A stretch of DNA of 64,000 nt from NCBI GenBank assembly GCA_965370315.1, contig CBDUTO010000003.1:13527-77526 (forward strand), given 5' to 3'. The notes under the pieces are model-generated. The model was not told where the DNA came from, did no database searches, and was given only the letters and a program-made list of their open reading frames with translations. Source of the stretch: an uncultured Melioribacteraceae bacterium (GTDB lineage Bacteria; Bacteroidota; Ignavibacteria; Ignavibacteriales; Melioribacteraceae). A program made the translations under genes and the position numbers. This document shows positions 1 to 64,000 of the stretch, in pieces (within the stretch, counting starts at the first letter, position 1; each line of letters opens with the position of its first letter).

Positions 1-1024
1 TTGCAACATTTGTTAAAGCTTCCTGAACTATTCTGAACAATCCGACACTAATTTTTTCATTTAGGGAAATATCTTTGGGAATTAATTTTAACTTACATTT
101 CACTCCCATACGATTTGCAAATTCATCGCATTGCCACTCTAATGCATAAGTTAATCCCAAATCATCTAAAAGACCAGGTCTCAATTCCGTTGATATTCTC
201 TGAACTGATGAGGTAGTATCGTCAATAAGTTTATTCATATTTTCAAATTTGGATGATATTTCATTATTAGTAGGCGATAATTTATTCTTAACCCAAGAGA
301 GATCAAATTTTAATGCAGTTAGAGCCTGCCCAATTACATCATGAATCTCTCTTGAGATTTCTGCTCTCTCATTCTCTCTAATATTTTGTGAGTGGTTGTT
401 AAGTTCTCTTAACTGCAATTTTGATGTTTCTAATCGTTCAAGTGTCTCTTTTTTTTCAATAACTTCTCGTTGCAGATCATTCATCAGATTTAGAGAAGCT
501 CTTTTATTCTGCTCAAGATCTTTCAAAATACCTCTTAATTTTTCTTCTGTTTCGATGCGCTTAACAAGTTCCTTTTCTAAGTCACGAGTTCTCTCTTTTA
601 TTATGTGATCGAGGTAGTCTTTTTCATTTCTTAATACATCTTCTGATTTTTTAATTCTAAGCATTGCCCTTATTTGAGCCATAAGTTCTGATGATTCAAT
701 CGGTTTTGCAAGGAATGCATCTGCTCCCAAATTAAGAGCTTTTATTTTACTTTCAGAATCAGTTCTAGCAGCCGTAAGCATTATAATTGGAATATGTTTT
801 ACTAATTCAAGTTCCTTAAGTTTACCACAAACTTCATAGCCGTCCATACCTGGCATTATAATATCTAATAGAATTACATCCGGCTGCTCTTTTTCGGCTA
901 ATTCTATGCCAATCTTCCCAGTAGTTGTAGTTATAACAGTGACCTCGGGCATAGAAATTCGTAATGTTGCCGAAAGTGCAACTAAATTATCATTGTTATC
1001 GTCAATTGCTAATATTTTTATCAT
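1..1024 (-). CDS. Receiver domain fused to a HisKA_3-type histidine kinase; C-terminus cut by the window edge
   Basis: Own minus-strand translation from the ATG at 1024-1022. MIKILAIDDNNDNLVALSATL...ILLDIIMPGMDGYEVC...GADAFLAKP is a CheY-like receiver. A coiled coil follows, then the H-box EISREIHDVIGQALTALKFDL (NarX/DegS-type HisKA_3) and the N-box LFRIVQEALTNVA at base 1. It is open throughout and absent from the ORF track only because no stop lies in the window. Confidence 0.8.
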   Translation of the reverse strand, partial: MIKILAIDDNNDNLVALSATLRISMPEVTVITTTTGKIGIELAEKEQPDVILLDIIMPGMDGYEVCGKLKELELVKHIPIIMLTAARTDSESKIKALNLGADAFLAKPIESSELMAQIRAMLRIKKSEDVLRNEKDYLDHIIKERTRDLEKELVKRIETEEKLRGILKDLEQNKRASLNLMNDLQREVIEKKETLERLETSKLQLRELNNHSQNIRENERAEISREIHDVIGQALTALKFDLSWVKNKLSPTNNEISSKFENMNKLIDDTTSSVQRISTELRPGLLDDLGLTYALEWQCDEFANRMGVKCKLKLIPKDISLNEKISVGLFRIVQEALTNVA

Positions 1025-1254
1025 CTCACAATTCCTAATAAGTGTCTTAATAAAAAGTGACTAAAGTATTTTTAAAGTTAAAGTGTATAAAGAGAACATT
1101 GAATCGCCAAAAATCAATTATCACTCCGGCAATTTTTCAGTTGGAATCTCCCACAAGTATAGATTCCGTTTAATGACATCTCGGAATGACATCCTAAGAG
1201 TGGTTCTCAAAGCTTTCACAATTTTTTAACTTTTAACTTTAGGCACTTCTCTCC

Positions 1255-4200
1255 TTAAAGCCATTCTTCAAGTTTTTTCAATAAAAGTTCTTGATCTATT
1301 GGTTTTGAAATATAATCATCACAACCGGCAACAAGAAAATTATCTTTATCTTCCTTCATTGCGCGAGCAGTTAAAGCAATAACTGGGATGTTTTTTGTCT
1401 CGTCTTTACTTTTTAAAATACCGACTATTTCAACACCATCCATCATAGGAAGAGACATATCAAGCAAAATAATATCTGGTAAATTCTTAATTGCTTTAAT
1501 CAAGCCGCTCTCCCCATCGTAGGCTTTAATAATATTATATTTGTTTTTTAAAATAGCATTTACTGTAACCATGTTATCTTTATTATCTTCAATAACCAAT
1601 ATATCTGAAAGACCTCTTTTGGGTTTTGATCTCTTTTTAGATATCTCAATATTATTTACGGCAGACGTTGCATCCTTATTTGAAGTATTCGTTGCTCGCA
1701 ACTTCTCTACATCCATATTTTTTGTTGTAGATTTTTCAATCTCTTTTCTCTTTAATATACCCCCGACCATATTTTGTATTTTAAAGAGAAGATCGTTTTT
1801 ATCAACGTTTCCTTTATGAATTAATTGCTGAACATTATTGGCACTTAATCGGGATAGATCAGCCTTTGATAAGTCCTTGGCTGTAAGAATTAAAACGGGT
1901 ATTTTTTTATTTTCCTCTCTACTTCTTAATTTTTCAAGTACTTCAAAACCATCAATTTCAGGCATCATCAAATCGAGAATTATTCCATCGGGAATGGTGT
2001 GCTTTATATAATCAAGTGCTTCTTGCCCTCCTCTGGCTACATCTATATCGTAACCTTCTGGAGTTAAAATAGATTTAACTTGAATAATAGCAGATTCATT
2101 ATCTTCCACTAACAATAGACATATTTTTGACTTATCTTTCAGCTTGTGACTCAGATCAGGATTATCTCCCAAATCTTTTAATATCCGTCTTATTTCGTTA
2201 TACAATTGTTGTGGTGCAGCATTACTTTTCGCAACAATTGACGATACTTTTCCATGAAGTCTTATTTTATCATTTCGTGTCAGATCTTTTGCCGTAACAA
2301 TGATAATGGGCAGATCTTTAGTACTTGGGATATTACGAACCTTATTAAGAACTTGAAACCCATCCATTTCTGGCATAACAAGGTCAAGCACAAGAATATC
2401 CGGTATTTGTCTTTTAAGAAGTTGAATACATTTGTTTCCACCTTCTGCCAAAACCGTTAACATCTTTTCCTCTTCCAATATCTCCGCTATTCTTTTCCTG
2501 TCCATTTCATTATCGTCAACAATCATAATAGTTTTAGGATTATCATGCAGTTTATTTATCTCGGAAATAAGATTCTTCCCATCAATCGGTTTATTAACAT
2601 ACCCAACCGCACCCAGTGCAAAACCGGTCTCCTTATCATCGGAAACTGAAACAATAATAACAGGAATATCTTTTGTGCTCTCATTAGCCTTCATTTTTTG
2701 GAGAACTTCCCAACCATCCATATCGGGCATAATAACATCCAGTGTTATTGCATATGGTTGATGTTTTTTCGCTAACTCTAACACCTTACTTCCAAATGTA
2801 GTTCCAATAGTATCATAACCTTCTTTTTCCAAAGCGTTTGAAATATAGCTTACCATTTCCGGATTATCATCAACCACTAAAATAGTTTTCTTTAGGGATT
2901 TTGGAATTATCGGTTGAACCATTACAGTTTCAGTGGAATAAACTTCACTTTGCCATTCGATGGGAAAAGTAATAGTGAATTTACTTCCACTACCATACTT
3001 GCTTATAGCTTTGATATCTCCGTCTAGAATTTTAATTAATTTGTAAACTATAGCTAATCCTAATCCAGTACCTTCGTACTGCTTGGATGATGAACCATCC
3101 ACTTGTCTAAATTCATCAAAAACAAATTGGAGATCATCCTCACTAATACCTATTCCAGAATCTTCTACTTCTATGTAAACCTTTTCAGAATCAGCGAAAG
3201 CATTGATATTTACTTCCCCCTCTTCTGTAAACTTTATTGCATTTCCGATTATGTTAGAGAAAACTTGCCGCAACTTTGGCAAATCAGTCTCTACTTTAGG
3301 AATAAACCCATTAATATTGAGATTTAATCCTATATCTTTTTCCTGTGCTAGGGAAGATAAATTATCTTTGATTAATCTGAGTTCCGATTCCAGAGAAAAT
3401 TTAGAGGGCGTTAATTCCATCTTACCAGCTTCAATTTTTGAAAGGTCGAGGATATCATTTATCAGACTCAACAATTGTTTCCCGTTACGCTCAACTATTT
3501 CGAGATAACTATTTTCTTCTTCATTAAGTTTGTCAGATGCCCCAATTATTAACACGCGAGAAAGTGCCATAATAGAATTGAGTGGTGTTCGGAGTTCATG
3601 ACTCATGTTGGATAAGAATTCACTCTTTAATTTGTTGGCCAGTTCTACTTCTTTCCGTTGCATATCCAATTCAAGATTCTGCTCTTGCAGTTCTTCCGAA
3701 GTCTGTTGTAATTCTTCTGTTTGGCTTTGTAATTCTTCTGTTTGGCTTTGTAATTCTTCCGACTGTTCCTGCAATTCTTCCGATTTAGTTTCCAACTCCA
3801 TGTTTATTCTTGAAAGGTTTTCTGCCAGTACCATTGTTCGCTCGTTTGCTAGTAAACTCGCGTAAGAAGAATTTAAACTCCACCATGATTGCTCAAGAAT
3901 ATCATAGCTTTCTTTATTGAACTTGATAACATTAACAAGCGAAATAATAGCCAACACAACGTTTTCAACCAATATTGGAATAGTAATAATTTCTTTCGGT
4001 ATTGCATTACCAGCAGAAGTTTGAAATTTAAAAATAGTATCTTCAGGAATATCACGCATATGATAGATGCATTTTTTCGAGAGTGCAATACCAAATTCAC
4101 CTTCAGGATTTTCTGAGTTAAAAGATTTCAGCATTTCTTCATTTGCCCCGATAGATGTGATATGCTCAAACTCGGAGGTTAACTCATTCAAAATATAAAA

Positions 4201-5442
4201 TACGCCCATGTTGCATTGAGTTGTTTCAATCAACTGTTTTAAAATTTCTGAACTAAAATCCTGCATCGAAGTCTGTTCGATCATTATATTAGAAATTTCA
4301 GAAGTACCTTTTTGGATAGTAATTTTAGATTTAATTGATTCGGTCATTTCATTTATAGATTTAGAGAGTGAACCAAGTTCATCTTTAGAATTGATCATAT
4401 TCTTAACAGAATAATCACCTGCTATAATTTTTTTTGTAACATTATCTAATCCTACTATTGGTTTTGATATAGATTTACCGATAAATATTGCAACAAAATA
4501 GATCAATAAAGCAGATAAAACAAATAGAAGCACAAAATTAAATATCATTTCACGAATGGGTTCATTCAATTCGTAAAGATCCTGTTTGCAGACAAAGCCC
4601 CATCTGATTTCGGGGATGTAAGTATATGCAGCTAGAATTTCTTCGCCTCGGTAATCATCAGTAATTTTTATTCCTGTTTTCCCATTTGCTGCATCAACAG
4701 CTGGTTCAGCCTTAATCAGAAGATTAAGTGGGGCATTTTCATGCCAACGGAGTTCGTTCAATGCCATTACATCTTTGTTAACAATTAGTGTCTCACCCGT
4801 TTCACCCAAGCCCACTCTATCATTAAGCATTTTATAGAGTGAGTTATGCAAATCAATACGTGCTACAAGAATACCTATAATATGCTTGCTATGTGTCTTG
4901 CATAAAATTGGTAAAGAGAAGGTCATTTCAGATCTATTAGTTGTATTTGAATAATAGATATCTTTAATAAACATTTCACCTGTTTCTAATGGTTTACTGA
5001 AATATGGGTCTTCAGATTTATTTTCACCTAACTGACTCAAATTTGTTGATATTTCAACCAAACTGGAATTAGCCCCAACAATAAATAATTCAGAATATCT
5101 ACTGTAATTTCTAAAATATCTACTAAGCAGCTCTCTAGCAGCACTTATTTTTTCAAAGTCTTCAGCCGATTTTGATTTCTTTTCAAGAATATTTTCCAAA
5201 CCCCTGAGCTCATTATCTTTCGACATAACATGCATATCCCCCTTAGTTTCTATTAACCATTGATTCAAACGCTCCACTTTCAAGTCACGAATAGCAATAA
5301 TTTTATCGAATGTTCTGGATTCAATAACATTTACACGTTGAATATATGTAACAACTAATGCTAGTAATAATGGCGTTAACGCAATAATTAGGAACCAGAA
5401 AGTTAATCGGTTTTTAATGCTGTTAAATGTTGTTTTTTTCAT
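1255..5442 (-). CDS. Hybrid sensor histidine kinase: TM, Cache-like extracytoplasmic domain, TM, HAMP, GAF, coiled coil, HisKA, HATPase_c, four receiver domains
   Basis: 1395-aa ORF with two hydrophobic segments flanking a ~270-aa domain. H-box FLSNMSHELRTPLNSI; G-boxes EDSGIGI and GTGLGLAIV. Four D-D...D...K receiver units: ILVVDDNPEM..LDVIMPDMDG, IMIVDDNEMD..LDLVMPEMDG, LLLVEDNESA..LDLMMPEIDG, ILVIEDNKDN..LDMSLPMMDG. Confidence 0.9.
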   Translation of the reverse strand: MKKTTFNSIKNRLTFWFLIIALTPLLLALVVTYIQRVNVIESRTFDKIIAIRDLKVERLNQWLIETKGDMHVMSKDNELRGLENILEKKSKSAEDFEKISAARELLSRYFRNYSRYSELFIVGANSSLVEISTNLSQLGENKSEDPYFSKPLETGEMFIKDIYYSNTTNRSEMTFSLPILCKTHSKHIIGILVARIDLHNSLYKMLNDRVGLGETGETLIVNKDVMALNELRWHENAPLNLLIKAEPAVDAANGKTGIKITDDYRGEEILAAYTYIPEIRWGFVCKQDLYELNEPIREMIFNFVLLFVLSALLIYFVAIFIGKSISKPIVGLDNVTKKIIAGDYSVKNMINSKDELGSLSKSINEMTESIKSKITIQKGTSEISNIMIEQTSMQDFSSEILKQLIETTQCNMGVFYILNELTSEFEHITSIGANEEMLKSFNSENPEGEFGIALSKKCIYHMRDIPEDTIFKFQTSAGNAIPKEIITIPILVENVVLAIISLVNVIKFNKESYDILEQSWWSLNSSYASLLANERTMVLAENLSRINMELETKSEELQEQSEELQSQTEELQSQTEELQQTSEELQEQNLELDMQRKEVELANKLKSEFLSNMSHELRTPLNSIMALSRVLIIGASDKLNEEENSYLEIVERNGKQLLSLINDILDLSKIEAGKMELTPSKFSLESELRLIKDNLSSLAQEKDIGLNLNINGFIPKVETDLPKLRQVFSNIIGNAIKFTEEGEVNINAFADSEKVYIEVEDSGIGISEDDLQFVFDEFRQVDGSSSKQYEGTGLGLAIVYKLIKILDGDIKAISKYGSGSKFTITFPIEWQSEVYSTETVMVQPIIPKSLKKTILVVDDNPEMVSYISNALEKEGYDTIGTTFGSKVLELAKKHQPYAITLDVIMPDMDGWEVLQKMKANESTKDIPVIIVSVSDDKETGFALGAVGYVNKPIDGKNLISEINKLHDNPKTIMIVDDNEMDRKRIAEILEEEKMLTVLAEGGNKCIQLLKRQIPDILVLDLVMPEMDGFQVLNKVRNIPSTKDLPIIIVTAKDLTRNDKIRLHGKVSSIVAKSNAAPQQLYNEIRRILKDLGDNPDLSHKLKDKSKICLLLVEDNESAIIQVKSILTPEGYDIDVARGGQEALDYIKHTIPDGIILDLMMPEIDGFEVLEKLRSREENKKIPVLILTAKDLSKADLSRLSANNVQQLIHKGNVDKNDLLFKIQNMVGGILKRKEIEKSTTKNMDVEKLRATNTSNKDATSAVNNIEISKKRSKPKRGLSDILVIEDNKDNMVTVNAILKNKYNIIKAYDGESGLIKAIKNLPDIILLDMSLPMMDGVEIVGILKSKDETKNIPVIALTARAMKEDKDNFLVAGCDDYISKPIDQELLLKKLEEWL
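3687..3791. repeat. Five tandem 21-bp units, in frame inside the hybrid kinase coiled coil
   Basis: Units start at 3687, 3708, 3729, 3750 and 3771. Units 2 and 3 (gtaattcttctgtttggcttt) are identical. They encode the heptads SEELQEQ/SEELQSQ/TEELQSQ/TEELQQT/SEELQEQ. Confidence 0.85.
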
Positions 5443-5767
5443 GTAAAACTCCTTTGTCGAGTTGTGGGTCGCATGTTACGAGTTGTGTTTGTTCAACTCC
5501 TTTTCAACAAATTAATTGTTCTATATTATTTTTTTTCCTTACAATGAATAAATATAAAGAAACAATTATTTTTATCCATAAGATAAATCTCATGGTTATT
5601 CAATTTGTTTTTCTGAATAATACAAAATAAATTCCCATATATGAATTGCCATACATGAATTGCCTTGTCTGAATAGCTATGCCTGAATAGCCATGCCTTT
5701 CAAGGCATGGAAAATAAATTATTAAAAATAATCAATTGGGTTTTAACCCTTCATGGTTCTCTCTTCA

Positions 5768-8700
5768 TCATTTATCCTTTCCCATAGTTCCAATTCTTTT
5801 TTCCAATTCTCTTATCTTAAGTTCTCTTCCAACAAACACTTTCATTGCTCTATCGAGTTCATTGTTTTTATCTTGTAATTCCTTTGTTCTTTCTTGAACT
5901 GTTTCTTCCAAATTTTCTTGGTAATCTGAAAGTTCTCTTTCAACCCGCTTGCGCTCGGTGATATCCCTAACAGTTGCGAAACTACATATTACATATCCTT
6001 TTTCATCTTTTATTTGAGAGGGGTTTACACTAACTGGGAATCTCTTCCCGTTTTTCCTTTTGAAAACTAATTCAAAGCTTTCAAAATTTCCTTGCGAAGT
6101 TTTTACAAATGCCTCTTGAATATTTTCATATTCCTCCTCGGGCCAGTATGGGTGTGGTGAACCAACCCCTATCAACTCTTCTTTCGCAAATCCAGTCATA
6201 TTGCAAAAAGCTAGATTAACATCTATATGAACACCATTATTATCCAATATCGAAAATCCATCCGACATAGATTCGATTATTTCTATTGAAAAATTTTCGC
6301 TTTCCCTCAGCTTGTCTTCCGTCAGCTTGCGCTCGGTAATGTCCTGAGCTACCCCACACATTTTAACTCGTTGCCCAGAATCATTATAAATAATTTTGCC
6401 ACTCGCTCTGACATAGCGTACCTCACCATCATTTTGCCTAACAATACGATGTTCTATATTATAAGGAGTTTCCCCTTTTAGTGCATCTTGAAAGGCTTTT
6501 TCAACACCCGGGGCATCCTCAGGATAAGCAATTGTCATCAATTCTTCACGCGTTATGCCAGATAATCGACAACCATGAATGCGTAACCAGTTTTCAGAAA
6601 ACGTCCATTCATCTTGGACAAGATCCCATTCCCATGCTCCCTGGTTAGAAATTTCTTCAGCCTGCAGTAATAATAATTGGCTCTTTTTTGTATCTTCCTC
6701 GGCTTGTTTCCTAACCACAGTTTCCCATGCAACATCGGCAAAACGCTGAATGCTATAGACATCGGATTCGTTATAATCTGATTTTTTATTTCCAACTCCA
6801 AGAACTGCCTTAATTTTATTCCCTCTAATAACAGGAACTACTAATTCACGCATAATTGGAGCATGTCCTTCGGGCAAACCTTTTTTGTGTGCTAAACTTG
6901 AATAGTCATTATGAATTACAGGTTTACGTTCTTTAACACAATCTACCCAAGCACCTGCTTTTGAGATGGGATAATGTCGAGTAGCTTCTCCTGATCCTTT
7001 ACACATATTATTTAATGTATTGGTAGACCATGTTTGGAGTGAAATGGATTCCTGATCATCTTCAACATAATGATAAAATCCAATATCGCTATTGGTGAGT
7101 TTTTCGGCCTCATCTAAGAATTTACGAAGCACTTCTTCTTCCGAATGATTAATCGCATATTCAAACATTTTTAATTCTACATCCAGAATTTTTTCTTCGT
7201 GCTTTCGTTCTGAAATATCTACATGGGTACCTACTATTCTTATGGCTATGTCCTTATCATCAAAAACTGCCTCAGCACGAGAAAGAATATCAACCCAATG
7301 ACCATCTTTGTGCTTCATCCTGAATTCCAATTCAAAACGATCACGTTCTTTGTTGATTACTTCTTGCTGCATTTTCCATGATTTTTTTGCATCTTCTGGC
7401 TCAATTAGTTTTTCCCATATAGAGAAATCATTTGGCAATTCATCCTCTTTATAACCCAACATATTCTTCCAGCTAGGGGAATAATAAATCTCGTTTGTTA
7501 CAAGATCCCAATCATACAAACCATCTTTTGTAGCATTCATTGCCAGCTCAAATCTTTCTTTACTATCTTTTAAATCTATTTCAGCCTGTTTACGTTCAGT
7601 AATATCAGTAGCCATGCTAATTACAACTTTTTTACCATCTGGTAACTCTCCTATCGGACTGGTGCTGAAATCCCAAAGACGATAACTGCCATCTTTAATT
7701 TTCACTTCCCATTCACCATCGTACTGTGTTTTATCAATTTTGTATAAATTTTCGATAAACTCTTTGTTCGGTACGGCATCTTTACCATATGCTTTTAATG
7801 TCCATTTTTTTATAGTTGGTATGTCATCAATAGTATATCCTGTCTGCTTAATCCACTCTTCAGATAATTGCAGCACTTTTCCATCCGAATGGATCATAAT
7901 TGGATATGGAGCATAAGTGATAGCGCGACGGAATCTTTCTTCGCTCTCTTTCAATTCTCGCTCTGAATTGATTTTTTCTGTTATATCTGTAATTATCATT
8001 CCTAGACCGTGCCCTACTTTAAATGCTTTCAGTAAAACATGCTTATTGCCAAATTTTGACTGTGGCATGATATCATTAAAAATTATTGGTTTCCCACTCC
8101 TAATAACTTCTTTATATTGATCATATCTTCCAGACTTCTCAACGTCTGGCGCTAGTTGCAATATATTTTTTCCAATAACACCTTTTCTTTTTTGTTGGGT
8201 CATTTTTAATGCTGCATCATTAATATCAACTTGATTTAGCTCTGAATCAAAAAGCATAAAACCATCTGTTGCAGAATCCATAAAGCCCCTTAATCTTTCC
8301 TCACTTACTTTTAACTCTTCTTCTGCCTTCTTTCTCGCTGTTACATCATCATAAATTGCTACTATATTATAGTTTGGCATCCTAAAAATTCTATTTTCAT
8401 AAAAATTAGAATAATTTTCATCAATATATACCTTAGCAGGGTACATTCTTGCAATACCAGTCTTCCATACTTCTCTAAATTCCGAGATTAAACCAAAGTC
8501 ATCAATATTGGGACGCAAATCAAAAAGACTTTTCCCTATCACTTCTTCTTTCTTTTTTTCTTCTAATTCCAATGATTTTTTATTAAAATTTTCAATAATA
8601 TAATCTTTACCAAATTCACCATCATTAATTACCTTATATATAGCTACACCACTATTTAGATTATTAAACAAATCTTCAAATATCTTTTTCCCTTTTGCTA

Positions 8701-9100
8701 TTTTTTCATTGGCCTGTTTTAGTTTGCCATCGCTTTCTATTTCCTTTACCACGCGCTTAATTACTTCAGGCAGCTTTTCAAGGAAGAGTATATCTTTTAT
8801 TAAATAATCCTTGGCGCCCAGCTTCATCATATCTACGGCTATGCGCTCATCGCCCTGTCCGGTGGTGATAATAAAAGGTGGCAGCGGAATTTGCTTCTTA
8901 TTTAGTGTTTCAATCAACTCTTTGCCATTTATATCGGGCAACGAATAATCAAGCAGCATCATGTCTGGTATTTGTTTTTTTAGATGTGTAAGCGCATCAG
9001 TACCTAAAGCAACACTCATCACAGAAAAACCCAATTCTTCTACTATTGTACTAATCAATTTGACTAATCCAGCATCGTCTTCTATCAATAAAATATTCAT
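5768..9100 (-). CDS. Response-regulator receiver followed by about six PAS domains and one GAF domain; no recognisable output domain
   Basis: 1110-aa ORF. N-terminal receiver MNILLIEDDAGLV...MMLLDYSLPDINGKE...GAKDYLIKD. Repeated PAS boundaries (...DITERK...EERF/LR...). GAF-like stretch FLDEAEKLTNSDIGFYHYVEDD...VVPVIRGNKIKAVLGVGNK. I see no H-box, GGDEF, EAL or HTH. It ends in a short coiled coil. Confidence 0.85.
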   Translation of the reverse strand: MNILLIEDDAGLVKLISTIVEELGFSVMSVALGTDALTHLKKQIPDMMLLDYSLPDINGKELIETLNKKQIPLPPFIITTGQGDERIAVDMMKLGAKDYLIKDILFLEKLPEVIKRVVKEIESDGKLKQANEKIAKGKKIFEDLFNNLNSGVAIYKVINDGEFGKDYIIENFNKKSLELEEKKKEEVIGKSLFDLRPNIDDFGLISEFREVWKTGIARMYPAKVYIDENYSNFYENRIFRMPNYNIVAIYDDVTARKKAEEELKVSEERLRGFMDSATDGFMLFDSELNQVDINDAALKMTQQKRKGVIGKNILQLAPDVEKSGRYDQYKEVIRSGKPIIFNDIMPQSKFGNKHVLLKAFKVGHGLGMIITDITEKINSERELKESEERFRRAITYAPYPIMIHSDGKVLQLSEEWIKQTGYTIDDIPTIKKWTLKAYGKDAVPNKEFIENLYKIDKTQYDGEWEVKIKDGSYRLWDFSTSPIGELPDGKKVVISMATDITERKQAEIDLKDSKERFELAMNATKDGLYDWDLVTNEIYYSPSWKNMLGYKEDELPNDFSIWEKLIEPEDAKKSWKMQQEVINKERDRFELEFRMKHKDGHWVDILSRAEAVFDDKDIAIRIVGTHVDISERKHEEKILDVELKMFEYAINHSEEEVLRKFLDEAEKLTNSDIGFYHYVEDDQESISLQTWSTNTLNNMCKGSGEATRHYPISKAGAWVDCVKERKPVIHNDYSSLAHKKGLPEGHAPIMRELVVPVIRGNKIKAVLGVGNKKSDYNESDVYSIQRFADVAWETVVRKQAEEDTKKSQLLLLQAEEISNQGAWEWDLVQDEWTFSENWLRIHGCRLSGITREELMTIAYPEDAPGVEKAFQDALKGETPYNIEHRIVRQNDGEVRYVRASGKIIYNDSGQRVKMCGVAQDITERKLTEDKLRESENFSIEIIESMSDGFSILDNNGVHIDVNLAFCNMTGFAKEELIGVGSPHPYWPEEEYENIQEAFVKTSQGNFESFELVFKRKNGKRFPVSVNPSQIKDEKGYVICSFATVRDITERKRVERELSDYQENLEETVQERTKELQDKNNELDRAMKVFVGRELKIRELEKRIGTMGKDK

Positions 9101-9131
9101 AATATCTCTCTTATTAGTTTCTATGTATATA

Positions 9132-9563
9132 TTACAACTTCACCACTTGAATAAAAAGGCCTAATCTTTTTAATGTTTCTGCAAATTTTACAAAATCAAC
9201 TGGTTTGGTGATATAAATATTACAGCCCAGTGAATAACATTTTTCAACTTCGCGTGGATCGTCAGTAGTTGTAAGCATCATTACAGGAAGGTTTTTAAAA
9301 TCGTCATCGCTTTTTATTTGCTCTAGCACCTCTACGCCATTCATTCTAGGCATGTTGATATCGAGCAATAGTAGATATGATTTATTTTTGTCTAACACCA
9401 TATTTTTGCCTTTGCCCGAAATAAAATCCCAGATCTCTTTACCATCTACAAAGCGGATCATATGATTGCATATTCCCGAATCCTTTAATCCTGCCATAAT
9501 AAGCTCGGCATGTCCATCATCATCTTCGGCTATCAGAATTGTAAGTTCTTTGTATTTTTCCAT
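9132..9563 (-). CDS. Single-domain CheY-like response regulator
   Basis: MEKYKELTILIAEDDDGHAELI...LLLLDINMPRMNGVEVLEQIK...PVMMLTTTDD...GCNIYITKP. I place the start at the internal ATG (9563-9561), because the 19 upstream codons of the track ORF overlap the end of the preceding kinase gene. Confidence 0.85.
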   Translation of the reverse strand: MEKYKELTILIAEDDDGHAELIMAGLKDSGICNHMIRFVDGKEIWDFISGKGKNMVLDKNKSYLLLLDINMPRMNGVEVLEQIKSDDDFKNLPVMMLTTTDDPREVEKCYSLGCNIYITKPVDFVKFAETLKRLGLFIQVVKL

Positions 9564-9585
9564 AATTATTTTCCTTCTTAAATAT

Positions 9586-10740
9586 TTAAAATTCCGTAAA
9601 TGAATGACTGTGTAGTTCAATATAAAAAACAGAGCCTTTATTTTCTTCTGACTCGGCCCATACTTTCCCTTTGTGTTTTTCGGCTATTCGTTTCACCAGG
9701 CTAAGGCCAATACCTTCACCAGTTTTGCCCGAGCGGATGCCTATGCGGTAAAAAACATCCCAAATTTTTTCCAGATGCTTTTGTGCAATTCCTTTGCCAG
9801 TATCCCTAATGGTGTATACAACCTTACTATACGATTTTTTTGCGTCCACAGTAATTTCCAAAACTCGCTCCGAATCAGAATATTTCAATGCATTGCTAAT
9901 TATATTTGCGAAAAGCTGATCCAATAATGCGGCATCGCCAAAACATTTAGGTAGTGGATTAATATATATTTCGCATTGGGCTTCTTTTATCTGAAAATCG
10001 AGGCTTTGAAGTATTTTCGCAAACAGTGCGTTCATGTCAATTTCCTGAATGTTCATTTCTACTCTGCCAGTGCGCGATAGCTGAAGGAGACCGTTGATTA
10101 GATTATCCATTTTTTCGATATTGCTATGGACAAAACTAAGTGTTTTGGGAATATCTTCATCTGTAATAATGCCAAGTTGGTGAAGTATTTCCGGTTCAAG
10201 CGCTTTATCGGCGAAAAGGTTTTTTATTGAATCGGCTTGTTTTTCCAGCCGTTGGCTAAATCCCTGTATGTTCACCAAAGGTGTTCTAAGGTCGTGAGAG
10301 GCAACATAAAGGTAATTTTCCATCTCCTTATTTTTTGCCAAAATCATTTCCTGTATCTGCATCATTTCACTAATATCTGTGGTAATGGTGGCAAATTTTC
10401 CGGCTTGGGGCGAAACAACCGATATCATTAAATGCTTATCCAAAGGGGGATAAAAGGTATTAAACTCATGGGGATCTCCTCCCAGCGCAACCTTGGCATA
10501 CTCCTCCAGGTATGGTGGTGGAGTGGTTTGATAGACTTCGGTTGCTAATTTACCAATTGCATCTTCTTTGCTAATTCCTGTAATTTCGGTAAATACCTTA
10601 TTGCAATCGATAATGCGGTAATCAATAGCATCACCGGCAGTGTTTAGCACTAACTCGTGCATAACTACCATTTCGGTGAGGGAGGTGAATAAGGCATTTA
10701 ATTTTTCTTCACTTTCGCGGAGTGCGTCTTCTGCCAGCTT
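9586..10740. repeat. Copy 1 of a ~1.15-kb segmental duplication (partner 15478-16632)
   Basis: The last ~385 codons of the two kinases align without gaps. I counted 15 differences in the last 115 residues. DNA near the stops is nearly identical by eye. Similarity begins at the stop codons and fades upstream of ...ESEEKLNALF. Confidence 0.85.
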
Positions 10741-13095
10741 ACGCTCAGTAATAACCATTCCCAAAACAAAAAAGCTTTCTATTTTGCCATCAACAATATG
10801 TGGGATATAATTAGTTTCAAAAATTATCAATTCATTATTCTTAGTATGAGTTGTTCTATTTTCAAAACTGACAAACTCGCCTGAAAGTGCTTTTTTCATT
10901 TGAGGCAAGGCACGATTAAAAGTCTCTTCACCAATTACATCAATCACATCTTTTCCAATAATTCCGCTTTCGAATGGACTTCTATCGTAATAGTACTGAT
11001 TAACAAAAGTGTATTTCAAATCTTTATCAATCTGACTGATTAAAACTGGCAAATTATTAGTTATAGTACGAAGTTGTTCTTCACTTTCTTTTAATTCTTC
11101 TTCAGCTAGTTTGCGCTCGGTGATGTCATTAAATGAAATAGTTACATATTTTATGTTGGTGTTTTCATCAAAAACAAGTGACGCATTTACATTTACCCAT
11201 GTGATATATTTTCTTTCAGGACGTTTGATACCAATAAAGTATTCTGAAAAAGATTTCAATAAACTAAGTGCCTTGTTTACCGGATATTCTTCAAGGGGCA
11301 TATCTGTACCATCGTTTCTTACAAATCTCCACTGAGGGTCAATGGCCTTTTTCCCTTTCATTTGTTCAGTACTAAGCCCTAGAATCTCGCTTGCCTTAGG
11401 GTTGCTTAGTATTATACTAGTATCCGGAGCGTGAAGAACAACCCCGGTTCCTAAACTCTCCATTAGATTAAGATATTTTTCGTTGCTTTCTTCGGCTTTA
11501 TCTTTGGCGATAAGTAGTTCTTCTTCAATTTTTTTACGTTCTGAAATATCCTGAGCGGCACCCCAAAGTCTGGTGATTTTCCCATTTTCGTCCTTTATCG
11601 CTTCCCCATGTGCCCACATCCACCCATTACTTCTATCTTTTCTTATGGTTTTTAATTCAATGTTATAAGGAGTTCCAGTTTCCCCGGTTCTTGCAATTGA
11701 GCTTGATAATAATTCCCAACTTTCTTGAGTAAACAATTTTTGACTATCGTTTAATAGTGGAGGTGGGAAAGCGGGATCAAAACCATACATTTTGTATAAT
11801 TCTTTAGACCAGTTAACTCTATTTGTTGCTAAATCTAAATTCCAACTACCTATATGAGCTAATTTCTGTGCCCTTTCCATTTCTATTTCATTTCTCTCCG
11901 CCTTTTCTTTGGCATTAAGTAATTCGTTGGTGCGCTCTTTAACTTTTGATTCCAATACCTTATTTAATTTTTGTTTGCTTTTATATCTATTGTAAATTAA
12001 AAGCACTAATACAATTACCAGAATAGTAATGATAATAAGCAGATATAAAACATTTTGCTGTTTGTTAATTGTTCCTGTTTTTTCTTCCAGAATTTTTGTT
12101 TGTGATAAAATTTTATCCTTCTGATCTTGTAATAATTCGATTCCCTTATTAAGTTCTTCTTTCTGCTTCTCTGATTCAAGATACTGATCATCCAAAATAT
12201 TTTGCTGCTCTTGAATCTTTTGATCTTGTGTGCTAATATCTATTTGCTTCTCCTCGAGTAATTGTGACTGATTAGAAAGTGTTTTTTGCTGATCCTGAAT
12301 TTTTAGTGTTTGATTGTTAAGACTATCATTCTGGGCTAGCATTTGTCTGTCAAAACTATCTTTCTGGACTTGCATCTCCTGTGTCTTGCTTGTGATGGTA
12401 TGCTCGAGCCGTTTCAAATCGGTTTCAAGATTATCTGTATGTTTTTGAAGACTTCGCAAGCTTTGCTGACCTTCGCGATATAACGCTGCAACATCAATTT
12501 CAGTGCCTCCGAAAAGAACTAGATCATCCGTAAAACGAAGATTCTGGTTAATTATATTAGCCTTGTTTATTTCAAAATGAAGAGTTCCCTTTCCGCTCTC
12601 AATAAAATTAATCATGATCAATCGTTTATCCTGAAAACCATCGCTTATTAGGAGAATGTTTTTCCCTTCAATTTCGTCAAAAAGTTCAGTGATAGAATTC
12701 TCTTGGTCCTTTGTAATATAAATTAACTGTACACCATCAAAATTATCCAATGAAAGTTTTGATACTATATTAATAGGTTTTCCCTTGAGTGTTTTGGTGT
12801 TAGATAATATTTTCATCTCATTAAAAACATCTTTATCCTCACCTAGTATTAGAAATTGAAATTCGTTAATTGCCTCTTCGTTTTGCCACTCAATATTATT
12901 GGCAAAGTTGTAGATATAGGCTGTAATAGCTTCCTGACGTTCTAATGTTTGTGCGTTAATATTTGACGACTGCACAATAGAAAAGATAATTGCTATTTTG
13001 AAAACTTGAATTAATGGCTTCATAATTATTCCAATAAAATCCGTTATTTTATTCAATGATATGTTTTCGTAGTTATATGTACTAATTCTAAACAT
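9586..13095 (-). CDS. Sensor histidine kinase: signal peptide, periplasmic YfiR/DUF4154-like domain, Q-rich coiled coil, one TM, four PAS, HisKA, HATPase_c
   Basis: 1169-aa ORF; the start may instead be the ATG at 13023 (MKPLIQVFKIAIIFSIVQSSNINAQ looks like a signal peptide). DUF4154-like motifs: YIYNFANNIEWQ, FQFLILGEDKD, ILLISDG, LHFEINKANIINQNLRF. TM VLYLLIIITILVIVLVLLIY. H-box LYVASHDLRTPLVNIQGF; DTGKGI and GEGIGLSLV boxes. Confidence 0.85.
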   Translation of the reverse strand: MFRISTYNYENISLNKITDFIGIIMKPLIQVFKIAIIFSIVQSSNINAQTLERQEAITAYIYNFANNIEWQNEEAINEFQFLILGEDKDVFNEMKILSNTKTLKGKPINIVSKLSLDNFDGVQLIYITKDQENSITELFDEIEGKNILLISDGFQDKRLIMINFIESGKGTLHFEINKANIINQNLRFTDDLVLFGGTEIDVAALYREGQQSLRSLQKHTDNLETDLKRLEHTITSKTQEMQVQKDSFDRQMLAQNDSLNNQTLKIQDQQKTLSNQSQLLEEKQIDISTQDQKIQEQQNILDDQYLESEKQKEELNKGIELLQDQKDKILSQTKILEEKTGTINKQQNVLYLLIIITILVIVLVLLIYNRYKSKQKLNKVLESKVKERTNELLNAKEKAERNEIEMERAQKLAHIGSWNLDLATNRVNWSKELYKMYGFDPAFPPPLLNDSQKLFTQESWELLSSSIARTGETGTPYNIELKTIRKDRSNGWMWAHGEAIKDENGKITRLWGAAQDISERKKIEEELLIAKDKAEESNEKYLNLMESLGTGVVLHAPDTSIILSNPKASEILGLSTEQMKGKKAIDPQWRFVRNDGTDMPLEEYPVNKALSLLKSFSEYFIGIKRPERKYITWVNVNASLVFDENTNIKYVTISFNDITERKLAEEELKESEEQLRTITNNLPVLISQIDKDLKYTFVNQYYYDRSPFESGIIGKDVIDVIGEETFNRALPQMKKALSGEFVSFENRTTHTKNNELIIFETNYIPHIVDGKIESFFVLGMVITERKLAEDALRESEEKLNALFTSLTEMVVMHELVLNTAGDAIDYRIIDCNKVFTEITGISKEDAIGKLATEVYQTTPPPYLEEYAKVALGGDPHEFNTFYPPLDKHLMISVVSPQAGKFATITTDISEMMQIQEMILAKNKEMENYLYVASHDLRTPLVNIQGFSQRLEKQADSIKNLFADKALEPEILHQLGIITDEDIPKTLSFVHSNIEKMDNLINGLLQLSRTGRVEMNIQEIDMNALFAKILQSLDFQIKEAQCEIYINPLPKCFGDAALLDQLFANIISNALKYSDSERVLEITVDAKKSYSKVVYTIRDTGKGIAQKHLEKIWDVFYRIGIRSGKTGEGIGLSLVKRIAEKHKGKVWAESEENKGSVFYIELHSHSFTEF

Positions 13096-13108
13096 TTACA
13101 AATTCTCT

Positions 13109-15238
13109 TTAAATTCCTATTATTAAACTAGCATAAATAGAACGGCCACTACGTCCTGGAATAGTGTTGATGTTTCTTCTGATATATTCAGGATAGTATA
13201 TTTTCTCATTGAGCAGGTTTTTAGCATACATTTCTATTGTTATATCAGGATTATTCTCTGGGCTAAGGCCCATAAATTTTCTAATATTCAGGCTTATGTT
13301 AGCAGTAAGAAAATTATAAGATTTAGCATGTGGATTTGCATTAGGATATTTAGCACCAATATCATCTCCTTCACCATAATATGAGTTAAAAATTCCGAGT
13401 AGGAATCCTTTTGAAGGGTATTCATAAACAATTCCTGTTTTAAACATACTATTAGGCATTCCCATTGTTTGCTCAGAGCTTCCATCCCCAACCCAAAATT
13501 TACTGTAGGATAAGGAAAGACTTAAGTTTCTGAATAAATTGAATTTACCTTCGAGTTCAACGCCTTGTGTTTTCAATGAGCCTTTGTTGATGTATGTCGG
13601 AACTGCAAGTTTTTTTCCAACTTCGCCAACTGTAGCGTATACCAGACTATCGGAAGGCAAAGAACGAACTATTAAATTTTTTTCTTGATTTTGAAAAATA
13701 GTAGCCGTTAACAGAAATTTTTTATGTTTATAACTTATCTGAATTTCAGAAGTTTGAATTTTCTCTGGTTCTAATTCTGACCCTCCACCCGAAAGTGACG
13801 GCGGTGTATAAGAATTTATTATTTCAGAAATATTATACCGCTCTAATAAAGAGGGTGAGCGAAATGCTTGTCCATAAATAAGTTTTAAATAAAGTTTATT
13901 TTGCCAATGCATTACAACATTTACTCTTGGCACAAAACTCCATACAGGTGAAGCTGTTTTGTTAGCTTGTCCGCCAAGATCAATATGAATAAAGTTATAG
14001 GGTTCAAAACTGAATTGAAAATAAGCACTATACCAGTTCTCTGATTTTCCATCAGTTATCATAAATGGAGTCGTGTTAGTTTGTGTGTCAAAATCTGTAA
14101 ATCTACTCCCATCTGTTGTTTTGCTGTAAGAAGTATTATCCAGAAAGAAACGATTAAATACAGTACCGCCGATCATGCGTATTTTTTCTGAAAATTTTAG
14201 AGCTAAAGAAGCTTCAAATAAAAATCCATGTCCATCTTGGGTGCTGAGAATAGGGTTAAATAATGAATAAGAGGGTTGATCCCGTAAGGTTTTATTAAAA
14301 TCTGCGTGAATGTTTAATGCCCATTTATTATTCCATTTTTTATCATAAGCTAGACTTGCAAAATACTGAGAAAGATCAATTCTATTACCAAGTGGATTAC
14401 CCCATCTTGCACCACCACTCATATATTCAAAATTTGACTGAAGCCCTAAAAAATGTGCTTTAAATCCTTTGTATTTTGCTTCAAGCAATAGCGATTTGTC
14501 AGTATGATCCATTTGCATTGTTCTTGGTGGATTTACAACTGTTTCAACATCATCAATAAACTCCATGTCATTTTCACCTCTTGCTGTAAAATCCCAACCA
14601 TTGGTCTTATTCCAAACCACATTAGCTTTCAGACTTATTTTGTTTATTTTTTTTGATATCATTAAAGATGTTTGCCATGAATCAAAGCTACCATAGCGTA
14701 TTCTCGTAGAAGCCTCCAATTTTTCAGTTGCATCTTTGGTGATTATATGAATCACTGCGGTATAAGCATTTGAACCATAAAGTACAGAACCTGTACCTCT
14801 GATAATTTCAATTTTCTTGATGCTTTCAAGAGGAAAAATTTTGTAAATAAGACTGTTCGCACCATTGTTTACGCTTTCACGCAAAGGACTACCATTCAGT
14901 AAAATCAGTAGATGAGTATTGTAATGCGGTGTTACAGTTCCTCTTACTGCAAGTATACCATCAGGGAAAACAATTGTGCTTAATCCGTACATACTGGTAA
15001 CTCTGTCCAGCACTTCCAGAAGATTTAATGCTCCGTAAGATTTAATTTCTTTTGCCGTAATAATATTCATACTGGCTGGAGCCATAAAAAATTGTTCTTC
15101 ACTTTTTGAAGGAGTTGTAACTTTAATATTCCAGAGTGAGTCTAATGGAATAGAATAGATGTCCGTTATTTCTTGCGCCTTAACAATTTGAAGGATAGAG
15201 AAAACGCAAGTAACCAGAATGGTTATTCTAGTTCTCAT
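13109..15238 (-). CDS. TonB-dependent outer-membrane receptor
   Basis: 709 aa. Signal peptide, then plug motifs (MNIITAKEIKSYGALNLLEVLDRV, LLNGSPL, IKKIEIIRGTGSVLYGSNAYTAVIHIITK). A long alternating beta-strand region rich in Y/G/N/S follows. Confidence 0.85.
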   Translation of the reverse strand: MRTRITILVTCVFSILQIVKAQEITDIYSIPLDSLWNIKVTTPSKSEEQFFMAPASMNIITAKEIKSYGALNLLEVLDRVTSMYGLSTIVFPDGILAVRGTVTPHYNTHLLILLNGSPLRESVNNGANSLIYKIFPLESIKKIEIIRGTGSVLYGSNAYTAVIHIITKDATEKLEASTRIRYGSFDSWQTSLMISKKINKISLKANVVWNKTNGWDFTARGENDMEFIDDVETVVNPPRTMQMDHTDKSLLLEAKYKGFKAHFLGLQSNFEYMSGGARWGNPLGNRIDLSQYFASLAYDKKWNNKWALNIHADFNKTLRDQPSYSLFNPILSTQDGHGFLFEASLALKFSEKIRMIGGTVFNRFFLDNTSYSKTTDGSRFTDFDTQTNTTPFMITDGKSENWYSAYFQFSFEPYNFIHIDLGGQANKTASPVWSFVPRVNVVMHWQNKLYLKLIYGQAFRSPSLLERYNISEIINSYTPPSLSGGGSELEPEKIQTSEIQISYKHKKFLLTATIFQNQEKNLIVRSLPSDSLVYATVGEVGKKLAVPTYINKGSLKTQGVELEGKFNLFRNLSLSLSYSKFWVGDGSSEQTMGMPNSMFKTGIVYEYPSKGFLLGIFNSYYGEGDDIGAKYPNANPHAKSYNFLTANISLNIRKFMGLSPENNPDITIEMYAKNLLNEKIYYPEYIRRNINTIPGRSGRSIYASLIIGI

Positions 15239-15440
15239 GATTAATTCCTTTTAATGTGTTGTGCTTTATTTCATATTCGTGTTGGAAGCTACAAAGTTCT
15301 TCCGGTGTAGGATTGTCCGCTTGAAATACTTTGAGAATTACCGAAGTATTATCATGTTTTTGTACTCCCCTATATACCAGCGAACTTGAACTTTCACATA
15401 AGGTTACAGTTATTATATAATTTCGAATTCTCTTTTCCAT
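15228..15440 (-). pseudogene. 70-codon relic resembling the N-terminus of a Ser/Thr-protein-kinase-like domain
   Basis: MEKRIRNYIITVTLCESSSSLVYRGVQKHDNTSVILKVFQADNPTPEELCSFQHEYEI. It matches the start of the kinase-like domain of large kinase-AAA-GAF-histidine-kinase sensors (pattern ..S.VYRG.....N..VILK.....PTPEEL..F..EYEI). It stops after ~70 aa and overlaps the TonB-receptor start by 11 nt. Confidence 0.5.
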
Positions 15441-15477
15441 GATTTTTTTCCTTTTATATATTTCCTCTTTTAGCTTA

Positions 15478-16632
15478 TTAGAGTTCAGTAAATGAACGAT
15501 TGTGTAGTTCAATATGAAAAACAGAGCCTTTATTTTCTTCTGACTCGGTCCATACTTTCCCTTTGTGTTTTTCGGCTATTCGTTTCACCAGGCTAAGGCC
15601 AATACCTTCGCCGGTTTTGACTGAGCGTGGGTCGATGCGGTAAAAGACATCCCAAATTTTATCCAGATGCTTTTGTGCAATTCCTTTGCCTGTATCCCTA
15701 ATGGTGTATACAACTCTATTGTATGTATTTTTTGCGTTCACCGTAATTTCCAGTGCTCGTTCCGAATCAGAATATTTCAATGCATTGCTAATTATATTTG
15801 CAAAAAGCTGATCCAATAATGCGGCATCACCATAACATCCGGGTAGTGGATTAATATGAATTTCGCATTGGGCTTCTTTAATCTGAAAATCGAACCTTTG
15901 AATTATATTTGCAAACAGCGCGTTCATGTCAATTTTCTGAATGTTTATTTCTACTCTGCCTGTGCGCGATAGCTGAAGGAGACCATTGATAAGGGAATCC
16001 ATTTTTTCGATATTGCTATGGACAAAACTGAGTGTTTTGGGAATATCTTCATCTGTAATATTGCCAAGTTGATGAAGTATTTCCGGTTCAAGCGTTTTAT
16101 CGGCGAAAAGGTTTTTTATTGAATCGGCTTGTTTTTTCAACTGCTGGCTAAAACCCTGTATGTTCACCAAAGGCGTTCTAAGGTCGTGAGAGGTAACATA
16201 AAGGTAATTTTCCATCTCCTTATTTTTTGCCATAATTATTTCCTGTATCTGCATCATGTCGCTAATATCGGTGGTAATGGTGGCAAATTTTCCGGCTTGG
16301 GGCGAAACAACCGATATCAGTAAATGTTTATCCAAAGGAGGAAAAAAGTCAGTAAACTCATAGGGATCTCCTCCCAGTGCAACCTTGGCAAACTCCTCCA
16401 TGTAAGGTGGCGGATCGGTTTGATACACTTTGCTTGCTAATTTACCAATTGCATCTTCTTTGCTGATTCCTGTAAGTTCGGTAAATACTTTATTGCAATC
16501 GATAATTCGGTAATCGATAGCTTCACCAGCAGCGTTTTGAACCAGCTCGTTCATCACCACCATTTCGGTCAGAGAATTGAATAAGGCATTTAATTTTTCT
16601 TCGCTTTCTTTTAAGGCCTCTTCTGCTTTATC
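15478..16632. repeat. Copy 2 of the ~1.15-kb segmental duplication (partner 9586-10740)
   Basis: See copy 1. Confidence 0.85.
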
Positions 16633-17340
16633 TCTCTGGTTTTCTCTGGTTTTTATTTGCTCAAGCATATTATTAAAACTGTTGTATAAAACACCTATCT
16701 CATCAGTACTTCTACTTTCCAGACGTATTGTATAATCATCCTCCAAAGAAATTTTCTTTGCCGTGTCGGCCAGTGCAAGAATGGGCTGTGAGATTATTCG
16801 CTCTAATCTAAATGCAATAAAAAAAGCTATTAGTATCAATACAATTCCAATAAAGCCCTTTGAGATAATATTCGATCTTAAATCTTTATATAATTCAGCA
16901 GTGGATACTCTTAAATATATAGTACCTCTTATTTCTTCATTAAATTTGATTTTTCTAAAAATATGCAACCAATCATCTTCAAAAAAACTACTAATATCAC
17001 CAATTGGTAATTCAGGAATATTGATTAATTCTGTTCGATTATAGGAGGCAAAAACATGACCCTCCAAATCAAAGACATATCCATTATAAATAGTTGGAAT
17101 TGTTTCCAGTTTTGATAAATTAACATTTGCCTCATCATTATATCCAAAATCAAGAGGAGTGATACAATACTCGCTTACTAATTTTGCATTCAGCAATGAT
17201 TCACTAATCAGTTTATCTTTAGATGCTTCATGAGTTTTAATCAAATCTATCGTAAACCCAATACTTAACGACAGAATAGTTACCGATAAGATGATAAAAA
17301 TTAGTTTGTTTTTTATGGAAAGACTTTGAATTATTTTCAA
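15478..17340 (-). CDS. Sensor histidine kinase: TM, ~140-aa periplasmic loop, TM, HAMP, PAS, HisKA, HATPase_c
   Basis: 620-aa ORF. The track start is a TTG at 17340-17338 that overlaps the TGA of the upstream DUF4154 gene, and no in-frame ATG is nearby. H-box LYVTSHDLRTPLVNIQGF. The C-terminal ~385 aa are paralogous to 9586-10740. Confidence 0.9.
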   Translation of the reverse strand: MKIIQSLSIKNKLIFIILSVTILSLSIGFTIDLIKTHEASKDKLISESLLNAKLVSEYCITPLDFGYNDEANVNLSKLETIPTIYNGYVFDLEGHVFASYNRTELINIPELPIGDISSFFEDDWLHIFRKIKFNEEIRGTIYLRVSTAELYKDLRSNIISKGFIGIVLILIAFFIAFRLERIISQPILALADTAKKISLEDDYTIRLESRSTDEIGVLYNSFNNMLEQIKTRENQRDKAEEALKESEEKLNALFNSLTEMVVMNELVQNAAGEAIDYRIIDCNKVFTELTGISKEDAIGKLASKVYQTDPPPYMEEFAKVALGGDPYEFTDFFPPLDKHLLISVVSPQAGKFATITTDISDMMQIQEIIMAKNKEMENYLYVTSHDLRTPLVNIQGFSQQLKKQADSIKNLFADKTLEPEILHQLGNITDEDIPKTLSFVHSNIEKMDSLINGLLQLSRTGRVEINIQKIDMNALFANIIQRFDFQIKEAQCEIHINPLPGCYGDAALLDQLFANIISNALKYSDSERALEITVNAKNTYNRVVYTIRDTGKGIAQKHLDKIWDVFYRIDPRSVKTGEGIGLSLVKRIAEKHKGKVWTESEENKGSVFHIELHNRSFTEL

Positions 17341-17957
17341 TGTGTTTCTCCTTTCCGATAACCTACTATTTTAGCAATATTTCTCAAACGATAATCAACA
17401 TTAAATCCTTCATTAGTAATTGATGATTCATTTAATTCAAATCGAATTTTGTTTTTAAGTATGTAAAAGTTGATGTGAACACCATTTTCTCCAAAATTTT
17501 TGGTGTCTCCTAAAGTGAGTACTGATTTTCCATGTGTATTGGATAGTATATCGGCAAGTCTATTTTTTTCGGCACTTGAGATAAACAAAATATGACATTG
17601 ACCAATCTGATTGGGTTCTGTATAGTAACGGATTTCTACATTCTTATTTTTAATTTTATTTTTTTCTTTTTGATATGTATCTTCAAGAAGAGTTCCAAAT
17701 GGATTTTCACCAATAACACCAATAACGAAAGGTTCTGATTTATCGTTAATTTCAGACTGCTCAGGCCATTCAATATATTCAGAGATCTTTAAAAGCAAAA
17801 ATACCTTCACATCATATTCGCTTGTCTGACCATACATACTAATTGGCAATAAATAAATACTCATAAAGAGGAGCAAAACAATTGCCCACTTACAACGAAT
17901 CAAAATCGATGTTTCTTTAAAGTGATTAATTTGCATTTTATCTACCATAGTTAACAC
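17337..17957 (-). CDS. Stand-alone secreted YfiR/HmsC-like (DUF4154) protein
   Basis: 206 aa with an N-terminal hydrophobic segment. Motifs: FLLLKISEYIEWPEQ, FVIGVIGENPFG, ILFISSAEKNRL, VLTLGD, GVHINFYILKNKIRFELNESSITNEGF. These are the same motif series as the N-terminal domain of 9586-13095. Confidence 0.7.
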   Translation of the reverse strand: MLTMVDKMQINHFKETSILIRCKWAIVLLLFMSIYLLPISMYGQTSEYDVKVFLLLKISEYIEWPEQSEINDKSEPFVIGVIGENPFGTLLEDTYQKEKNKIKNKNVEIRYYTEPNQIGQCHILFISSAEKNRLADILSNTHGKSVLTLGDTKNFGENGVHINFYILKNKIRFELNESSITNEGFNVDYRLRNIAKIVGYRKGETH

Positions 17958-17972
17958 TCATTTATAGCATAA

Positions 17973-20333
17973 TTAAAAATTAATTTTAAATTTCATTCCA
18001 ATAACAATAGGCTCTTTTACAAATCCGCTCTGTCTGGGATATTGGCGGAGATTCCCCGGTTCCCAATATTGTATAACATAACGCACATTATTTACGCTTA
18101 TAATATTCATTGCAAATAATGATAACTCCATATTGAATGATTCAGAATCCACTTTCCAATTAACTGAAATATTTGACGTAAATGAATTTTCTCCATATCC
18201 GTGATCGTGTAAAGCATTGTATATCGCATTCATTTCATCTTTCGATTCCTGAGCTCCATAATTATCATGAACATCTTTAAAATTCATTAATAGATCTTCT
18301 TGTTGATAATCAAGACTCATTCTACAATCGAGATGAAGATTTAGATTATAGGGTAATTTTTGATTATAATAAAATTTGATAGAATGTACCGGCAGATTGT
18401 TAATTCTATTTTGTCCATAATCAGAAATATATATTTTATCAATATTTTCTGATCCTGTAGCAAGATTCACATCGACATATGCTTCTAGTTCAACTTCAGG
18501 TGTCCAGTTCAATTGATTGATAAATGAATAGCTTCCACTAAAATTGAAATTAGTATTTGTGTATTTAATTTCAGCATCGAATCCTGCTAATTTAAAAGTA
18601 CCAACTAATCCGGATTGATTTGTTGGAAGCCATGCAATCTGATCTATTGTATTATAATATCCAGAAAAATTAAAATTTAGATTTTTATTTTGCATTCTTC
18701 CATAAATAACTTCAAATCCCCTTAAAATCTCAGGGTCAGAAGAAGTTCCTGAAATGATATACTCTGAATACAAGTCACGAAATGTAGGAAGTCTTACAGA
18801 TTGTTGATAAATGACTTTAATTACATTTTTCTTGTTTAATTTATAGATCCAAGCTAAGCGGGGAGAAATTGCCCATTTTGAATATTTGTGTTTATCTGCT
18901 CGCCCAGAAATTAAGATTGTATTTTTGTCCGTAACATCAATATTTGCTTCAAAAAACCCTGACACAAAATTTGTCCTTAGTTGATCTTCAATCAGGCTGC
19001 AAAAATTACTTCCATATTGTTGATAAAATCCAGATGTAGTATCATAAACAGCAAATCTTATTGGAGCCTGGAACCCCAGAATAAAAGAATTGTCATCCAT
19101 TCCCCACTCTGGACCATAACTTTTATATACATATTCTCCACCTACTGCAAATCTATACTTTTCATTAAGATCAAAATTAAGCTGACTTTTTACAAACAAA
19201 TCACTTTCGGAAAATGAGTTGTTTCGTTGAGTAATATGATCAGATGGTTTATTAGTGCCCTGATAAAATGAAATATCCCTATGACTCTGTGACGAATATC
19301 CAAGTGAAGATTTGAGAGTTACAAATTGAGAGAAATGATGCTTGTTTTCAAAAACAGCAGTGAACTGTTTGTATAATAAGCCTGGAAAATCAGACCCATC
19401 GGCCGTTTCACTCTTTTGCTGTTGCTTAGTAAAATTAGATGATGTATATCTTGTCCAGAGACGAAATTCATTAAAAAACTCAACATCTAGTTGAAGTTTA
19501 ATTTCAGGTTTATCCCAATAATTTTCATAGAAGTTAGGAGCAGGAGTGCCGAGTCCCTTATTTCCCCATTCCGGAGACATAAAACCATAGCCATAACCAT
19601 GTGCCCTGTCAACATAGAAAAATTTTGGATTTTTTTGCCCTTTTGATAATGTGTAACTTCCTCGGATGAAAGCCTTAACATTCTCTGTATTATATCCATA
19701 GCTTGCACTTCCAATTCCATATCTATATCCCAAATTCCACTCCGTTGAGATAGTAAGCCCTTCAGAAGAGACGGCATTTTTTGTTTTAATATTTATGACA
19801 CCTCCAATTGCACCGGGACCATATGTTACCGATCCAGGACCACGGATTATTTCAATTGTTTCAATATCACCTAAATCTTTATTCAGCATTTCTGTTAATG
19901 GCTGCCCCATATATGCATCATTCATTCTTACACCATTTACAATAAGCATGTATGAAGAATTCATATCTCCAGATACTCCTCTAATGCCTATTCTTGGACC
20001 CAGCCAATGATTTACAAAAGTTGCAGAGGGCACATAAATTTCAATTAGATCAAACAGGTTTCTCGCCGAACTTACTGCAATATCTTCTTTTGTGATTACT
20101 GTAAATGAGACAGGGATATCAGAACGCTTCATTTCTGTAATAGTACCTGTAAAAACTTTAACTTCCATTAATTCTTCGAGAGACATATTAAAAAGTTTAT
20201 TGTATTTTTTCTCCTTTGTATCTTGAGCAATTATATGAATTGATTGTAACAAAAGAAAAACAACAAACAATAAAACAGGCATTCTTTCCAATACAGACAA
20301 AAGCAATTTTGATTTGTTTTGATTATTATTCAT
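17973..20333 (-). CDS. TonB-dependent outer-membrane receptor
   Basis: 786 aa. Signal peptide, MSLEELMEVKVFTG lead-in, plug (FTVITKEDIAVSSARNLFDLIEIYVP, NGVRMND, IETIEIIRGPGSVTYGPGAIGGVINIKTK), barrel ending ...KFKINF. A GGTGG Shine-Dalgarno-like sequence lies upstream of the ATG. Confidence 0.85.
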   Translation of the reverse strand: MNNNQNKSKLLLSVLERMPVLLFVVFLLLQSIHIIAQDTKEKKYNKLFNMSLEELMEVKVFTGTITEMKRSDIPVSFTVITKEDIAVSSARNLFDLIEIYVPSATFVNHWLGPRIGIRGVSGDMNSSYMLIVNGVRMNDAYMGQPLTEMLNKDLGDIETIEIIRGPGSVTYGPGAIGGVINIKTKNAVSSEGLTISTEWNLGYRYGIGSASYGYNTENVKAFIRGSYTLSKGQKNPKFFYVDRAHGYGYGFMSPEWGNKGLGTPAPNFYENYWDKPEIKLQLDVEFFNEFRLWTRYTSSNFTKQQQKSETADGSDFPGLLYKQFTAVFENKHHFSQFVTLKSSLGYSSQSHRDISFYQGTNKPSDHITQRNNSFSESDLFVKSQLNFDLNEKYRFAVGGEYVYKSYGPEWGMDDNSFILGFQAPIRFAVYDTTSGFYQQYGSNFCSLIEDQLRTNFVSGFFEANIDVTDKNTILISGRADKHKYSKWAISPRLAWIYKLNKKNVIKVIYQQSVRLPTFRDLYSEYIISGTSSDPEILRGFEVIYGRMQNKNLNFNFSGYYNTIDQIAWLPTNQSGLVGTFKLAGFDAEIKYTNTNFNFSGSYSFINQLNWTPEVELEAYVDVNLATGSENIDKIYISDYGQNRINNLPVHSIKFYYNQKLPYNLNLHLDCRMSLDYQQEDLLMNFKDVHDNYGAQESKDEMNAIYNALHDHGYGENSFTSNISVNWKVDSESFNMELSLFAMNIISVNNVRYVIQYWEPGNLRQYPRQSGFVKEPIVIGMKFKINF

Positions 20334-20490
20334 TTTTTACCACCTTAAATATTTCAGGTTTTACAGAACTGAACAAAAGGCATTTCAATTAAAACGTCAG
20401 CTTTCAAAGCTTGTATTCAGACTGCTATTACGAGAATAGATTCAGTTTTCTCATTTTTTCTGATTATGCCAAAAATTTCTTCTACTCGAT

Positions 20491-21663
20491 CTAATTAAAC
20501 TCATACTCAACTTTATTAAGTTTATACTTTTCTGGTTGTTTATAAATATCTAAGATCAAATTGCGATCAAAACTTTTTCTTACCTCTTCCCATTTGCTAC
20601 TTCCAGGTACTTTGTTTAATTCTTTTAGAAATCTGAATTCTTTATAGAGCAAACTATTAATTTGCGTATCATCTTCACTTGAAATAATAGAGTACTTTGA
20701 ATTATATCTGAGAATATCCTTCAGTGCCAAGTCGGCAATTTCTGCCGCAGTTAATATGCTTTTTTCTCCGCTCAACCTTTCAATTTCTATTAAATTAAAA
20801 TCAGATGCGGCAAGCAAATTAATTCTATCAGCTTTTAACCAGTTAATTGCTCTGATAACAGCAGCAAGAATATGATTAACAACCTCATAATTTTTAGCTG
20901 CAAATTCTTTTAAAAAATATAAATATCCAGTGGATATTCTTTTAAACGTTATAAAATTTTTTGGATAGAGTTTTTGAGATGAAGCCACAATTGGTTCCCA
21001 TGCAGAGAAGAGGTCAATCTCATTATTATGTAATGCATTTGCCATAGATGTAACATCAAGGGGAATTAAACTCACATCGTTTTCTTTAATTCCTTCACCT
21101 TGCAATAAATCTAAAAGAAAATAATGTGATATCGATCCTAAAGGATACCCAATTCGCTTCCCCTCCAAATCATTTGTTAGCATCGGCTTTCTTGAAACAA
21201 TAGAAACATTACCCTTCTGTAAGAGTACTGGAATTAGAATATCAAAATTTGAGGATGCGGATAATGCAGGCATATCCCCACCAACACCGGCAACCAGTTC
21301 TTTTTGTTTCAGAAAACAATTAAGATCTGCACCTTTTAAATATGGAAAATATGCGATTCTCTTTCCTAATAGTCTCAGTTCTTGCTTTAGAATTTTATCC
21401 CGTTTTATAACTTCAAAGATAATTCCGGTAGGTAAGTATAGAGGTTGGAAACCAATATTTATTGTTGAGTCATTATTATAAATGTATTGGGAATAAATAG
21501 GATGATTTTGTATATCCGGTTGTTGAATTAGAGAACTCACTTCCGTTTTATCATTCACTGATAAAAAAAAGACCATTGCTGTAGTTCCAATCACAATAAG
21601 TAATAGAACAATGTTTCTAATTTTAATTTTGGGAAGAAGCAATTTATTATTGTTAAAAATCAT
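20491..21663 (-). CDS. Membrane-anchored periplasmic-binding-protein-like protein (NMT1/SsuA-TauA-type fold suspected)
   Basis: 390 aa with an N-terminal TM (IVLLLIVIGTTAMVFFLSV). The body has the typical two-lobe binding-protein pattern (IGFQPLYLPTG..., GDMPALSAS, LEGKRIGYPLGSISHYFLLDLL, IDLFSAWEPIVAS). The family assignment is tentative. Confidence 0.5.
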   Translation of the reverse strand: MIFNNNKLLLPKIKIRNIVLLLIVIGTTAMVFFLSVNDKTEVSSLIQQPDIQNHPIYSQYIYNNDSTINIGFQPLYLPTGIIFEVIKRDKILKQELRLLGKRIAYFPYLKGADLNCFLKQKELVAGVGGDMPALSASSNFDILIPVLLQKGNVSIVSRKPMLTNDLEGKRIGYPLGSISHYFLLDLLQGEGIKENDVSLIPLDVTSMANALHNNEIDLFSAWEPIVASSQKLYPKNFITFKRISTGYLYFLKEFAAKNYEVVNHILAAVIRAINWLKADRINLLAASDFNLIEIERLSGEKSILTAAEIADLALKDILRYNSKYSIISSEDDTQINSLLYKEFRFLKELNKVPGSSKWEEVRKSFDRNLILDIYKQPEKYKLNKVEYEFN

Positions 21664-21701
21664 GTTTCCTCTATATTCTCAAATTTATTTATCTAAATCA
21701 A

Positions 21702-22526
21702 TCACCTTTTCTTATAAATCTTACACTCTTTATTAGTTCTATTAAATTTATTCTTATATTTTTCAGGTAGCTCTTCTGCTTCGCCTAAAACTAGATACCC
21801 ACCTGGATTTAATGCACGGTACAATTTTTTATATATAATTTCTTGAAACTCGGTATTGAAATAAATTAATAGATTACGACAGAGAATAATATCAAAGCTG
21901 CCATATATGCTTTCAGGAGGAAAATACGATTTTGTATCGAGCATATCAAACTCTGAAAAACTGACCATCTCCTTTATTTCAGATTTCAATTGAAACACAT
22001 TTACTCTTGTATTAAAATATTTTTCTAATAAGTGGTATTTTATACTCTTAATACTTTCAAAAGAATAGATACCTTCTGCTGCTGATTTTAGTGTTTTCTT
22101 ATCAATATCCGTTGCAATTATTGTTGTAATTAAATTCAAGCCTTCCTTTTTAATTATTTCATTTATAAGAATCGCTATAGAATATGGTTCTTCTCCAGCA
22201 GCACAACCTGCTGACCAAACACGCAAGGGAGAATTATTTGATTTAATTTTTTCTATGATCAACTTTGGTAATATATAATCAGCAATAAATTCAAAATTGA
22301 ATGTATTTCTAAAAAACCTGCTCACATTTATTGTAAGTACATCAATTAGCTTATCTAGCTCCAATTCGTTTTGTTCAAGATACTTGTGGTACTCATTTAT
22401 ATCTGAAGAAATAGTTGCAAAAATTCTTTTATCAATACGTCTATTAATCATGGCAGTGCGGTTCCCAGAAAAATCAAGTCCACGTTTTAATTTAAGATAT
22501 TGTAATATGTTAGTTGCATTAGTCAT
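21702..22526 (-). CDS. cheR: CheR-type protein-glutamate O-methyltransferase
   Basis: 274 aa. CheR_N-like segment (LDFSGNRTAMINRRIDKRI..., INVSRFFRN). SAM-binding core LRVWSAGCAAGEEPYSIAILI, ATDID, FDIILCRNLLIYFN. Confidence 0.85.
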   Translation of the reverse strand: MTNATNILQYLKLKRGLDFSGNRTAMINRRIDKRIFATISSDINEYHKYLEQNELELDKLIDVLTINVSRFFRNTFNFEFIADYILPKLIIEKIKSNNSPLRVWSAGCAAGEEPYSIAILINEIIKKEGLNLITTIIATDIDKKTLKSAAEGIYSFESIKSIKYHLLEKYFNTRVNVFQLKSEIKEMVSFSEFDMLDTKSYFPPESIYGSFDIILCRNLLIYFNTEFQEIIYKKLYRALNPGGYLVLGEAEELPEKYKNKFNRTNKECKIYKKR

Positions 22527-22571
22527 ATAAATCAGTTAGATATTGATGCCAAATTATTTTTCACTTACTCC

Positions 22572-24368
22572 TCACTCTGGAACATTATATTTGGGATGTT
22601 CATTTTGATTGTCTAATAAATTATTTATCTCATTTTTTAATTCTATCATTCTATTTTCTCTATTTACAAAGAATTTATTCATTTTATCTAACTCACTAAT
22701 TTTTTCTTTTAGTTTTTCAATTGCATTATGGCGTTCTGTGATATTACGTCTATTCACAACGAATCCCATAATTTTGTTATTAAATCCGTAATATGGATAA
22801 TAGGTAGTCTCCATATAGCACCGTCCCTTAGCTGGAAAATCAAACCACCCTTGATAGTTGATTTGGTCACCAGATATACAACGCTCACCATTATTCTTGA
22901 TAGTAGAATTAAAGAATTCTTCTCCAAAAACATTAGCCACAGTATTTCCAATCAACTCTTCACGAGTCAATTTGAATGCCTCCATATATGCTTTATTTAC
23001 TGCAAGATATCTGAATTGTTTATCCAAAAGCGCAAGCATATCGTTAGAGCTAGATACAATATACTCATATTGACATAGTACTTCTTCCGATTCTTTATAC
23101 TCTGTAATATCAATAATATTTCCAACAACTTTATGTAGTTTACCATCTTTATAAATGGGTCGGCCTGAGGTACGGACCCACATTTGTTTCTTTTTAGCAT
23201 TAGTAAATCTTAGTTCTAAATTATATGGGATCCCTTTACTCACACACTCTTCAAATGCTTTGGTAATAGTTGGAATATCATCTTTATGATAATATTTGAA
23301 TCCATCTTGGGCATCTTTAATAGGTGATTTGGGCAGGGCATGAATACGATAAGTTTCACCAGTCCAAATTATTTGTCCATTGGAAATTCTATATTCCCAT
23401 CCACCAACTCTAGATAGTTTTTGAGTCTCATTTAGCAAATATTCACTCTTTCTAAGTGCTTTTTGATCTAAAACATGTTCAGTAATATCACGGTTATTTC
23501 CTCTTCTTCCCACCCAACCATCACTCTTATCATTCACTAGACTACAGTGATGTGCTATCCATTTTTCTTCGCCAGAGCGTGTTATGATAGGAAATTCTGT
23601 CTTAAAGATTGGATCCTTCCAATTCCTTTCATTTTTGTAATGGCTAGTAACTTCCTCCCTAAAATCCTTTCTTATTATTTTAAAAAATAACTCAGGTTTT
23701 TTTTTGAATTCTTCAACTGTGTATCCGGTGATTCTCTCTACGGATGGAGATATGTATAAATACTCTCCAGTAGGACTAATCAAGTATTCCCAATCATGAG
23801 TATACTCAGCTAACAGTTTGTATTTTTGTTTGCTCGCTTTTAACTCTTGTTCCATTTTCTTACGATTTGTAATATCTTGAAACACACAATAGATTTTTTC
23901 GACACTCCCGTCCGGATAATAGCCGATAGATCCTTCAAATGAGATATCCAAATCACTTCCATCTTTGTGCTTTATCTTAAAAAGTATATCAGATACATAA
24001 CCACGTTTTTTAAATTCTAGGAAGTGTTTTTCGAAATGAGGTTTCCAATCTGGATGTAAAAGATCTACAAACCGCTTTCCAATAACCTCCTCACGATTGT
24101 AACCAAGCGTTCTTATCCATGCTGGGTTTATTTCAATCAAACAACCATCGACATTGAGAGATTGATAGGACAAAGGCGCATTATTGAATAGTGCTGATAA
24201 TTTCTCTTTGCTTTCTTCTAAAACATCGGATATTTTTTTTTGTTTATTTAATTTAGAATTCAACAAATGGTTGTTCTTTTCCAAATCAGATATTATACTT
24301 TTTAAATTATTATTTTCGTTTTGAAGGAAGAAGAACCCTGGATTAGCCTCTTTCATATTGTGCTCCAT
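22572..24368 (-). CDS. Multi-PAS sensor protein (about four PAS domains), no output domain
   Basis: 598 aa. N-terminal coiled coil, repeated PAS/PAC units (LSALFNNAPLSYQSL..., ..DITNRKKMEQEL.., ..DITEHVLDQKAL.., ..DITEYKESEE.., ..NITERHNAIEKL..), C-terminal coiled coil. No H-box or other output motif seen. Confidence 0.8.
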   Translation of the reverse strand: MEHNMKEANPGFFFLQNENNNLKSIISDLEKNNHLLNSKLNKQKKISDVLEESKEKLSALFNNAPLSYQSLNVDGCLIEINPAWIRTLGYNREEVIGKRFVDLLHPDWKPHFEKHFLEFKKRGYVSDILFKIKHKDGSDLDISFEGSIGYYPDGSVEKIYCVFQDITNRKKMEQELKASKQKYKLLAEYTHDWEYLISPTGEYLYISPSVERITGYTVEEFKKKPELFFKIIRKDFREEVTSHYKNERNWKDPIFKTEFPIITRSGEEKWIAHHCSLVNDKSDGWVGRRGNNRDITEHVLDQKALRKSEYLLNETQKLSRVGGWEYRISNGQIIWTGETYRIHALPKSPIKDAQDGFKYYHKDDIPTITKAFEECVSKGIPYNLELRFTNAKKKQMWVRTSGRPIYKDGKLHKVVGNIIDITEYKESEEVLCQYEYIVSSSNDMLALLDKQFRYLAVNKAYMEAFKLTREELIGNTVANVFGEEFFNSTIKNNGERCISGDQINYQGWFDFPAKGRCYMETTYYPYYGFNNKIMGFVVNRRNITERHNAIEKLKEKISELDKMNKFFVNRENRMIELKNEINNLLDNQNEHPKYNVPE

Positions 24369-24473
24369 TTGTTATGCTACTAAGTATTGCAGAACTAGGA
24401 AGTATACATTGATACTTAATATAATAGTTACATGTTACAATGTAAAGAGAAAGCGGTTCTTGAGAGAAACAGC

Positions 24474-24799
24474 TGCCACTCTTTATTTGCTCATCCACAA
24501 AAAGAAACCATCAAACTCCATTAATTACTGCATTAATATTTCATAGTTTTACTTTATCCTAAAACAAACTATTTCCCAAAAAATGATAGAATCAATCATC
24601 ACCTTTGTATTGAGTCTTTGCAAATCAAGAACTCAGCTAGGATTAGAAAAAATGGTTTTAAGAAAATTTGTTTTAAATGTCATTCCCATCAAAATAATTC
24701 TAAATCCAAGTCGATATTCTTAACTGAGGAACAACTTAATTAAAACTCAGTAGAGATCTTTGTTGTAATTCAACACTTATGAGGTTTTGGATAGGGACA
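24474..24799 (+). mobile_element. MITE-like internal-deletion derivative (326 bp) of the IS at 54886-56220
   Basis: The left end tgccactctttatttgctcatccaca aligns with the IS left end tgtccctgttcatttgctcatccaca. It keeps ~30 degenerate transposase N-terminal codons (MIESIITFVLSLCKSRTQL...). It joins directly to a right end ...gtagagatctttgttgtaattcaacacttatgaggttttggatagggaca. Confidence 0.65.
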
Positions 24800-24918
24800 A
24801 CTTATTATCAAATAAGATTAGTTTAAATAGTTATATTCACATAGCATCATTATAGAATAAGAAATATTTAATTATAGTATACTAATTAATATTGACAACT
24901 TAAAAACTTTGTGGACTT

Positions 24919-26088
24919 ATGTTAAACATTGCATTATTTGGCCCTCCCGGAGCCGGGAAAGGAACACAGTCAGAATTCCTTTTAAAAATATTTAATCTCT
25001 TTTACATTTCAACTGGTGATTCTTTACGTAAAGAAATAGCCGAAAAAACTAAATTAGGCTTGGAAGCACAAAGCATTATTGCATCCGGAGGGTTGGTTTC
25101 TGATGAAATTATTGTTCAGATTATAGAAAAAACTATTACAGATAATCCAAATGCCAACGGATTTTTATTTGATGGATTTCCCCGCACATATGTTCAGGCG
25201 TATATTCTAGAAGGTTTAATGATAAAATTAAATACTTCGCTTAATTGTTTGATCAACATTAATGTTGATGAGGAAGAATCTGTTTCTCGTCTTTTGAACA
25301 GAGGAAAATCTTCCGGACGTTCTGATGATAATGAAACTGTGATTAGAAATCGACTTGTTGAATATAATGTAAAAACTCGTCCAGTAATGCAGTTTTACAA
25401 AGACAGAAAAGTATATTTTGAAGTTGAAGGTTACGACTCAATTGAAAATGTACATAGAAGGATAATAAATATTTTACAGGACGAACTCAGTAAATCACTT
25501 TATAATATTGTTCTTTTCGGTTATCCTGGCTGCGGGCGGGGTTCGCAGGGTCAAGCACTTGCTGAAAAATTTGATCTTGAATATATTGCCACTGGCAAAA
25601 TGCTTGAAGATGAAATTAAAGATAATACCGAAGTTGGGATGAAAATATTAGAACTATATGAAAATGGTCAACTTGTGCCCGATGAAATTGTTGTACAATT
25701 GATTGAGAAAAAACTTGCGAACTCAAAAGGTGTTAAGGGGTATATTTTCAAGGGCTTTCCGAGAACTCTTGTACAATCTTACATATTAGACGGGCTTTTA
25801 AAAAAGCATGGTTCTAAAATATCAAAGGTAATAGAGTTTGAAGTCCCAATACTTGAACTTATCAATAGGCTTGATGCACGGAGCAAGACTGATAAATGTA
25901 TGCCATACGATAGCAATACTGCTAAAATTGTTAAGCGTCTACAGGAACATGAAAATAAAACCATTCCAGTAATTGAAAAATATGAACAGCTGCATGATTT
26001 TAAAAAAATTGACGGCATGGGTACATTCGAAGAAGTATTTGAAAGAACTGTAGTTGATATTGAAAACGGGATGAAACATATGAGATAA
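24919..26088 (+). CDS. adk: Fused tandem adenylate kinase (two short-LID adenylate-kinase domains in one 389-aa protein)
   Basis: Domain 1: FGPPGAGKGTQ, ISTGDSLRKEI, DGFPRT, NRGKSSGRSDDNETVIRNRL. Domain 2: FGYPGCGRGSQ, IATGKMLEDEI, KGFPRT, LDARSKTDKCMPYDSN. Confidence 0.85.
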   Translation: MLNIALFGPPGAGKGTQSEFLLKIFNLFYISTGDSLRKEIAEKTKLGLEAQSIIASGGLVSDEIIVQIIEKTITDNPNANGFLFDGFPRTYVQAYILEGLMIKLNTSLNCLININVDEEESVSRLLNRGKSSGRSDDNETVIRNRLVEYNVKTRPVMQFYKDRKVYFEVEGYDSIENVHRRIINILQDELSKSLYNIVLFGYPGCGRGSQGQALAEKFDLEYIATGKMLEDEIKDNTEVGMKILELYENGQLVPDEIVVQLIEKKLANSKGVKGYIFKGFPRTLVQSYILDGLLKKHGSKISKVIEFEVPILELINRLDARSKTDKCMPYDSNTAKIVKRLQEHENKTIPVIEKYEQLHDFKKIDGMGTFEEVFERTVVDIENGMKHMR

Positions 26089-26149
26089 ATATAAACTTAC
26101 CCACAAGTTCATTGGGCTGAATAATCGAAATAAATGAGGCAATTTCCAT

Positions 26150-26249
26150 CCAAATTAGACTGAACATTCTTCATTGAGGAGCAACTATATTAAAACTAAG
26201 TAGAGATTTTTGTTGATATTCAACACGGATGAGGTTTTGGACAGGGACA
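26150..26249 (+). mobile_element. Solo right-end fragment (~100 bp) of the same IS
   Basis: caaattagactgaacattc...aaaactaagtagagatttttgttgatattcaacacggatgaggttttggacagggaca aligns with 56120-56220 of the intact copy. Confidence 0.6.
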
Positions 26250-26341
26250 GCTACCCACTCTTTTTTGAGCCTTTTTTACAAAATCCACCAATGGCTGTTT
26301 GATTCTAGTTACTTTGTTTTTCTTAATTCTATTTCTCACAC

Positions 26342-27172
26342 TCAATAATTATTTTTTTGTGCAACAATTCTCACCCCGCCTAAATTTCCACCATCAAATA
26401 GTTTAACCATTTTACTGTAAAAATCTTCTAAGCCTTCCACTACTTCAATACCATTCACGGTAATTTGGCGTTCACGATTTTCAATAAATTTTTTGAAACG
26501 GTCATTTACAAATTCTTTCCAGTTAGTAGTCATATCAACGAGTTCAATTTTACCAAATCCATTCTCTGACAGTTGCTCTTTGTATTCATCGAGTGTCGGG
26601 AGATAGTTACAATAAACATCATTAGATAAAATATCAAGCTCCTTTTCAGTAAACTCACTTCGTTTATAGAAATCCTCTACAAACATTTGTCCATTAGATT
26701 TCAAAAGAGAATTAGATTTTTTTAGAAGCGTTGAACGATTCGGAATATGAAGAAAGGCAAGCCAGCTGACTAAAACATCGTATTGGTTTACACGTCCAGA
26801 AAACTCAAGAATATTTCCGCACAGATGTTCAACTAATTCGGAAAGTCCACATTGCTTTGTTAAAAGTTCTGCCGTCTGGTTTAAGTCTGGTTGCAGTTCA
26901 AGTGCAGTTACAAATGACCCGGTTTTTTTCGCTATATATCTTGCAGGTCCACCAATTCCAGAGCCAAGGTCGAAGACTCTGCTATTCGCATCTATCTTAA
27001 GAAGACGAATAGCTTCATCAACTGATTCGGTACCTAAATAGTGGTATTGATCAAGTTTGGAAACATCTTCAATTTTAAGCGAACTTTCCTTTTTTAAACC
27101 ACCAATACCAATCTCATTGAAAATTCTTTCAGGCTGATTATACAGTTTCATTGTTTTTATATTTTCGTTCAC
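26342..27172 (-). CDS. Class I SAM-dependent methyltransferase
   Basis: 276 aa. Motif I VFDLGSGIGGPARYIAKK, post-I VTALELQ, then LLKSNGQMFVEDF. It has the LDQYHYLG lead-in seen in small-molecule N/O-methyltransferases. Substrate unknown. Confidence 0.8.
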   Translation of the reverse strand: MNENIKTMKLYNQPERIFNEIGIGGLKKESSLKIEDVSKLDQYHYLGTESVDEAIRLLKIDANSRVFDLGSGIGGPARYIAKKTGSFVTALELQPDLNQTAELLTKQCGLSELVEHLCGNILEFSGRVNQYDVLVSWLAFLHIPNRSTLLKKSNSLLKSNGQMFVEDFYKRSEFTEKELDILSNDVYCNYLPTLDEYKEQLSENGFGKIELVDMTTNWKEFVNDRFKKFIENRERQITVNGIEVVEGLEDFYSKMVKLFDGGNLGGVRIVAQKNNY

Positions 27173-27266
27173 TTATTTACTCCTTTGCAGATCTTTCTGG
27201 AAAGCCTAGTACTCTTCAAAATAAAAATTTATTACATTATTCTTTGATAACTATTAATGAAAACTC

Positions 27267-28865
27267 CTATTTAATTAACATCATTTTTTTCGTTTCAAAA
27301 AAACCTTTAGTTTGAACGCTATAAAAATAAATTCCGGAAGATAAACCAGCTGCATTAAATTCAACCTCATGAACTCCGGACAGCTTTTGTTCATTTACTA
27401 AAGTTGTAATTTCATTGCCCAATGCGTCAAACACTTTAATTAAAACATTCTGGCTACTTACTACTTGATACTTAATTCTCGTTGTAGGATTAAATGGATT
27501 TGGATAATTTTGTTCAATGCTGAATTTTGTCGGATGCTCATATAACCCATTAATAGCTGTTGCCGGGTTTCCGTAATACGCAAAAACCTCTTCAGCCAAA
27601 AACCAAAATGATAATTTATCTGAAATTACAATTGTTCGTGATGAAAAACTTGGAACCCATACGCCATTATCCCAATACTGCATTGATTGATATGTGTTAT
27701 TACCATTTAAGTCAATATCCGAAAGTAATCTTTGAGCGTTGACCCACGTGGAATCTACCCAGACTTCAAACAGATAGCTTGTTTGTATTCCATCATTACT
27801 GTAATTAAAATTTGCTCGTGATTGATTCTCCCACCTCAAACTATCAACATTAAATTTTTCACTAAAAATATAAATTCTATCTCCGTTTGTATTAAGGTCT
27901 GTACTCCTCCTTGTATTAAAAACTAATCTATTATTCACATAATCTGATGTAACAGAAAGCTCTCTTAATTCCATAGTGTAATCATACATTGTAAGAGTCT
28001 TAGCTTCCAAAGAATCACTGCCTGAAGTTGATAGATAAGTGCTAGATAATATTCGATTCTCTGAATCATATTCATATATATATTTATATGATTCAAACCA
28101 GGCTCCGTTATCCCACCAAAAATTTGACGAGGTAATTATATTGTTATTGGAGTCATATGTATACCCCGACTTTCTCCAATTCTCAAGAATTCCTCCATTT
28201 TCAAATTCAATTATATCATTTATTCTGTTTCCATTTACGTCATATTCATTAGTATAACGTGCACTTGGTACCCATTTAGTTCCGTCCCAAACTTCTGTTA
28301 AGCTAACTGTCCTTTTTCCTTCAGTGTTATATGCATCACTATTACGCCTAGAGTTAATCCAACTATTATCATGGTCCCATTTTTGCCAGAGCCTCATAGT
28401 CAAATCACCATTTTCATTATACTCAGATTCTATTTTCTCCATATCCTCCCACCCGAATGACCATCCCGCTTGTGTAAGTTCTAATGTTTGATTACGGTTT
28501 ACATCATATTCAAAAGTTTTCCGGTAAACGCTATCACTAATAATATTAGTCCTAAATCGTATAAAATCTTCAATTAGTGATCCGTTAGTGTCATATGTGT
28601 AAGTGTGTTTTTCAGATTTACCGTTTCCAAGATTAGCAATTATGCTGTCGGGAGGTGTTGTTGATTCAGTCGCCTTATTAAGCACTTCATTGTATTCGTT
28701 TTGGGGGAATTCTGTTAAACTGGTGCTATTGTTTCCGGTATTATAGAAGCTTGTTTCGCGATCAAAGTTATTTAGATCACCTGAAATATTTTTAGGCTGA
28801 GCAACTAAATTCGAGCTTAAGAATAAACAAAGAACTACTGTAAAAATATGTAATAAATGTTTCAT
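27267..28865 (-). CDS. Secreted T9SS cargo protein with YD-like repeats
   Basis: 532 aa with a signal peptide. Recurring Y-x-YD-x-NGN-like units (TYTYDTNGSL, FEYDVNRNQT, SEYNENGDLT, NEYDVNGNRI, YTYDSNNNII, YEYDSENRIL). C-terminal QNYPNPFNPTTRIKY...GIYFYSVQTKGFFETKKMMLIK. Confidence 0.75.
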   Translation of the reverse strand: MKHLLHIFTVVLCLFLSSNLVAQPKNISGDLNNFDRETSFYNTGNNSTSLTEFPQNEYNEVLNKATESTTPPDSIIANLGNGKSEKHTYTYDTNGSLIEDFIRFRTNIISDSVYRKTFEYDVNRNQTLELTQAGWSFGWEDMEKIESEYNENGDLTMRLWQKWDHDNSWINSRRNSDAYNTEGKRTVSLTEVWDGTKWVPSARYTNEYDVNGNRINDIIEFENGGILENWRKSGYTYDSNNNIITSSNFWWDNGAWFESYKYIYEYDSENRILSSTYLSTSGSDSLEAKTLTMYDYTMELRELSVTSDYVNNRLVFNTRRSTDLNTNGDRIYIFSEKFNVDSLRWENQSRANFNYSNDGIQTSYLFEVWVDSTWVNAQRLLSDIDLNGNNTYQSMQYWDNGVWVPSFSSRTIVISDKLSFWFLAEEVFAYYGNPATAINGLYEHPTKFSIEQNYPNPFNPTTRIKYQVVSSQNVLIKVFDALGNEITTLVNEQKLSGVHEVEFNAAGLSSGIYFYSVQTKGFFETKKMMLIK

Positions 28866-29340
28866 TATGCTTTCTCCTTTTTATGCTTTGTTTTGTTTAC
28901 ACCATGTTAAAATTTCTATCCCATTATACTTTAAGAAGGTTTCATAAACCCGCCAATAATTAAATACCGTTTTTTTGCTTATTTCTGTGCTTTAAAAGAT
29001 ACATTTCTGATACAAGTGAAAGATTTGGGAATATTACACGAATGAATAGGACTTTTGGATGAATCACTTTTAGTTAGGGGAAATATAATAAAAAATGCGA
29101 TGTAATGTCATATTTGTTTTTTTTAGGTTGCTTTCTGTAAACCATCCTCAGAATTTCTTTTTAATTCCGACACAATATAATCTGAATGACTCATCGTCAG
29201 AATTACAATTATTGTTTTTAAAATTAAGTAACTATCCATTCTCAGAGATTTATTCTATTCGTAAAATTCTTCAAGCTCTATTAAGTTCCGGGTTCCCTCT
29301 TTTCTTACACCAAATACCGACCCGTAGCCAGTAATACTGG

Positions 29341-30041
29341 TGTGCATGTTCATTTGCTCATCCGAATAAAAAACTAACGAATTATACTTTTTACTACAAT
29401 GAGATTTCATAATTTTACTTCATTCTAAACAAACTATTATCAAATATGATTAAATCACTCTTCACCTTTCTTCTCAACCTATTCAAATCAAGAACTCAAC
29501 TACAATTTCGGAAAGTATTTTGAGAAGAAAATTTCTGATATTGGTATTAAAGAAATTATTACTGCTTATAGATCTCCTTGGCAAAACGGATATGTTGAAA
29601 GAGTGATTGGGACGATTAGAAGAGAATGCCTTGATCACTTCATAGTTTTCAACGAAGCCCATCTCAGAGAAATTCTTAAAGAATATTTTTATTACTACAA
29701 TAAATTTCGAACACATTTGGGGTTGGATAAAGATACTCCGAAAAGGAGACCAATAGAATCAATTGGAAAAATAGCTAATATTCCTATTCTAAATGGTCTA
29801 CATAATATTTATTTCAGAGAAGCTGTTTAAGTTATAGAAAAGACAAACTAAATTTTCAAGTCAGTCCATTTTAGGCTAGTGTATTACTAGATCTGCTTTT
29901 AAGAATAATCGCAATAATTGATAATTTCCTATCAGATTAATATAAATCTACCGAACCATTCTAAACAAAATAACAAGTTTATTAAAATTATGTAAAGATA
30001 ATGAGTGAAATCATATGCAGATGAAGTTTTGGATAGTCACA
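29341..30041 (+). mobile_element. Internally deleted copy (701 bp) of the IS at 54886-56220
   Basis: Left end tgtgcatgttcatttgctcatcc. The transposase start continues to about codon 20, then jumps (junction ~29507) to the equivalent of ~55682. The C-terminal 75 codons are identical in protein to the intact copy. The right end ...gaagttttggatagtcaca is diverged. Confidence 0.8.
29446..29830 (+). pseudogene. Transposase pseudogene (about 610 bp deleted, frame broken)
   Basis: The ATG at 29446 gives MIKSLFTFLLNLFKSRTQLQFRKVF then a stop. ORF 29603-29830 equals the last 75 aa of the 54993-56006 transposase. Confidence 0.85.
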
Positions 30042-30215
30042 GCAAGTCAACCATTGGAATTTACTACTGTTATATTTACTAATCCTTCGGCAAATTAAAC
30101 TCACGAAAGAATAATTTGACATAGTGTCCTTTTATGCTTACATTAAATAAGTAATAATCTGGGGCAGATAAATACTTTGTAAAAAGAGTGAAATTTAATA
30201 CGAAAGGATTTTAAA

Positions 30216-31538
30216 ATGAAAAGAAAATATTCTAGTGCAATACTTATAATATTCCTCTTTTCCATACTTACACGTGCTCAAAACCTGGTGCTATATACAA
30301 CACTTAATGATGAAGCATCAATCACTTCTCCTTCTACTGGTCCTGCAAGCCTTTCATATAATGGGACTTTTGTAGCTGCAAAGTATAGTAGTGGTTTTCT
30401 TGCAGATGCTATTAATGAATTTGTAACTTTTAATGTTGGAGCATCGACAGGAACAGAATCTGGTAAACTAAATCAAAGTAAAGGAACTATCGCATTTTGG
30501 TATAAACCAAATTATGCGACTGGTGCAGGCGATCCTTCTTTTTTCTTTTGTATTAATACTGGTGGTAGTACTGGTTATTTGGCAATGAAGTATGAAAACG
30601 ACGGCTCAAATAACAATATACGTCTCCATTTAAGGGGATGGAATACACAAGCAATAGATGATTTATCATCAACAAGCTGGTCGGCTGGCGATCTGGTACA
30701 CATAGCTGCTGTTTGGGATGCATCTGGATCAAATTCAGATATTAACGGTGGTAATTCTGCAGCAATTTACATAAATGGAAGTGTTACTGGATTTGGTAAT
30801 ACAACATGGACACCCGCGGCAACTAATGGCACAAATTTATTCATTGGTCGTTATGCGACTGCGCAACAATTCGCTGATGGAGTTATTGATGATTTTTATA
30901 TTTATGATGATGTTTTAACATCAACCGAAATAAATAATTTAAAAAATTCACAATCACTGCTGCCTGTTGAGTTATCTTCATTCACTGCTCATTTGAAAGA
31001 CAATCAAGTTCATCTCAATTGGGAAACCGCCACTGAAATTAATAATTATGGGTTTGGAATTGAGAGAAAGCTTTCAGCTATCAGCAGTCAGCATTCAGAA
31101 TGGGAAACTATTGGTTTTATATCTGGACATGGAAATAGTAACAGTCCTAAAAGTTATGACTTTATTGATAATGAGAGCCCCACTGGTGAATTAGAATATC
31201 GATTAAAACAATTGGATACTGATGGTAGCTTTGAATATAGTGAAACAATAATTGTAGAACTAGGAACACCAACTAAATATGATATACAACAAAATCATCC
31301 AAATCCTTTTAATCCGAGTACAGAAATAAATTATTCTATACCCAAATCCGGGAAAGTAATATTGAGAGTATATTCAATTCTAGGAGAAGAAGTAGCAATG
31401 CTGGTAAATGAAAATAAAGAAGCCGGAGAATATACGGTACACTTTATGACAGAAGGAAGTTTAGCAAGTGGCATTTATATAACGCGAATGGAAAGCGGTA
31501 GTTATAGCAAAACAATAAAAATGATATTATTAAGATAA
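30216..31538 (+). CDS. Secreted LamG/concanavalin-like domain protein with T9SS C-terminal sorting domain
   Basis: 440 aa with a signal peptide. LamG-type motifs (GTIAFWYKPNY, GDLVHIAAVWD, AIYINGSV, LFIGRY, GVIDDFYIYDDVLTSTEINNL). C-terminal QNHPNPFNPSTEINY...GIYITRMESGSYSKTIKMILLR. Confidence 0.75.
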   Translation: MKRKYSSAILIIFLFSILTRAQNLVLYTTLNDEASITSPSTGPASLSYNGTFVAAKYSSGFLADAINEFVTFNVGASTGTESGKLNQSKGTIAFWYKPNYATGAGDPSFFFCINTGGSTGYLAMKYENDGSNNNIRLHLRGWNTQAIDDLSSTSWSAGDLVHIAAVWDASGSNSDINGGNSAAIYINGSVTGFGNTTWTPAATNGTNLFIGRYATAQQFADGVIDDFYIYDDVLTSTEINNLKNSQSLLPVELSSFTAHLKDNQVHLNWETATEINNYGFGIERKLSAISSQHSEWETIGFISGHGNSNSPKSYDFIDNESPTGELEYRLKQLDTDGSFEYSETIIVELGTPTKYDIQQNHPNPFNPSTEINYSIPKSGKVILRVYSILGEEVAMLVNENKEAGEYTVHFMTEGSLASGIYITRMESGSYSKTIKMILLR

Positions 31539-31692
31539 ACGAGACAAAACTAAAATGAAAAAGCATTTAATTACAATTATTTTAATATCACTAACAACAC
31601 AACTCTACTCACAAAAAGGATAAAAGTATTATTAGATGATGGCACAGAAATTCACTGACACTGTAACATTTTTTGTGTAAATGGTATAATGC

Positions 31693-32026
31693 TTATTTGA
31701 TGAATGGCTTTAGCCGTTCTTCAAATATAATGGAAAATTGAGAAATAATGAAAGTCCAATCTCTAATTGACATAGTCCATTTTTTTGATATATCTCTATA
31801 AGCAAGATAAAGCATTTTTGTTAATGCATCATCATTCGGAAAAAGGGCTCTGTTTTTGTGACCTTTCTAAATTGTCAATGTAAGTTTTCTACTGCATTTG
31901 TAGTGTAAATTACTATTCTAATTTGCTCTGGATATTTGAAATACACCGCTAAGTTATTCCAGTTTTGTCTCCATGATTTGATAGGATAAGGATAACTCTT
32001 TCCCCATTTTTCTTCTAGTTTATCAT
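31693..32026 (-). pseudogene. C-terminal fragment of an IS256-family (mutator-type) transposase, with an in-frame stop and a frameshift
   Basis: Own translation: DKLEEKWGKSYPYPIKSWRQNWNNLAVYFKYPEQIRIVIYTTNAVENLH*QFRKVTKTEPF, then a shift in a T5 run, then FPNDDALTKMLYLAYRDISKKWTMSIRDWTFIISQFSIIFEERL. This is the conserved IS256 C-terminal pattern (W..nW..L..fF.yP..IR..iYTTN.iE..n...RK). The N-terminal part is missing. Confidence 0.65.
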
Positions 32027-32028
32027 GT

Positions 32029-32115
32029 TGTCCCTATTCATCTGCTCATCCGCATAGAAAACTAACTTGAGATTCTTGTTGATATTCAGCACGGACGAGG
32101 TTTTGGATAGGGACA
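32029..32115 (+). mobile_element. 87-bp mini-MITE: the two ends of the IS481-like element joined
   Basis: tgtccctattcatctgctcatccgcatagaaaactaac is joined to ttgagattcttgttgatattcagcacggacgaggttttggatagggaca. It abuts, and apparently truncates, the IS256 relic. Confidence 0.6.
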
Positions 32116-32215
32116 ACGTCAGATAGGTCCGTTTACAGCGTCTACAGCGGTAGTTTAAAAACCAAAAAGCCCGAAAACGGCTCTTTCATGCTGTAAACGG
32201 GCTTTTAAAATAGTA

Positions 32216-32235
32216 TGGCGGAGAGTGAGGGATTC
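32216..32235 (-). other. Isolated tRNA 3'-end fragment (T-arm 3' half, acceptor 3' strand and CCA)
   Basis: The minus strand reads GAATCCCTCACTCTCCGCCA. This is the canonical ...(TTC)GAATCCCTC-ACTCTCC-G-CCA end of a Ser/Leu-type tRNA. Upstream sequence does not continue as a tRNA. The patch is GC-rich in AT-rich surroundings. Confidence 0.4.
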
Positions 32236-32367
32236 TTCGCTTATCTAAATATAATTCGTTTTTAGGCTGTATACGTATCTTTTTAAAAATCGATGTCCAA
32301 AAAATGCCCACCATTTTTAAAACTTTATTTTACTTAATTTTATTGTGATTATTGAAGAGTACGGCTT

Positions 32368-32400
32368 GAACTTGTGCAGACGTGGTTTTCAATAGGGACA
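32368..32400 (+). mobile_element. Solo right inverted-repeat fragment of the IS481-like element
   Basis: cttgtgcagacgtggttttcaatagggaca aligns with the last ~30 bp of the other right ends. Confidence 0.4.
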
Positions 32401-32453
32401 ACCACTTAAACAGCCTAATGTGAGTTATCGACTTTCATCAACTATTATATATT

Positions 32454-34478
32454 TTATTTCAAGAGTAATGCTTTCTTAACTTGCGTAAAACTATTCTTAG
32501 AACTTGATCCAATTGCTTTAATACTAATAAAATAAACCCCACTTGATAAATTAGAAGCATTAAATGTTATATTAAAATTTCCGGCTTCTTGATATTTATT
32601 TACTAACTGAGCAACTTCCTGACCAAGTGTATCATAAACAGAAAGTGTAACATTACCTGGTTCTGCTAAACTAAAATTTATTACTGTTGTTGGGTTAAAA
32701 GGATTTGGATAAGCATTACTTAAATTATAAGTATACGAATTGCTGCTATTGTTTCTATCCATTTCAACTGAAGTGGTTATAATAGTTTTACTATCTATTT
32801 TCTTACCAGAAATATCATAAGCTGAAAAAATAAGTTCTGAACTATTTACTTCCACTTTACAAAAATTATATATTTCTCTAAAAGGATAATTTGTTAATGG
32901 ATTTATAGGATCTGTAAATCCATCGTCTTTTACGGGACCTATGCCACCACCACCAGCAGCTGTAACATAATTTACATTATTTACAAATCCTCTTTCATAC
33001 CCGTGTAAGTGTCCAGAAAAATTAAAATCAACTCCATACTTTTCAAATAGTGGGGCTAAATACTCTTCACAATCTAAATACTTACTAAGGGATCTATTGT
33101 GATAAGTTGGTACATGACTGAAAACAAAAATCCAATCAGCTTCTGTAGCTTCTTGAGAACTGAGTTGTTCTTCCAACCATATATATTGAGGTGAATTAAT
33201 CTTTATACTTGGATAATAGTCTGCCTCAGGGAATGCTGCACTTCTATTATCAAAAAAAACAAAAAATGAATTCCCGTGGGAAAAGGTGAAGTAATTTTCA
33301 TGCTCTGAATTGGGCATTTGAAAATATTTATAAAAATTCTCAGAATCTAGTTGATGATTACCGATTGATACAAATATAGGTTTCTCAGCCATATACTTTT
33401 CTAATGGGTCAAATAATTCCACATTCCAATCATTACGTGCTCCTCTTTGAACAATATCTCCTAAGTGGGCTATAAAATCAAAACTATGTTCATCGAAGTG
33501 ACTAATTATTTCACGATGGCGAACAAAATTATTTTGGGAATCTCCATATACTAAAAAACTGAAAGAATCTGGATTTTTGGAAAAAGAAGTAAATGAGTGC
33601 CATTGGCTATAAATTCTACCAGACTTGACTCTATAATAATATTTAGTTTCATCTAATAAATTTGATACTTCTATTTTATGATTATTTGTTGAAAGATTTT
33701 CATCAATTATTTGATAGTTAGAACTATCAAGCCCTATTTCCAGTAAGCTAAGTGAATTTTTATTTGTTCCCCAAAGAATTGCAACCGACGAATCTGAAAG
33801 ATTTTGTATATATGGGCCACGATTAATAGAAATATCATTATTAACTTCTGGTATTTTGAAAGTTTCATATATCTTCACCCAGTCGAAAAAATTTCCATTG
33901 TTGTAACAACTTGAAAACCCAAATGAACCACTTGTTAAATTATTATCTGTTGCTTCCAGATAAAGTTTATCGTTTAAATAAACTTTTAGGCTATCATTAT
34001 AAGCCATAATTGTTACTTCAAAGCCAACAAATGGCCATTCTGAATCAGTATATTTATCTATTATTTTTGTTGTGCCATTTATTCTTCTTTGCAAGTAAAT
34101 TATACTTCGCTGACTCGATAAAACAAATTTGTAATAATTGTCTGAATCAGTATAACGGAATACAATCCCAATATAGTCATCGTCCGTAGAGTATATATAA
34201 GAACGTAGAGTAAAATTATCAAGAAGCACGTTTTTCTTAATTATATTAGTTCCACGCTGTTGACCTTCACCAATATTACTGGTCTGAACTAGATAACCTT
34301 CATCTAAAAACCAATCTGCTTCTCCATCAACTTCATTTATCACTTCCCATTCTGATAAAACATTATTTTCAAAGTTTTCTTCAAAAATCATCTTATTTTC
34401 CTGAGCATTTATTTCAAGGAAGAAAAACAATATTGAAATTATGACAAACCATATTTTAATTGATTTCTGTTTTTTCAT
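32454..34478 (-). CDS. Secreted purple-acid-phosphatase-like metallophosphoesterase with an N-terminal jelly-roll domain and T9SS sorting domain
   Basis: 674 aa with a signal peptide. ConA/LamG-like N-domain. PAP N-domain (RGPYIQNLSDSSVAILW...YYYRV). Calcineurin-like motifs (LVYGDSQ, HLGDIV, IGNHQ, FSHVP, SGHLHGYER). C-terminal NAYPNPFNPTTVINF...GVYFISIK. Confidence 0.8.
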   Translation of the reverse strand: MKKQKSIKIWFVIISILFFFLEINAQENKMIFEENFENNVLSEWEVINEVDGEADWFLDEGYLVQTSNIGEGQQRGTNIIKKNVLLDNFTLRSYIYSTDDDYIGIVFRYTDSDNYYKFVLSSQRSIIYLQRRINGTTKIIDKYTDSEWPFVGFEVTIMAYNDSLKVYLNDKLYLEATDNNLTSGSFGFSSCYNNGNFFDWVKIYETFKIPEVNNDISINRGPYIQNLSDSSVAILWGTNKNSLSLLEIGLDSSNYQIIDENLSTNNHKIEVSNLLDETKYYYRVKSGRIYSQWHSFTSFSKNPDSFSFLVYGDSQNNFVRHREIISHFDEHSFDFIAHLGDIVQRGARNDWNVELFDPLEKYMAEKPIFVSIGNHQLDSENFYKYFQMPNSEHENYFTFSHGNSFFVFFDNRSAAFPEADYYPSIKINSPQYIWLEEQLSSQEATEADWIFVFSHVPTYHNRSLSKYLDCEEYLAPLFEKYGVDFNFSGHLHGYERGFVNNVNYVTAAGGGGIGPVKDDGFTDPINPLTNYPFREIYNFCKVEVNSSELIFSAYDISGKKIDSKTIITTSVEMDRNNSSNSYTYNLSNAYPNPFNPTTVINFSLAEPGNVTLSVYDTLGQEVAQLVNKYQEAGNFNITFNASNLSSGVYFISIKAIGSSSKNSFTQVKKALLLK

Positions 34479-35830
34479 TATGTCTTAGGTTTTATTTTCC
34501 AAGTAAATGCCAATAATATTATTGCAATAACTGTACTAGCTAAAATTGATAGAATTATTATATCCCAGCTTGCTGCTTTTCCATATAACTCTCCATAATA
34601 TTCTGCCATCCAGCCAAACCCTTTGGCTTGTATTGTACGACCAATGTATCCAAACAACCCAACAAAACCGGCTGCAGTTCCAACTGCTTTTTTTGATGTT
34701 AAATCTAATGCAGCAACACCGAGAAGCATTACTGGTGGATAAACAAAGAATCCAACTATTGCAAGCATTGTCATATCAATCCAAAGATTACCTGGTGGGT
34801 TGAGGTAAATTACAAGGAATGCAAAAAATATTGGAATCATACATAAAAAAGAAACCATTCCTCTTCTTCCACCAACTTTATCGGAAAGCCAGCCCATCAA
34901 AAGGGTCGATGGAATTCCTCCAAACTCTAATATTAGAATTGCAATCCCCCCACCTTCTAAAGAAGCGCCTTTTATTTCACGTAGATATGTTGGACCCCAA
35001 TCCAACATACTATAGCGAACTATATAGACAAATAGATTTGCAATTGCGAAAAGCCATAAATATTTATTTTTAAAAATATGTGTAAAAAATAATTCTTTAG
35101 TTGTTAATTCCTTTTCTCTACTACTTTTATTATTTTCACCTTTGTTATAAGTATTTGAATATTCCTCAATTGGAGGTAGACCAATAGACTGTGGAGTATC
35201 CCGTAACCGTTTGAATAGGTAAAACGACCCAATTAAAGCAATTGCACCTGGCACATAGAAAGCGGCTTGCCATCCACCAAAATATATTGTAGCATATGCT
35301 GCAAGAATTCCAGCAATACCACCACCAATATTATGAGCAACATTCCAAATAGCAAAAACAGTTCCTCGTTCTTTAATACTAAACCAGTGTCCTATAGACC
35401 TTCCACACGGAGGCCACCCCATACCCTGCACAAATCCATTTAATGTCCACAAAAACATATGTATGCCATAACTTTGCACACTTCCAAAAGCAAAATTTAA
35501 TAACCCAGTTAAGAGAAGTCCAAAAGCCATAAACTTACGTGGATTACTTCTATCAGAAAGTGAGCCGTTTAGAAACTTCCCAAGTCCGTACGCAATGGCA
35601 GAGAGAGCAAGTATATTTCCGATCATATTATAATCGTACCCAAGTGTGCCTTCTATGTCTTTAGCTACGGTTGCAAGGTTATTTCTCACAAGGTAAAACA
35701 TCGCGTATCCCATAAAGGTAGATTCTAGAACTCGCCAACGGTTAACTTTATATAATTTTCCAATTTTTTCTTTTGGAACTTGTTCAATTGCGGGGTCTGG
35801 TTTGAACCAATTGATAAACTTTGATAGCAT
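34478..35830 (-). CDS. glpT: MFS glycerol-3-phosphate / organophosphate:phosphate antiporter
   Basis: 450 aa. GlpT/UhpC signature region FMGYAMFYLVRNNLATV...IAYGLGKFLNGSLSDRSNPRKFMAFGLLLTGLLNF; about 12 hydrophobic helices. Its stop overlaps the downstream start by 1 nt (TAATG). Confidence 0.85.
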   Translation of the reverse strand: MLSKFINWFKPDPAIEQVPKEKIGKLYKVNRWRVLESTFMGYAMFYLVRNNLATVAKDIEGTLGYDYNMIGNILALSAIAYGLGKFLNGSLSDRSNPRKFMAFGLLLTGLLNFAFGSVQSYGIHMFLWTLNGFVQGMGWPPCGRSIGHWFSIKERGTVFAIWNVAHNIGGGIAGILAAYATIYFGGWQAAFYVPGAIALIGSFYLFKRLRDTPQSIGLPPIEEYSNTYNKGENNKSSREKELTTKELFFTHIFKNKYLWLFAIANLFVYIVRYSMLDWGPTYLREIKGASLEGGGIAILILEFGGIPSTLLMGWLSDKVGGRRGMVSFLCMIPIFFAFLVIYLNPPGNLWIDMTMLAIVGFFVYPPVMLLGVAALDLTSKKAVGTAAGFVGLFGYIGRTIQAKGFGWMAEYYGELYGKAASWDIIILSILASTVIAIILLAFTWKIKPKT

Positions 35831-35848
35831 TAGATTTCCTTTTAAAAA

Positions 35849-36766
35849 TTATTTTTCAACTTTATGAGTTTTGTTCATCCTAACACCAAATTTTTCGGAT
35901 GATATTGAAGGAAAGTCTTCAGCTGGAACATCATTTATTTTTACAATAAGCCAATCGTTCTTTTTGGCATAATCAGCAATACTTTCTTTTTGATCTGGTG
36001 CAATGTGTTCATCTGGATTAATAATCATCTTCAATCCCTTACTAAATTCAATCATCTCTTTATCCCCGCGACTGTTACCCGCAACAAGTAATGGAACATC
36101 TTGAACAAAAGATTCTATAGCCCATTTTTTTCCGTGATCTTGTGGAACAGGTTCAATTATTTCATCTGTAATTATTCCATCTTTTATAACTGATTTAATT
36201 CCTACAATGTGAGTGATTGGAATTTCGAGTGCTTTACTTAAAAATTGTTGATACATCCCTTCTGGTGAGGCAGTGATTATCCATATTTCGAAACCATTTT
36301 GTTTAAGAGTGGAAATCATATCTTTCATAGGTAAGTATATTTTATTTGAATAATATTTATTAAAATACTTTTCTCCCAGGTTTCTATAATCCTGCAAAGT
36401 CATTCCAGAAATATATTTAACTCTATTTTGTACATATGGTAACGAAACATTTGATTGCTTAACCATCTCTTGAAATATTTCTTGCTTTTGATCTGGGTGT
36501 TCAACTGCATAGCTATACATTGCTTCATCAGCAAGGTAATGTGGAGTTTGACCAAGCACAGTACCATCGCCATCGAATACAGCAATTTTTCTACCCGTTT
36601 CATTTTTAGTTTTTAACAGAAATTCTTTTAACTGTAAATTAGCTTCATCACTAAAACCAACGATAGGCTCAAATGTTTTTTCTGTGCTATTATTTTGGCA
36701 AGCAGAAAATCCAAAAATTATTAATAGGAAGAGAATTGTAATTTTAATTGGGATCTTGTTTTTCAT
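35849..36766 (-). CDS. Secreted lipoprotein of the HAD-superfamily phosphatase type (HAD-IB-like)
   Basis: 305 aa. Lipobox IFGFSAC. Motif I IAVFDGDGTV, motif II-like WIITAS, motif IV AGNSRGDKEM. Confidence 0.7.
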   Translation of the reverse strand: MKNKIPIKITILFLLIIFGFSACQNNSTEKTFEPIVGFSDEANLQLKEFLLKTKNETGRKIAVFDGDGTVLGQTPHYLADEAMYSYAVEHPDQKQEIFQEMVKQSNVSLPYVQNRVKYISGMTLQDYRNLGEKYFNKYYSNKIYLPMKDMISTLKQNGFEIWIITASPEGMYQQFLSKALEIPITHIVGIKSVIKDGIITDEIIEPVPQDHGKKWAIESFVQDVPLLVAGNSRGDKEMIEFSKGLKMIINPDEHIAPDQKESIADYAKKNDWLIVKINDVPAEDFPSISSEKFGVRMNKTHKVEK

Positions 36767-37641
36767 TTTTCACCTTTATTATTAATTTTATAAATATATA
36801 ATTCATGAATTTCTTTTGAATAACCAGGATAGAATCCTATTGGCATTCCATTTACAACTCGTGTACCTCTTTTAAAATGGACTATAAGATTTTCGTTCTT
36901 TTCATCGAAAGTCAATCCTTCTATTTCACCATTAAGTTTTACATCCTTAAAAGTCTTCACCAATGCTACTTTAGCAGTAGATTCATTAAGTAATAATGGA
37001 ATAGAATATAGATGGTCGGGTTCATCAAATTCAGCATCACCATCATCGGCAGTTAGATATAGATTATTTCTAAAAACTTTAACTCCTTGTTGCTTTTCAG
37101 GAACTGGATAAATGTGCAATTTGCCAAGATATTTACCAGTCACAAGATCATACTTATAGAGATACGATCCATTAATCCAGTCTGCCATCCAAACAATTGT
37201 ATTCTTAGTGTCAACAGTAATTCCACAAACTTCCTTCTGTCCAGATTCTTCATCCCATTTAAAGAATCTTTTAAACTTCAAAGTTTCAGCATCATAAATA
37301 ACGATCTGAATATTGAAAGCACTTCCATCATCAAAATATTCTGCGCCTGCGAATAGTTCACCATTGTAATAATCAATATCACCAAGGTGATTTGCCTTTA
37401 ATAATAAGTTATCAAACGGAGTGTTATTTACGGCAACAAGTTTGCCATCTTTTGAATGTTTGAATAAAGCTTTGCTACCACTTACGTAATAGTAATTGTT
37501 ATCGACTGCAACACCTTGTCTACCAGAAACTTCTATAGTATTTACTAATTCAAAGGATTGAGCAAAGCTGAAAGATGCACTTAAAATAAGACTTAAAAAG
37601 AACGCACAATATTTAACTATTCTATTATTAGTTATTAACAT
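36763..37641 (-). CDS. Secreted protein of unknown function, probably beta-propeller-like
   Basis: 292 aa with a signal peptide (SASFSFAQS). Repeated beta-strand-rich units. No catalytic motif recognised. 4-bp overlap with the HAD gene. Confidence 0.5.
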   Translation of the reverse strand: MLITNNRIVKYCAFFLSLILSASFSFAQSFELVNTIEVSGRQGVAVDNNYYYVSGSKALFKHSKDGKLVAVNNTPFDNLLLKANHLGDIDYYNGELFAGAEYFDDGSAFNIQIVIYDAETLKFKRFFKWDEESGQKEVCGITVDTKNTIVWMADWINGSYLYKYDLVTGKYLGKLHIYPVPEKQQGVKVFRNNLYLTADDGDAEFDEPDHLYSIPLLLNESTAKVALVKTFKDVKLNGEIEGLTFDEKNENLIVHFKRGTRVVNGMPIGFYPGYSKEIHELYIYKINNKGEK

Positions 37642-38287
37642 ATTCTTCTATTATTGATTTCCACACCAAATATCCCGCTCCATTTATATGTAAACCATCT
37701 TCCGAATATTTTGCATCCAGACGCTGTTTAGCATTAAGCATGTGAGAATTTATATCAATGTAGGGTACATTGTATTCTTCAGAGAGAGTTTTAATTTTAT
37801 CATTTAAATTATCTATTCGCAAATTTTCAGTCTTCGGAGTACCAATTTTATTATTCACAGGTAAACAGCTTTGAAGATATACTTTTGTCTTTGGAGATTC
37901 GGATAAAATTCTTTTTACTATTTTTCTATAGTTTGTAGTTATTGTATCTATTTGAATATCGTGCCGCAAATCATTTACCCCAATCATAATAAATATTTTA
38001 TCTGGTTTTGATTCTGTAACTTCAGTTAACCTATCCAGTACACCAGATGTCTTATCACCACTAAGTCCGCGGTTTCTTATTGCTGGATTCGAAAACAATT
38101 CAAACCACTCACACCGGTCAGTTATACTATCACCCAAAAATATTATTTCGTTTAGTTGATTTGGTAAAATAGAAAACATACTTGCTTTATGATTCCAATA
38201 CGGAGTATGCTGCGCCAATAGAGAGGAACTTAAAACTATAATAAGTAATAAAATAGTTTTAATTATATTTTGAGATAGACAAATCAT
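37628..38287 (-). CDS. SGNH/GDSL-family lipase or acylhydrolase (secreted)
   Basis: 219 aa. Block I IIFLGDSITD, block II GLSGD, block III MIGVNDL, block V DGLHINGAGY. Confidence 0.8.
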   Translation of the reverse strand: MICLSQNIIKTILLLIIVLSSSLLAQHTPYWNHKASMFSILPNQLNEIIFLGDSITDRCEWFELFSNPAIRNRGLSGDKTSGVLDRLTEVTESKPDKIFIMIGVNDLRHDIQIDTITTNYRKIVKRILSESPKTKVYLQSCLPVNNKIGTPKTENLRIDNLNDKIKTLSEEYNVPYIDINSHMLNAKQRLDAKYSEDGLHINGAGYLVWKSIIEEYVNN

Positions 38288-39093
38288 TATTTCACTTTAG
38301 CTAAAACATTATTTAAAACATCTGGATAGTTTGTAATAATAGCATCAACACCTAGTTCAATCATTCTTTTCATATCTTCTGGTTTATTTACAGTCCAAAC
38401 TGCTACTTCTTTACCATTTGCTTTTGCTTTTTTCATAAATTCGGCATCAACAATTTTATATTTTGTGCTAAGAATATCTACGTCGGCAGTAAATACATCA
38501 ACATCTATGGGAAGTTTGCCAAATATATAGCCAACCTTAGCTTGTTTATTTAATTCACGAATTTTATCAACCTCAGCAAATTTGAAAGATGTAAAAACAA
38601 CTTGGTCTAAAAAATTATTTGCTTCAATAATTTCAAGAGTTCGTTCCGCTAACATTTTCTCATGTTTATTAGTTTTAAGTTCAATGTTTATTTTCATCTT
38701 TCCTTTAACTAATTCTATTACCTCTAGTAATGTAGGCACTGGCTCGTCTTTATATTCTTCAGAAAACCAAGAACCAACATCAATACCTTTCAAGTCAGCA
38801 TATTTTGTTTCCCAAATATTTTTCTCAACTCCACCTGTTCTTTTAAGTGAACCATCGTGAAGAAGTATAATTTCACCATCAACAGTTTCCTGAACATCTA
38901 ACTCGCTCATTTCAGCATTCATTTCAATAGCTTTTTTCATTGACGACAAAGTGTTTTCAGGTGCATAGCCAGAAGCACCACGATGAGCTACAACCACAAC
39001 ATTTTTCTTTTTGGAAACCACATTTCTTTCCTCTTTTGAACAAGCTGTAATTGCAAATAATGTAATTAAAGCTAAAACTGCTATTCGTTTCAT
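38287..39093 (-). CDS. glpQ: Glycerophosphodiester phosphodiesterase lipoprotein
   Basis: VVAHRGASGYAPENTLSSMKKAIEMNAEMSELDVQETVDGEIILLHD is the HR...E.D GDPD signature. I chose the start at ATG 39093 (MKRIAVLALITLFAITAC lipobox, GAGG upstream). The longer track ORF would overlap the upstream gene. Confidence 0.85.
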   Translation of the reverse strand: MKRIAVLALITLFAITACSKEERNVVSKKKNVVVVAHRGASGYAPENTLSSMKKAIEMNAEMSELDVQETVDGEIILLHDGSLKRTGGVEKNIWETKYADLKGIDVGSWFSEEYKDEPVPTLLEVIELVKGKMKINIELKTNKHEKMLAERTLEIIEANNFLDQVVFTSFKFAEVDKIRELNKQAKVGYIFGKLPIDVDVFTADVDILSTKYKIVDAEFMKKAKANGKEVAVWTVNKPEDMKRMIELGVDAIITNYPDVLNNVLAKVK

Positions 39094-39107
39094 ATTAACC
39101 TCTAAGA

Positions 39108-40652
39108 TTATTTTATATTTAAAATTGAATTCCAAACATTTTCTGCTGCCCATATTCTATTAGGAACTGCAAAAGCTAATCGGGAATAAGGTAAACCCAT
39201 TTTATAAGAGAACAAATCAACACCTAATATATTTTCATATTTGGGGAGGTGAATTTCTTTTAATACTTCAAGATTAATAAATATTTCATGTCTTTCTTTT
39301 TCCAGTAATATTTGGGATTGAATCTTTTTATAAATCAAATAGTCTTTGTAACTACTTGAAATTTTATGCTGAACTTCACTAAATGGTACATTGCTTTGAA
39401 CATCTTTTTCGTATATTTTTTTTACATCTGCTGTATCTATAATAGTTTCGTCCGATAGACGTTGCAAATATCTATACATAATTATTTGATTTTTCCACAG
39501 GGCTATTTCTTCTTTAATTAGTTTGTCATTTTCGTAACCAAGTCTAAGCCCTTCCCTTTCCATAAAAACATCTCTTAAACGAAGACCAATTTTATTCTTT
39601 AGACTATTCGCAAAATCATTAATTGAAGTTGTTGGAAAGCTAACTGGGTAATAAGAAAGATGATAAAGGATATCTGCAACCGTTAAGAAGCCCCCATTAT
39701 AAGCAACTAATTTCTCATCTAATAATTCTTTACTGAGTTTGTAATTTTTTACTTTAAAGAACTCTTGATTTTGTTGAAGATCTATGTCATTAGATTTACT
39801 ATTATTCCTATAAATAGGATAAGTAACATTAACTAATTTTTGAAATGTTTTTCCATTAACGACAATACCCATTGGATCAAGAAATTCTTTGAGATAAGCT
39901 TTTGACTCAGAATACATTTTTTTATTATATAGAGTCTTTTTATATGTAGGGGAAAGTTTTAGAATATCAGATTCTGATAAGATAGTAGTTCGAATATCAA
40001 CGATCTTAAGTATAAAATATCCAGTGTTGGTTTTCACTACTTCTGATAATTTATTTGGAGTTAGATTGAATATTATGTCGTTAATTTCTTTGTCAACTTC
40101 TCCATAATTAATAAAACCTGTTTCACCAGCATCAGTTGATAACCCTAGTTTAAGTAACTTCTTTTCTTGTAACTCATCAAAACTAAGACCACGACTAAGC
40201 TCTTTTCTAAGCTCAACTGCCTCATTGAAATCTTTTGAATAAATATACTTTACTTTTACTTGACGCTTTCCTTTTAATATTTCAGATCTAATCTCTTCAT
40301 TGGTAATTACAATTTTATTATCAATCTCTTCTTTAAACATTTTTTCAACTATCAATTCCTGCCGGAATAATCGTAATGTTTTACTTAAAGAAGAGTCCTT
40401 ACCAAACCCTTGAGAAGTTAGATATTGAGATATTAGATATTCATTTTTTATTGCATTTAAATATGAGACTGCTGGTTCATTACCAAATTTCAAGATAAAT
40501 GGTGCAACGTTATAGCTTGCCTTAAAACTCTCTTTTGACAATTTAAATTCTTCAATCTGAAGAATAAATTTATCATTGTTATTAGTACAACTACTTAGAA
40601 GTAATAAAGCAAAAATACTTGGAATAATGATGTTATTAATTTTTCTAATCAT
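39108..40652 (-). CDS. SurA/PpiD-like parvulin-type peptidyl-prolyl isomerase lipoprotein
   Basis: 514 aa. Lipobox LLLSSC. Central parvulin-like segment ...DAGETGFINYGEVDKEINDIIFNLTPNKLSEVVKTNTGYFILKIVD, flanked by helical chaperone-like regions. Confidence 0.6.
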   Translation of the reverse strand: MIRKINNIIIPSIFALLLLSSCTNNNDKFILQIEEFKLSKESFKASYNVAPFILKFGNEPAVSYLNAIKNEYLISQYLTSQGFGKDSSLSKTLRLFRQELIVEKMFKEEIDNKIVITNEEIRSEILKGKRQVKVKYIYSKDFNEAVELRKELSRGLSFDELQEKKLLKLGLSTDAGETGFINYGEVDKEINDIIFNLTPNKLSEVVKTNTGYFILKIVDIRTTILSESDILKLSPTYKKTLYNKKMYSESKAYLKEFLDPMGIVVNGKTFQKLVNVTYPIYRNNSKSNDIDLQQNQEFFKVKNYKLSKELLDEKLVAYNGGFLTVADILYHLSYYPVSFPTTSINDFANSLKNKIGLRLRDVFMEREGLRLGYENDKLIKEEIALWKNQIIMYRYLQRLSDETIIDTADVKKIYEKDVQSNVPFSEVQHKISSSYKDYLIYKKIQSQILLEKERHEIFINLEVLKEIHLPKYENILGVDLFSYKMGLPYSRLAFAVPNRIWAAENVWNSILNIK

Positions 40653-40675
40653 TGTATTCTATTATAATAATTTCA

Positions 40676-42655
40676 CTATTTTAAAATTAATACTTTATGG
40701 GAGTAGATTTCATTTCCCGAAATTAATTGTAACAAGTATATACCAGAAGCTACACCATTTGCATCCCAACTATAGTGTTGTTTGCCACTTCTACTAGCAA
40801 TTGATTTCCAAATTTTTAGTGTTTCGCCGAGTAGATTAACAATTCGTAGTTCTGATTTTGTATTGCTTTTAATATTAAACTCTATATTTACCATACTATT
40901 TGTTGGATTTGGATATGAGGTTAATAATACTTTAGGTTTTGATTCAATATTACTTCTACCCAAATCATCTTCAACCGAAACGATATCTCCAAATAATGTT
41001 TCATGACTTATCTTAAAGATAAATGGATAAAATGTAGACCAAGGAGATGAACTTCTTTTTTGAAAATATTTTGATCCAGATTCTGATTGTGTGTATAAAT
41101 TATTATCCTCATCAAAAGTTAGATCTTCTCCCCCTGCTGGAAATTTAAATATTCTGTCTGGTATTGGAACATGAGTTGAGCTAAGTTCTGAAAGTGGAAC
41201 TCGATATATACTAGACTGCCCATCGCCTGAACTCAGGCTAATCATCAAATAATTTATGCCCTCAACATTTATCCAAGTTGCTCCTTGAGTTTTATGGGGG
41301 ATCATATATTTTTTAGGTGATACAGTGTTATTTACAGAGCCATCTTCATTTAATGGATATCCTTTTAAATAGCCATTTCCACTTGTTACATAATCGCCGA
41401 CCCAAATTGAATCATTAAAATAGGTGACATAAGAAGCTATAGAGGCAACTCCGTATATATTATTACTAGTTGTTAAGTTTACATATTTACTATTTGTAAT
41501 TGCTGAATCATATTCTGGAATATTATAAATTTCAATCTTACTACTTGAAGCAACATAAACTTTATTATTAAAAAACGCTAAACCACCATTATGCCCATAT
41601 TTAAGTTCACTGCCAAGTTGAAAACACCTTCTGATTTTATAATTATTACTTGGGTCTAACTCTACAATAATTGATCTTTTTCTTCTAGTTAATCCGTCCA
41701 CAGTTTTGTTATACAAAGAACTATAAAGCATAGGGGAAGAATAATAATTTTCCTTGTCTTCATATGAATTAGTCAGACCTTGTGGAATAAAGTCATCATC
41801 CATATAGGGTACAAATGCACTTTCCATAATTTGAGTATCACTGTGTGAAATAATCTGATCAACTTCTTGGTTTATTGTTCCAATATTGTAATTATGATAA
41901 GTCGGAATTCCAAAATACTCTGAACCATCAAATGGAACATTTGTATTCAAATATTCTACTTGAGGAATATAACTTTTAAAGTTTATGGCTGATAATACTC
42001 CATTAAAATTTTGTAATTCTAGTTTATATATCGATCTACCTACCATCACTTGTGAATTGACAATTGCAAATCCAACATCTGAATCTAGAGTAAATGTCTG
42101 TGATATATCAAGATTACTATTAATATAAAATTCCAATGTTACAACTTCCCCAAGAACATTTAGTGTCCAAAGAATATGATTCCACTCATTTAATTCAATA
42201 TTCTTATTTGACGTTAAAACAACAGTTGTATCATAAAATCTTCTTTCAAGTTTTAATTTACTTTCAGACAAATATAAATCAATTCCGTGTTTTTGAGTTG
42301 AATCATTCCACGAAAACAGAGAGCCATTTTTAGAAATAGTTTTAAACCATACTTCTCCAGATAATTTGTGATCTCCGGCAAAAGAGACTCTTACTTTTTC
42401 TGTGCTTTCAATAAATGAATTGGCACTATCAAAAATTGAATAGATTGGAGCATAATATCCCCAGCCATTAGTATTGCGAGATGTTGCTTCATCAGAATCA
42501 ATATATTGTTCAAATGAAATGTTATTAGCTGTTATTGATGAAGATATGTTTTGGGAAAAATCGTGATTAGCATTGAACCGAAATAAAAGCGAATTTGATT
42601 GTGCATAAATACTGGTGCTGAGAAACAATAAGAGAATAATACTATTGTAGAACAT
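40676..42655 (-). CDS. Secreted protein with LamG-like domain, unknown C-terminal body and T9SS-type sorting domain
   Basis: 659 aa with a signal peptide. LamG-like (GEVWFKTISKNGSLFSW...WNHILWTLN...LEFYINSNL). C-terminal SYPNPTNSMVNIEF...GIYLLQLISGNEIYSHKVLILK. Confidence 0.65.
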   Translation of the reverse strand: MFYNSIILLLFLSTSIYAQSNSLLFRFNANHDFSQNISSSITANNISFEQYIDSDEATSRNTNGWGYYAPIYSIFDSANSFIESTEKVRVSFAGDHKLSGEVWFKTISKNGSLFSWNDSTQKHGIDLYLSESKLKLERRFYDTTVVLTSNKNIELNEWNHILWTLNVLGEVVTLEFYINSNLDISQTFTLDSDVGFAIVNSQVMVGRSIYKLELQNFNGVLSAINFKSYIPQVEYLNTNVPFDGSEYFGIPTYHNYNIGTINQEVDQIISHSDTQIMESAFVPYMDDDFIPQGLTNSYEDKENYYSSPMLYSSLYNKTVDGLTRRKRSIIVELDPSNNYKIRRCFQLGSELKYGHNGGLAFFNNKVYVASSSKIEIYNIPEYDSAITNSKYVNLTTSNNIYGVASIASYVTYFNDSIWVGDYVTSGNGYLKGYPLNEDGSVNNTVSPKKYMIPHKTQGATWINVEGINYLMISLSSGDGQSSIYRVPLSELSSTHVPIPDRIFKFPAGGEDLTFDEDNNLYTQSESGSKYFQKRSSSPWSTFYPFIFKISHETLFGDIVSVEDDLGRSNIESKPKVLLTSYPNPTNSMVNIEFNIKSNTKSELRIVNLLGETLKIWKSIASRSGKQHYSWDANGVASGIYLLQLISGNEIYSHKVLILK

Positions 42656-42689
42656 TTTTTATCCATTTTGCTTTAACATGTTTTTGAAA

Positions 42690-42716
42690 TCAGCAGGCCT
42701 AATTGAGACCTGCTGA
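42690..42716 (-). terminator. Possible intrinsic terminator after the lamin-tail-domain gene
   Basis: 8-bp perfect stem tcagcagg/cctgctga with an 11-nt loop. On the minus strand it is followed by TTTCAAAAA, a weak T tract. Confidence 0.35.
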
Positions 42717-42727
42717 AATAATATATC

Positions 42728-45316
42728 TTATTTTAATAACATCATTTTTTTAGCCTGATTAAATCCGTTACTAACTACTTGGTAGAAATAAATTCCAGAT
42801 GAAACTTTACTACCATTATTGCTTATTCCATTCCATGTAAACTGATGGTACCCAGCAGTCAAATTATTATTCACAATAGTAGATACCAATTCTCCATGAA
42901 TATTATAGACTCTTAAACTAACATGCTGAGTAACTGGGATAGCTACTTTTATAACTGTTGAAGGATTAAAAGGATTTGGATAGTTATTATAAAGATTAAA
43001 CTCAGTAGGGAGTTGAGAATTAAATTCATCAACAGAAACAACTAAATCATCTTTTCCATCAATTGTTTGTCCAGGAGTCCAGCTAACTGAATCAATAATT
43101 GAAATCATTTCAACAAAAGGGTCTCCAACACTAATATCACCATCAGGATTTCTTGTTAATGAGTTATTAGCATTCCCTGCCTGGGATGTTTCAACTCTTA
43201 ACTCAAAGTCAATTCCATCAACAACAGAAGAAGTTGGGCCTCCAATATTATTTTTACTGCCATAACCCATATACATATCATAAGATCCGTCTGGAGAAAT
43301 TAACAATGCAAAATCACCACCATTTGCGAGTCCATTACCAACTCCAATACTATCAGAAATAAATACTCTAGTCAATAATAAATCCGAATCGTATCCGGGA
43401 ACATTAGAAATATCGCCACCACCAAAAATAACGACAAAGCTTTTAGGTTCTACGATATATCCATCAGGAAAAGTAAAACTTAAATCTTCATCATCACCAA
43501 GTTTATAACCAGTTAAATCAAAAGGCTCATCCGAAATATTTACTAATTCTACAAATTCATCACCGCTAGACTCTCGTACTCCATCACCGTTTGCGTCACC
43601 ATTGATCGGGTCACCTGCAGGATCTGCTAATATTTCATTGTAAATCAATTTTGGAGTTACTTGAAACTGCTCAATAAATTTCACAGTGAGTTCAACATTA
43701 TTATTAATCAAGATTCCGTATGGATTTCCAACACTCTTATCCCCATCAATGAACCATCCATCTAATACCCAACCATCCGCTGGTACTGCTGTAAAGTTCA
43801 CTGTTGTTCCAACTGGATATGCATCCATAGTTGTATCTTGAAGCGCTTCTCCAGCACCTTCAATAGTTACATCTAAGCTAAAATCAATTGCTTCATTCCC
43901 ATCAACTGTTCTATTAGCAGAATGAAAACGAGCACTATCAGTTACCGTTAATATTTGATTGTACCAATCATCTCCTTCCATTACTCCATCAGGGTTCATA
44001 GTAACTGAGTTGTTTTTACTTGAGGCAGCTGCAGTCTCAGTTCTAAAAATCCAATTAACATCCGAAATATCCCCATCTAAAGTTGGCCCTTCACCCCCAA
44101 ATTTACTTCCATAACCTAAATACATATCATGACTTCCATCTGGAGACAACATAACAATGTAGTCACCACCATTTGCAAGACCATTACCAACACTATCACC
44201 AGGAGCAAAGACTCTTGTTTCCAATAAATCAGAGCTATAACCAGGTACATTTGATACATCTCCGCCACCAAATAATGTGACAAATTCATATGGCTTAATT
44301 ATGTAACCATCTGGGAATTGAAAATTAACTATTTCGTCATCGCCTAATCTCCAACCAGTTAAATCAATGTCTCTTCCACTTACATTTAACAATTCAACAT
44401 ATTCATCTTCTTGTGCGTCTCTAACGCCGTCACCATTTGCATCACCAAATTCTACAGATGCTTCAGGGTCTGCTAAATATTCATTAATTACTATTAACAT
44501 ATCTCTTTCTACATCAACCCAATCAGGAGCATTATTACCAGCAACAAGTGTATCACCTAAGATACCATCAAATCCATTTCCTGTTGCATCTGTGGCAACC
44601 AAGCCAGTACCATCATCAAAATGCCATAGTGCAAGTGTATATTGGTCAGACTGATGGGGAGAAGATTGTGGAGAAAAATTTTCTGTATATCTAGGAGTCA
44701 TCGATATTCTTACTTCATCAATTGTACCTCGGAATGTTTCAAAACGTGTATCGAGTAAATTTATTGAGCCTGATCCAATTGCTATTGCTTGGGTACCTCC
44801 ATGAACTGGTGGACAAGGTGCGGTTACATCATGTTGCACACCATCAATAAATACTCTCATACTATCATCAACATCCCAAACAAAAGCAACATGGTACCAA
44901 CGATCTTCCCAGACTGTTATATCAGGAACAACATCCGTTGTTGCTACACCATCTTGAATGAAATTCTGTAATACACCTTTTCCTCTACCCCAAGATATTC
45001 CCATATCTCCTTCATTATTACCCGAAATATTTTTGCAGAAAAGGTACGTATAATCAGGATCGTGTGTATCTGCTTGTAGAACTGAATCAGGTTTAAACCA
45101 CATTTCAACTGTTCCTTTGTTAACAACAAAAGGCCAATATTGTGCTGCTTGAGGTACAATAACACGGTCGTGATTCCACCATTTGTAATGGAGTGCTTTA
45201 CCCCATTGTGCTTGCATTGCAAGAGGTGCCATGACAAAAAACATAATTGTCAAAATTGCTCTTAATGTTTTGTAACTTTTAGACATAGATACTCCTGTTA
45301 TTTTTAAGTAAATCAT
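42728..45316 (-). CDS. Secreted LamG plus two lamin-tail-domain (LTD) protein with T9SS sorting domain
   Basis: 862 aa. The likely true start is ATG 45286 (MSKSYKTLRAILTIMFFVMAPLAMQAQ). LamG (TVEMWFKPDS...WYHVAFVWD...VFIDG...GTIDEVRI). Two LTD modules (INEYLADPE..GDANGDGVRDAQEDEYVELLNVSGRDIDLTGWRLGDDE and YNEILADPAGD..GDANGDGVRESSGDEFVELVNISDEPFDLTGYKLGDDE). C-terminal NNYPNPFNPSTVIKV...GIYFYQVV. Confidence 0.8.
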   Translation of the reverse strand: MIYLKITGVSMSKSYKTLRAILTIMFFVMAPLAMQAQWGKALHYKWWNHDRVIVPQAAQYWPFVVNKGTVEMWFKPDSVLQADTHDPDYTYLFCKNISGNNEGDMGISWGRGKGVLQNFIQDGVATTDVVPDITVWEDRWYHVAFVWDVDDSMRVFIDGVQHDVTAPCPPVHGGTQAIAIGSGSINLLDTRFETFRGTIDEVRISMTPRYTENFSPQSSPHQSDQYTLALWHFDDGTGLVATDATGNGFDGILGDTLVAGNNAPDWVDVERDMLIVINEYLADPEASVEFGDANGDGVRDAQEDEYVELLNVSGRDIDLTGWRLGDDEIVNFQFPDGYIIKPYEFVTLFGGGDVSNVPGYSSDLLETRVFAPGDSVGNGLANGGDYIVMLSPDGSHDMYLGYGSKFGGEGPTLDGDISDVNWIFRTETAAASSKNNSVTMNPDGVMEGDDWYNQILTVTDSARFHSANRTVDGNEAIDFSLDVTIEGAGEALQDTTMDAYPVGTTVNFTAVPADGWVLDGWFIDGDKSVGNPYGILINNNVELTVKFIEQFQVTPKLIYNEILADPAGDPINGDANGDGVRESSGDEFVELVNISDEPFDLTGYKLGDDEDLSFTFPDGYIVEPKSFVVIFGGGDISNVPGYDSDLLLTRVFISDSIGVGNGLANGGDFALLISPDGSYDMYMGYGSKNNIGGPTSSVVDGIDFELRVETSQAGNANNSLTRNPDGDISVGDPFVEMISIIDSVSWTPGQTIDGKDDLVVSVDEFNSQLPTEFNLYNNYPNPFNPSTVIKVAIPVTQHVSLRVYNIHGELVSTIVNNNLTAGYHQFTWNGISNNGSKVSSGIYFYQVVSNGFNQAKKMMLLK

Positions 45317-45342
45317 TGATATAATAATTATTCAGAATAAAT

Positions 45343-46125
45343 TTATATTTTATTATAATTTAATTGTAGTGCAAAAAGATTGCTACTCTCTTCATAGGCT
45401 TTCGTTTGAATAGTAAATTTTAATTTATCGGCTCTATAAGAATCTTTGGTATATTCAAATGGTGTTCCGTCTTTTAGAAGAATTAGCCTCGTCATTAGTA
45501 ATAGAGGGGCACCAATATTAATATTTAGCAATTCACTTTCATTTGGAGTAGCAATTGCCGCTTCAATATCTTGGATAGCATTCCCGAGTCTATAAGTTGT
45601 ATGTTGATAAAGTAGATCATATATGGATTCCTTTTCCAAGTCATAATCCAAAAGAGGTTTAAATATTTCGTGTGAATAATAGGACTTCTCTATTATCATT
45701 GGCATATCATTGCCATAGCGAAGACGAATAATTCGAACTACCATTGCATCATCTTTTAACTTCATATGTTTTTTAACTACTGAGTTAGGCTTCTTGATGT
45801 TAATCTCTACAATTCTTCCGGAAGCGGATTTACCATTTTTTTTCATTACTTCAGTGAAGCCCATTAATTGATTTACATCTTGAGCTATCTTATTAGTAGT
45901 AATAAAAGTTCCACGTCCTCGCTCAGAAACAATTAATCCTTGTTGCATCAACGATTTTAATGCTTCCCTAATAGTTCCTCTACTTACTTTATAATAATCA
46001 CAAAGTTCTGTTTCGCTTGGTAGTTTATCACCATTACTGTAAATACCTTCTTCTATTTTATTATAGATATCCTGAAATATTTGAAAGTATCTTGGAATCA
46101 TATTTTTAGCATGAGGTAATAGCAT
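45343..46125 (-). CDS. GntR-family (HutC-type, UTRA effector domain) transcriptional regulator
   Basis: 260 aa. wHTH LPSETELCDYYKVSRGTIREALKSLMQQGLIVSERGRGTFI, followed by a ~150-aa UTRA-like domain. An alternative start at 46101 avoids overlap with glpD. Confidence 0.85.
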   Translation of the reverse strand: MLLPHAKNMIPRYFQIFQDIYNKIEEGIYSNGDKLPSETELCDYYKVSRGTIREALKSLMQQGLIVSERGRGTFITTNKIAQDVNQLMGFTEVMKKNGKSASGRIVEINIKKPNSVVKKHMKLKDDAMVVRIIRLRYGNDMPMIIEKSYYSHEIFKPLLDYDLEKESIYDLLYQHTTYRLGNAIQDIEAAIATPNESELLNINIGAPLLLMTRLILLKDGTPFEYTKDSYRADKLKFTIQTKAYEESSNLFALQLNYNKI

Positions 46126-47755
46126 CTGCTTCTCTCTTGTTATAAATAAATTTTTGATTCAAATTAAAATGATAATTAATTGATTCTTTAAGATTACTAA
46201 TCTCTAACTCTTTACGCCGCTCATCCCAATCTAAAATATTAGACGCAATTTCTGCCATGATTTCGACAGAATTATAGCCCAAGTCTTCATGAGTTCCCAA
46301 AGTGGTTCTTCTCAAGATTATATCTTTTAGGGTTTTAGCCTTTTCCTTTTTAATTGCATAAACAATTTGTGCTTTAATGTCTAAATGCTCTTTAGAAATT
46401 TTTTCACTCAATGATTTATCTTCGTCAGTAAGTTTTAACACATCAATAAACTTATCACCATAATATTGATTAAGCATTAAAATGGTCTCTCTACTAATAT
46501 CATATTTTTCGCTTAACAACTCATAAATGACCGCACCACTTTTCTCTTCAATAAACTTAAAATCTTTGGTTCTACATTTATTTTGAGAATTATTTTTATC
46601 ATCTATATAATCTAGAGTGTCTTCTGCTAAGCTTCTAAAAGTGGTAAGTTTTCCACCAACGATTGAAAAGTAATTTTTCAATCCTTCCTTTTCATGATCA
46701 TGAATAATATGTTTACGTGTAACTTTTTTCTCATTTTTATTTGGTTCAAATGGTAAAGGTCTTATTCCAGAATAAGTGTAGAGTATGTCTTCTCGAGAAA
46801 AAGTTTGCGTATCTATAAAATGATTTAGTTCCGTTAGCAGATAATTTATTTCATCTTCAGATGCAGTTATTCTATCCAAAGTGTTTTTATAAAAGATATC
46901 GGTAGTTCCAACCAAATAATAGTCATCCCAAGGAATAATGAAGAATGGTCTTCCATCCTGCATTGCTTCAATATATAACCCGTTCTCAGGACCATCCTCA
47001 AATCTTCGAATAAGAATGTGGCTTCCTTTTGTCCCCCCCATGAGTCTTGGAATTTTATTTGAAACAGCTTTATTCACTTCATCAACAAAGGGACCTGCTG
47101 CATTAACTATATATTTAGCCTTAGTGGAATATTCAGAATTATTAATAGTATCTTGAAACTTAATTAAATAATTATCACTTTCTAATTTCATACTTTCAAA
47201 TTTGGAGTAGTTTAAAACATCGGCGCCATTTTTTTCAGCTGCAAGAATAGTATCAAGACACAATCTTTCTGGATACTTAATTTGACAATCGTAATAACTT
47301 GCCACCCCTTTTAATCCCTTTCTGTGTAGTGAATTAAGTGACTTTGGAAGCCCTATTCCATCTTTAGCAAATAAAACTTTATGATTTGGCATACTCTTAT
47401 CGTATGATAGAATATCATATAAAATCATTCCCATTTTTATTAACAAAGGCCCACGTTCGCTATGTTTATATAGTGGGAAATCAATTTGAAGGGGCTTAAC
47501 TAGATGAGGTGCATTTTGTAGTAATATCTCTCTCTCTCTTAGTGATTCTCTAACAAGTGAAAATTCCAAATATTCCAGATAGCGTAAACCACCATGAATT
47601 AATTTAGTAGAACCACTTGTAGTAAATCCTCCAAAATCATTTTTTTCTAGAACTAAAACTGAATATCCACGGAGTATTGCATCTAATGCTATACCAGCAC
47701 CGTTTATTCCACCACCAATAATTAAAATATCATAATTTTCTTTTAAGTTTTCCAT
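46106..47755 (-). CDS. glpD: FAD-dependent glycerol-3-phosphate dehydrogenase
   Basis: 549 aa. YDILIIGGGINGAGIALDAILRGYSVLVLEKNDFGGFTTSGSTKLIHGGLRYLE is the GlpD N-terminal signature. It also has the C-terminal alpha-helical GlpD domain. Confidence 0.9.
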   Translation of the reverse strand: MENLKENYDILIIGGGINGAGIALDAILRGYSVLVLEKNDFGGFTTSGSTKLIHGGLRYLEYLEFSLVRESLREREILLQNAPHLVKPLQIDFPLYKHSERGPLLIKMGMILYDILSYDKSMPNHKVLFAKDGIGLPKSLNSLHRKGLKGVASYYDCQIKYPERLCLDTILAAEKNGADVLNYSKFESMKLESDNYLIKFQDTINNSEYSTKAKYIVNAAGPFVDEVNKAVSNKIPRLMGGTKGSHILIRRFEDGPENGLYIEAMQDGRPFFIIPWDDYYLVGTTDIFYKNTLDRITASEDEINYLLTELNHFIDTQTFSREDILYTYSGIRPLPFEPNKNEKKVTRKHIIHDHEKEGLKNYFSIVGGKLTTFRSLAEDTLDYIDDKNNSQNKCRTKDFKFIEEKSGAVIYELLSEKYDISRETILMLNQYYGDKFIDVLKLTDEDKSLSEKISKEHLDIKAQIVYAIKKEKAKTLKDIILRRTTLGTHEDLGYNSVEIMAEIASNILDWDERRKELEISNLKESINYHFNLNQKFIYNKREADAITSC

Positions 47756-47774
47756 ATCCCTATCTTTTTAAATT

Positions 47775-48842
47775 CTAAAATCCAGCATTAAGAGTAATTC
47801 GCTGTACATACCCAAGTCTTCCCCAATCCGAGTAGGCATAGTTAATTGAAAAGTCAAAAATATTTTCAAAAGGATTCACTATCCCAAATCCAGCAGTAAG
47901 ACCTTTTTCACTATTTTCATCAAATAAAGATTGATAACCAACTCTTAACTGGATTAGATTATTAAAACTATATTCAAACCCAGAATTCAAATAGACGTTG
48001 TTATTACTGGGATGAATCATATCAGAAGCAAAAGTAAACGAATTTCGGTATCCAATATTAAATTGGTACGAGAGACCAAATCTAAAAATTAAAGGTAACG
48101 GAAATGAATCTGTTTTAAGACTAACATTCAGCTTATCGTTAGAGTAATTTTTAGAATCGGCATCATACGCACGAACTAAATCACGTCCGTCCATTTGCAA
48201 ATCGGAACCAAAATTTGAAATACTCGTCCCAATGTTAAATCCTTCTAATTGCGTTTTGTAAAGCACACCAACGTCAATTGCAAAAGATGTTGCCGACTCG
48301 TGCCAAATTTGTTGGGAAATATATTTTCCAGTAATTCCAAACGAAAAACGATCTGTAACTTTCATGGCAAAACTACCTGCCAATGCCATATCAGCCGCTC
48401 TGTAAAACTCTCCTGTTCCTTCCGGTTGCCCAATTGTTCTTACCGGACGTTTATCACCATAGTTCAATCCTGTGTAACTCACTCCCAAAGCAATTCCATT
48501 TCCAATAGGAAAAACTAATCCGAAAAATTGGAATTGAGTATCAGCGAGCCATTCCGAATGATTAATAGTGATATCAACTTTGGAACTATTTGAAATTCCG
48601 GCTGGATTCCAATAAAGAGCCGTTGCATTAGAAGCTAGCGATGAATATGCACCACCCAAAGCTTCTGCTGTAGCACCAATTCCTATTTCTAAAAAGTTTG
48701 CTGCCGATGTTCCAGTTTTGGTAACATCCGGCGAATAATTTAGTTTTGCAAAATCATCTTCGCCAGCTTGTGCAAAGGCGACTGATGAAATTGTAAAAAA
48801 GACAATACATGTTAAATGAAGTAGATTCTTCACCATCCACAA
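47775..48842 (-). CDS. PorV/PorQ-family outer-membrane beta-barrel protein
   Basis: 355 aa with a signal peptide. Family hallmark TSAANFLEIGIGATAEALGGAYSSLASNATALYWNPAGI. Alternating-strand barrel ending in ...LNAGF. Confidence 0.65.
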   Translation of the reverse strand: MWMVKNLLHLTCIVFFTISSVAFAQAGEDDFAKLNYSPDVTKTGTSAANFLEIGIGATAEALGGAYSSLASNATALYWNPAGISNSSKVDITINHSEWLADTQFQFFGLVFPIGNGIALGVSYTGLNYGDKRPVRTIGQPEGTGEFYRAADMALAGSFAMKVTDRFSFGITGKYISQQIWHESATSFAIDVGVLYKTQLEGFNIGTSISNFGSDLQMDGRDLVRAYDADSKNYSNDKLNVSLKTDSFPLPLIFRFGLSYQFNIGYRNSFTFASDMIHPSNNNVYLNSGFEYSFNNLIQLRVGYQSLFDENSEKGLTAGFGIVNPFENIFDFSINYAYSDWGRLGYVQRITLNAGF

Positions 48843-48863
48843 CTCCTATATTCCACTCAAAAT

Positions 48864-51800
48864 TTATTTTATTAAAGCGAACTTGCCTATTTTCTCGCCA
48901 AGTTCAAATGCATCTACATGATAGATGTACATACCAAAAGCTACTGTTAATCCATCTTCCGAAGTTAAATCCCACGATTCGGCTCCATTATCATCGAAGC
49001 TATCACGTAAAATTGTTTTTACCAAAGTGCCACTCATTGTGTACACTCTAATTGTACATTTAGAAGGAAGATTTACAAAATCGATTCTTCTTTCACCCCT
49101 TCCTGAAGCATAGAAGAGTGGTTTTTCCCATGATGCATTAGAAACGTACGGATCAGGAACAACATATATATCCGCTAATTCATCCTTTGCTTTTTCATTG
49201 TCGACTGAATCTGCAACTGCAATGAACTCATAAGTATCATCAGCATTAAAAGGCTTGCTCACTTGAAATTCAAAAATATCCCCTTCAGATGGTGTAAAAA
49301 GCGTAGAATCAGCACCAAATGTTAATCGCATTCCAGTTTTATAATTAAATCCTTGTGCATCAATAGCTATAACAATTTCATCACCGGTATTTAGAACACT
49401 ATCTTGATAGATTGGTTCATCAAAAAGGAAATCGAACTTCTTGTTTGAAGTAGTACTCCAGACTTCAAAGTTCACAGGAACTCTTTGGAATGCAAGAGGT
49501 GCAAAAGAAGTATCTACGCCTGGATACTTAACTCTAACTTCAAAATCCTCTGGTAACTCAATAGTTTTAGGAGAAACGAGTAAACCAGTTTTAACGTCAA
49601 AGTTGGGGTTTCCAATCTTCCATCCTTTATAAACAACTTCAACAGAGTCATTTTCTAAATTATATTTAAGCCCTTCAAATATTTTGCTCTCAAGAAATGT
49701 AGGATCATATACGTCGCTTTTATAAACAATTCTATTTTCTGTGGCATCTTTAATAGTTACACTACTTGTGTATCTACTTAATGTTGTGTCAGTGAATTGA
49801 ACTTGGTAAACATGCCTATTTTTGATTTCATCGGCAACAATAGCATCAACTTTTACAGTTCCGGTAGCGATACCTGTATGAGTAATACCATCAGCAAGAT
49901 GTGGATCAATGTAACCTGCACTTGGGGCATTAGGAACAACAACAGCACAGTTTTGGGATACTGAGACAACATCTCCTACCAAATTTGTTTGGATTGTCTT
50001 ACTACATTCACTCGGTGCCACTGGAGCTAAATTCTCAAGATCAGTTAAACCTCTATCATAAAAATCAACATCATAACCTTTATCGTATGAGACTACAGCA
50101 TAATAGTATGTTCTACCATTTTCAACATTTTCGTCAACATAGCTATAAATAAGTCCATTATCCGTTCCCATATTAAAATTAGCTCCTGTTTCACCAATAG
50201 CAATTGGATGAGGACCTAACAATCCATTTTCGTAATCGAACTGTGCAATTGGCTCCCAAAAGATAGCATTGCCATAGGAATCAGAGATGTTTTTAATACT
50301 ATTAAATGAAGGATCTGTAGAACGATAAATTAAATATCCTTCAAAATCATTTTTGTAAATAGGATCTATTGAATGTTCAGCCCTATCATCCCAAGTTAAA
50401 ATAACTCTTCCATCTTGAGCAGTTGCTTTAACTGTAGGTAACAATGGAGGTTTTGTAAAATTGTAATCAGCATCGTAAATACGTTGCATTGTTCGTTTGT
50501 TTCTAATTATATCATCGTAATCATTTCCAAACAGACATGCTACAGCAAATTTTCTTGTTTCCTCTTGAGGCAGTGAAAAATATCCTGAACCATAAATAAA
50601 AGATAAGTTTCCTGGAAGTGCACCACCAAAATATCCTGGAATCATTTCATTCCAAAGGGTTTCATCGGAGCTAATATTTCCGGCTGGTCTAAGAGTGAAA
50701 CTTGTAAGTCCAATTTGATCTGATTCATCATTATCCGTCTTACCAAAATTAGGTTCTCCTTGGTCAGGATGCCCATTTGCCTCCGTTCCATCTATATCGG
50801 GGGCAGAATAATCTTGTTCGTTAGGTCCAATTCCATCAGAACCAACATCATCATTAATTGGTTCTTTTGGGTCCCAGACACCATTTTCATTTAAATCTTC
50901 GTACACAACCCAATCACCATCTTCATCCCCTTCCCAATGATATTTGGGGTCACCATAATTTCCTATTGGTCCAAAGATATAACTTCCTGCATCATTAGTT
51001 TGAACCTCATTAATTAAACCATCGTTGTCATCATCAATTCCATTAAGTGGTTCACCTGGGCTTTCAAGAAATGCAAATCCAAAATAACCAACTCCAGGAC
51101 GACCTTTGTTATCTATTCCATCTAAATCCCAGCAATATGTAATATCATCATCTTCTTCAAAATACGCATCATCATCTTGTGAATCTCCTTCACCACCAAC
51201 TGCAGGATCAACGTACATTCCAAATACAACTTTTTCCAACTCTTTATCACTAGCATTTTTTATATCATATCTATTTATTAGAATATCTTCAGCTTCAACT
51301 TGTACCCACTGATAACCTCTAACTTTTACTTCAAGTCCAAGTCCTCTTCTTCCATTTGGGAACCCAGCAGAATCAGTAGAACTTCCAACATAAGGGAAAT
51401 AAGCAAACTCATCATTATTTCTATCATCCATAACATAATAACTTTCTTGGTCGGCGCGAGGATATGCACCAAACTCACCATTCCACATCCCATCCCTCGA
51501 ACCCGGAGTTCCAGGGTAATCATTAACCCACTCAGTTGGCCATGTTTCTGGTTTGTGACTCATTGCAGGATAGCTATTTATATTATCAAGTCCTGTATTA
51601 TAATATCCGGGAAGGGGTTCCCATCCATAAGTGTGCGTACCATCTGGGGCAATATCAAAAGATCCTGGATTAGTATAGTTTTCTGACATTATATGAATTT
51701 TCTTTCCAGAGGTATCAATAACCTCTGCACCAGCAATCATAATAAACTCATACCCATACCAAGTTCCCGATCCTTTGGGCCATTCCATTTTAGGAGGTTC

Positions 51801-51998
51801 GTATCTGCTGCCTAGATTTCCAAAATTACCAAATCTAGTATAGACAAGATTACCATCATGCACTCCTGTTCTTCTATCTTGAATAGAATTCAGTTTTGCT
51901 AATTGGTTATTTTGGGAAGAATTATCCTCCTGTGCAAAGAAAACAATCGGGGAAATAATTGTAAATAATAGCAATTTAGTGAGTAAAGCTTTTATCAT
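48864..51998 (-). CDS. Large secreted protein of unknown function with acidic Ca-binding-like D-x-D-x-D stretches and a T9SS-like C-terminal beta-sandwich
   Basis: 1044 aa with a signal peptide. Acidic repeats (GIDDDNDGLINE, EGDEDGDWVVYEDLNENGVWDP, INDDVGSDGIGPNEQDY, DIDGTEANGHPDQGEPNFGKTDNDESDQ). C-terminal ...CTIRVYTMSGTLVKTI...GMYIYHVDAFELGEKIGKFALIK. Confidence 0.6.
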   Translation of the reverse strand: MIKALLTKLLLFTIISPIVFFAQEDNSSQNNQLAKLNSIQDRRTGVHDGNLVYTRFGNFGNLGSRYEPPKMEWPKGSGTWYGYEFIMIAGAEVIDTSGKKIHIMSENYTNPGSFDIAPDGTHTYGWEPLPGYYNTGLDNINSYPAMSHKPETWPTEWVNDYPGTPGSRDGMWNGEFGAYPRADQESYYVMDDRNNDEFAYFPYVGSSTDSAGFPNGRRGLGLEVKVRGYQWVQVEAEDILINRYDIKNASDKELEKVVFGMYVDPAVGGEGDSQDDDAYFEEDDDITYCWDLDGIDNKGRPGVGYFGFAFLESPGEPLNGIDDDNDGLINEVQTNDAGSYIFGPIGNYGDPKYHWEGDEDGDWVVYEDLNENGVWDPKEPINDDVGSDGIGPNEQDYSAPDIDGTEANGHPDQGEPNFGKTDNDESDQIGLTSFTLRPAGNISSDETLWNEMIPGYFGGALPGNLSFIYGSGYFSLPQEETRKFAVACLFGNDYDDIIRNKRTMQRIYDADYNFTKPPLLPTVKATAQDGRVILTWDDRAEHSIDPIYKNDFEGYLIYRSTDPSFNSIKNISDSYGNAIFWEPIAQFDYENGLLGPHPIAIGETGANFNMGTDNGLIYSYVDENVENGRTYYYAVVSYDKGYDVDFYDRGLTDLENLAPVAPSECSKTIQTNLVGDVVSVSQNCAVVVPNAPSAGYIDPHLADGITHTGIATGTVKVDAIVADEIKNRHVYQVQFTDTTLSRYTSSVTIKDATENRIVYKSDVYDPTFLESKIFEGLKYNLENDSVEVVYKGWKIGNPNFDVKTGLLVSPKTIELPEDFEVRVKYPGVDTSFAPLAFQRVPVNFEVWSTTSNKKFDFLFDEPIYQDSVLNTGDEIVIAIDAQGFNYKTGMRLTFGADSTLFTPSEGDIFEFQVSKPFNADDTYEFIAVADSVDNEKAKDELADIYVVPDPYVSNASWEKPLFYASGRGERRIDFVNLPSKCTIRVYTMSGTLVKTILRDSFDDNGAESWDLTSEDGLTVAFGMYIYHVDAFELGEKIGKFALIK

Positions 51999-52015
51999 TT
52001 ATTTAATTCCTATAA

Positions 52016-54730
52016 TTAAAATTCAAATTTAAATCCAACTAATACTCTGCGAGGTGCAAGATAATAATCAGGACGGTTATCAATTTCAGCCAATGTAAAA
52101 TTTGGATTTTTTTCAACTTGTGCTAATGTAACTGATGAACGATATGGTGCATCCGAAACTCCTGTACTTGAATAAACATAGCGAGAACTGAGATTATCCA
52201 AAAGATTAAATACTTTAACAAATAATTGGATATTATGATTTGATATTTCAAAATTCTTAAAGAAATTCAAATCGATATTAAAAATACTAGGTTTCAATTC
52301 GCTATTTTGGAATTGCTCGGTTAGTTCACTACTTGGGTTACTTGGAGTATATGGTTGACCGGAGGCGAATCGACCAATTACTCCAAGCGACCAATCTGTG
52401 TAATCACCAACATAAAACGATACGTTTAATGTGTGAGTTTGATCCCAACTTAAAGGAATCACTTGTTTTTCACTTTCCGTAGGAGGATTTGATTGAAAAT
52501 TTGTAAATACCGAATTAGGATCTGAAGCGTTACCCTTTGCAACTTGATAGGTATAATCTATCGAGGCAAAAAAAGCATCTAAATTAACTGTCCTTAATGC
52601 AAAAGTTATTCCTTTAACATTTCCGTAATCTCTATTTATATAACGTGCATATACTTTTTTATCTTCTGTATTTATTATTTCTTGACTTAACAGATTTTTT
52701 ATATCTTTGTAATACATTGTTAAATCAAAACTAATTGTACTTCCTAAGGTTTGTTGTAATCCTAACTCATAGTTTACAGTCTGCTCAGGTTTTAAGTTAG
52801 CATTGCCCATAACTGTATTCAATCCACCAAGATCAACTTCAAATTCTGAGTTAGAAAAAATTGCTGAAAATTTTGGTAATTGATAAAAATGCCCATAAGA
52901 AACATGTACAACTCCCGTTGCTGAAATAGGGTAGGCTAAACCAAAACGAGGACTAATGCTAAATTGAGTTTCTGCATCCTTGAATTCTGTGTCGAGTCTT
53001 ACTCCATTATTAGGGTCAGTTGTTGCTCGTGGATTTACTGGAACAACAGCATCGGGATTCCAATAATCAAGACGAACACCAGCATTTACAATTAGCTCAT
53101 CTAACTCCAATTTATCTTGAATATAAAAAGCGGCTTCAAATGGTTTATTTATATATTGATTGTTAAGAGATGTGTTTTCAGCAGGAATTCTTAAAGTTGG
53201 TTGTTCATATACAGGTCCATCTGCTACAGTTGAAGCCGTAAAATAGTCAAGCGTGTGTTGCTTCGCCATTCCACCAACCTTAACTTGATTAACTTTGTTT
53301 ACTTGGCTTGTCAAATCTAATTTAACATTTATAGCCGAATTAGAGATATCAGAACGTGAGTTATTTGTTCCACCAAATGCAAATGATTGGTCAACATGAG
53401 GTGTTCCCTGATATCTTGAATCCAACATATCTTCAAATAGATAGCTTTGAATTCTTTGTTTGAAATATGTTAAATTTAACACATAAAAAGTTCTCGCAGA
53501 TAAAACATGATTTAGACTAAGAATGTGATTGAAGTTATTATTGTAATTTGTTTTCACTCCATCAGGTGAATACCGTCTATAATCACTATAGCTTTTATAC
53601 TCACTAGTATTATAAAAAAGAGAATATCTTAAAGTAATACTGTTAGATAGTTTTGTGGATATTTTTCCATATAGAGCTATTTTTTCTAGGGGATTTAATG
53701 GGATAAACTCTCCATCGCCTGTTTTAAGAGAATCGGGAACTTTTATTCCAAATACCCTTTCATCGTCACTTTGATTCTTCTCTGCATCAAGAATATATTC
53801 CTGAATTGGGACAGTATCTTCAATTCTAGTTTCTCTTTTCCCATAAAGCCAACCTTCTCTCGTATGGTAACGTAAAGAACCAAAATAAGATGTTTTAGGA
53901 ATTAATGGGACAGGTCCTTGAAGATTTAACGAGGCATCTAATTCATTCAAATTCAAATTATCATTGTTCATAAAGACATCATTATGAGAAGTTACATAAT
54001 CGCCAAATGCAATTGATGCACTTCCACCAAATTTTGCTCTTCCTTCTTTTGTAACAATATTTACCACTCCAGATTGTGCTTGTCCGTATTCTGCATTAAA
54101 AGTTCCGCTAATAACTTGCATTTCCTGTACCCAGTTATTTTCCATTCCCACCGAGCTTCCACCTCTAAACTGATCAGTAACCGAAACACCATCAATTAAG
54201 TAATTAATTTCTCCACTTCTTCCACCACGAATATGAATTTTACCATCAGATCCTTTTACAACTCCAGCTTGCAATTGAAGAACTTCCGAAACTTCCTGGA
54301 CTGGCAAATTATTAATTTGTTCGGAGGAGATATATGCTGCAGTATTTGTTCTATCCATTTCAATTGTGGGACGAACACCCGAGATTACAACTTCACTTGT
54401 AGAAATAGAAACACTTCGTAGAAAAATGTTTTGTTTAGTAGTTCTATCTGTTAATATTTCAACATTCGTAATTGTTTGTTTCTGATACCCAATATAAGAG
54501 ATAATTAAGTTATATTTTCCTGGAGGAATATTCAAGATAAAATAATTTCCATCAAAATCAGTTGAACTTCCATAAGTTGTACCCTCCAGCATGACATTAG
54601 CACCAATTAAAGGTTCGTTTGTGTCGGCGTCTATAATTATACCAGTAATTTTTCCTGTAACTCCGGCAAAAATATTACAAGTAAAAATAAACCCGAAAAG
54701 GAATAAAAAAGTAAATCTTCTAATCATCAA
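52016..54730 (-). CDS. TonB-dependent receptor with N-terminal carboxypeptidase-regulatory-like domain
   Basis: 904 aa. GKITGIIIDADTNEPLIGANVMLEGTTYGSSTDFDGNYFILNIPPGKYNLIISYIGYQ, plug (GKIHIRGGRSGEINYLIDGV), long barrel ending ...LVGFKFEF. Confidence 0.85.
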   Translation of the reverse strand: MMIRRFTFLFLFGFIFTCNIFAGVTGKITGIIIDADTNEPLIGANVMLEGTTYGSSTDFDGNYFILNIPPGKYNLIISYIGYQKQTITNVEILTDRTTKQNIFLRSVSISTSEVVISGVRPTIEMDRTNTAAYISSEQINNLPVQEVSEVLQLQAGVVKGSDGKIHIRGGRSGEINYLIDGVSVTDQFRGGSSVGMENNWVQEMQVISGTFNAEYGQAQSGVVNIVTKEGRAKFGGSASIAFGDYVTSHNDVFMNNDNLNLNELDASLNLQGPVPLIPKTSYFGSLRYHTREGWLYGKRETRIEDTVPIQEYILDAEKNQSDDERVFGIKVPDSLKTGDGEFIPLNPLEKIALYGKISTKLSNSITLRYSLFYNTSEYKSYSDYRRYSPDGVKTNYNNNFNHILSLNHVLSARTFYVLNLTYFKQRIQSYLFEDMLDSRYQGTPHVDQSFAFGGTNNSRSDISNSAINVKLDLTSQVNKVNQVKVGGMAKQHTLDYFTASTVADGPVYEQPTLRIPAENTSLNNQYINKPFEAAFYIQDKLELDELIVNAGVRLDYWNPDAVVPVNPRATTDPNNGVRLDTEFKDAETQFSISPRFGLAYPISATGVVHVSYGHFYQLPKFSAIFSNSEFEVDLGGLNTVMGNANLKPEQTVNYELGLQQTLGSTISFDLTMYYKDIKNLLSQEIINTEDKKVYARYINRDYGNVKGITFALRTVNLDAFFASIDYTYQVAKGNASDPNSVFTNFQSNPPTESEKQVIPLSWDQTHTLNVSFYVGDYTDWSLGVIGRFASGQPYTPSNPSSELTEQFQNSELKPSIFNIDLNFFKNFEISNHNIQLFVKVFNLLDNLSSRYVYSSTGVSDAPYRSSVTLAQVEKNPNFTLAEIDNRPDYYLAPRRVLVGFKFEF

Positions 54731-54885
54731 TTCACCATCAAAATATTGAGAATAATTTGGAATAACACATTATTGTATATATGTATGGTTGTCTATACAA
54801 CTACACAAAGTTACACATATATTTTTAATTGTCAAACTAATTATGTTTTTAAATTATAGCTATACAGTGTTGGAGTGTGAAGGCC

Positions 54886-56220
54886 TGTCCCTGTTCATTT
54901 GCTCATCCACATCTAAAAACTAACAAATTCCACTTATTTCCACAATAGGATTTCATATTTTTACACCATCCTAAACAAACCATTACTCAAAAATGATTAA
55001 ATCTCTCTTTGCTTTCATTCTCAATCTTTTCAAATCAAAAACACAACTACAATTAGAAAATATATTCCTCAGAAAACAATTGGAAATAGTTAGCAGATCG
55101 AATAAAAGATCTGTAATAAAACGAAGTGATAGAGTTTTCTTCAGCTTATCAAAAGGATTACTTAATAATTGGAAAGAAAATCTTGTAATTGTAAAACCAG
55201 AGACTGTTATTAAATGGCATAGACAAGGGTTCAAACTATTCTGGAAAATGAAAAGTAAACACAAAGGTGGAAGAGAAAGAGTAGATGCTGAGACTAGAAA
55301 GTTAATCATTCAAATAGCTAAAGAGAATAGCTCATGGGGTATTCCTAGAATACATGGTGAAATAGTAAAGCTTGGATACAACATTTCTCAATCAACTGTT
55401 TTTAGATATCTGCAAAACTTAAGAAGAAGGAAGCCTTCTCAGAACTGGAAAACATTTTTAAGGAATCACTCCAAAGAAACTATCTCAATGGATCTCTTCG
55501 CTGTACCAACTTCTAATTTTAAGTTATTACATGTGCTAGTAATGATTGAGCATCATAGAAGAAAAATAATTCATTTCAATGTTACTGAACATCCAACTTC
55601 TATTTGGACAGCTCAACAAATGAGAAATGCTCTTTATGAAGAGAACTCCTATAAGTATGTGATTAGAGATAGAGATTGTAAATTCGGGAAGTATTTTGGT
55701 AGGAAGATTTCTGATATTGGTATTAAAGAAATTGTTACTGCTTATAGATCTCCTTGGCAAAACGGATATGTTGAAAGAGTGATTGGGACGATTAGAAGAG
55801 AATGCCTTGATCACTTCATAGTTTTCAACGAAGCCCATCTCAGAGAAATTCTTAAAGAATATTTTTATTACTACAATAAATTTCGAACACATTTGGGGTT
55901 GGATAAAGATACTCCGAAAAGGAGACCAATAGAATCAATTGGAAAAATAGCTAATATTCCTATTCTTAATGGTCTACATAATATTTATTTCAGAGAAGCT
56001 GTTTAAGTTTTTATGAAGGACAAAACAACTTCACAATGAGAAGGTCTTTAAGACCAGTGCATTTCCATATCTATTTTTAGTGAAAATCAAAATAATTAGA
56101 CAATATCAAACCAAACAAATCTGAATTAGACCGAACATTCAAAACTAAGAAGCAACAATATTAATACTAAGTAGAGATTCTTGCAGAAATTCAGAACAGA
56201 TTAGGTTTTGGATAGGGACA
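54886..56220 (+). mobile_element. Intact IS481-like insertion sequence (1335 bp)
   Basis: Terminal inverted repeats tgtccctgttca... and ...tggatagggaca bracket a single 337-aa DDE (rve) transposase gene. I see no target-site duplication at these boundaries. Confidence 0.8.
54993..56006 (+). CDS. IS481-family-like DDE transposase (integrase core / rve domain)
   Basis: 337 aa. N-terminal HTH region with ...VIVKPETVIKWHRQGFKLFWKMKSK. Catalytic core ISMDLFAVP...VIRDRDCKFG...SPWQNGYVERVIGTIRRECLDH. Confidence 0.9.
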   Translation: MIKSLFAFILNLFKSKTQLQLENIFLRKQLEIVSRSNKRSVIKRSDRVFFSLSKGLLNNWKENLVIVKPETVIKWHRQGFKLFWKMKSKHKGGRERVDAETRKLIIQIAKENSSWGIPRIHGEIVKLGYNISQSTVFRYLQNLRRRKPSQNWKTFLRNHSKETISMDLFAVPTSNFKLLHVLVMIEHHRRKIIHFNVTEHPTSIWTAQQMRNALYEENSYKYVIRDRDCKFGKYFGRKISDIGIKEIVTAYRSPWQNGYVERVIGTIRRECLDHFIVFNEAHLREILKEYFYYYNKFRTHLGLDKDTPKRRPIESIGKIANIPILNGLHNIYFREAV

Positions 56221-56472
56221 ACTGTAATACTCATTAATGTTAATGCAATTCCGCGTAGTATTCTGGAAGGACGTTTTCTGTTTTCAACTTGGTTTGCCAT
56301 AATTTCTACTTGTTATTGCTAAGTTAATAAAATGGAGCACTTTTGGGGGGCAGTTCAATAGTTAAATCATAATTATCTTCAACCTAATTTCATAAATGGG
56401 AAACTAAATTAATGGTCAACAATAAATTTAACATTTAAGATATTGTATAATAGAATTCAATCGCAATGTAGA

Positions 56473-57951
56473 TTACTTTAGTTGGGTAACCTTGAAATGA
56501 TATAAACCTGCTCCATCTGTTGCAATCCAAGCATCTCCTTTGGAATCAAAAGCTACATCAAATATTCCCCAAGCTTTTAATGGTGAATTTCGTATGTTGT
56601 AATATTCTCGATTATAATAATTGGTAAAAATATATAAACCGTTTCTGCTAGCAATCCATTTTTCATTACCGTTTTTAATTTTTATATTATAAACATCTAT
56701 TCCCCTCAATGATGTATATCTGCTATTATTAAATTTGTTATCACTAAAACTAAAAGTAGTTAAACCTGCCATTGCATCAGGTTCCACAATTGAATTCCCA
56801 AACCAAACTGCATCTTCGGCAATTGTAACACAATTATAAAAAGTATGTATAGAAGGTGGATCTAGCTCTGCGAAAAACCGCTCCCCATACTTACTACCAT
56901 CCAAATGTAACAACCCATTAGTTTTGTGAGTTACCCAGATATCATTTTCATCTATTACAGCTATATCTGTAAACCAATTTGCATAAGGATATGTATCAAA
57001 TCTTGTGACTTTCCACGCATTGTTTGATGATATTCCCAAACCATTTTTTGTAGCAATAATTTTTCTACCATCTTCCAGAAACTCAATATCTTCAACCCAA
57101 TTATCCGGAAATGTTGGACTTGTCCCTAAACCTTCATTAATCCATACGCTACCATTATACTTACTTATACCACTGTTTGTTGCAAACCATTTATTATTGT
57201 CTTTATCAACTTTAATACTATTGATAACCATACCAGCTAATCCTGAGTTTTCGATGGAGTAGTATTGCCATTCTCTGCCATCATAACTTGATACACCTTT
57301 TTTAGAACCAACCCAAACGACATCATTTTGATCAACTGCAACTGAAGAAAGAAAATTGTCATGTATTCCTGATGTCTTATCAGAATAATCAACCCAATAT
57401 GTTGTATCAGCTAATTCTAATTTAACTTTCGATATTTGACTACTGTGGACAGGAATTAAAACACTATCAGACCTATGATTCTCTTTTTTAAAAACAAAAT
57501 AAAATTCACCAGGTTTAATACTTGACATTGAAAAAGGTGTAGTGCCAATAAATTTGTTCTGAAAATAGACTTCTACATTATTAGGAGCAGATGAAAAATC
57601 GGCATTCCCCAACATCGATGAATTTTTATAGTAATCAATAAAAATCATTTGAATTGAATCTTCCAAGGGATGAACCACAAAGGAAGTATCTTTGTGATAT
57701 TTCTTCTTTAATGTAAAAGAATACTCTCTTTCTTGCAACCAATTAAGTGTATCTGGTGTTTTGACACCTGAAATCCTCCCATCTTCATAGATACTTGCAC
57801 CACCAGGTTCCGATTTAATTATAACTAAAACCACTGGGACTGGCGTAACTGGTGGACTTACAGATATATCCTGCTCACAACTGTATGATAGTATTAAAAC
57901 AAATAAGGAAGCACTAATTATAATTATATTATTTCTCATTTTAAATCTCAT
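56473..57951 (-). CDS. Lipoprotein with PEGA-like domains and a two-component-regulator-propeller-type beta-propeller
   Basis: 492 aa. Lipobox-like LILSYSC. PEGA-like IKSEPGGASIYEDGRISGVKTP and VEVYFQNKFIGTTP. Reg_prop-like repeats (VWVGSKKGVSSYDGREW, NNKWFATNSGISKYNGSVW, KWIASRNGLYIF, DAWIATDGAGLYHF). Confidence 0.6.
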   Translation of the reverse strand: MRFKMRNNIIIISASLFVLILSYSCEQDISVSPPVTPVPVVLVIIKSEPGGASIYEDGRISGVKTPDTLNWLQEREYSFTLKKKYHKDTSFVVHPLEDSIQMIFIDYYKNSSMLGNADFSSAPNNVEVYFQNKFIGTTPFSMSSIKPGEFYFVFKKENHRSDSVLIPVHSSQISKVKLELADTTYWVDYSDKTSGIHDNFLSSVAVDQNDVVWVGSKKGVSSYDGREWQYYSIENSGLAGMVINSIKVDKDNNKWFATNSGISKYNGSVWINEGLGTSPTFPDNWVEDIEFLEDGRKIIATKNGLGISSNNAWKVTRFDTYPYANWFTDIAVIDENDIWVTHKTNGLLHLDGSKYGERFFAELDPPSIHTFYNCVTIAEDAVWFGNSIVEPDAMAGLTTFSFSDNKFNNSRYTSLRGIDVYNIKIKNGNEKWIASRNGLYIFTNYYNREYYNIRNSPLKAWGIFDVAFDSKGDAWIATDGAGLYHFKVTQLK

Positions 57952-58904
57952 TCACTTTTATAATACCCAAAACTATTTACATAGTCTTTTGATAAAAATA
58001 TTTCAAATTCTTGAGTTATATAAGAACCAAATACTCCAAAACCATTCTCAATATTACTATAATCCCCTTCATCAAGCCCAATGGCAAATGAATTATCCTC
58101 CAAACCTACTGTAAAATAATAGGTTGAAAGGTTTTTATCAAAAACAGACAATTCAAGTAACATAGAAGTAATTGTATAATTCTTTTTTTCAGAATCATTT
58201 ATTGAAATATCCTCCATAGCTTCTGAAATAATATCAAAATCATATTCTATTGAATAATCCCTTGAGAGTAATGGATAAATATATTCAGTTGCATTATCAA
58301 TTTTCATTTTTTTCCAAGGAATTATCTTCATCTTCCTAGTATATAAACCATTTTCTTTCTCTACATAGTTTATTAAAAGCTTTGGTAAATAAACTTGATC
58401 TGGATTTTGGATTATCCAGGTTGTTGTTAGATACCCCTTCGATAAAAGTGTAACGCTAGTATCACTTCTATCTTCGTTCCTCAGCACTTCCGTTGGAACT
58501 AAAGTATTTGAACTTAACCTTCTTCCATTTGGTAATAAAGCTTCTATTTCTAAAATATCACCTTCATTTGGAATGAAATCATTAACATAATAATATTTAA
58601 TGTCTGATTTATATCTGGACGTATCTGTTCTTTCCATTGTTGAATCTCCAAAAATAAAAAGCTCATCGCTCCCTCTCCACAGCCTAATAAGTGCTCCATC
58701 AATAAAGGAGTCCTCAGTATTTTCAAATGGATTAATATTGGAAACGTCGTAACTTTTATAAGCTGTAGCTACTTGAAATGATGAATCACCACGGATAATA
58801 CAGTTTAATGAATATCTCTCTTCATAAGGTGCTTTTGGACTGAAACTTTCATCACAAGAAATAAATATTGTGAGAATGATAATTGTAAAAAAAATAATTC
58901 TCAT
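57948..58904 (-). CDS. DUF4249-like lipoprotein (typical TonB-receptor companion in Bacteroidota)
   Basis: 318 aa. Lipobox IFISC. The size, N-terminal pattern and position directly downstream of a CarboxypepD_reg-type TonB receptor fit DUF4249. The call rests on context plus weak motif memory. Confidence 0.45.
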   Translation of the reverse strand: MRIIFFTIIILTIFISCDESFSPKAPYEERYSLNCIIRGDSSFQVATAYKSYDVSNINPFENTEDSFIDGALIRLWRGSDELFIFGDSTMERTDTSRYKSDIKYYYVNDFIPNEGDILEIEALLPNGRRLSSNTLVPTEVLRNEDRSDTSVTLLSKGYLTTTWIIQNPDQVYLPKLLINYVEKENGLYTRKMKIIPWKKMKIDNATEYIYPLLSRDYSIEYDFDIISEAMEDISINDSEKKNYTITSMLLELSVFDKNLSTYYFTVGLEDNSFAIGLDEGDYSNIENGFGVFGSYITQEFEIFLSKDYVNSFGYYKSE

Positions 58905-61144
58905 ATTTCAACCTTCACATTAACCGAGACAAAAAACGGAAGCATATTGATTCTTTCGCCCGTACTTCTATCATAATAGAACAAGTTTTTTCTGTTATAA
59001 ACATTTGTAATGCTTGCATCAACATATATTCGAGTGTAATTTAAGTCAAAAATCCTAGATATGCCCACATCCATTCTGTGATAAGCGGGTAATCGAATAC
59101 TATTTTTATCTCCTAATACTGAATAAGGGAAATAATAATTATTTATATTATTAATAAATTCAGTAGAGTTAAAAAATAATTTATCATAATAACCAATTAT
59201 TGGCGTGTTTGGTAATCCAGATTTATATGTCCATGTTAACATAGTTTTCCATCCACTTCCAATATTTACTTCGATGGCACAGTTGATTGAATGTTTTGAA
59301 TCATAGCGAGGGTAATAAGTCCAATTATTAACTGTTTTATAAGAATAAGCTAACGTATATCCAACTGAAAGATGCATCATGTTATTTGTATAGTTTAATT
59401 CATTTTCAAGACCATAAGATTCAGCATCTCCTGAAATAAGGTCTTTATCTGATGCAAATTCTTTATCATTATTTATTTCAGTAATATTTTTTGATTTTTT
59501 GTAATAAACTTCACTCACCAAACTTATTTTATCAGTAAAATAAAATGTTACACCAGCATTATAGTGTTCTGATTGAGGTGTTTGAAGATACTCAGGAACT
59601 ATTATGTATGGTTCAAAGACATTAAAAACGTCATTTTCATTTGATATTGTAGTTATTTCTTGTTGAAACTTACCCCAGAACGCCTTAAAGGCAATTACAG
59701 GATTTGGTGTATAGGTAAGTGAGATTCTTGGTTCAAGAAAACCTGTACCAGCTCTAGTTAAGCCTGCAAGATTATACCTTAAGCCAACGTCTAGTCCCAA
59801 TTCATCAAACTGTAATAATTTATATTTCGCAAAAAAGCTAATATTAATCCCTTTTTCATCAATATTAGAATAAGCACCTAATAAATTTTCTATGAAAAGC
59901 TGTGTTTTCAAAACTGTCAACTGAATTCCACCGCTAACTTCATTTTTATTATCCAATATATAATTGTAGTTCAAATTAAATTTATGCTCATTTAATTTAC
60001 TTTCTTTTTCCCTTGTTGAACTATAATTAGGGAGAACTTTACCTTGAAAATTGTTTATAGAATAATTAAACTCTGAAAAAAGTGGGAAGTCGTAAACCTG
60101 AAACCACGAAACACCGAAAATGCTATTAGTCCAATGATAATCTTCTCGTAACGGATTATTAAATTCTAAATTATCTTCACTTATGAAACCATGAAAGGTT
60201 ATCTTTGAACCAGAGATGAAATTTGGGTTGCTGAAATTTATCTTAAATGAAGTATCATAAAAATCAATCGGTATAGTTTGATTACTAAAAAATTTCTTAA
60301 GAATATTAGCGTTATGGCTTTTACGTCCAGTAATAATAAATGAACCATATGGGATTGGACCTTCAAAAACTGCTTTGGCTGTAAGAAAACTTGCAGCGGC
60401 TTTTCCTGAATACCTTGTTCTATTCCCATCTTTGGTAATAAGATTCAAGACAGAAGACAATCCACCACCATACTCGGAGGTATAACCTCCTTTATAGAAC
60501 TCCATTGTATGAATCATTTCGGGATCTATGGCACTAAAAAGTCCCATTGCATGAAAGGAATTGTAAACATTTACTCCATTTAAAAGAACAAGATTTTGGT
60601 TGCTATCTCCTCCTCTAACATAATATCTCGCAGAATAATCAGCAGTAAAATTTACACCGGTAATATATTGTAAAGACCTAAATACATCCGTTTCAACTCC
60701 TTTTGGTATTGCCTCTAACTCTTTTACCGAAATTCTTTTAAGACTTATATCGGTTTCGTTTTTTTCAATTGTTTTTTTACCAATTTTTTCAACTGTTTGT
60801 AATACAACACTGGAAGGCGACAATTTAATATCAATTTTGTTGATTTTGTTTGGATAAACAAAAACAACTATTTCCTTACTTTTATAACCAACATAGGAAA
60901 CAAGTACGGTTAAGCTTTTATTTACTGGTAGTGAAGAGAAATAATAATATCCTCTATCATTGGTTGAAACCCCAGCATTCAGTTCTTCAATCAAAACATT
61001 TCCAAATGCTAAGACTTCTCCGTTTGTCTCATCAGTAATTACACCCCGAATTTTACCGGTTTTTTGACTAAATATTTGTGTGGTAAAAACTATTAGAAAG
61101 ATAAATAGACAAAAAAAACTTACACTATTTTTAACTCTTTGCAT
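58901..61144 (-). CDS. TonB-dependent receptor with N-terminal carboxypeptidase-regulatory-like domain
   Basis: 747 aa. GKIRGVITDETNGEVLAFGNVLIEELNAGVSTNDRGYYYFSSLPVNKSLTVLVSYVGYKS, plug (YYVRGGDSNQNLVLLNGV), barrel ending ...VNVKVEI. Confidence 0.85.
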   Translation of the reverse strand: MQRVKNSVSFFCLFIFLIVFTTQIFSQKTGKIRGVITDETNGEVLAFGNVLIEELNAGVSTNDRGYYYFSSLPVNKSLTVLVSYVGYKSKEIVVFVYPNKINKIDIKLSPSSVVLQTVEKIGKKTIEKNETDISLKRISVKELEAIPKGVETDVFRSLQYITGVNFTADYSARYYVRGGDSNQNLVLLNGVNVYNSFHAMGLFSAIDPEMIHTMEFYKGGYTSEYGGGLSSVLNLITKDGNRTRYSGKAAASFLTAKAVFEGPIPYGSFIITGRKSHNANILKKFFSNQTIPIDFYDTSFKINFSNPNFISGSKITFHGFISEDNLEFNNPLREDYHWTNSIFGVSWFQVYDFPLFSEFNYSINNFQGKVLPNYSSTREKESKLNEHKFNLNYNYILDNKNEVSGGIQLTVLKTQLFIENLLGAYSNIDEKGINISFFAKYKLLQFDELGLDVGLRYNLAGLTRAGTGFLEPRISLTYTPNPVIAFKAFWGKFQQEITTISNENDVFNVFEPYIIVPEYLQTPQSEHYNAGVTFYFTDKISLVSEVYYKKSKNITEINNDKEFASDKDLISGDAESYGLENELNYTNNMMHLSVGYTLAYSYKTVNNWTYYPRYDSKHSINCAIEVNIGSGWKTMLTWTYKSGLPNTPIIGYYDKLFFNSTEFINNINNYYFPYSVLGDKNSIRLPAYHRMDVGISRIFDLNYTRIYVDASITNVYNRKNLFYYDRSTGERINMLPFFVSVNVKVEI

Positions 61145-61409
61145 GATATCTACCCATCATTAAATTATATTAAAAAATATAATAATTTTATTAAATATAA
61201 TAAAAATTGTGGAATAGTTCGCAAAATATATAGCAAACAATTAGATTATCTTACCATATTTTTAGCCATTAAAAGAAAAATACTTCTATTTTAGAGAAGA
61301 ATTAGAGAGCAATATTACTCGAGTTAATTTAACTATTACGATAGATTAGAGGAATGACTCTAAGAAGTACTGTAAGTAACAACTTGACTAAAACGAAAAA
61401 GGATTCCAA

Positions 61410-61435
61410 AATCTGCTATAAGATTTTAGCAGATT
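61410..61435 (-). terminator. Possible intrinsic terminator downstream of the GH16 gene
   Basis: 8-bp perfect stem aatctgct/agcagatt with a 10-nt loop. On the minus strand it is followed by TTGGAATCCTTTTTCGTTTT. Confidence 0.35.
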
Positions 61436-61540
61436 GAAACCCAAAATTTTATAAAATACTATAAACTAAATACAATTCTTTCTCGTTTACTCTTACATAT
61501 TCAATATTCATTTGAATTAGGAATATTGATTGAATACGAT

Positions 61541-63691
61541 TTATTTCATTAGTAATGCCTTTTTTATCGCAGTAAAATTTCCACATTTCAACTTATAGAA
61601 ATATGTACCGCTAGATAAATCATTGCTATTAAATTGCACTGAATATTTTCCAGGCAATTGATGTTTATTTACCAATGTTGCTACTAACTTTCCTAAAGAA
61701 TCGTATACTTTTAATGAAACATATTGCTGTAAAAATACACTACTTAGATTCTCAGCTATCGAGTACTCTATATTTGTTACTGGATTAAATGGATTTGGAT
61801 AATTTTGAAATAGAGCAAAGTCTTTTACTATTTGGTTACCATTTTTAACGGAGTTTGGAATATCAATAGTAAATGGACTATTACTAATGGCTCGCAAAGA
61901 TGAATTATCCTTATCCAAAATCATAATTAAACAATCATTTGAATTAACATTAGGAATCTCCCATCTATAGGATCCGAATAACGCAGGAGTTGTTTGAGTT
62001 ACGAAGTCCCAACTAGTGCCTCCATTAGTGCTAAATCCGATAGAAACATTTTTAACTTTTAAAGAATTCCATCTAATTTCAGCTACATTTCCAATACCAA
62101 GTGTTTCGCCACCTGATGGATACAATAACTCAAGTGATGGAATAGATGTTGGGTCAAAAATATCTAAACGGTTAAAATTAAATCCACCAGCTTCAAAAAC
62201 AATTTTCATTTCATGAACACCTTTGGTAAGACTTATGCCTTCTTCACTTATTGTTTCCCAGGTTTGCCATCCACCCGTTGCAGGAATATTAATAGAACCT
62301 GTAATATCACTACCGTTTATTTCAATATGTAATTTGCCCCCTTGGTTCTGCGATGCAACACGAAAGTCAAAATTATAAGAACCTGTTGTATTAACATTTA
62401 TAATATATTTTAACCACTCGCTAGGTTCAATCCAACCAACATTATATCCACCATCCAGATCGTCACAATTTTCAATATCAACTTGATTAGTCAGTCTATA
62501 TTGACCACCAGCATTAATTACATCATTATCAGAAAATGCAACCCCGGCATCACCAATGTTAAAGTTTTCAATTTCAATCTCTCCTGGTATTTCAAAAGGA
62601 GTTCCAAAATATGGAGCCTCGATACAATCTGAACCAGATTGTAAATTTACAACCCTCGATGTTCCAGTATAGCCATTTTCTCCATTTGCTTTTGCAGTAA
62701 TTTTATAGCATCCAGGATATAAGTTTCGCCATGTCATTTCATACGGACTAACATTTGTTTGTCCTATTTTCATTGCCCCTTGATAAAATTCGACCAAACT
62801 TATTTCATCGTCAAAATCTATATTGGTTGAAATATTTACATTGGAATAAGGTTCAACAATAGAATTATCAATTGGAGACGAAATAGAGATATTAGGAACT
62901 GAGGATTCATCTGCATAAAATCGGACATAATCTACATACATTTTTTGTGGAAATATTGTAGTTCCATCAGGGGAGCCAGGCCAATCGCCACCAACTGCAA
63001 CATTTAGGATAATGAAGAATTTTTCATGGAATTCACTTAATTCTGCTGGAGTTATATCAATTACATGATATTGTTGTCCATCCATTAACCACTTAATACT
63101 CTGTGGAGTCCATTCAATTGTAAAGAGATGATAATCATCAGCAAAGATACCGGTTGATAAAGTATAAGTACCACCATAAGAAGCATGTGAACCAGTTTGA
63201 TCCCAATGAGCAGTTCCGTGAGTAACCTTATCACCACTGGTACCACCAACCATTTCCATAATATCTATTTCACCACATTGGGGCCATCCAATTGAAAAAA
63301 TACTTTCACCAAGCATCCAGAACGCCGGCCAAATTCCTTTTCCAAATGGAAGCTTAATTCTCGCTTCAACTCTTCCATATTGCCATGATTGTTTGCCAGA
63401 CGTAATTATTCGTGCTGAAGTATAATCCTTGCCCAAGTAATTTTCCTTATTTGCTTGGATAACTAGCTTCCCATCTTCGATATAAGAATTATCACTTCTA
63501 TTAGTATAATATTGAAGCTCATTATTTCCCCATCCATTTCCACCAATTTCATGAGTCCAATTTTGCGTATTAATTTCTGTTCCCATAAATTCATCTTGCC
63601 ACACAAGTTGCCAACTCTGAGAGAAAACAAATAGAGGAGTAGTGAATAGAATTATGAATAGTACTCTTAATTTAAATTTGTATTTCAGCAC
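61541..63691 (-). CDS. Secreted GH16 beta-1,3-glucanase (laminarinase-type) with CBM6-like module and T9SS sorting domain
   Basis: 716 aa with a GTG start. GH16 motifs WQDEF, GWGNNELQYY, GKGIWPAFWMLG, catalytic GEIDIMEMVG, YVDYVRFY. CBM6-like IEIENFN...GWIEPSEWLKYIINVNTTGSYNFDFRVAS...GGWQTWETI. C-terminal QNYPNPFNPVTNIEY...GTYFYKLK. Confidence 0.85.
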   Translation of the reverse strand: MLKYKFKLRVLFIILFTTPLFVFSQSWQLVWQDEFMGTEINTQNWTHEIGGNGWGNNELQYYTNRSDNSYIEDGKLVIQANKENYLGKDYTSARIITSGKQSWQYGRVEARIKLPFGKGIWPAFWMLGESIFSIGWPQCGEIDIMEMVGGTSGDKVTHGTAHWDQTGSHASYGGTYTLSTGIFADDYHLFTIEWTPQSIKWLMDGQQYHVIDITPAELSEFHEKFFIILNVAVGGDWPGSPDGTTIFPQKMYVDYVRFYADESSVPNISISSPIDNSIVEPYSNVNISTNIDFDDEISLVEFYQGAMKIGQTNVSPYEMTWRNLYPGCYKITAKANGENGYTGTSRVVNLQSGSDCIEAPYFGTPFEIPGEIEIENFNIGDAGVAFSDNDVINAGGQYRLTNQVDIENCDDLDGGYNVGWIEPSEWLKYIINVNTTGSYNFDFRVASQNQGGKLHIEINGSDITGSINIPATGGWQTWETISEEGISLTKGVHEMKIVFEAGGFNFNRLDIFDPTSIPSLELLYPSGGETLGIGNVAEIRWNSLKVKNVSIGFSTNGGTSWDFVTQTTPALFGSYRWEIPNVNSNDCLIMILDKDNSSLRAISNSPFTIDIPNSVKNGNQIVKDFALFQNYPNPFNPVTNIEYSIAENLSSVFLQQYVSLKVYDSLGKLVATLVNKHQLPGKYSVQFNSNDLSSGTYFYKLKCGNFTAIKKALLMK

Positions 63692-63694
63692 GCT

Positions 63695-64000
63695 TTATTC
63701 CTTTTCGTATACTCTCACATAATCTATGTCCATCTGTACTGGAAATATTGAATTATCAATCCCTTGAGCACCTCCCCAATTACCACCGAAAGCAATATTC
63801 ATAATTAGATGGAACCTTTTATCGAAAGGCCATTCTCGATAAGAATTATTTTGATTTTCAAAAAAGAAGTATTTATTATCATCTATGTAAAAATCGATTC
63901 TATCTTCATTCCATTCAATAGCATAAACGTGGTAATCACTAATTGCTGTAGGAACTGTTATGTTATTACCTACTTGTGAACCTATTTTGTGATTAAAAGC
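63695..64000 (-). CDS. C-terminal part of a second GH16-family glucanase (N-terminus outside window)
   Basis: Own translation: ...DYHVYAIEWNEDRIDFYIDDNKYFFFENQNNSYREWPFDKRFHLIMNIAFGGNWGGAQGIDNSIFPVQMDIDYVRVYEKE, then a stop at 63695-63697. Confidence 0.75.
   Translation of the reverse strand, partial: AFNHKIGSQVGNNITVPTAISDYHVYAIEWNEDRIDFYIDDNKYFFFENQNNSYREWPFDKRFHLIMNIAFGGNWGGAQGIDNSIFPVQMDIDYVRVYEKE

Follow-up and report, generated by a model that had tools for sequence, protein, structure and literature searches.

We lean toward viewing two gene cassettes in the window (the whole 64-kb stretch of Bacteroidota DNA that was analyzed) as examples of a widespread module, in which a plain TonB-dependent receptor is combined with a DUF4154 domain that controls an inner-membrane signaling enzyme. 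The domain identities, the YfiR fold, the conserved gene order, and the length and heptad pattern of a periplasmic stalk are established by the analyses below. An earlier interpretation of the same DNA (the first-pass annotation), which proposed an undescribed route from outer membrane to kinase, is partly supported.

Layout and domains of the two cassettes

All six cassette genes (receptors, DUF4154 protein, kinases and regulator) are on the minus strand. Cassette 2 consists, in order, of the receptor TBDR2 (17973..20333; 786 aa), a stand-alone secreted YfiR-like (DUF4154) protein (17337..17957; 206 aa) and the kinase HK2 (15478..17340; 620 aa); the first two genes are separated by 15 bp, and the DUF4154 stop overlaps the TTG start of HK2 by 4 bp. 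Cassette 1 consists of TBDR1 (13109..15238; 709 aa), HK1 (9586..13095; 1169 aa), in which DUF4154 is fused to the kinase, and a REC-only (CheY-like) response regulator (9132..9563; Pfam Response_reg, E=2e-18). The gap from TBDR1 to HK1 is 13 bp, or 85 bp if HK1 starts at the MKPL methionine (13023), probably its true start; 22 bp separate HK1 from the regulator. Coordinates and Pfam searches bear out the six genes, spacings and domains of the first-pass annotation, including the leading position of a receptor gene in both cassettes. Both of its DUF4154 assignments held in a profile check (PF13689; E=3.5e-32 for the stand-alone protein, E=4.5e-20 for the HK1 head, aa 58-192, 12520..12924). It had also assigned Plug and barrel domains to both receptors; Pfam recovered these in TBDR1 (Plug, E=5e-13; barrel, E=1e-26) and the Plug in TBDR2 (E=3e-17), while the TBDR2 barrel had no Pfam match. 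A TIGR01783 alignment covers TBDR2 residues 72-606.

The cassette receptors have only ~30 residues between signal peptide and Plug. A search for STN (PF07660, E≤1e-3) found none in TBDR1, TBDR2 or 11 receptors of cassettes elsewhere, in line with the earlier claim that a FecA-type extension is missing, and a CarboxypepD_reg N-terminal domain is absent from TBDR2 and the other cassette receptors. The motif NKLFNMSLEELMEVKVFTGT, directly after the TBDR2 signal peptide, is read from its sequence as a putative TonB-box region; this N-terminal motif is common to 39 cassette receptors. The corresponding N-terminal motif of TBDR1 is TDIYSIPLDSLWNIKVTTPSK, and TBDR1 is 80% identical to a receptor fragment 5' of an HK1 orthologue in another locus (L019). 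The 64-kb window encodes many kinases and no fewer than four TonB receptors; of these, the two that lie outside the cassettes at 52016-54730 and 58901-61144 do have CarboxypepD_reg.

The first-pass annotation had described the cassettes as fusion in one paralogue and fission in the other. No recent event of this kind is apparent, with the two DUF4154 modules sharing 21% identity and the two receptors ~30%; by sequence, the DUF4154 modules and receptors of both cassettes are anciently diverged subfamilies. The recent duplicate is restricted to a 1.18-kb PAS-HisKA-HATPase block (89.3% nucleotide identity over 1182 nt), with copy 1 at the 3' end of HK1 plus ~30 nt beyond its stop (9555..10734) and copy 2 at the 3' end of HK2 (15445..16626). 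The last 386 aa of HK1 are 86% identical to HK2.

Stand-alone and fused forms of DUF4154

In the YfiBNR system, YfiR is a periplasmic repressor, YfiN (DgcN/TpbB) a diguanylate cyclase and YfiB an OmpA-like outer-membrane lipoprotein. The AF2 model of the stand-alone DUF4154 protein (pLDDT 91.5) has its best Foldseek PDB matches in YfiR (4zhu/4xjy/4yn7; target-normalised TM-score 0.72), followed by a substrate-binding protein with a single domain and by ABC substrate-binding proteins that bind amino acids. YfiR was also the sole sequence match in a PDB profile search with DUF4154.

HK2 is composed of TM1, a periplasmic CHASE8-like domain, TM2, a clear HAMP domain, PAS, HisKA and HATPase (Pfam). 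Its CHASE8 match of 22.7 bits is under the Pfam gathering score of 27. CHASE8 was matched by 13/13 aligned N-termini of sensors encoded 3' of stand-alone DUF4154 genes, E. coli DgcN included, and the HK2 N-terminus shows 27% identity (E=2e-24) with the N-terminus of a CHASE8-HAMP-GGDEF-EAL protein of locus L007. E. coli YfiN carries CHASE8, and E. coli YfiR carries DUF4154. Judged by these matches, the HK2 sensor probably belongs, at the family level, to the CHASE8 family of YfiN, and the proposed analogy with YfiBNR is stronger than had been claimed. Cassette 2 is probably a YfiR/YfiN-type pair with a TonB receptor at the place of YfiB and with kinase output.

HK1 has a signal peptide, a DUF4154 head, a coiled-coil stalk (aa ~196-348; 12052..12510), one transmembrane helix (aa 349-367; 11995..12051; mean of 3.6 in a 19-residue Kyte-Doolittle window), four PAS domains, HisKA and HATPase, as determined by Pfam, a family search and an AF2 model of aa 25-400. 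No CHASE8 was found in HK1 with Pfam, and HK1 as YfiR fused to a YfiN-like protein was rejected on this ground. Since CHASE8 is missing, DUF4154 replaces the sensor: it is HK1's own periplasmic sensor, borne on a long coiled-coil stalk, and the two cassettes therefore cannot work exactly alike. The stalk begins with the conserved linker GGTEIDVAALYREGQQSLRSLQK, has zero prolines and shows a hydrophobic periodicity of 3.5 residues that was matched by 2/2000 shuffles; the AF2 model has one continuous helix at construct residues 178-375. Stalks of the fused family have a median length of 156 aa (83 of 103 measured lengths within 128-178 aa) and are quantised in heptads, with 59/103 lengths in one residue class modulo 7. 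At ~150 residues (~22 nm), such a stalk could bring the DUF4154 head as far as the outer membrane. The adjacent regulator has no output or DNA-binding domain in Pfam, so cassette 1 is not a plain transcriptional loop.

Conservation of the module and its possible mechanism

Of 65 eligible fused-type loci, 48 have a TonB receptor gene, in the same orientation, as the direct upstream neighbor (median receptor-DUF4154 gap, ~10 bp). Receptors make up 5% of the other long ORFs of fused-family loci, and the binomial P is ~3e-34 when the background is set as high as p=0.1. For the stand-alone type, a receptor adjoins ~14/18 genes, either directly upstream (L003, L004, L007, L011, L012, L014, L057, L101-L105) or downstream (L008, L016), with representatives in the Zixibacteria, Bacteroidota, Acidobacteriota, Nitrospirota and Syntrophorhabdaceae; the order receptor, YfiR-like protein, kinase recurs in L003, L004, L012 and L101-L105. 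The neighborhood census called for by the first-pass annotation thus places the adjacency beyond chance, and the arrangement of receptor, DUF4154 and sensor is conserved across phyla. An adjoining receptor is missing in ~15-25% of loci (L002, L005, L010 and 12 of the fused type). L106 has one DUF4154-kinase pair amid at least six receptor genes, an array as compatible with regulation or substrate sensing as with contact signaling.

Kinase and GGDEF outputs are interchangeable across cassettes. The receptor-DUF4154-CHASE8/HAMP core drives GGDEF-EAL in L007, related cassettes with GGDEF outputs include L079 and L084 among others, and fused DUF4154-GGDEF genes have a receptor upstream in 8/8 cases. 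A REC-only gene lies 3' of 30/50 fused-type kinases. The fused family comprises 2,422 clusters at E≤1e-3; among 145 representatives from the best 150 of these, 125 are at least 450 aa long with DUF4154 N-terminal. The large size of this family and its conserved, heptad-quantised coiled-coil stalk of ~150 residues are new here.

In the mechanism that we favor, the secreted DUF4154 protein of cassette 2 would be the counterpart of YfiR and the CHASE8-like and HAMP sensor of HK2 that of the YfiN sensor. By analogy with YfiBNR, free DUF4154 would bind CHASE8 and set kinase activity, and DUF4154 would be captured or released when the receptor changes, for example when ligand occupies it or its N-terminal TonB-box segment becomes exposed; the receptor would then have YfiB's part. 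In cassette 1, the stalk would span the periplasm up to the inner face of the outer membrane, where the head would meet the receptor; the stalk and the single transmembrane helix would relay this contact to the PAS and kinase domains. HK1 and HK2 have near-identical phosphotransfer modules and probably share one target, the REC-only regulator (9132-9563), which probably passes both signals to a larger phosphorelay. The parts of this scheme that we infer are physical coupling of DUF4154 to the receptor, its contact with CHASE8, the identity of the ligand, whether regulation is positive or negative, and the use of one regulator by both kinases.

It is possible, if rather doubtful, that the receptor imports a substrate which DUF4154, as half of a substrate-binding-protein fold, then binds to modulate the CHASE8 sensor or its own kinase, with no receptor-DUF4154 contact; Bacteroides hybrid two-component systems similarly sense oligosaccharides imported by SusC. 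Substrate-binding proteins are the next-best structural matches after YfiR, many receptors surround one DUF4154-kinase pair in L106, and some loci lack an adjoining receptor, all of which suit import followed by sensing. YfiR, the one characterised relative, works mainly by protein-protein sequestration according to PMC4655355, which speaks for contact instead. Import and sensing would also leave unexplained why a conserved, heptad-quantised stalk should keep the head at a long distance from the inner membrane, and the operon coupling of receptor and DUF4154 is tighter than co-regulation needs.

We regard it as unlikely that the receptor is only a regulatory target, its expression controlled by the two-component system (as PfeS/PfeR control expression of PfeA), with DUF4154 an accessory periplasmic regulator that senses an unrelated envelope cue, as it does in YfiBNR. 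The genes run in the same direction and are probably transcribed together, and the L106 kinase is surrounded by receptor arrays, as such control might predict; yet the adjacent regulator lacks a DNA-binding domain, REC-only genes are frequent behind fused-type kinases, and the cassettes with GGDEF or GGDEF-EAL have no direct transcriptional output. Moreover, the receptor gene leads the operon, which leaves no separate target promoter. A chance or purely historical adjacency with no functional link, which the number of receptor and kinase genes in the window might favor, is refuted by the census across several phyla and is extremely improbable.

Comparison with known systems

The window cassettes resemble YfiBNR and HmsCDE in having a periplasmic protein of the DUF4154/YfiR fold, and they share with YfiBNR an outer-membrane partner and a tripartite, envelope-spanning logic. 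In cassette 2, as in YfiBNR, the YfiR-type gene is directly upstream of, and overlaps, the gene for an inner-membrane enzyme with HAMP and, probably, CHASE8. However, the gene for the outer-membrane partner comes first and specifies a 22-strand TonB-dependent receptor, rather than an OmpA-family lipoprotein that is encoded last (Pfam found no OmpA-domain gene between 5768 and 22526), and the output of both kinases is HisKA-HATPase rather than GGDEF. Cassette 1 differs further in that DUF4154 is part of the kinase and CHASE8 is absent. The stand-alone protein is no YfiR equivalog (NF053586; 32.3 bits vs. a cutoff of 85). When aligned with E. coli YfiR, stand-alone proteins retain one cysteine (GCHILFIS), fused ones have none at the aligned positions, and the second YfiR cysteine pair is missing from both types. 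We take the aligned YfiR cysteines to be those that form disulfides; as they are not conserved, the redox control reported for YfiR need not apply.

NCBIfam release 20 includes a trio of context-named models that NCBI curators built independently: NF053590 (TOL_0244 family TonB-dependent receptor), NF053591 (YfiR_like_TOL0243; TOL_0243 family YfiR-like periplasmic protein) and NF053592 (HK_near_YfiR_like; 'sensor histidine kinase, YfiR-like protein-associated'). The trio has the three-gene architecture and order of cassette 2, and its models are among the top matches of all three proteins. Scores with NF053590 were 81.9 (TBDR2) and 83.5 bits (cutoff 645), the stand-alone DUF4154 protein scored 110.8 bits with NF053591 (cutoff 125), and HK2 scored 148.3 bits with NF053592 (cutoff 194); because all three proteins score below the cutoffs, cassette 2 is a more distant branch. 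The hosts also differ (Bacteroidota for the window, the gammaproteobacterium Thalassolituus for the trio). The trio models carry names only, and no NCBIfam model covers the DUF4154-kinase fusion. TOL_0244 was induced 7-fold on n-C28 alkane in a report where its neighbors go unmentioned (PMC6304351). The earlier label 'undescribed' is thus too strong for the receptor/YfiR-like/kinase trio, although we found no experimental description of this wiring in the literature.

SusC/SusD hybrid two-component loci are similar in their Bacteroidota host and in the genetic linkage of a receptor to a periplasm-sensing kinase, but the cassettes lack a CarboxypepD_reg receptor, SusD and AraC output, and their sensor is DUF4154 or CHASE8-like rather than Reg_prop/Y_Y_Y. 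The PfeSR-PfeA type differs in the DNA-binding output domain of its regulator, that of cassette 1 being REC-only. As in FecA-FecR-FecI, a TonB-dependent receptor would serve in the cassettes as the outer-membrane part of signaling across the envelope. FecA-type receptors carry an STN domain, unlike the 13 cassette receptors, and Pfam detected neither a FecR-like anti-sigma factor nor an ECF sigma factor among the nine neighboring proteins scanned; the output of the cassettes is instead His-Asp phosphotransfer or c-di-GMP.

Gene content and kinship of the two cassettes

Both cassettes are encoded on the minus strand, and ORF calling reproduced the coordinates that the first-pass annotation had assigned to their six genes, together with the gaps of 15 bp and 13 bp and the 4-bp stop/start overlap that it described. 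Cassette 2 comprises a TonB-dependent receptor (TBDR2, 17973-20333; Pfam Plug at E=3e-17, no Pfam barrel match, TIGR01783 aligned over residues 72-606), a stand-alone secreted DUF4154 protein (17337-17957; PF13689 at E=3.5e-32, full model covered) and a kinase (HK2, 15478-17340) with Pfam HAMP, PAS, HisKA and HATPase domains and a weak CHASE8 match. Cassette 1 comprises a receptor with Pfam Plug and barrel domains (TBDR1, 13109-15238), a kinase (HK1, 9586-13095) with PF13689 at aa 58-192 (E=4.5e-20), four PAS domains, HisKA and HATPase, and a regulator with a Pfam REC domain only (9132-9563). The Pfam matches thus bear out the DUF4154 assignment in both cassettes. The true start of HK1 is probably the MKPL methionine at 13023, ahead of the signal peptide.

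The receptors were said to have no FecA-type extension, and STN is indeed absent from TBDR1 and TBDR2, in which the spacing from signal peptide to Plug is only ~30 residues. T9SS sorting domains are found on other genes in the window, and the remaining receptors there are of the CarboxypepD_reg type; this marks the host as Bacteroidota-like, and for such a genome TBDR1 and TBDR2 are atypically plain. One of these CarboxypepD_reg-type TonB receptors (52016-54730) lies directly upstream of a 1044-aa ORF (48864-51998, minus strand) that has no Pfam match at E≤1e-5.

The cassettes are part of a run of signalling genes that covers 24 kb, all on one strand. The downstream flank (1255-9100) encodes a REC-PAS-GAF-PAS protein that lacks an output domain (5768-9100) and a hybrid kinase of 1395 aa in which REC occurs several times (1255-5442); the upstream flank (20491-24368) encodes an NMT1-like binding protein (20491-21663), CheR (21702-22526) and a protein with PAS (22572-24368). 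Related loci do not conserve these neighbours, and the three genes on the upstream side of cassette 2 (NMT1-like, CheR and PAS) were accordingly excluded as module members. Promoter and terminator scans gave counts at or below shuffle expectation and do not inform the operon boundaries. A 389-aa protein with a tandem pair of adenylate kinase domains is encoded on the plus strand at 24919-26088.

HK1 and HK2 are 86% identical across their last 386 aa, and positions 9555-10734 match 15445-16626 with 89.3% nucleotide identity over 1182 nt, extending ~30 nt beyond the stop codons. This 1.18-kb block spans the last PAS, HisKA and HATPase domains and the ~30 nt 3' of the stop; the kinases are otherwise unrelated, a pattern that points to one block recently copied or converted between them, by domain-level duplication or gene conversion. 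The residues directly C-terminal of the phospho-accepting histidine are identical in HK1 and HK2, suggesting that both serve the same regulator, and the duplicated block points to a phosphotransfer partner that they probably share. The two DUF4154 modules have 21% identity, and the receptors ~30% in a match confined essentially to the Plug domain; the sensing halves thus diverged long ago. The Rosetta-stone argument (one fused copy and one split copy indicating that DUF4154 and kinase act together) is valid between families, but does not reflect a recent fusion or fission of paralogues.

Locus L019 has the nearest relative of HK1 (75-90% identity), which is without the segment bearing three of the four PAS domains, so PAS number changes fast within this lineage. 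The window's pairing of types recurs at least once, since a metagenome contig (L057, Ga0209991_10000982, 3-6493) holds both side by side: a fused DUF4154 kinase, a REC-only gene, a receptor, a stand-alone DUF4154 gene and a CHASE8 protein.

Cassette 2 and the stand-alone DUF4154 genes

Cassette 2, probably a pair of the YfiR/YfiN type, matches three context-named NCBIfam models, all below cutoff: NF053591 (TOL_0243 family YfiR-like periplasmic protein; stand-alone DUF4154, 110.8 vs. a cutoff of 125), NF053592 (sensor histidine kinase, YfiR-like protein-associated; HK2, 148.3 vs. 194) and NF053590 (TOL_0244 family TonB-dependent receptor; TBDR2, 81.9 vs. 645). In the E. coli operon yfiR-dgcN-yfiB, domain-scanned as a reference, DgcN has CHASE8 and GGDEF, YfiR is a DUF4154 protein and YfiB is OmpA-like. 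We aligned 13 sensor N-termini (HK2, DgcN and 11 sensors encoded 3' of stand-alone DUF4154 genes elsewhere); all 13 match CHASE8 and 12 match HAMP. The N-termini of HK2 and of a Nitrospiraceae CHASE8-HAMP-GGDEF-EAL protein (L007) share 27% identity (E=2e-24); the gene of the latter follows a receptor gene and a DUF4154 gene.

An AlphaFold2 model of the stand-alone DUF4154 protein (pLDDT 91.5) has YfiR for all of its best PDB matches (TM-score 0.72 normalised to the target, E ~1e-7), followed by single-domain and amino-acid substrate-binding proteins; YfiR was also the sole match in a profile search of PDB sequences with DUF4154. A Rhodothermus single-domain substrate-binding protein was rejected as a true relative, the likeness being in fold only, and its paper gives no connection to receptors or YfiR.

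Stand-alone DUF4154 homologues are present in many phyla. A genome scan with a narrower DUF4154 alignment (A3) yielded 14 loci only. In genome and metagenome loci the DUF4154 gene is nearly always followed by a CHASE8-type kinase, usually with a 4-bp overlap, or in two loci by a large hybrid kinase. A plain TonB receptor is encoded directly upstream in L003, L004, L007, L011, L012, L014, L057 and L101-L105, and a receptor downstream in L008 and L016; an adjoining receptor is absent in L002, L005 and L010, and probably also in L006. Three loci are interrupted by contig ends, and ~14 of 18 informative loci have an adjoining receptor.

Some of these loci have further features. An Aminicenantes locus (L002, CP070627.1, 7001-14212) has a tandem pair of stand-alone DUF4154 genes ahead of a hybrid kinase with CHASE8, with TolB, TonB, ExbD and ExbB genes directly downstream on the opposite strand. 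In L106 (GCA_030635125.1, DAOVZL010000009.1, 5561-20567) a single DUF4154/CHASE8-kinase pair is surrounded by plain TonB receptor genes, at least six in all; two lie upstream of the pair and four downstream. Directly downstream of a Zixibacteria receptor-DUF4154-kinase cassette (L001/L003, OY760907.1; ~10478-11916 in L001) are Thoeris-like defence genes (ThsB TIR and ThsA Macro) and a transposase. P. aeruginosa PA2070-PA2072, considered as a candidate cassette, was ruled out (PA2071 is FusA2).

The fused family, its receptors and its stalk

A phmmer search with HK1 aa 25-241 returned 2,422 clusters at E≤1e-3, 127 of them at E≤1e-30; among representatives obtained from the best 150 of the fused family, 125 of 145 are 450 aa or longer and carry DUF4154 at the very N-terminus. 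A word-indexed homologue search with the HK1 head gave 12 matches, mostly fragments. For a census of fused-type loci, ORFs were called in 80 loci from a metagenome scan and classified by HMMs built for this analysis; 65 loci were eligible. A receptor gene lies directly upstream on the same strand in 48 of the 65 (median gap ~10 bp), upstream and divergent in three loci, and just downstream in ~5 (two of them among the 65). Of the remaining long ORFs in these loci, 5% encode receptors, and even with an assumed 10% background the adjacency has P ~3e-34, so receptors adjoin fused-type genes far more often than by chance. The output is a kinase in 54 fused-type loci and GGDEF in eight, all eight with a receptor upstream. 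Of 50 kinases, 30 have a REC-only gene directly 3' of them, and in many cases a hybrid kinase comes next.

Plug is present in each of the 13 cassette receptors tested, STN and CarboxypepD_reg in none. The cassette receptors have a common N-terminal motif, DIYDLxLEQLxxxKITSASK, which we read as a putative TonB-box region with a conserved leader. L017 and L019, which had looked like stand-alone or split forms of the fused type, have frameshifts inside one reading unit and were not counted as natural fission forms. In L078 (239-2320) a 693-aa single ORF matches both receptor and DUF4154 HMMs; it may be a genuine fusion, or else a read-through or misassembly where receptor and DUF4154 meet.

The DUF4154 domain of the fused type is followed by a conserved linker (LLGGTEIDVAALYREGQQSLRSLQK), a proline-free, glutamine-rich helical segment and a single TM helix. 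In 103 family representatives a median of 156 residues separates the linker from the TM helix (128-178 in 83 of 103), and one residue class modulo 7 holds 59 of the 103 lengths. The HK1 stalk has a hydrophobic periodicity of 3.5 residues, attained by 2 of 2000 shuffles, and AlphaFold2 predicts a single unbroken helix that begins with the linker and takes in the TM segment. At the helix rise of ~0.15 nm per residue, the modelled stalk would be about 22 nm long, which is of the order of the Gram-negative periplasm width. This periplasm-length stalk is a new, testable feature of the fused family.

Alternatives, significance and comparison with known systems

In the best-supported reading, the TonB receptor would be the outer-membrane partner of a YfiR-like switch, which in cassette 2 would be a soluble shuttle working on the CHASE8 sensor and in cassette 1 a head mounted on a stalk. 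The main rival is transport-then-sense in place of a receptor-switch partnership; it accounts for the substrate-binding-like DUF4154 fold and the receptor array of L106, but leaves the conserved stalk length unexplained. A purely transcriptional loop is unlikely because the regulator is REC-only and related cassettes have GGDEF outputs, and chance adjacency is excluded by the locus census. With the receptor as the switch's partner, we tentatively put forward, with somewhat less than even confidence, a third, phylogenetically widespread class of TonB-receptor-linked signalling, apart from FecA/FecR/FecI and SusC-coupled hybrid sensors. The state of a plain receptor would be read by a YfiR-fold head (a free shuttle, or carried on a ~22 nm, heptad-quantised, periplasm-spanning stalk) with interchangeable kinase and c-di-GMP outputs, and in the fused family the length of the stalk might serve as a molecular ruler set to the width of the periplasm.

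Only a few routes from outer membrane to cytoplasm are understood, namely FecA-type surface signalling, Rcs, YfiBNR and SusC-linked sensors. One simple wiring (plain TonB receptor, YfiR-fold domain, kinase or diguanylate cyclase) is common to thousands of clusters in many phyla. If the receptor is truly the sensor, signal input would be a second role of many TonB receptors that are annotated as transporters, and sequestration of the YfiR type would be a mechanism of general use, not one peculiar to c-di-GMP control.

The observation in the first-pass annotation is confirmed and its interpretation partly supported. The module was proposed to be undescribed; NCBIfam release 20 already encodes the trio of receptor, YfiR-like protein and kinase by name, so its curators were aware that these genes go together, in the Thalassolituus-type branch at the least, but no functional study was found in the literature searched. 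Nothing describing the wiring came up in searches on DUF4154, YfiR-like, YfiR with TonB, TOL_0243/0244 and CHASE8, whose incomplete coverage makes this absence no proof, and a census of c-di-GMP sensory inputs published in 2022 is silent on both YfiR and TonB. TOL_0244 is induced on a long-chain alkane and treated as a transporter in the sole paper found on it (PMC6304351). The module is widespread and experimentally unexplored.

YfiBNR is an established system (PMC4655355). The cysteines of YfiR are not conserved. The two cassettes would represent YfiBNR-type periplasmic switching that differs from YfiBNR itself in having a TonB receptor as the outer-membrane partner and a kinase as the output.

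Follow-up and report, generated by a model that had tools for sequence, protein, structure and literature searches.

The CheR-type methyltransferase encoded in the window, the whole 64,000-nucleotide stretch of DNA analyzed here, is probably a dedicated modifier of the 1395-aa hybrid histidine kinase encoded in the same gene cluster, on which it would act through the kinase's coiled coil. This reading draws on sequence comparison and on analogy with a characterized kinase-methyltransferase pair. Judging from gene order across genomes, the conserved partner of this CheR is the hybrid kinase and not the neighboring PAS protein. The initial annotation of the region gave exact open reading frame coordinates, with gaps of 45 and 38 bp on either side of the CheR gene; all three frames are on the minus strand. 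It proposed that CheR modifies the adjacent PAS protein or one of the kinases; neither that PAS protein nor the kinases of the receptor cassettes have a heptad Glu-Glu array of the kind described below. The features that bear on this question are listed in Table 1.

Table 1. Features of the CheR gene cluster, in window coordinates.
Feature	Position	Strand	Size, basis or remarks
REC-HisKA_3-HATPase kinase, 5' part	2..1024	-	426 aa on contig; Pfam
Hybrid sensor kinase, dCache_1-HAMP-GAF-coil-HisKA-HATPase-4xREC	1255..5442	-	1395 aa; Pfam
Heptad array EELQEQS EELQSQT EELQSQT EELQQTS EEL, putative methyl-accepting segment	3688..3780	-	kinase residues 555-585
REC-PAS-GAF-PAS protein with ERT-type S-helix and type-A tail KVFVGRELKIRELEKRI	5768..9100	-	1110 aa; Pfam; tail motif 5783-5839
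Two TonB-receptor/YfiR-like/kinase cassettes and a REC protein	9132..20333	-	Pfam
Membrane-anchored SsuA/NMT1-like binding protein	20491..21663	-	390 aa; Pfam, NCBIfam
Orphan CheR-type protein-glutamate methyltransferase, predicted	21702..22526	-	274 aa; Pfam CheR_N + CheR
Multi-PAS protein with type-B tail FFVNRENRMIELKNEINNLL...PKYNVPE at its end	22572..24368	-	598 aa; Pfam
C-terminal tail motif of the 598-aa PAS protein	22617..22673	-	genome-wide regex scan

The match of the 274-aa protein to Pfam CheR_N plus CheR was strong (1.7e-53), the protein aligns with the solved CheRs 5FTW, 5XLY and 1BC5, and its FFR, GEEPYS, ATDID and CRNLLIYF motifs match up with those of 5FTW and 1BC5. With its SAM-binding and conserved CheR motifs intact, the enzyme looks active. 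It scored 129 bits against the NCBIfam CheR equivalog, below the cut-off of 435. In a phylogenetic tree, the CheRs that are encoded with orthologues of the hybrid kinase (hereafter the module) formed one clade with support of 100/99, separate from the genome's canonical CheR.

The partner kinase lies 16 kb downstream of CheR in the same-strand cluster. Elsewhere, CheR orthologues (47-80% identity) are directly followed by full-length kinase orthologues of 47-59% identity (L021, L022, L024, L025, L029, L038, L118, L119, L120 and L123), and CheR is found upstream on the same strand for 42 of 47 kinase orthologues from many phyla, the 47 being those with a readable coil. A sample of 400 genomes from the phylum gave just one further orthologue, so the module is patchy there. 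A search for related loci with a CheR alignment returned mostly generic CheRs, which were used as a control set and not as orthologues. The receiver domain of the REC-HisKA_3 kinase at the window's edge corresponds to the conserved gene that follows the hybrid kinase in the module (44-55% identity to the post-kinase gene in L021, L024, L025, L029 and L038), and a REC-LuxR/GerE regulator is next in line, outside the window.

In this lineage the block of two cassettes and a REC protein divides CheR from its partner kinase; no such block was found between CheR and kinase in the other module loci. Its first member is a TonB-dependent receptor (17973-20333), as had been described. Gaps of 157-325 bp between the intervening genes suggest that CheR and the kinase are here in separate transcription units; a scan for intrinsic terminators, which is weak evidence in this phylum, found none between the genes. 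The 390-aa protein on the other side of CheR matches its earlier description as a membrane-anchored, binding-protein-like gene product, with an N-terminal hydrophobic anchor (IVLLLIVIGTTAMVFFL) and an NMT1/SsuA-type binding-protein fold (Pfam, 3.9e-12; NCBIfam SsuA_fam). The closest relative, L018, is alone in having an orthologue of this protein (83% identity) beside CheR; the protein is a lineage-specific neighbor outside the conserved module.

The putative CheR substrate within the kinase is its signaling helix, which reads by heptads SEELQEQ SEELQSQ TEELQSQ TEELQQT SEELQEQ and continues in register into the H-box, with the histidine at about residue 615. The array [S/T]-E-E-L-Q-x-Q occurs once in the 4.4-Mb genome, in this kinase, and an EEL heptad array was found in no other protein of the gene cluster. 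These observations favor the earlier suggestion that a coiled coil is the likely CheR target. Kinase orthologues share the consensus [STA][ED]ELQxQ, and the insertions and deletions by which they differ have lengths divisible by seven. In a set of 100 CheR loci, arrays were present in 27 of the 59 without che genes versus 1 of the 41 with them (Fisher p = 6e-7). Glu-Glu heptads were fewer in kinase orthologues without CheR (n=7 vs 44; Mann-Whitney p = 0.0026), and in two orthologues, both from genomes devoid of CheR, the coil is wholly missing; five CheR-linked orthologues carry single x-E-L heptads only, with no Glu-Glu pair. The methylation-site consensus of classical receptors is E-E-x-x-A-S/T, which the heptads match only in part. 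CheR-fusion proteins of the control set carry EELQSTN/EELETTN arrays directly after the CheR domain. Scans of the coil, and of the PAS-protein tail described below, against Pfam and NCBIfam returned coiled-coil noise only.

A studied counterpart exists in Bacillus cereus, where the kinase RsbK has the domain order CHASE3-HAMP-GAF-S-helix-HK-REC and RsbM is an orphan CheR-type enzyme (PMC4574943). RsbM is reported to methylate the S-helix of RsbK (PMC4574943 and 2012 work cited there); RsbK was methylated in vitro with 14C-SAM, and RsbM functions without an esterase (PMC4574943). We assigned L208 as an RsbK/RsbM-type locus by its domain content and sigB-cluster gene order. The L208 kinase carries the array TEELQVQ SEELQTQ AEELQMQ AEELRTT and aligns with residues 300-960 of the window kinase over 714 residues (30.7% identity, E 7.5e-69). 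Like RsbK, the window kinase is a hybrid with HAMP-GAF-S-helix-HisKA-HATPase-REC architecture, and its S-helix, like that of the RsbK-type kinase, carries x-E-E-L-Q-x-Q heptads immediately ahead of the DHp domain; like RsbM, the window CheR would be a dedicated orphan enzyme with no cognate esterase in the module loci.

The two systems differ in several respects. The window kinase has a dCache_1 sensor in place of CHASE3 and four receivers in place of one, and the module also encodes accessory PAS proteins whose tail is conserved. The output of RsbK is the PP2C regulator RsbY and sigma-B, whereas that of the module is proposed to be the REC-HisKA_3 kinase and the LuxR-type regulator; no PP2C or sigma-B genes were found at the module locus here. 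The rsbM gene is directly downstream of its kinase gene, whereas the CheR gene of the module is upstream, 16 kb away in the window. The window CheR is only 27-29% identical to RsbM-like enzymes and falls in a different clade, and the tree gave no settled order among the module, RsbM and fused CheR clades; the recruitment of CheR by kinases in the module and RsbM lineages could for these reasons be convergent. By analogy, the window system most likely belongs with RsbK/RsbM, as a MAC2-like system, and methyl transfer from CheR to the kinase is predicted.

We infer the following about methyl transfer, the residues modified and the consequence for kinase activity. CheR would use SAM to methyl-esterify glutamates of the [S/T]-E-E-L-Q-x-Q array in the signaling helix that links the GAF domain to the phospho-accepting DHp helix. 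Neutralization of charge at these positions would alter the packing of the coiled coil and thereby fix the kinase's basal activity or its gain, perhaps by way of its receiver domains, as has been proposed for RsbK. The dCache domain would sense a periplasmic ligand, and the four receivers would signal to the REC-HisKA_3 kinase and LuxR-type regulator downstream. Since no esterase travels with the module (a CheB catalytic domain was found in none of 15 module loci), the methyl mark probably acts as a setting that is slow or constitutive, and less probably as a fast adaptation of the chemotaxis type. The methylation-based adaptation proposed in the initial annotation lacks support if taken as reversible, and RsbM itself works with no esterase (PMC4574943). 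It is also conceivable, if improbable, that the target of CheR lies elsewhere in the pathway, for instance in the REC-kinase downstream or in a receiver of the hybrid kinase, or that CheR serves as a SAM-sensing partner and transfers no methyl group. Such a role would suit the conservation, within the module, of the REC gene that follows the kinase, and the interaction of the RsbK receiver domain with the methylated helix (PMC4574943); the intact catalytic motifs of CheR, the heptad array that tracks the presence of CheR and a known precedent that puts methylation on the S-helix all argue for the kinase coil instead.

The 598-aa protein encoded next to CheR had been described as output-less. 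Its only Pfam domains are indeed PAS domains (PAS_9, PAS_3 and PAS_4), but it ends in a conserved, module-specific helix motif. In this genome the tail motif is present in two proteins only, the 598-aa protein and the 1110-aa REC-PAS-GAF-PAS protein, whose gene sits just upstream of the hybrid kinase; among CheR loci it was matched 12 times, the matches falling in 7 of the 13 module loci, and not at all in 87 other CheR loci. Each of these PAS and REC-PAS proteins ends in a canonical ERT signaling helix, after which comes a conserved ~22-residue helix, KVFVGRE-x-x-I-x-x-L... or FFVNRENRMIELKNEINNLL...PKY. The linker of the 1110-aa protein is homologous to the PAS-to-HisKA S-helix of ordinary ERT-type PAS kinases (hhalign probability 97%), and the tail, which itself does not align with those kinases, stands in place of the kinase core. 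A derivation of the tail from the DHp helix of the hybrid kinase by degeneration was not supported (hhalign probability 1.5%). At L022, a 52-codon gene that encodes nothing but the tail is located between CheR and kinase, suggesting that the tail helix is the functional unit. The S-helix and tail motif that end these PAS proteins appear to be a new feature; the motif was found in this module only.

BLASTP of the 598-aa protein against 25 CheR-fusion proteins gave no match at E <= 1e-3; it showed no alignment to their PAS regions and was rejected as a split-off PAS part of CheB-CheR-PAS fusions. As a target of CheR it is disfavored by the finding that about half of the related modules are without such a PAS protein. 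Methylation of the tail-bearing proteins (one or both), or recruitment of CheR by them, with the conserved Arg-Glu of the tail as the modified or docking site, is a reading to which we give little credence. It would fit the PAS gene 45 bp from CheR with no terminator-like site between them, the tail proteins located between CheR and kinase in other loci, and the restriction of the motif to module loci. Many modules, however, have CheR abutting the kinase, and in most such adjacent pairs no tail was found; many CheR-kinase pairs having no tail protein, the tail cannot be a universal substrate. The tail also has neither a Glu-Glu pair nor a heptad array, and we know of no precedent for CheR modifying, or docking on, a PAS-protein tail of this kind. 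Also rather improbable is the proposal that the PAS and REC-PAS proteins of the module are an unrecognized class of enzyme-less sensors, whose tail may dock on the acidic coil of the hybrid kinase or on CheR and so funnel several cytoplasmic PAS inputs into one methylation-tuned kinase. If true, tail docking would be a two-component counterpart of chemotaxis receptor teams and tethering peptides.

The initial annotation noted no MCP, CheA, CheW or CheB gene nearby, and the 84.6-kb contig as a whole has none; the genome's matches to PF00015, PF01584 and PF01339 are all on contigs other than that of the window. A profile search of the genome's contigs found seven MCPs and one CheA/CheB set, with a che cluster on contig C1 encoding CheB, CheA, a CheZ-like protein, CheR, a HEAT protein, CheW and an MCP. 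Because this cluster has its own CheR, the window CheR is a true second copy. It is not an enzyme displaced from a standard chemotaxis system that lacks one, and the placement of CheR outside chemotaxis, in a two-component pathway, is supported. A second CheA pathway without a CheR was also ruled out, the second CheW-domain protein, of ~650 aa (C91), being a REC-NMT1_2-CheW protein and not CheA. No che genes were found in the module loci, and the MCP signaling domain is absent from 11 of 24 module-bearing genomes, including one complete 4.9-Mb chromosome and one cultured isolate. The CheR clade is independent of chemoreceptors. Pseudomonas is known to have several CheRs, each specific for certain receptors. 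That the window CheR is likewise a second chemotaxis enzyme, methylating part of the set of seven MCPs alongside the single CheA/CheB set, with its two-component setting incidental, is very improbable given the separation of the module clade from che-cluster CheRs, the CheR-kinase synteny, the module genomes without any MCP and the CheR of the che cluster itself.

Compared with canonical CheR-MCP adaptation (Salmonella CheR, 1AF7/1BC5; Bacillus subtilis CheR, 5FTW), the proposed modification of the kinase coil would involve the same two-domain enzyme, with SAM-binding and CheR motifs, and a similar target, a coiled coil, antiparallel or parallel, that is rich in Glu and has its sites spaced by heptads. 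Unlike the canonical system, the module is without an MCP, CheA or CheW partner and without CheB, and its proposed substrate helix is continuous with the DHp domain.

That a CheR may serve a kinase is not a new idea. CheR-type methylation of sensor kinases comprises one studied case, RsbK/RsbM, and a bioinformatic class, the MAC proteins; a literature search by heptad sequence, or for CheR acting on a kinase, gave no matches. MAC kinases carry their own methyl-accepting coiled coil, with CheR fused (MAC1) or separately encoded (MAC2), and descriptions of MAC2 link it to CheB as well as to CheR (Wuichet and Zhulin); according to one source, the class is experimentally uncharacterized. The window kinase is like them in its putative methyl-accepting coil and separately encoded CheR and, as far as descriptions allow the comparison, unlike MAC2 in having CheR only. 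The cfcABCDE cluster of Pseudomonas putida combines the multisensor hybrid kinase CfcA with a CheR/CheB pair outside chemotaxis (PMC4951495). Compared by description, it resembles the module in encoding a hybrid kinase with a non-chemotaxis CheR; it differs in having a CheB, which the module lacks, and in passing its output to a diguanylate cyclase regulator.

The window locus is part of a large, well-defined and unstudied branch that spans Bacteroidota, Ignavibacteria, Chlorobiota, Desulfobacterota, Cloacimonadota, Marinimicrobia, Aminicenantes and other phyla. Many of the genomes that carry the module have no chemoreceptors, a clear indication that CheR has non-MCP substrates. The CheR genes of the module should not be labeled chemotaxis genes in annotation. 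The module offers a simple test system, with one enzyme, one kinase fragment and a readable row of candidate sites, and its tail-bearing PAS proteins may represent a new route for signals into a kinase.

The three minus-strand genes of the CheR group were found by an ORF check exactly where the initial annotation had drawn them, with intergenic gaps of 45 and 38 bp. A terminator scan, which is weak evidence in this phylum, gave no terminator-like sites in 17900-25000. Downstream on the same strand are two TonB-receptor/YfiR-like/kinase cassettes and a REC protein (Pfam), then the REC-PAS-GAF-PAS protein, the hybrid kinase and, as the last gene of the series in the window, a REC-HisKA_3 kinase (Pfam); a REC-LuxR regulator is the next gene beyond the window end. 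Lineage-specific insertions, found otherwise only in the closest relative (locus L018), account for both the membrane-anchored binding protein and the TonB cassettes. The tandem adenylate-kinase gene, among the few on the plus strand, adjoins the promoter region of the PAS gene on its upstream side, and the contig as a whole is unusually rich in sensory genes.

Features of the window, of other contigs of the same genome (C) and of fetched loci (L)
Feature	Location	Strand	Length (aa)	Content
PAS protein	22572-24368	-	598	PAS domains only (Pfam)
CheR	21702-22526	-	274	CheR_N and CheR, 1.7e-53 (Pfam)
Binding-protein-like protein	20491-21663	-	390	NMT1/SsuA-type binding-protein fold (Pfam, NCBIfam); hydrophobic anchor at N-terminal start
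REC-PAS-GAF-PAS protein	5768-9100	-		REC-PAS-GAF-PAS (Pfam)
Hybrid kinase	1255-5442	-	1395	dCache_1-HAMP-GAF-HisKA-HATPase-4xREC (Pfam)
Tandem adenylate-kinase protein	24919-26088	+	389	two tandem units (Pfam ADK, two stretches)
Beyond window's left end (L204)	C3:1-13300			after REC-LuxR: small multihaem cytochrome c, REC protein, three more PAS/GAF kinases, hemerythrin
Chemotaxis cluster (L017)	C1, ~75.7-85.2 kb			CheB, CheA, weakly CheZ-like protein, two small ORFs, CheR (308 aa), HEAT-repeat protein (461 aa), CheW, MCP
CheW-domain protein (L122)	C91:9562-11517	-	651	receiver, NMT1_2 (binding-protein-like), CheW
Tail gene	L022:8865-9023; L023:3900-4058		52 codons	almost only tail
Array-less kinases	L157:7974-10397; L165:7986-10346			sensor joined directly to kinase core
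Nitrospiria pair	L039:10001-13562		929 (kinase)	distant CheR, directly followed by HAMP-GAF-coil kinase

The nearest relatives of the window CheR form a large family of ~275 aa each (53-80% identity). Wherever a contig extends far enough, a full-length hybrid-kinase orthologue (47-59% identity) lies 3' of the CheR gene (L021, L022, L024, L025, L029, L038, L118, L119, L120 and L123). One or two PAS proteins lie between the two in some loci, and 3' of the kinase orthologues is a gene whose start is the orthologous receiver domain. The window has the same module genes, but with ~16 kb of other sensory genes between CheR and kinase. A maximum-likelihood tree of 102 CheRs unites the 14 from module loci in a single clade (100/99), which excludes both the genome's own canonical CheR and a second clade, made up of CheR-fusion proteins (100/97); the tree does not support any one order of the deeper branches. 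A reverse search with the kinase's sensor half found orthologues in Bacteroidota, Chlorobiota, Marinimicrobia, Cloacimonadota, Desulfobacterota, Aminicenantes, Atribacterota, Planctomycetota, Lentisphaerota and other phyla. In 47 of the orthologues the segment before the H-box could be read, and 42 of these have the CheR gene upstream on the same strand, in many cases within 100 bp; gaps of 1-4 kb hold PAS proteins. None of eight genomes with a CheR-less orthologue has a module-clade CheR elsewhere.

Between GAF and HisKA the kinase reads SEELQEQ SEELQSQ TEELQSQ TEELQQT SEELQEQ NLELDMQ, an array whose heptad register runs into the H-box without a break. Its consensus across orthologues is [S/T/A]-[E/D]-E-L-Q-x-Q, and length differences are exact multiples of seven residues. 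A six-frame scan of the whole genome located such an array in the hybrid kinase alone, and none was found in the PAS protein or the cassette kinases. Among 100 CheR loci used as a control set, strict arrays occurred in 27 of 59 loci free of CheA/CheW/MCP genes versus 1 of 41 with che genes (Fisher p = 6e-7); in most of the 27, the array is inside a CheR-fusion ORF, directly after the CheR domain. Glu-Glu heptads are more numerous in CheR-linked orthologues (median 3, n=44) than in CheR-less ones (0, 0, 1, 1, 1, 2 and 3, n=7; Mann-Whitney p = 0.0026), a trend that supports the link between CheR and array, though with few CheR-less cases behind it.

In two genomes without any CheR (L157 and L165), the same dCache-HAMP-GAF sensor sits on another kinase core, which has the H-box SFAYSVSHDL and lacks a Glu-Glu heptad array; this is a natural domain swap that takes out the candidate methylation segment. 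The coil of the L039 kinase contains EELQSQT EELQSQS EELQAQS, and its neighbouring CheR is 35% identical to that of the window; this is an independent case of CheR and array-kinase pairing, outside the main clade.

The initial annotation proposed that CheR modifies the adjacent PAS protein or one of the kinases, providing methylation-based adaptation of a two-component pathway. This proposal is partly supported, with a kinase coil as the likely target, whereas the PAS protein is not the conserved partner: about half of the modules are without such proteins. It does belong to the module, though. Together with the REC-PAS-GAF-PAS protein it has the C-terminal motif [FV][FV][VI]-x-R-E-x-x-[IM]-x-x-L-x-x-x-[IV]-x-x-L, which only these two proteins match in the whole genome. 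Of the CheR loci fetched through L123, 7 of the 13 with the module contain the motif (12 matches), against none of the 87 others (1.4 Mb); including later kinase-orthologue loci, 43 distinct proteins match. Tails are of type A (...ERT-x-EL-x-x-KNKELD-x-AMKVFVGRE...) or type B (...FFVNRENRMIELKNEINNLL...PKY...). The pre-tail segment is homologous to the ERT-type S-helix that ordinary kinases have between PAS and HisKA (hhalign 97%, E 3e-11), with similarity ending at the expected H-box start; the tail matched neither the hybrid kinase's coil or DHp nor Pfam families. The called tail gene (…KIFVGRELKIRDLEKRIRALTGKA) between CheR and hybrid kinase in L022 and L023 points to the helix as a functional unit on its own. 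Because about half of the modules have no tail proteins, these are accessory, and apparently a new accessory element.

Dependence of the CheR clade on MCP substrates is ruled out, since in 11 of 24 genomes with the CheR-kinase pair there is not one MCP signalling domain (in 12 of 24, none above the Pfam cut-off). Among the 11 are the cultured Maribellus maritimus and a member of the Prolixibacteraceae with a complete 4.9-Mb chromosome. The assembly studied here (4.4 Mb, 217 contigs, 97% complete) encodes seven MCPs, six CheW-domain proteins, one CheB and two CheRs; of all these genes the window's contig holds the window CheR only, confirming that no che genes are nearby. Nor is this CheR displaced from a standard chemotaxis system without its own, as the full cluster on C1 includes a CheR. 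The two small ORFs in that cluster are probably CheY. The second large CheW-domain protein, on C91, was ruled out as CheA by its REC-NMT1_2-CheW domains; it is a CheV-like scaffold with a solute-binding fold inserted, and a DnaJ-domain protein adjoins it. In alignment, the window CheR retains the FFR, GEEPYS, A-T-D-I-D and CRN-x-x-IYF motifs of solved CheRs, which we take, from the Salmonella structure, to mark the SAM site and catalytic residues.

RsbK of Bacillus cereus (CHASE3-HAMP-GAF-S-helix-HK-CA-REC) is methylated in vitro, as shown directly with 14C-SAM, and according to earlier work cited there the orphan CheR-type RsbM methylates it on the S-helix; the pair has no cognate esterase, and 127 RsbK-like kinases are reported in 10 phyla (PMC4574943). 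The Bacillales locus L208 encodes STAS, anti-sigma kinase, sigma factor, ferritin and REC-PP2C proteins, then a convergent 896-aa CHASE3-HAMP-GAF-HisKA-HATPase-REC kinase and a 285-aa CheR, a gene order and domain content that identify it as an RsbK/RsbM locus. Its RsbK aligns with the window kinase over residues 300-960 (30.7% identity, E 7.5e-69), and its S-helix (TEELQVQ SEELQTQ AEELQMQ AEELRTT) repeats the same heptad unit. In contrast, identity between the window CheR and RsbM-like enzymes is just 27-29%, and the latter group in a clade of their own; the CheR tree neither supports nor refutes a single origin of the module, RsbM and fused clades. A further analogue is the cfcABCDE cluster of P. 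putida, in which a CheR/CheB pair with no role in chemotaxis accompanies a hybrid kinase (PMC4951495). CheB/CheR are fused to the protein in MAC1 and encoded separately in MAC2, and MAC proteins are described as experimentally uncharacterised (preprint). By these comparisons the locus would be an RsbK/RsbM-type, MAC2-like system, of a kind already known and little studied.

The CheB catalytic domain was absent from all 15 module loci examined, and with no esterase in the module there is no support for adaptation in the fast reversible sense. We consider it likely that CheR methylates glutamates of the hybrid kinase's heptad array and thus sets kinase activity, as RsbM does for RsbK. The output would pass from the kinase's receiver domains to the REC-HisKA_3 kinase and the LuxR-type regulator.

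What the first reader, a model, noticed from the sequence alone, without database searches (positions are those of the whole stretch)
24919..26088. Fused double adenylate kinase whose second half has lost key catalytic residues
Seen: one 389-aa ORF holds two colinear adenylate-kinase units with short LIDs. Unit 1 keeps the canonical residues: P-loop GPPGAGKGT, NMP-site TGDSLR, LID GRSDDN and following Arg. Unit 2 has P-loop GYPGCGRGS (Walker lysine to Arg), TGKMLE (AMP-phosphate Arg to Glu) and a LID reading ARSKTDKCMPYDSN without the GRxDD arginines, yet it keeps GFPRT. Established: those Lys/Arg residues are required for phosphoryl transfer in adenylate kinases. Inference: unit 2 is a pseudo-kinase, acting as a regulatory or nucleotide-binding module, or it has a changed specificity. 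The gene also lies away from the usual ribosomal-protein/secY context and is bracketed by IS remnants.
Basis: partly seen in the sequence, partly recalled or inferred. Interest (0 to 1): 0.6.

Follow-up and report, generated by a model that had tools for sequence, protein, structure and literature searches.

The report
Tandem adenylate kinase with pseudo-kinase half
This gene encodes a normal adenylate kinase fused to a second, well-conserved copy that has lost five catalytic residues; it is a horizontally spread extra gene found in several bacterial phyla, and the searchable literature has no study of it.

Summary
ORF 24919..26088 (+) encodes 389 aa with two short-LID adenylate-kinase (ADK) domains that are 38% identical.

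- **Unit 1** has every catalytic residue.
- **Unit 2** has K13R, R36E, D84K, R156M and D158Y (E. coli numbering). It keeps R88, Q92, R119, R123, D159 and R167.
- **Family pattern:** in 54 tandem homologues, unit 1 has the full catalytic set in 54 of 54 and unit 2 in 0 of 54. Different lineages lost different residues.
- **Selection:** unit 2 is not decaying. dN/dS is about 0.07-0.09 in both units.
- **Origin:** a unit tree shows one duplication and fusion. The less degenerate "type B" form sits in the Bacteroidales housekeeping locus hpt-adk-obg, and is sometimes the only ADK hit in the genome.
- **This window's form ("type A"):** it is a derived clade with the signature GYPGxGRGS and RSKTxxCMPYD. 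It always accompanied another ADK in the genomes checked.
- **Spread:** type A is patchy among Ignavibacteria. It also occurs in records labelled Verrucomicrobiota, Spirochaetota and Acidobacteriota at host-matched GC content.
- **Local context:** the gene is flanked by IS remnants. The genome has its own zinc-lid adk elsewhere.

Best reading: an active kinase fused to a non-catalytic domain that probably still binds adenine nucleotides. What that domain does is inferred, not shown.

The parts
24919..26088 (+). Tandem adenylate kinase gene (389 aa, type A)
   Evidence: Open frame. Two PF00406 matches. There are thousands of 389-aa homologues at 76-94% identity.
24919..25494 (+). Unit 1 (aa 1-192): canonical short-LID adenylate kinase
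   Evidence: NF001381 scores 209 bits, above its cut-off of 187. K14, R37, D85, R89, R124, R128, R134, D136, D137 and R145 are all present here and in all 54 homologues.
25495..26085 (+). Unit 2 (aa 193-389): ADK fold lacking five catalytic residues
   Evidence: NF001381 scores 173 bits, below its cut-off of 187. Changed residues are R207 (K13), E230 (R36), K278 (D84), M328 (R156) and Y330 (D158). Kept residues are R282, Q286, R317, R321, D331 and R340. dN/dS is 0.07-0.08.
25519..25545 (+). Unit-2 P-loop GYPGCGRGS, with Arg in place of the Walker-A Lys
   Evidence: Codon 207 is CGG, Arg. GYPGxGRGS is invariant in 115 close homologues. It is also present in type A copies from other phyla.
25879..25920 (+). 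Unit-2 LID loop RSKTDKCMPYDSNT, the type A signature
   Evidence: RSKTxxCMPYD is almost invariant in 115 homologues. Met sits at the R156 position and Tyr at the D158 position.
24473..24805 (+). Internally deleted IS copy upstream of the gene (5' part 24473-24669, 3' end 24716-24805)
   Evidence: It matches other IS copies in the same genome at 71-85% identity. The alignment to the 3' end of the full IS copy is.
26166..26255 (+). Solo IS 3'-end remnant downstream, a direct repeat of 24716-24805
   Evidence: 85% identity over 87 nt, E = 2.4e-21. Alignment A2.
54885..56223 (+). Full-length copy of the same IS (337-aa transposase at 54993..56006), used as the reference for the remnants
   Evidence: Pfam finds rve_3 and HTH_32 in the transposase.

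Best explanation
The gene encodes an accessory, horizontally acquired tandem adenylate kinase.

**Unit 1** is a fully equipped short-LID adenylate kinase. It most likely carries out ATP + AMP = 2 ADP.

**Unit 2** is a paralogous ADK fold that arose once, by tandem duplication and fusion at the Bacteroidales hpt-adk-obg locus. In this 'type A' lineage it has lost:
- the P-loop lysine;
- the AMP-phosphate arginine;
- the Mg2+-anchoring aspartate;
- the LID arginine R156;
- R156's partner D158.

It keeps the P-loop glycines and the residues that hold both adenine nucleotides (T31, R88, Q92, R119, R123, R167).

Most likely unit 2 no longer transfers phosphate. Instead it binds an adenine nucleotide, probably without Mg2+, and acts as a built-in sensing, regulatory or stabilising partner of unit 1.

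Shown here:
- the two-domain architecture;
- which residues are lost and which are kept;
- the single origin;
- the repeated independent losses;
- the strong purifying selection;
- the accessory status and patchy distribution;
- the IS-flanked context.

Inferred, not shown:
- the loss of catalysis;
- retained nucleotide binding;
- any regulatory coupling between the units.
For: - **Architecture.** Two ADK domains. AlphaFold2 folds both halves as ADK, mean pLDDT 86.7. The best structural matches are adenylate kinases.
- **Residues.** Unit 1 has the complete catalytic set in 54 of 54 tandem proteins and unit 2 in 0 of 54. In unit 2, Q92, R119, R123 and R167 are present in 54 of 54. Tyr at the D158 position is present in 52 of 54, and Lys at D84 in 48 of 54.
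- **Published effects in E. coli Adk.** R88A, R123A, R156K and R167A leave under 1% of activity, R36A leaves 17%, and K13Q hits both kcat and KM (PMC8297476). D158 hydrogen-bonds R156 and stabilises the closed state (PMC10778088).
- **Single origin.** The unit-1 clade (support 98) and the unit-2 clade (99) are sisters (97).
- **Repeated losses.** Catalytic residues were lost several times independently within unit 2.
- **Selection.** dN/dS is 0.07-0.09 in both units. Amino-acid identity stays at 67-79% while third-codon-position GC ranges from 0.22 to 0.95 across hosts.
- **Unit 1 is probably a working enzyme.** The sister type B tandem occupies hpt-adk-obg and is the only ADK hit in three genomes.
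- **Accessory status.** This genome has a separate 216-aa zinc-lid adk. Core type A always co-occurred with another ADK in the genomes checked.
- **Horizontal transfer.** The gene is present in 3 of 7 genomes of the genus and about 6 of 41 relatives. A congener shares only the gene plus about 50 bp on each side. IS remnants flank it.
Against: - No enzyme or binding data exist for any member.
- Arg can still bind phosphate in a P-loop, and Lys278 at the Walker-B position could conceivably replace Mg2+. A slow or unconventional phosphotransfer is therefore not excluded.
- AlphaFold's pTM of 0.64 gives no confident arrangement of the two domains.
- There is no conserved gene neighbourhood to hint at a pathway.
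Confidence: 0.65

Rival explanations
1. Unit 2 is still a catalyst, with an altered mechanism or substrate. For example, it could be a Mg2+-independent or Lys278-assisted phosphotransferase, or a kinase for another nucleotide. The protein would then be a bifunctional two-enzyme fusion, like human AK5 and AK8.
For: - Purifying selection on unit 2 is very strong, and its odd motifs are nearly invariant.
- The P-loop glycine scaffold and R88, R123 and R167 are retained.
- There is precedent for two active AK domains in one chain, AK5 and AK8 (PMC10056885).
Against: - Five residues are replaced together. Mutating K13, R36 or R156 alone cuts E. coli Adk activity. D158 holds R156 in place, and D84 is the Mg2+ anchor.
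- Across the family different catalytic residues are lost in different lineages, and none keeps the full set. A conserved new chemistry would be expected to fix one solution.
- Q92, the adenine-selecting residue of the NMP site, is invariant. This argues against a new base specificity.
Confidence: 0.15
2. Unit 2 has no ligand of its own. It is a structural partner, an intramolecular pseudo-dimer that stabilises unit 1 or tunes its dynamics, or a docking surface for another protein. MAGUK guanylate-kinase domains became protein-binding modules in this way.
For: - Catalytic residues are lost while the fold is kept.
- Short-loop ('lidless') ADKs are on average slow enzymes (PMC11526920), so a fused helper domain could matter.
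- The linker between the units is very short.
- Both units carry a conserved Y-I-L-[ED]-G-L helix that the Labilibaculum single-domain adk aligned beside them lacks.
Against: Invariance of Q92, R119, R123 and R167, and of the P-loop glycines, in unit 2 is hard to explain without a bound nucleotide. No partner gene co-occurs in the neighbourhood.
Confidence: 0.15
3. The gene is a decaying duplicate, a passenger of IS activity with no function in this genome.
For: It is flanked by IS remnants, patchy in the genus, and the genome has another adk.
Against: - The frame is intact.
- dN/dS is 0.07-0.09 against congeners and family members.
- It is 93% identical to the copy in a congener that sits in a different context.
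- The signature motifs are invariant across phyla.
Confidence: 0.03

Closest known systems
Bacterial short-LID ('lidless') adenylate kinase (Pfam PF00406, NCBIfam NF001381; e.g. the single-domain adk in the Bacteroidales hpt-adk-obg locus, and M. tuberculosis Adk, PDB 2cdn)
   Same: Both units have this fold and length. Unit 1 has every catalytic residue. The tandem units are nested within the sampled single-domain short ADKs on the unit tree.
   Different: - The protein has two units in one chain.
- Unit 2 lacks K13, R36, D84, R156 and D158.
- The gene is an accessory, mobile paralogue rather than the housekeeping adk.
'Type B' Bacteroidales tandem adenylate kinase (e.g. Labilibaculum antarcticum second copy, L009; about 50% identical)
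   Same: It has the same fusion of common origin, the same 388-390 aa length, a canonical unit 1, and unit 2 with D84K and D158Y.
   Different: - Type B keeps K13, R36 and R156 in unit 2.
- It sits in hpt-adk-obg and can be the only ADK hit in a genome.
- Type A, this window's form, has lost those residues, sits outside the housekeeping locus wherever its context was examined, and always accompanied another ADK in the genomes checked.
Eukaryotic two-domain adenylate kinases AK5 and AK8
   Same: Two complete AK folds in one polypeptide. Foldseek's top two hits are chains of the bovine sperm axoneme.
   Different: - AK5 and AK8 are reported to have two active domains (PMC10056885).
- Here the second domain lacks five catalytic residues.
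- The origin looks independent, because the two bacterial units are each other's closest relatives.
MAGUK guanylate-kinase-like domains (an NMP-kinase fold turned into a non-catalytic binding module)
   Same: An NMP-kinase fold is retained under selection after loss of catalysis. This rests on my own knowledge. PMC2859873 was listed but I did not read it.
   Different: MAGUK domains derive from guanylate kinase, are eukaryotic, bind phosphopeptides, and are not fused to an active paralogue. This is an analogy only.

Membership tests
Adenylate kinase (PF00406, EC 2.7.4.3): unit 1 | Profile match above the curated cut-off | tested here: met
   NF001381 scores 209 bits, above the cut-off of 187. 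The PF00406 match covers aa 6-164.
Adenylate kinase (PF00406, EC 2.7.4.3): unit 1 | P-loop GxxGxGK[ST], catalytic R36, R88, R123, R156, R167, Mg2+ Asp84, and D158/D159 | tested here: met
   All are present here and in 54 of 54 homologues.
Adenylate kinase (PF00406, EC 2.7.4.3): unit 1 | ATP:AMP phosphotransferase activity | not testable with these tools
   Indirect evidence only. The sister type B tandem is the only ADK hit in three genomes and sits in the housekeeping locus.
Adenylate kinase (PF00406, EC 2.7.4.3): unit 2 | ADK fold and profile match | tested here: met
   PF00406 scores 134 bits in the genome search. NF001381 scores 173 bits, below its equivalog cut-off of 187. AlphaFold2 gives an ADK-like secondary-structure order.
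Adenylate kinase (PF00406, EC 2.7.4.3): unit 2 | Walker-A lysine (K13) | tested here: not met
   Arg207, codon CGG. Arg is invariant in 115 close homologues.
Adenylate kinase (PF00406, EC 2.7.4.3): unit 2 | Full set of catalytic arginines and Mg2+-anchoring Asp84 | tested here: not met
   R36 is Glu, R156 is Met, D84 is Lys and D158 is Tyr. R88, R123 and R167 are kept.
Two-active-domain adenylate kinases (AK5/AK8 type) | Both AK domains catalytically complete | tested here: not met
   Unit 2 lacks five catalytic residues. AK5 and AK8 are described as having two complete and active domains.
Composite transposon or IS-mobilised cargo | Two intact IS copies flanking the cargo, with target-site duplications | tested here: not met
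   Only a deleted copy (24473-24805) and a solo 3' end (26166-26255) flank the gene. I did not look for target-site duplications. The context is consistent with past IS activity but is not a current transposon.
Anti-phage defence proteins (PADLOC) | Significant match to a defence-system model | tested here: not met
   Only weak P-loop-level hits, VakA at 23.5 bits and IetA at 17.2 bits, with no stretch passing on its own.

The most novel reading that the evidence does not exclude
Type A tandem ADK is a mobile 'smart' adenylate kinase. Unit 2 would be a Mg2+-free sensor of adenylate energy charge, or of a related signal such as a dinucleoside polyphosphate or an alarmone. It would allosterically gate the catalytic unit 1. 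This would be a bacterial NMP-kinase/pseudo-kinase pair comparable in logic to the JAK pseudokinase-kinase tandems. Because it benefits energy-limited bacteria, it would have been kept at 67-79% amino-acid identity while moving between at least four or five phyla.
Probability: 0.25. Interest if true: 0.7.

Novelty: new variant of a known kind. Interest (0 to 1): 0.5.

Why it matters
Adenylate kinase is a textbook model for enzyme dynamics and for cellular energy homeostasis. This family is a natural experiment in which one ADK fold stays catalytic while its fused twin is released from catalysis yet remains under strong constraint.

The graded series (type B, intermediates, type A) shows the order in which catalytic residues were given up. 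D158Y came first. D84K or loss of R88 followed. K13R, loss of R36 and R156M came last.

If unit 2 proves to be a nucleotide sensor or regulator, it would be a new kind of built-in control for a housekeeping enzyme. It would also be a bacterial example of the pseudoenzyme-plus-enzyme tandem.

The family is annotated simply as 'adenylate kinase' in public records, which hides both the paralogy and the dead domain. Its spread across phyla at high sequence conservation suggests a selectable benefit worth identifying.

Tried and rejected
- **Riboswitch or leader RNA** in the 550-bp upstream gap: no Rfam match at E <= 1. The gap is instead filled by an IS remnant.
- **Conserved gene neighbourhood for type A:** none. 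Five loci have unrelated neighbours.
- **Defence-system membership:** only weak P-loop hits in PADLOC.
- **Empty-site test in congeners:** not possible, because the flanking PAS gene has no orthologue in them.
- **Literature on bacterial tandem, fused or double adenylate kinases:** 0 papers in the searchable library. A broader search gave nothing relevant.
- **Promoter and terminator scan:** no more sites than in shuffled sequence, so uninformative.
- **Redox-switch idea** for Cys205 and Cys326: rejected. Neither Cys is invariant in type A.
- **Mis-binning as the explanation for the other-phylum copies:** rejected. Gene GC and third-position GC track the flanking DNA, with third-position GC from 0.22 to 0.95.

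Full report
**1. The observation**

ORF 24919..26088 (+) is open for 389 codons. Pfam ADK (PF00406) matches twice. Each half alone matches the short-LID adenylate-kinase model NF001381. Unit 1 scores 209 bits, above the 187-bit cut-off, and unit 2 scores 173 bits, just below it. The halves are 38% identical over 183 residues, E = 7e-42.

**2. Residue-level anatomy**

I aligned both units with E. coli Adk, using a sequence checked as identical to PDB 1ake.

- Unit 1 has K13, R36, D84, R88, R119, R123, R156, D158, D159 and R167.
- Unit 2 has Arg207 for K13, Glu230 for R36, Lys278 for D84 (the Mg2+ anchor), Met328 for R156 and Tyr330 for D158.
- Unit 2 keeps T31, R88, Q92, R119, R123, D159 and R167.

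Published work on E. coli Adk gives the weight of these residues:
- R88A, R123A, R156K and R167A leave under 1% of activity, R36A leaves 17%, and K13Q affects both kcat and KM (PMC8297476).
- D158 makes a bidentate hydrogen bond to R156 and stabilises the closed state (PMC10778088).

AlphaFold2, run on an alignment of 25 homologues, folds both halves as ADK. Mean pLDDT is 86.7. pTM is only 0.64, so the mutual orientation of the domains is not settled. Foldseek finds adenylate kinases and multi-AK chains of the sperm axoneme.

**3. The family**

A word-indexed search returned thousands of 389-aa proteins at 76-94% identity. They are named after Melioribacteraceae, Bacteroidales, Lentimicrobium and Labilibaculum. 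In 115 of them the odd unit-2 motifs GYPGxGRGS and RSKTxxCMPYD are practically invariant.

Sampling of genomes gave these frequencies:
- 47 of 201 genomes of the GTDB order Bacteroidales carry a tandem ADK.
- 4 of 301 genomes drawn evenly across the phyla's full breadth carry one.

I collected 54 full-length tandem proteins:
- Unit 1 has the complete catalytic set in 54 of 54, and unit 2 in 0 of 54.
- In unit 2, Q92, R119, R123 and R167 are invariant.
- Tyr replaces D158 in 52 of 54.
- Lys replaces D84 in 48 of 54.
- The four that keep D84 have lost R88 (GFPSN, GFPLN, GFPIN, GFPVN).

A maximum-likelihood tree of the separate units, with 18 single-domain short ADKs and two long-LID outgroups, gives a clear picture:
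- All unit 2 sequences form one clade (support 99).
- All unit 1 sequences form one clade, with one stray single-domain row (support 98).
- The two clades are sisters (support 97).

The fusion therefore arose once, from a short-LID adk. On that tree, unit 2 needs at least 4 changes at K13, 9 at R36, 5 at R88, 8 at R156 and 2 at D84. Unit 1 needs none.

Unit 2 falls into subfamilies:
- a basal group that keeps D84 but lacks R88;
- a D84N pair;
- 'type B', with signature K-R-K-R-R-Y-D at positions K13, R36, D84, R88, R156, D158, D159;
- 'type A', mostly R-[ED]-K-R-M-Y-D, a 19-row clade with support 98 to which the window protein belongs.

D158Y is thus the oldest change. The type A losses K13R, loss of R36 and R156M are the most recent.

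**4. Selection**

Nei-Gojobori estimates for pairs that are not saturated give dN/dS of 0.04-0.09 for unit 1 and 0.07-0.08 for unit 2. Mean root-to-tip length is 1.15 for unit 2 against 0.94 for unit 1. Unit 2 is therefore constrained about as strongly as the catalytic unit.

**5. Origin and genomic role**

In Bacteroidales the single-domain adk lies between hpt and obg (Labilibaculum).

Type B tandem genes sit in exactly that place, in the order purE-hpt-[tandem adk]-obg:
- In G487, G528 and G344 the tandem is the only ADK hit in the genome.
- In G412 and G440 the order is hpt-tandem-single adk-obg, which puts three ADK units in a row.

This supports an origin by local duplication. It also argues that unit 1 is a working housekeeping enzyme.

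Type A behaves differently:
- Labilibaculum antarcticum has a single adk in hpt-adk-obg, a type B copy and a type A copy at unrelated loci.
- Every genome with a core type A gene that I checked has at least one other ADK.
- The window's own genome has a 216-aa zinc-lid adk (CxxC...CxxC) on another contig.

**6. Horizontal transfer**

- Among 41 relatives, tandem genes occur in only about six genomes: three of seven in the genus, one fragmented copy in the family, and one genome in the order that carries two copies.
- The congener G006 shares only window 24864..26123 at 88% nucleotide identity. Its flanks are unrelated.
- Type A proteins at 62-79% identity, with the same signature, occur in records labelled Opitutaceae/Verrucomicrobiota, Spirochaetota, Acidobacteriota/Vicinamibacteria and Ignavibacteria. 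Many are on contigs of 88-122 kb.
- More divergent tandems occur in Fermentibacteraceae, Krumholzibacteriota, Fibrobacteraceae and Myxococcales.
- Gene GC follows flank GC in each case, with third-position GC from 0.22 to 0.95. These are resident genes rather than binning errors. The protein has stayed conserved through complete synonymous turnover.

**7. Local context**

A full IS copy lies at window 54885-56223. Its 337-aa transposase (54993..56006) has HTH_32 and rve_3 domains.

Upstream of the adk gene is an internally deleted copy, made of a 5' part at 24473-24669 and a 3' end at 24716-24805. Downstream is a solo 3' end at 26166-26255, in direct orientation and 85% identical to the upstream one. 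The block shared with the congener lies inside these two ends.

It fits acquisition or relocation through IS activity, but this is not an intact composite transposon.

There is no Rfam match in or around the gene, no conserved neighbours, and no meaningful PADLOC match.

**8. Interpretation**

The combination of findings fits a pseudoenzyme domain that still binds adenine nucleotide and is fused to its active paralogue:
- a catalytic set that is never complete in unit 2;
- different residues lost in different lineages;
- nucleotide-holding residues and P-loop glycines that stay invariant;
- dN/dS below 0.1.

Whether unit 2 regulates, senses or merely stabilises cannot be decided from sequence. 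The rivals are:
- residual or novel catalysis, possibly with Lys278 standing in for Mg2+;
- a ligand-free scaffold.

Neither is excluded, and both are scored below the best explanation.

**9. Comparison and novelty**

- Closest relatives are the Bacteroidales type B tandem and the single short-LID adk.
- AK5 and AK8 share the two-domain plan, but both of their domains are reported active, and they are of independent origin.
- Degenerate GxxGxGR P-loops also turn up in eukaryotic multi-ADK proteins, and other bacterial tandems exist. Domain degeneration in multi-ADK chains is therefore recurrent.
- No paper on bacterial tandem ADKs was found.
- Earlier notes of this scan on other genomes reached the same general reading. 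I treat those as leads only.

I rate this a new variant of a known kind, of moderate interest.

Noticed in passing
window 54885-56223; remnants at 24473-24805, 26166-26255, 29349-30037 and 32058-32117: One IS family (337-aa transposase with HTH_32 and rve_3 domains) has a full copy and several deleted or solo-end remnants within 32 kb of this window. More copies lie on contigs C197, C17 and C137. The region looks like a hotspot of IS activity.
   Followed up: partly
L085 (G412:C1) 2905-4657 and L088 (G440:C17) 2500-4633: In two Bacteroidales genomes the housekeeping locus reads hpt - tandem adk - single adk - obg. That is three ADK units in a row, an apparent snapshot of the duplication that produced the fusion.
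   Followed up: partly
P0222 (378 aa) and P0246 (382 aa): Hpt-Adk fusion proteins. P0222 has a hypoxanthine phosphoribosyltransferase N-terminal half joined to a canonical short ADK. P0246 matched ADK only over its C-terminal half and was not read. A 377-aa frame in G466 and a 338-aa frame in G330 may be the same kind.
   Followed up: no
P0174 (401 aa) and P0186 (438 aa): Apparently separate bacterial tandem ADKs. P0174 is arginine- and alanine-rich and both of its units look canonical. In P0186 the N-terminal unit is the degenerate one (GPACAGKST, GFPMT), and it is fused to a zinc-lid ADK.
   Followed up: no
P0134, P0140, P0142, P0147, P0160: Long multi-ADK proteins (about 900-1500 aa, probably eukaryotic flagellar proteins) also contain ADK-like domains with Arg in place of the P-loop Lys (GxxGSGRGx). 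This is a convergent degeneration.
   Followed up: no
L113 (Fibrobacteraceae MAG) and L115/L134 (Myxococcales MAGs): Divergent tandem ADKs outside Bacteroidota have further unit-2 variants. The Fibrobacteraceae copy has Cys in place of the P-loop Lys (GYPGAGCG).
   Followed up: no
window 17973-24368 (- strand): Upstream cluster on the minus strand: a TonB-dependent-receptor-like protein, a 390-aa protein I did not identify, a CheR methyltransferase, and a 598-aa protein made only of PAS domains with no recognisable output domain. The PAS gene has no orthologue in six congeners.
   Followed up: no
P0177 (202 aa): An apparently stand-alone type B-like unit 2 (GKPGSGKGT, FKGFPRT, RSKTERARPYD). 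It could be a real single-domain descendant or a truncated gene call.
   Followed up: no

Follow-up and report, generated by a model that had tools for sequence, protein, structure and literature searches.

Three adjacent genes lie on the minus strand of the window, the whole stretch of 64,000 nucleotides of DNA that was analysed, and stand at the head of 14 co-directional genes that reach down to 32454:

52016-54730, minus strand: TonB-dependent transporter (TBDT), 904 aa
48864-51998, minus strand: large protein (BIG), 1044 aa
47775-48842, minus strand: outer-membrane barrel of the PorV/PorQ family, 355 aa

The ORFs and coordinates of the trio, and the gaps of 17 bp between TBDT and BIG and 21 bp between BIG and barrel, are confirmed as the preliminary description gave them. 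The first two ORFs begin with TTG, and their true starts are possibly ATGs one and two codons downstream. Between an upstream IS and the receptor start there is a promoter-like site, in a region where a consensus scan gave a count of such sites not above that in shuffles:

54853..54881, minus strand: promoter-like site, TTCACA-17-TATAAT, 11/12, by consensus scan only

A literature search found no paper describing the trio, which is a widespread module and probably has a job like that of SusC/SusD.

The receptor has a signal peptide, a CarboxypepD_reg-like N-terminal domain, a Plug and a barrel of the 22-strand type, and so presents the order, Plug then beta-barrel, by which a TonB-dependent transporter is recognised. 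Its earlier identification as a CarboxypepD_reg-type TonB receptor is borne out by Pfam matches to PF13715, PF07715 (40 bits, cut-off 23.9) and PF00593 (101 bits, cut-off 27). Assignment to SusC/RagA (TIGR04056) was rejected at 97.1 bits against a cut-off of 368, with a match confined to residues 27-241, that is, to the N-terminal domain and plug. Within the genome, trios account for every one of the 11 best TBDT matches (206-565 bits), and the next best has 92 bits; on sequence grounds, the receptor is a member of a TBDT subfamily specific to the trio. The barrel, too, belongs to the family proposed for it, with 193.5 bits against a cut-off of 90 for PorV/PorQ (NF033709) and 29.8 bits against 27 for Pfam PorV (PF19572). 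Three closer identities were rejected: PorV proper (NF033710, 63 bits against 250), PorQ (NF033711, 92.8 against 220) and PorV2 (NF052325, 74.3 against 325). A PorQ (249 bits), a PorV-like gene (238) and a PorV2-like gene (216) are found elsewhere in the genome, and in a tree the trio barrels branch apart from these housekeeping paralogues.

How widely is the arrangement kept? The order TBDT, BIG, barrel is far beyond chance, because it is repeated in about 80 loci of several phyla, spanning Ignavibacteria, Marinimicrobia/Fidelibacterota, Rhodothermales, Calditrichota and KSB1. BIG is directly preceded by a TBDT in 60 of the 65 testable cases and directly followed by a barrel in 62 of 75. Among the cases scored as exceptions, many reflect overlapping ORF starts or a local rearrangement that leaves the partner in the cluster; the triad first described in this window is thus syntenic in other genomes. 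This genome holds eight clear and three divergent trios, and trio paralogues within one genome are 24-42% identical. Across 62 trios the three genes co-diversify: their distance correlations are 0.94, 0.86 and 0.91, and in 63-73% of cases they share the same trio as nearest neighbour, where chance would give 1.6%. Of the two partners, BIG follows the divergence of the receptor the more closely (r 0.94; partial r 0.65-0.69 with the barrel controlled for), and it nearly always lies immediately 3' of the receptor, separated from it by a few to about 30 bp. Among five other trios examined in the genome, four adjoin glycan-active genes and one peptidoglycan-active genes; the neighbours include GH3, GH26, CBM9 and GHL10. 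No SusD_RagB (PF07980) occurs anywhere in the genome, which is 97% complete. SusD and BIG are both present in 73 of 301 sampled genomes, however, so that BIG is not simply a replacement for SusD.

BIG has a signal peptide without a lipobox, a pI of 4.27 and a D+E content of 16.5%. Searches of Pfam, NCBIfam and the PDB with its sequence gave no match. There are more than 3000 homologues, all the named ones being called 'hypothetical protein', and the relatives at E<=1e-30 fall into 559 clusters (50% identity). The protein is divided as follows:

50439..51893, minus strand: BIG residues 36-520, large beta-super-sandwich with acidic loops packed in it
50703..51056, minus strand: BIG residues 315-432, acidic loops of calcium-binding type, by direct reading and motif count
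49929..50438, minus strand: BIG residues 521-690, conserved FN3-like sandwich with an insertion
49179..49928, minus strand: BIG residues 691-940, about three Ig-like sandwiches, fast-evolving
48867..49178, minus strand: BIG residues 941-1044, variant T9SS-type C-terminal domain

The head, residues 36-520, is modelled with a pLDDT of 88.7 and a pTM of 0.88 (AF2 model md52bbcf31530), and no catalytic domain was recognised in it from the model or by Foldseek. Its Foldseek matches are to glycan phosphorylases and hydrolases (GH94, GH116, GH149) and a cyclic-glucan synthase, with E of 1e-5 to 1e-3 and TM of about 0.3; we read them as falling on the N-terminal, non-catalytic beta-sandwich domains of those enzymes. 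In residues 315-432 D, E and N make up 37%, and the motifs DDDNDG (322), DLNENG (368) and the EF-hand-like DEDGDWVVYED (358) are in keeping with the calcium-binding-like stretches reported earlier. This is also the BIG segment densest in columns at least 95% identical (0.21; 62 paralogues). The density of invariant columns is 0.19 in residues 521-690 (pLDDT 55-89) and 0.03 in residues 691-940 (pLDDT 80-92), where even orthologues are only 29-49% identical; the latter, from the model, are a putative stalk or specificity region. BIG was also considered as a SusD/RagB TPR lipoprotein, and this was rejected: it has no Pfam match, no lipobox and an all-beta head.

Since the head is strongly kept among paralogues of differing substrates, a structural or cap role fits it better than a specific binding site. 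The same conservation, which speaks against substrate-specific binding, also suits a different arrangement, in which BIG and the barrel would give the T9SS cargo of the locus a scaffold or point of attachment at the surface (a local PorZ/PorQ, PorU/PorV or utilisome organiser), the receptor would import on its own, and BIG would serve neither as lid nor as capture protein. Genes for cargo with ordinary tails do adjoin several trios, with two such genes here and others in Rhodothermales, Marinimicrobia and KSB1 loci, and such cargo lies near four of the five other trios examined in the genome. By Foldseek the full-length BIG model weakly resembles PorU (6za2) and PorZ (5m11), but with a TM of <0.1, and no peptidase or propeller domain of the PorU/PorZ type was found in BIG by Pfam or Foldseek. 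The place of BIG immediately 3' of the receptor, and its tracking of the receptor, closer than that by the barrel, likewise argue against a scaffold, which we regard as unlikely.

What holds BIG at the cell surface? A lipobox is absent from 60 of 62 BIGs, and therefore another anchor is needed. The last ~105 residues form a beta-sandwich in the AF2 model, and the last 66 align with a profile of the genome's own type-A T9SS tails (hhalign 95%, E 3e-8), in keeping with the T9SS-like C-terminal sandwich seen in the preliminary description. The standard T9SS tail models (TIGR04183/PF18962; Pfam, NCBIfam) do not match BIG at E<=0.01, and one made from tails of this genome scores the BIG tail at 14 bits, E 0.008. 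The tail consists, in order, of VVPDPY, a conserved insertion (...SGRGERRIDFVNLP), a type-A-like sandwich and a terminal GKFALIK; in sequence comparison the first strand and the insertion set it apart from ordinary tails. A type-B tail (CHU_C/TIGR04131) was rejected, there being no match in Pfam/NCBIfam. By these profile comparisons the tail appears to be a type-A homologue, yet of a distinct conserved subclass, and few parts of the protein vary less across paralogues. Such tails, proposed as a third sorting-domain class, would be made up of VVPNPY, a conserved RGER-containing insertion and a type-A-like sandwich.

Variant tails and PorV-family genes come in one-to-one pairs: a PorV-family gene lies within 60 bp of 10 of the 11 variant-tail genes, against 8 of 190 ordinary-tail genes that have one within 3 kb. 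The exception is a variant-tail protein on contig C39 with no barrel gene nearby. Segment-wise analysis of co-evolution gave no specific tail-barrel signal (partial r given the TBDT, -0.07). In the sample of 301 genomes the SprA translocon is present in all 126 that carry BIG, and BIG in none of the 64 that lack SprA, a comparison that is phylogenetically confounded because the 20 SprA-negative genomes listed all belong to one family. We infer that BIG is exported by the T9SS.

The pairing of tail and barrel suits an export adaptor as well as an anchor. BIG might then be a released or loosely bound shuttle, similar to a hemophore or a free binding protein, and the barrel only a private adaptor for T9SS export, as SprF is for SprB, rather than a permanent anchor. 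Cognate barrels adjoining T9SS substrates with special tails are known (type-B tails with PorP/SprF-like barrels; PMC10202324). On the other side, the strong conservation of the tail is expected more of a lasting interface than of a cleaved signal, and a multi-domain protein of 1044 residues with an Ig-like stalk resembles a tethered surface protein. Neither point is decisive, though on balance a shuttle strikes us as quite improbable.

We favour retention of BIG on its barrel, in a module whose substrate in this copy may be judged from the genes that follow the trio:

46106..47755, minus strand: GlpD, glycerol-3-phosphate dehydrogenase (NF008899, 371 bits against 360)
45343..46125, minus strand: GntR/HutC-type regulator with a UTRA domain (Pfam GntR, UTRA)
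42728..45316, minus strand: T9SS cargo with LamG, two lamin-tail domains and an ordinary type-A tail (Pfam)
40676..42655, minus strand: T9SS cargo with LamG, an unknown domain and a type-A tail (Pfam)
39108..40652, minus strand: SurA/PrsA-like PPIase lipoprotein (Pfam Rotamase family; lipobox LLLSSC)
38287-39153, minus strand: GDPD lipoprotein (Pfam; NF006989)
37628-38287, minus strand: SGNH esterase (Pfam)
36763-37641, minus strand: unknown 292-aa protein
35849-36766, minus strand: HAD-IB hydrolase (Pfam)
34478-35830, minus strand: GlpT-like MFS carrier (Pfam; TIGR00712)
32454-34478, minus strand: purple-acid-phosphatase-like metallophosphoesterase with a T9SS tail (Pfam)

The GntR/HutC-type protein is likely the local regulator. 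The best NCBIfam match of the GlpT-like carrier is TIGR00712, at 455 bits and below the equivalog cut-off of 633; that of the GDPD is NF006989 (glycerophosphodiester phosphodiesterase), at 143 bits and below 264. The orthogroup of this copy is 57-63% identical across phyla. A lamin-tail (LTD) cargo is its signature neighbour, found downstream in 23 of 23 orthologous and none of 40 paralogous loci, and a LamG cargo is found in 21 of 23 and again in none of 40. GlpD, GDPD, a GlpT-like MFS carrier and phosphoesterases recur near the orthogroup in three phyla and are often linked to it. The cargo pair, together with this linkage, points to import of an organophosphate or glycerol-phosphate, and not of a glycan, as judged from gene neighbourhood only. 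Candidate substrates would be phospholipid-derived glycerophosphodiesters, or pieces of a teichoic-acid-type poly(glycerol phosphate).

A frequent fourth gene of the module is the PPIase; in 29 of 62 loci a homologue of it is encoded no more than 9 kb downstream of BIG. Might BIG, the barrel and the SurA-like PPIase then be dedicated to the assembly or quality control of receptors of this class, comparable to the extracellular BAM dome, with no role in transport? In the Bacteroidota BAM the 14-strand BamG holds extracellular lipoproteins and PPIases that aid complexes of barrels with surface proteins (PMC12578637). BamG, however, is of the FadL/Toluene_X family and BamH is a lipoprotein, families other than those of the trio, and a BIG and a barrel of its own for each receptor paralogue, maintained over the long divergence seen within genomes, would be a costly way to give generic aid. 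We consider a pure assembly role very improbable.

The reading towards which we lean, with modest confidence, is that receptor, BIG and barrel are one outer-membrane nutrient-import module, and that this copy is dedicated to glycerol-phosphate. The TBDT would be the energised channel. BIG would be exported by Sec and then across the outer membrane by the T9SS, recognised by its variant C-terminal domain, and would be kept at the surface because the uncleaved domain stays on the dedicated PorV-family barrel encoded beside it. Next to the TBDT, the calcium-loaded beta-super-sandwich head would capture the substrate or cap the channel, and pass the substrate on, so that BIG would be to the TBDT what SusD is to SusC. 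In this copy, an old orthogroup serving a substrate that contains glycerol-phosphate, the surface cargo (lamin-tail/LamG proteins and the phosphoesterase) would bind and cut the substrate and the trio would import the pieces; periplasmic GDPD would free glycerol-3-phosphate, which the GlpT-like carrier would bring in and GlpD oxidise. The preliminary description had proposed a SusCD-like uptake unit with a PorV-held partner in place of the lipoprotein. Of the two outcomes that it named as refuting, loss of synteny in other genomes and grouping of the barrel with housekeeping PorV/PorQ, neither was observed. The uptake unit is further supported by the 8-11 trios per genome, the glycan genes beside most of those examined, the missing SusD, the co-diversification and the tail-barrel pairing, although this copy is linked to organophosphate. 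As to the partner, a PorV-family barrel is indeed paired with the variant tail, but it is a dedicated paralogue and not PorV itself.

A broader proposal, which we put forward tentatively and with some doubt, is that the trio is a stable complex and a general nutrient importer of non-Bacteroidia FCB lineages, bearing a third class of T9SS sorting domain that its cognate PorV paralogue never releases, and that the orthogroup in this window imports polymers or diesters of glycerol-phosphate across phyla. If so, secretion would double as the permanent anchoring of a transporter lid, and this orthogroup would be a non-glycan 'PUL'.

How does the trio compare with known systems? As in SusC/SusD (RagA/RagB), a CarboxypepD_reg-like TBDT gene is followed immediately by that of a large surface partner, and many copies per genome head substrate-specific degradation loci with local regulators. 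The differences are that the trio receptor scores 97 bits where the SusC/RagA model requires 368, that BIG is a 1044-aa beta-sandwich protein with a T9SS-type tail and no lipobox rather than a TPR lipoprotein, and that there is a third obligatory gene, for the PorV-family barrel, in a genome with no SusD. In PorU-PorV and PorZ-PorQ, uncleaved T9SS tails are retained on barrels (PMC10202324), and we propose the same for a large secreted protein on a 14-strand barrel of the PorV family. The trio barrel, however, is a separate paralogue, present 8-11 times per genome and always beside a TBDT, and BIG is without the propeller of PorZ or the peptidase domain of PorU. The SprB-SprF pair of Flavobacterium johnsoniae (type-B tails) is similar in that the bearer of a special tail class adjoins its own outer-membrane barrel; here the tail appears to be a type-A derivative, the barrel is of the PorV/PorQ and not the PorP/SprF family, and the pair is coupled to a transporter instead of gliding adhesins.

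Two further systems share parts of the plan. BamG, a FadL-like barrel, holds extracellular BamH (PMC12578637), and there the loops of a 14-strand barrel hold a large extracellular protein beside another barrel, with PPIases associated; BamG-BamH is nevertheless a single-copy housekeeping pair of a FadL/Toluene_X barrel and a lipoprotein, and is not paired with TBDTs in nutrient loci. For the substrate of this copy the parallel is with the PusCD transporters of Flavobacterium (Lidbury et al.), which are Pi-induced and encoded beside phosphodiesterases (PMC8115612). There a TonB outer-membrane system, with phosphodiesterases, phosphomonoesterases and inner-membrane organophosphate carriers, is proposed to import organic phosphorus (PMC8115612). 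The counterparts in the trio locus are GDPD, the phosphoesterases, the GlpT-like carrier and GlpD, and where PusCD has a SusD-family lipoprotein, the trio has BIG and its barrel.

Is the trio at the head of this locus an import machine, and if so, what does it take up? We class it as a probable TonB-dependent nutrient-import unit with a surface partner, and regard it as a strong candidate for the SusC/SusD-type job in sister lineages mostly without SusD. SusC/SusD is the textbook route of polymer capture and import in the Bacteroidota. To our knowledge, SusD is mostly absent or in low copy number in the Ignavibacteria, Marinimicrobia, Calditrichota, KSB1 and many Rhodothermales; these lineages are important in sediments, oceans, hot springs and bioreactors. 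The three genes, the middle one encoding the large acidic protein that we call BIG, are:

52016-54730, minus strand: TonB-dependent transporter, 904 aa, with CarboxypepD_reg-like N-terminal domain, Plug and barrel
48864-51998, minus strand: BIG, 1044 aa, with a type-I signal peptide and without a lipobox
47775-48842, minus strand: PorV/PorQ-family barrel, 355 aa (NCBIfam family model, 193.5 bits versus 90)

By ORF reading the gaps are 17 and 21 bp, and the trio heads 14 co-directional genes extending down to 32454. The preliminary description of the triad was right in every particular, since its ORFs, gaps, strand, receptor domains and barrel family were all confirmed. An intact transposase gene (HTH_32 plus rve_3 integrase core; 54993-56006, plus strand) lies 263 bp upstream of the receptor start, and a promoter-like site (54881-54853) sits between it and the trio operon; a sigma-70 and terminator scan of the region gave counts equal to the shuffle level and so is uninformative. 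Another receptor operon, at 56473-61144 on the minus strand, encodes a TonB-dependent receptor (CarboxypepD_reg plus Plug), a DUF4249 protein and a PEGA-domain protein, with neither BIG nor barrel.

How widespread is the arrangement? BIG has more than 3000 homologues in a collection of 5.8 billion proteins, every named one a 'hypothetical protein', with at least 559 clusters in a 50%-identity library (E<=1e-30), and it occurs in 126 of the 301 genomes sampled from the phylum. With one genome taken per species, at least 588 stretches encode BIG, often several per genome; those listed derive from Ignavibacteria, Fidelibacterota/Marinimicrobia, Rhodothermales, Calditrichota and KSB1. In 60 of 65 testable cases the gene directly upstream is a receptor homologue, and in 62 of 75 the one directly downstream is a barrel homologue; the contexts fetched from Rhodothermales, Marinimicrobia and KSB1 have the same order. 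Synteny, on which the proposal of a SusCD-like uptake unit leaned, thus holds across several phyla. Many of the exceptions scored reflect overlapping ORF starts or local rearrangements with the partner still in the cluster, among them receptor-barrel-cargo-BIG (locus L041), receptor-BIG-BIG-barrel (L043, L044) and insertion of a gene for cargo, by which we mean a protein with an ordinary T9SS tail, ahead of the barrel. The order receptor-barrel-BIG is seen at C17:28025-35706 (L090), in the window's own genome. A cultured bacterium, Rosettibacter primus, is among the carriers of a trio (L074). In three KSB1-type loci (L004, L027, L029) runs of FG-GAP/UnbV_ASPIC proteins bearing T9SS tails come after the trio; a 355-aa gene behind the first of these, at the expected barrel position, may encode a barrel too divergent for the phmmer query or precomputed Pfam annotation to pick up. 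Across 62 trios, pairwise distances correlate at 0.94 for receptor and BIG, 0.86 for BIG and barrel and 0.91 for receptor and barrel, and nearest neighbours match between components in 63-73% of cases, where chance predicts 1.6%. The three genes therefore duplicate and diverge together.

The window's own assembly (4.41 Mb, 97% complete) holds eight clear and three divergent trios, the paralogues being only 24-42% identical, and no SusD_RagB gene is found in it. Its eleven best receptor matches are all trio-linked, and because these score 206-565 bits and the next receptor 92, the trio receptors are a subfamily of their own. Five of the trios have these neighbours:

First: two GH3 genes and CBM9 cargo
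Second: GH26 cargo, CBM9 cargo and an acetylesterase
Third: GHL10 cargo
Fourth: F5/8-type-C cargo, with a ROK-like regulator gene upstream (judged from its N-terminal sequence)
Fifth, C14:15397-27381 (L087): an amidase_3/Golvesin_C protein and an S13 D-Ala-D-Ala carboxypeptidase

These are PUL-like loci on a different core, and there are hints that the substrate of the fifth is a peptidoglycan fragment, not a plant or algal glycan. Could BIG and its barrel instead be a scaffold for the cargo encoded beside them? We consider this unlikely, and set against those cargo genes the closer co-divergence of BIG with the receptor than with the barrel.

The T9SS-like C-terminal beta-sandwich noticed at the outset is supported by the predicted fold and, over the last 66 residues, by alignment to a profile built from the ordinary type-A T9SS tails of the same genome (95% probability, E 3e-8). 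The ordinary tails here begin NYPNPFNPST-I-F-LP; all BIG tails have VVPNPY, a conserved insertion of ~15-20 residues ending RGER-I-F-NLP, and the terminus GKFALIK. The divergent trio partners (755 and 1145 aa) have a looser tail of the same pattern, without the RGER motif, and the 1145-aa protein extends about 10 residues beyond its ...LAII ending. Among 62 paralogues this variant tail ranks with BIG's most conserved segments, its density of columns at least 95% identical being 0.20 versus 0.03 in the preceding Ig-like domains. By score the genome has 11 variant-tail and 190 ordinary-tail ORFs; the latter imply a very large predicted T9SS secretome for 4.4 Mb. Because a PorV-family gene lies within 60 bp of 10 of the 11 variant-tail ORFs, versus within 3 kb of 8 of the 190 others (in our reading, cargo genes of trio loci), the variant tail and private barrel probably work together, and this genome-wide pairing is the strongest genomic argument for it. 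A segment-wise mirror-tree for tail-barrel and head-receptor co-evolution gave no such partition: all segments track the receptor, with no tail-specific signal with the barrel. The sole variant-tail protein without a PorV-family neighbour, of 1073 aa, is encoded at C39:3056-10522 (minus strand), behind the genes for a 787-aa receptor and for two small lipoproteins and ahead of an OPT-like transporter gene; this set may represent the module in a form that lacks the barrel. The same pairing could be read with the barrel as an export adaptor and BIG as a released shuttle, which we think improbable given how conserved the tail is. The SprA translocon is present in all 126 BIG-positive genomes of the 301, and none of the 64 SprA-negative genomes has BIG; since the 20 of these listed share one family, the test is phylogenetically confounded.

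Is the barrel merely a housekeeping PorV or PorQ? It is distinct, scoring far under the specific PorV, PorQ and PorV2 models, and the genome encodes a PorQ (249 bits versus 220), a PorV-like protein (238 versus 250) and a PorV2-like protein (216 versus 325) elsewhere. A maximum-likelihood tree sets these three, together with a fourth unlinked paralogue, apart from the trio barrels (support 91/88), so that the grouping feared earlier did not appear. The window barrel forms a clade with other Ignavibacteria orthologues (100/99), sister to those of Rhodothermales (98/96). One unlinked paralogue, on contig C97, falls beside a divergent trio barrel; such paralogues sit on long branches, which makes their exact placement uncertain.

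BIG has a pI of 4.27 and no usable match in Pfam, NCBIfam or PDB sequences. Residues 315-432 are 37% D/E/N, and the calcium-binding-like stretches noticed at the outset are represented there by DDDNDG, DLNENG and an EF-hand-like DEDGDWVVYED. The AF2 model of the whole protein was of low quality across its N-terminal half (pLDDT 67; Foldseek gave generic FN3 chains), and a model from a deeper N-terminal alignment was substituted, in which residues 36-520 are confident (pLDDT 88.7, pTM 0.88). This head is predicted to be a large beta-super-sandwich with the acidic loops packed onto it. The remainder comprises:

Residues 521-690: a conserved FN3-like domain
Residues 691-940: about three fast-evolving Ig-like domains
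Last ~105 residues: the tail, a beta-sandwich in the predicted fold

Foldseek matched the head to GH94, GH116 and GH149 enzymes and a cyclic-glucan synthase (E 1e-5 to 1e-3, TM about 0.3); its output does not give the aligned regions, and in our reading the matches probably fall on the enzymes' non-catalytic N-terminal sandwich domains. No catalytic domain was recognised in this search. An enzyme role is rejected for now, the only matches being weak ones to multi-domain glycoside phosphorylases/hydrolases, with no match to a catalytic domain recognised in BIG. Given its strong conservation, the head suits a cap role better than that of a specific binder. Residues 41-120 are the best candidate for a specificity determinant, because their identity is 87% among orthologues and only 39% among paralogues.

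What, then, might the window copy import? It shares 57-63% identity with its orthologues in Marinimicrobia and Rhodothermales, far more than with its paralogues in the same genome. Where flank suffices, a LamG/lamin-tail-domain cargo lies downstream in 23 of 23 loci of this orthogroup and a second LamG cargo in 21 of 23, each versus 0 of 40 paralogous loci. In the window the genes after the trio are, in order:

GlpD; GntR/UTRA regulator; two cargo proteins
SurA-like PPIase lipoprotein (39108-40652, minus strand); GDPD lipoprotein; SGNH esterase
292-aa secreted protein (36763-37641, minus strand; no Pfam or NCBIfam match); HAD-IB hydrolase; GlpT-like carrier (455 bits); phosphoesterase with T9SS tail

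Because the neighbourhood in Ignavibacteria, Marinimicrobia and Rhodothermales repeatedly includes GlpD, GDPD, a GlpT-like MFS carrier and purple-acid-phosphatase-like phosphoesterases, the substrate is most likely a glycerol-phosphate compound: glycerophosphodiesters from phospholipids, or poly(glycerol phosphate) of the teichoic-acid type. Such an inference from neighbouring genes has a precedent in Flavobacterium, where Pi-induced PusCD systems adjoin phosphodiesterases (PMC8115612). The SurA/PrsA-like lipoprotein has homologues in 29 of 62 related loci, frequently as a fourth gene directly after the barrel; here glpD, the regulator and two cargo genes shift it about 7 kb downstream. With such a neighbour one might suppose that the receptor's partners merely aid assembly, an idea to which we give very little credence, as each receptor paralogue keeps its own BIG and barrel over long divergence.

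The relation to SusD is one of emphasis. Across the 301 genomes 73 have both BIG and SusD, 53 BIG only, 91 SusD only and 84 neither; in the window's class SusD is missing from 40 of 52 BIG-positive genomes, and only 3 of 57 genomes with at least 7 SusD matches have BIG. A strictly 'SusD-less' distribution is rejected, as 73 genomes carry both, the two systems being alternatives in degree rather than mutually exclusive.

Full-text literature searches found no description of the trio, and the papers on the genomes of Melioribacter roseus and Caldithrix abyssi make no mention of it. What this analysis adds is that variant tail and barrel pair one-to-one across the genome; it also gives a confident predicted fold for BIG's head, the SprA and SusD cross-tabulation of BIG across 301 genomes, and a conserved cross-phylum orthogroup tied to glycerol-phosphate, not glycan, genes. 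If the proposal is true, type IX secretion would be linked directly to nutrient uptake, and there would be a new sorting-domain class with a private barrel, in a module reaching up to 11 copies in one genome. The window copy would carry the idea beyond glycans, to the turnover of organic phosphorus and glycerol phosphate, and because its locus is kept across three phyla the hypothesis is testable in cultured relatives.

In the mechanism we propose, Sec would export BIG and the T9SS would then translocate it; the uncleaved variant tail would keep it on the private PorV paralogue, where it would work with the neighbouring receptor, capturing substrate or acting as a lid, and the frequent SurA-like lipoprotein may assist assembly. 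With SusC/RagA the receptor shares only an N-terminal match of 240 residues (97 bits, cut-off 368). The BamG barrel holds the extracellular BamH (PMC12578637), and the likeness lies in that arrangement; homology is rejected, as the families differ and BamH is a lipoprotein, whereas BIG has no lipobox. For retention on a barrel by an uncleaved tail, the parallels are PorU-PorV and PorZ-PorQ (PMC10202324).
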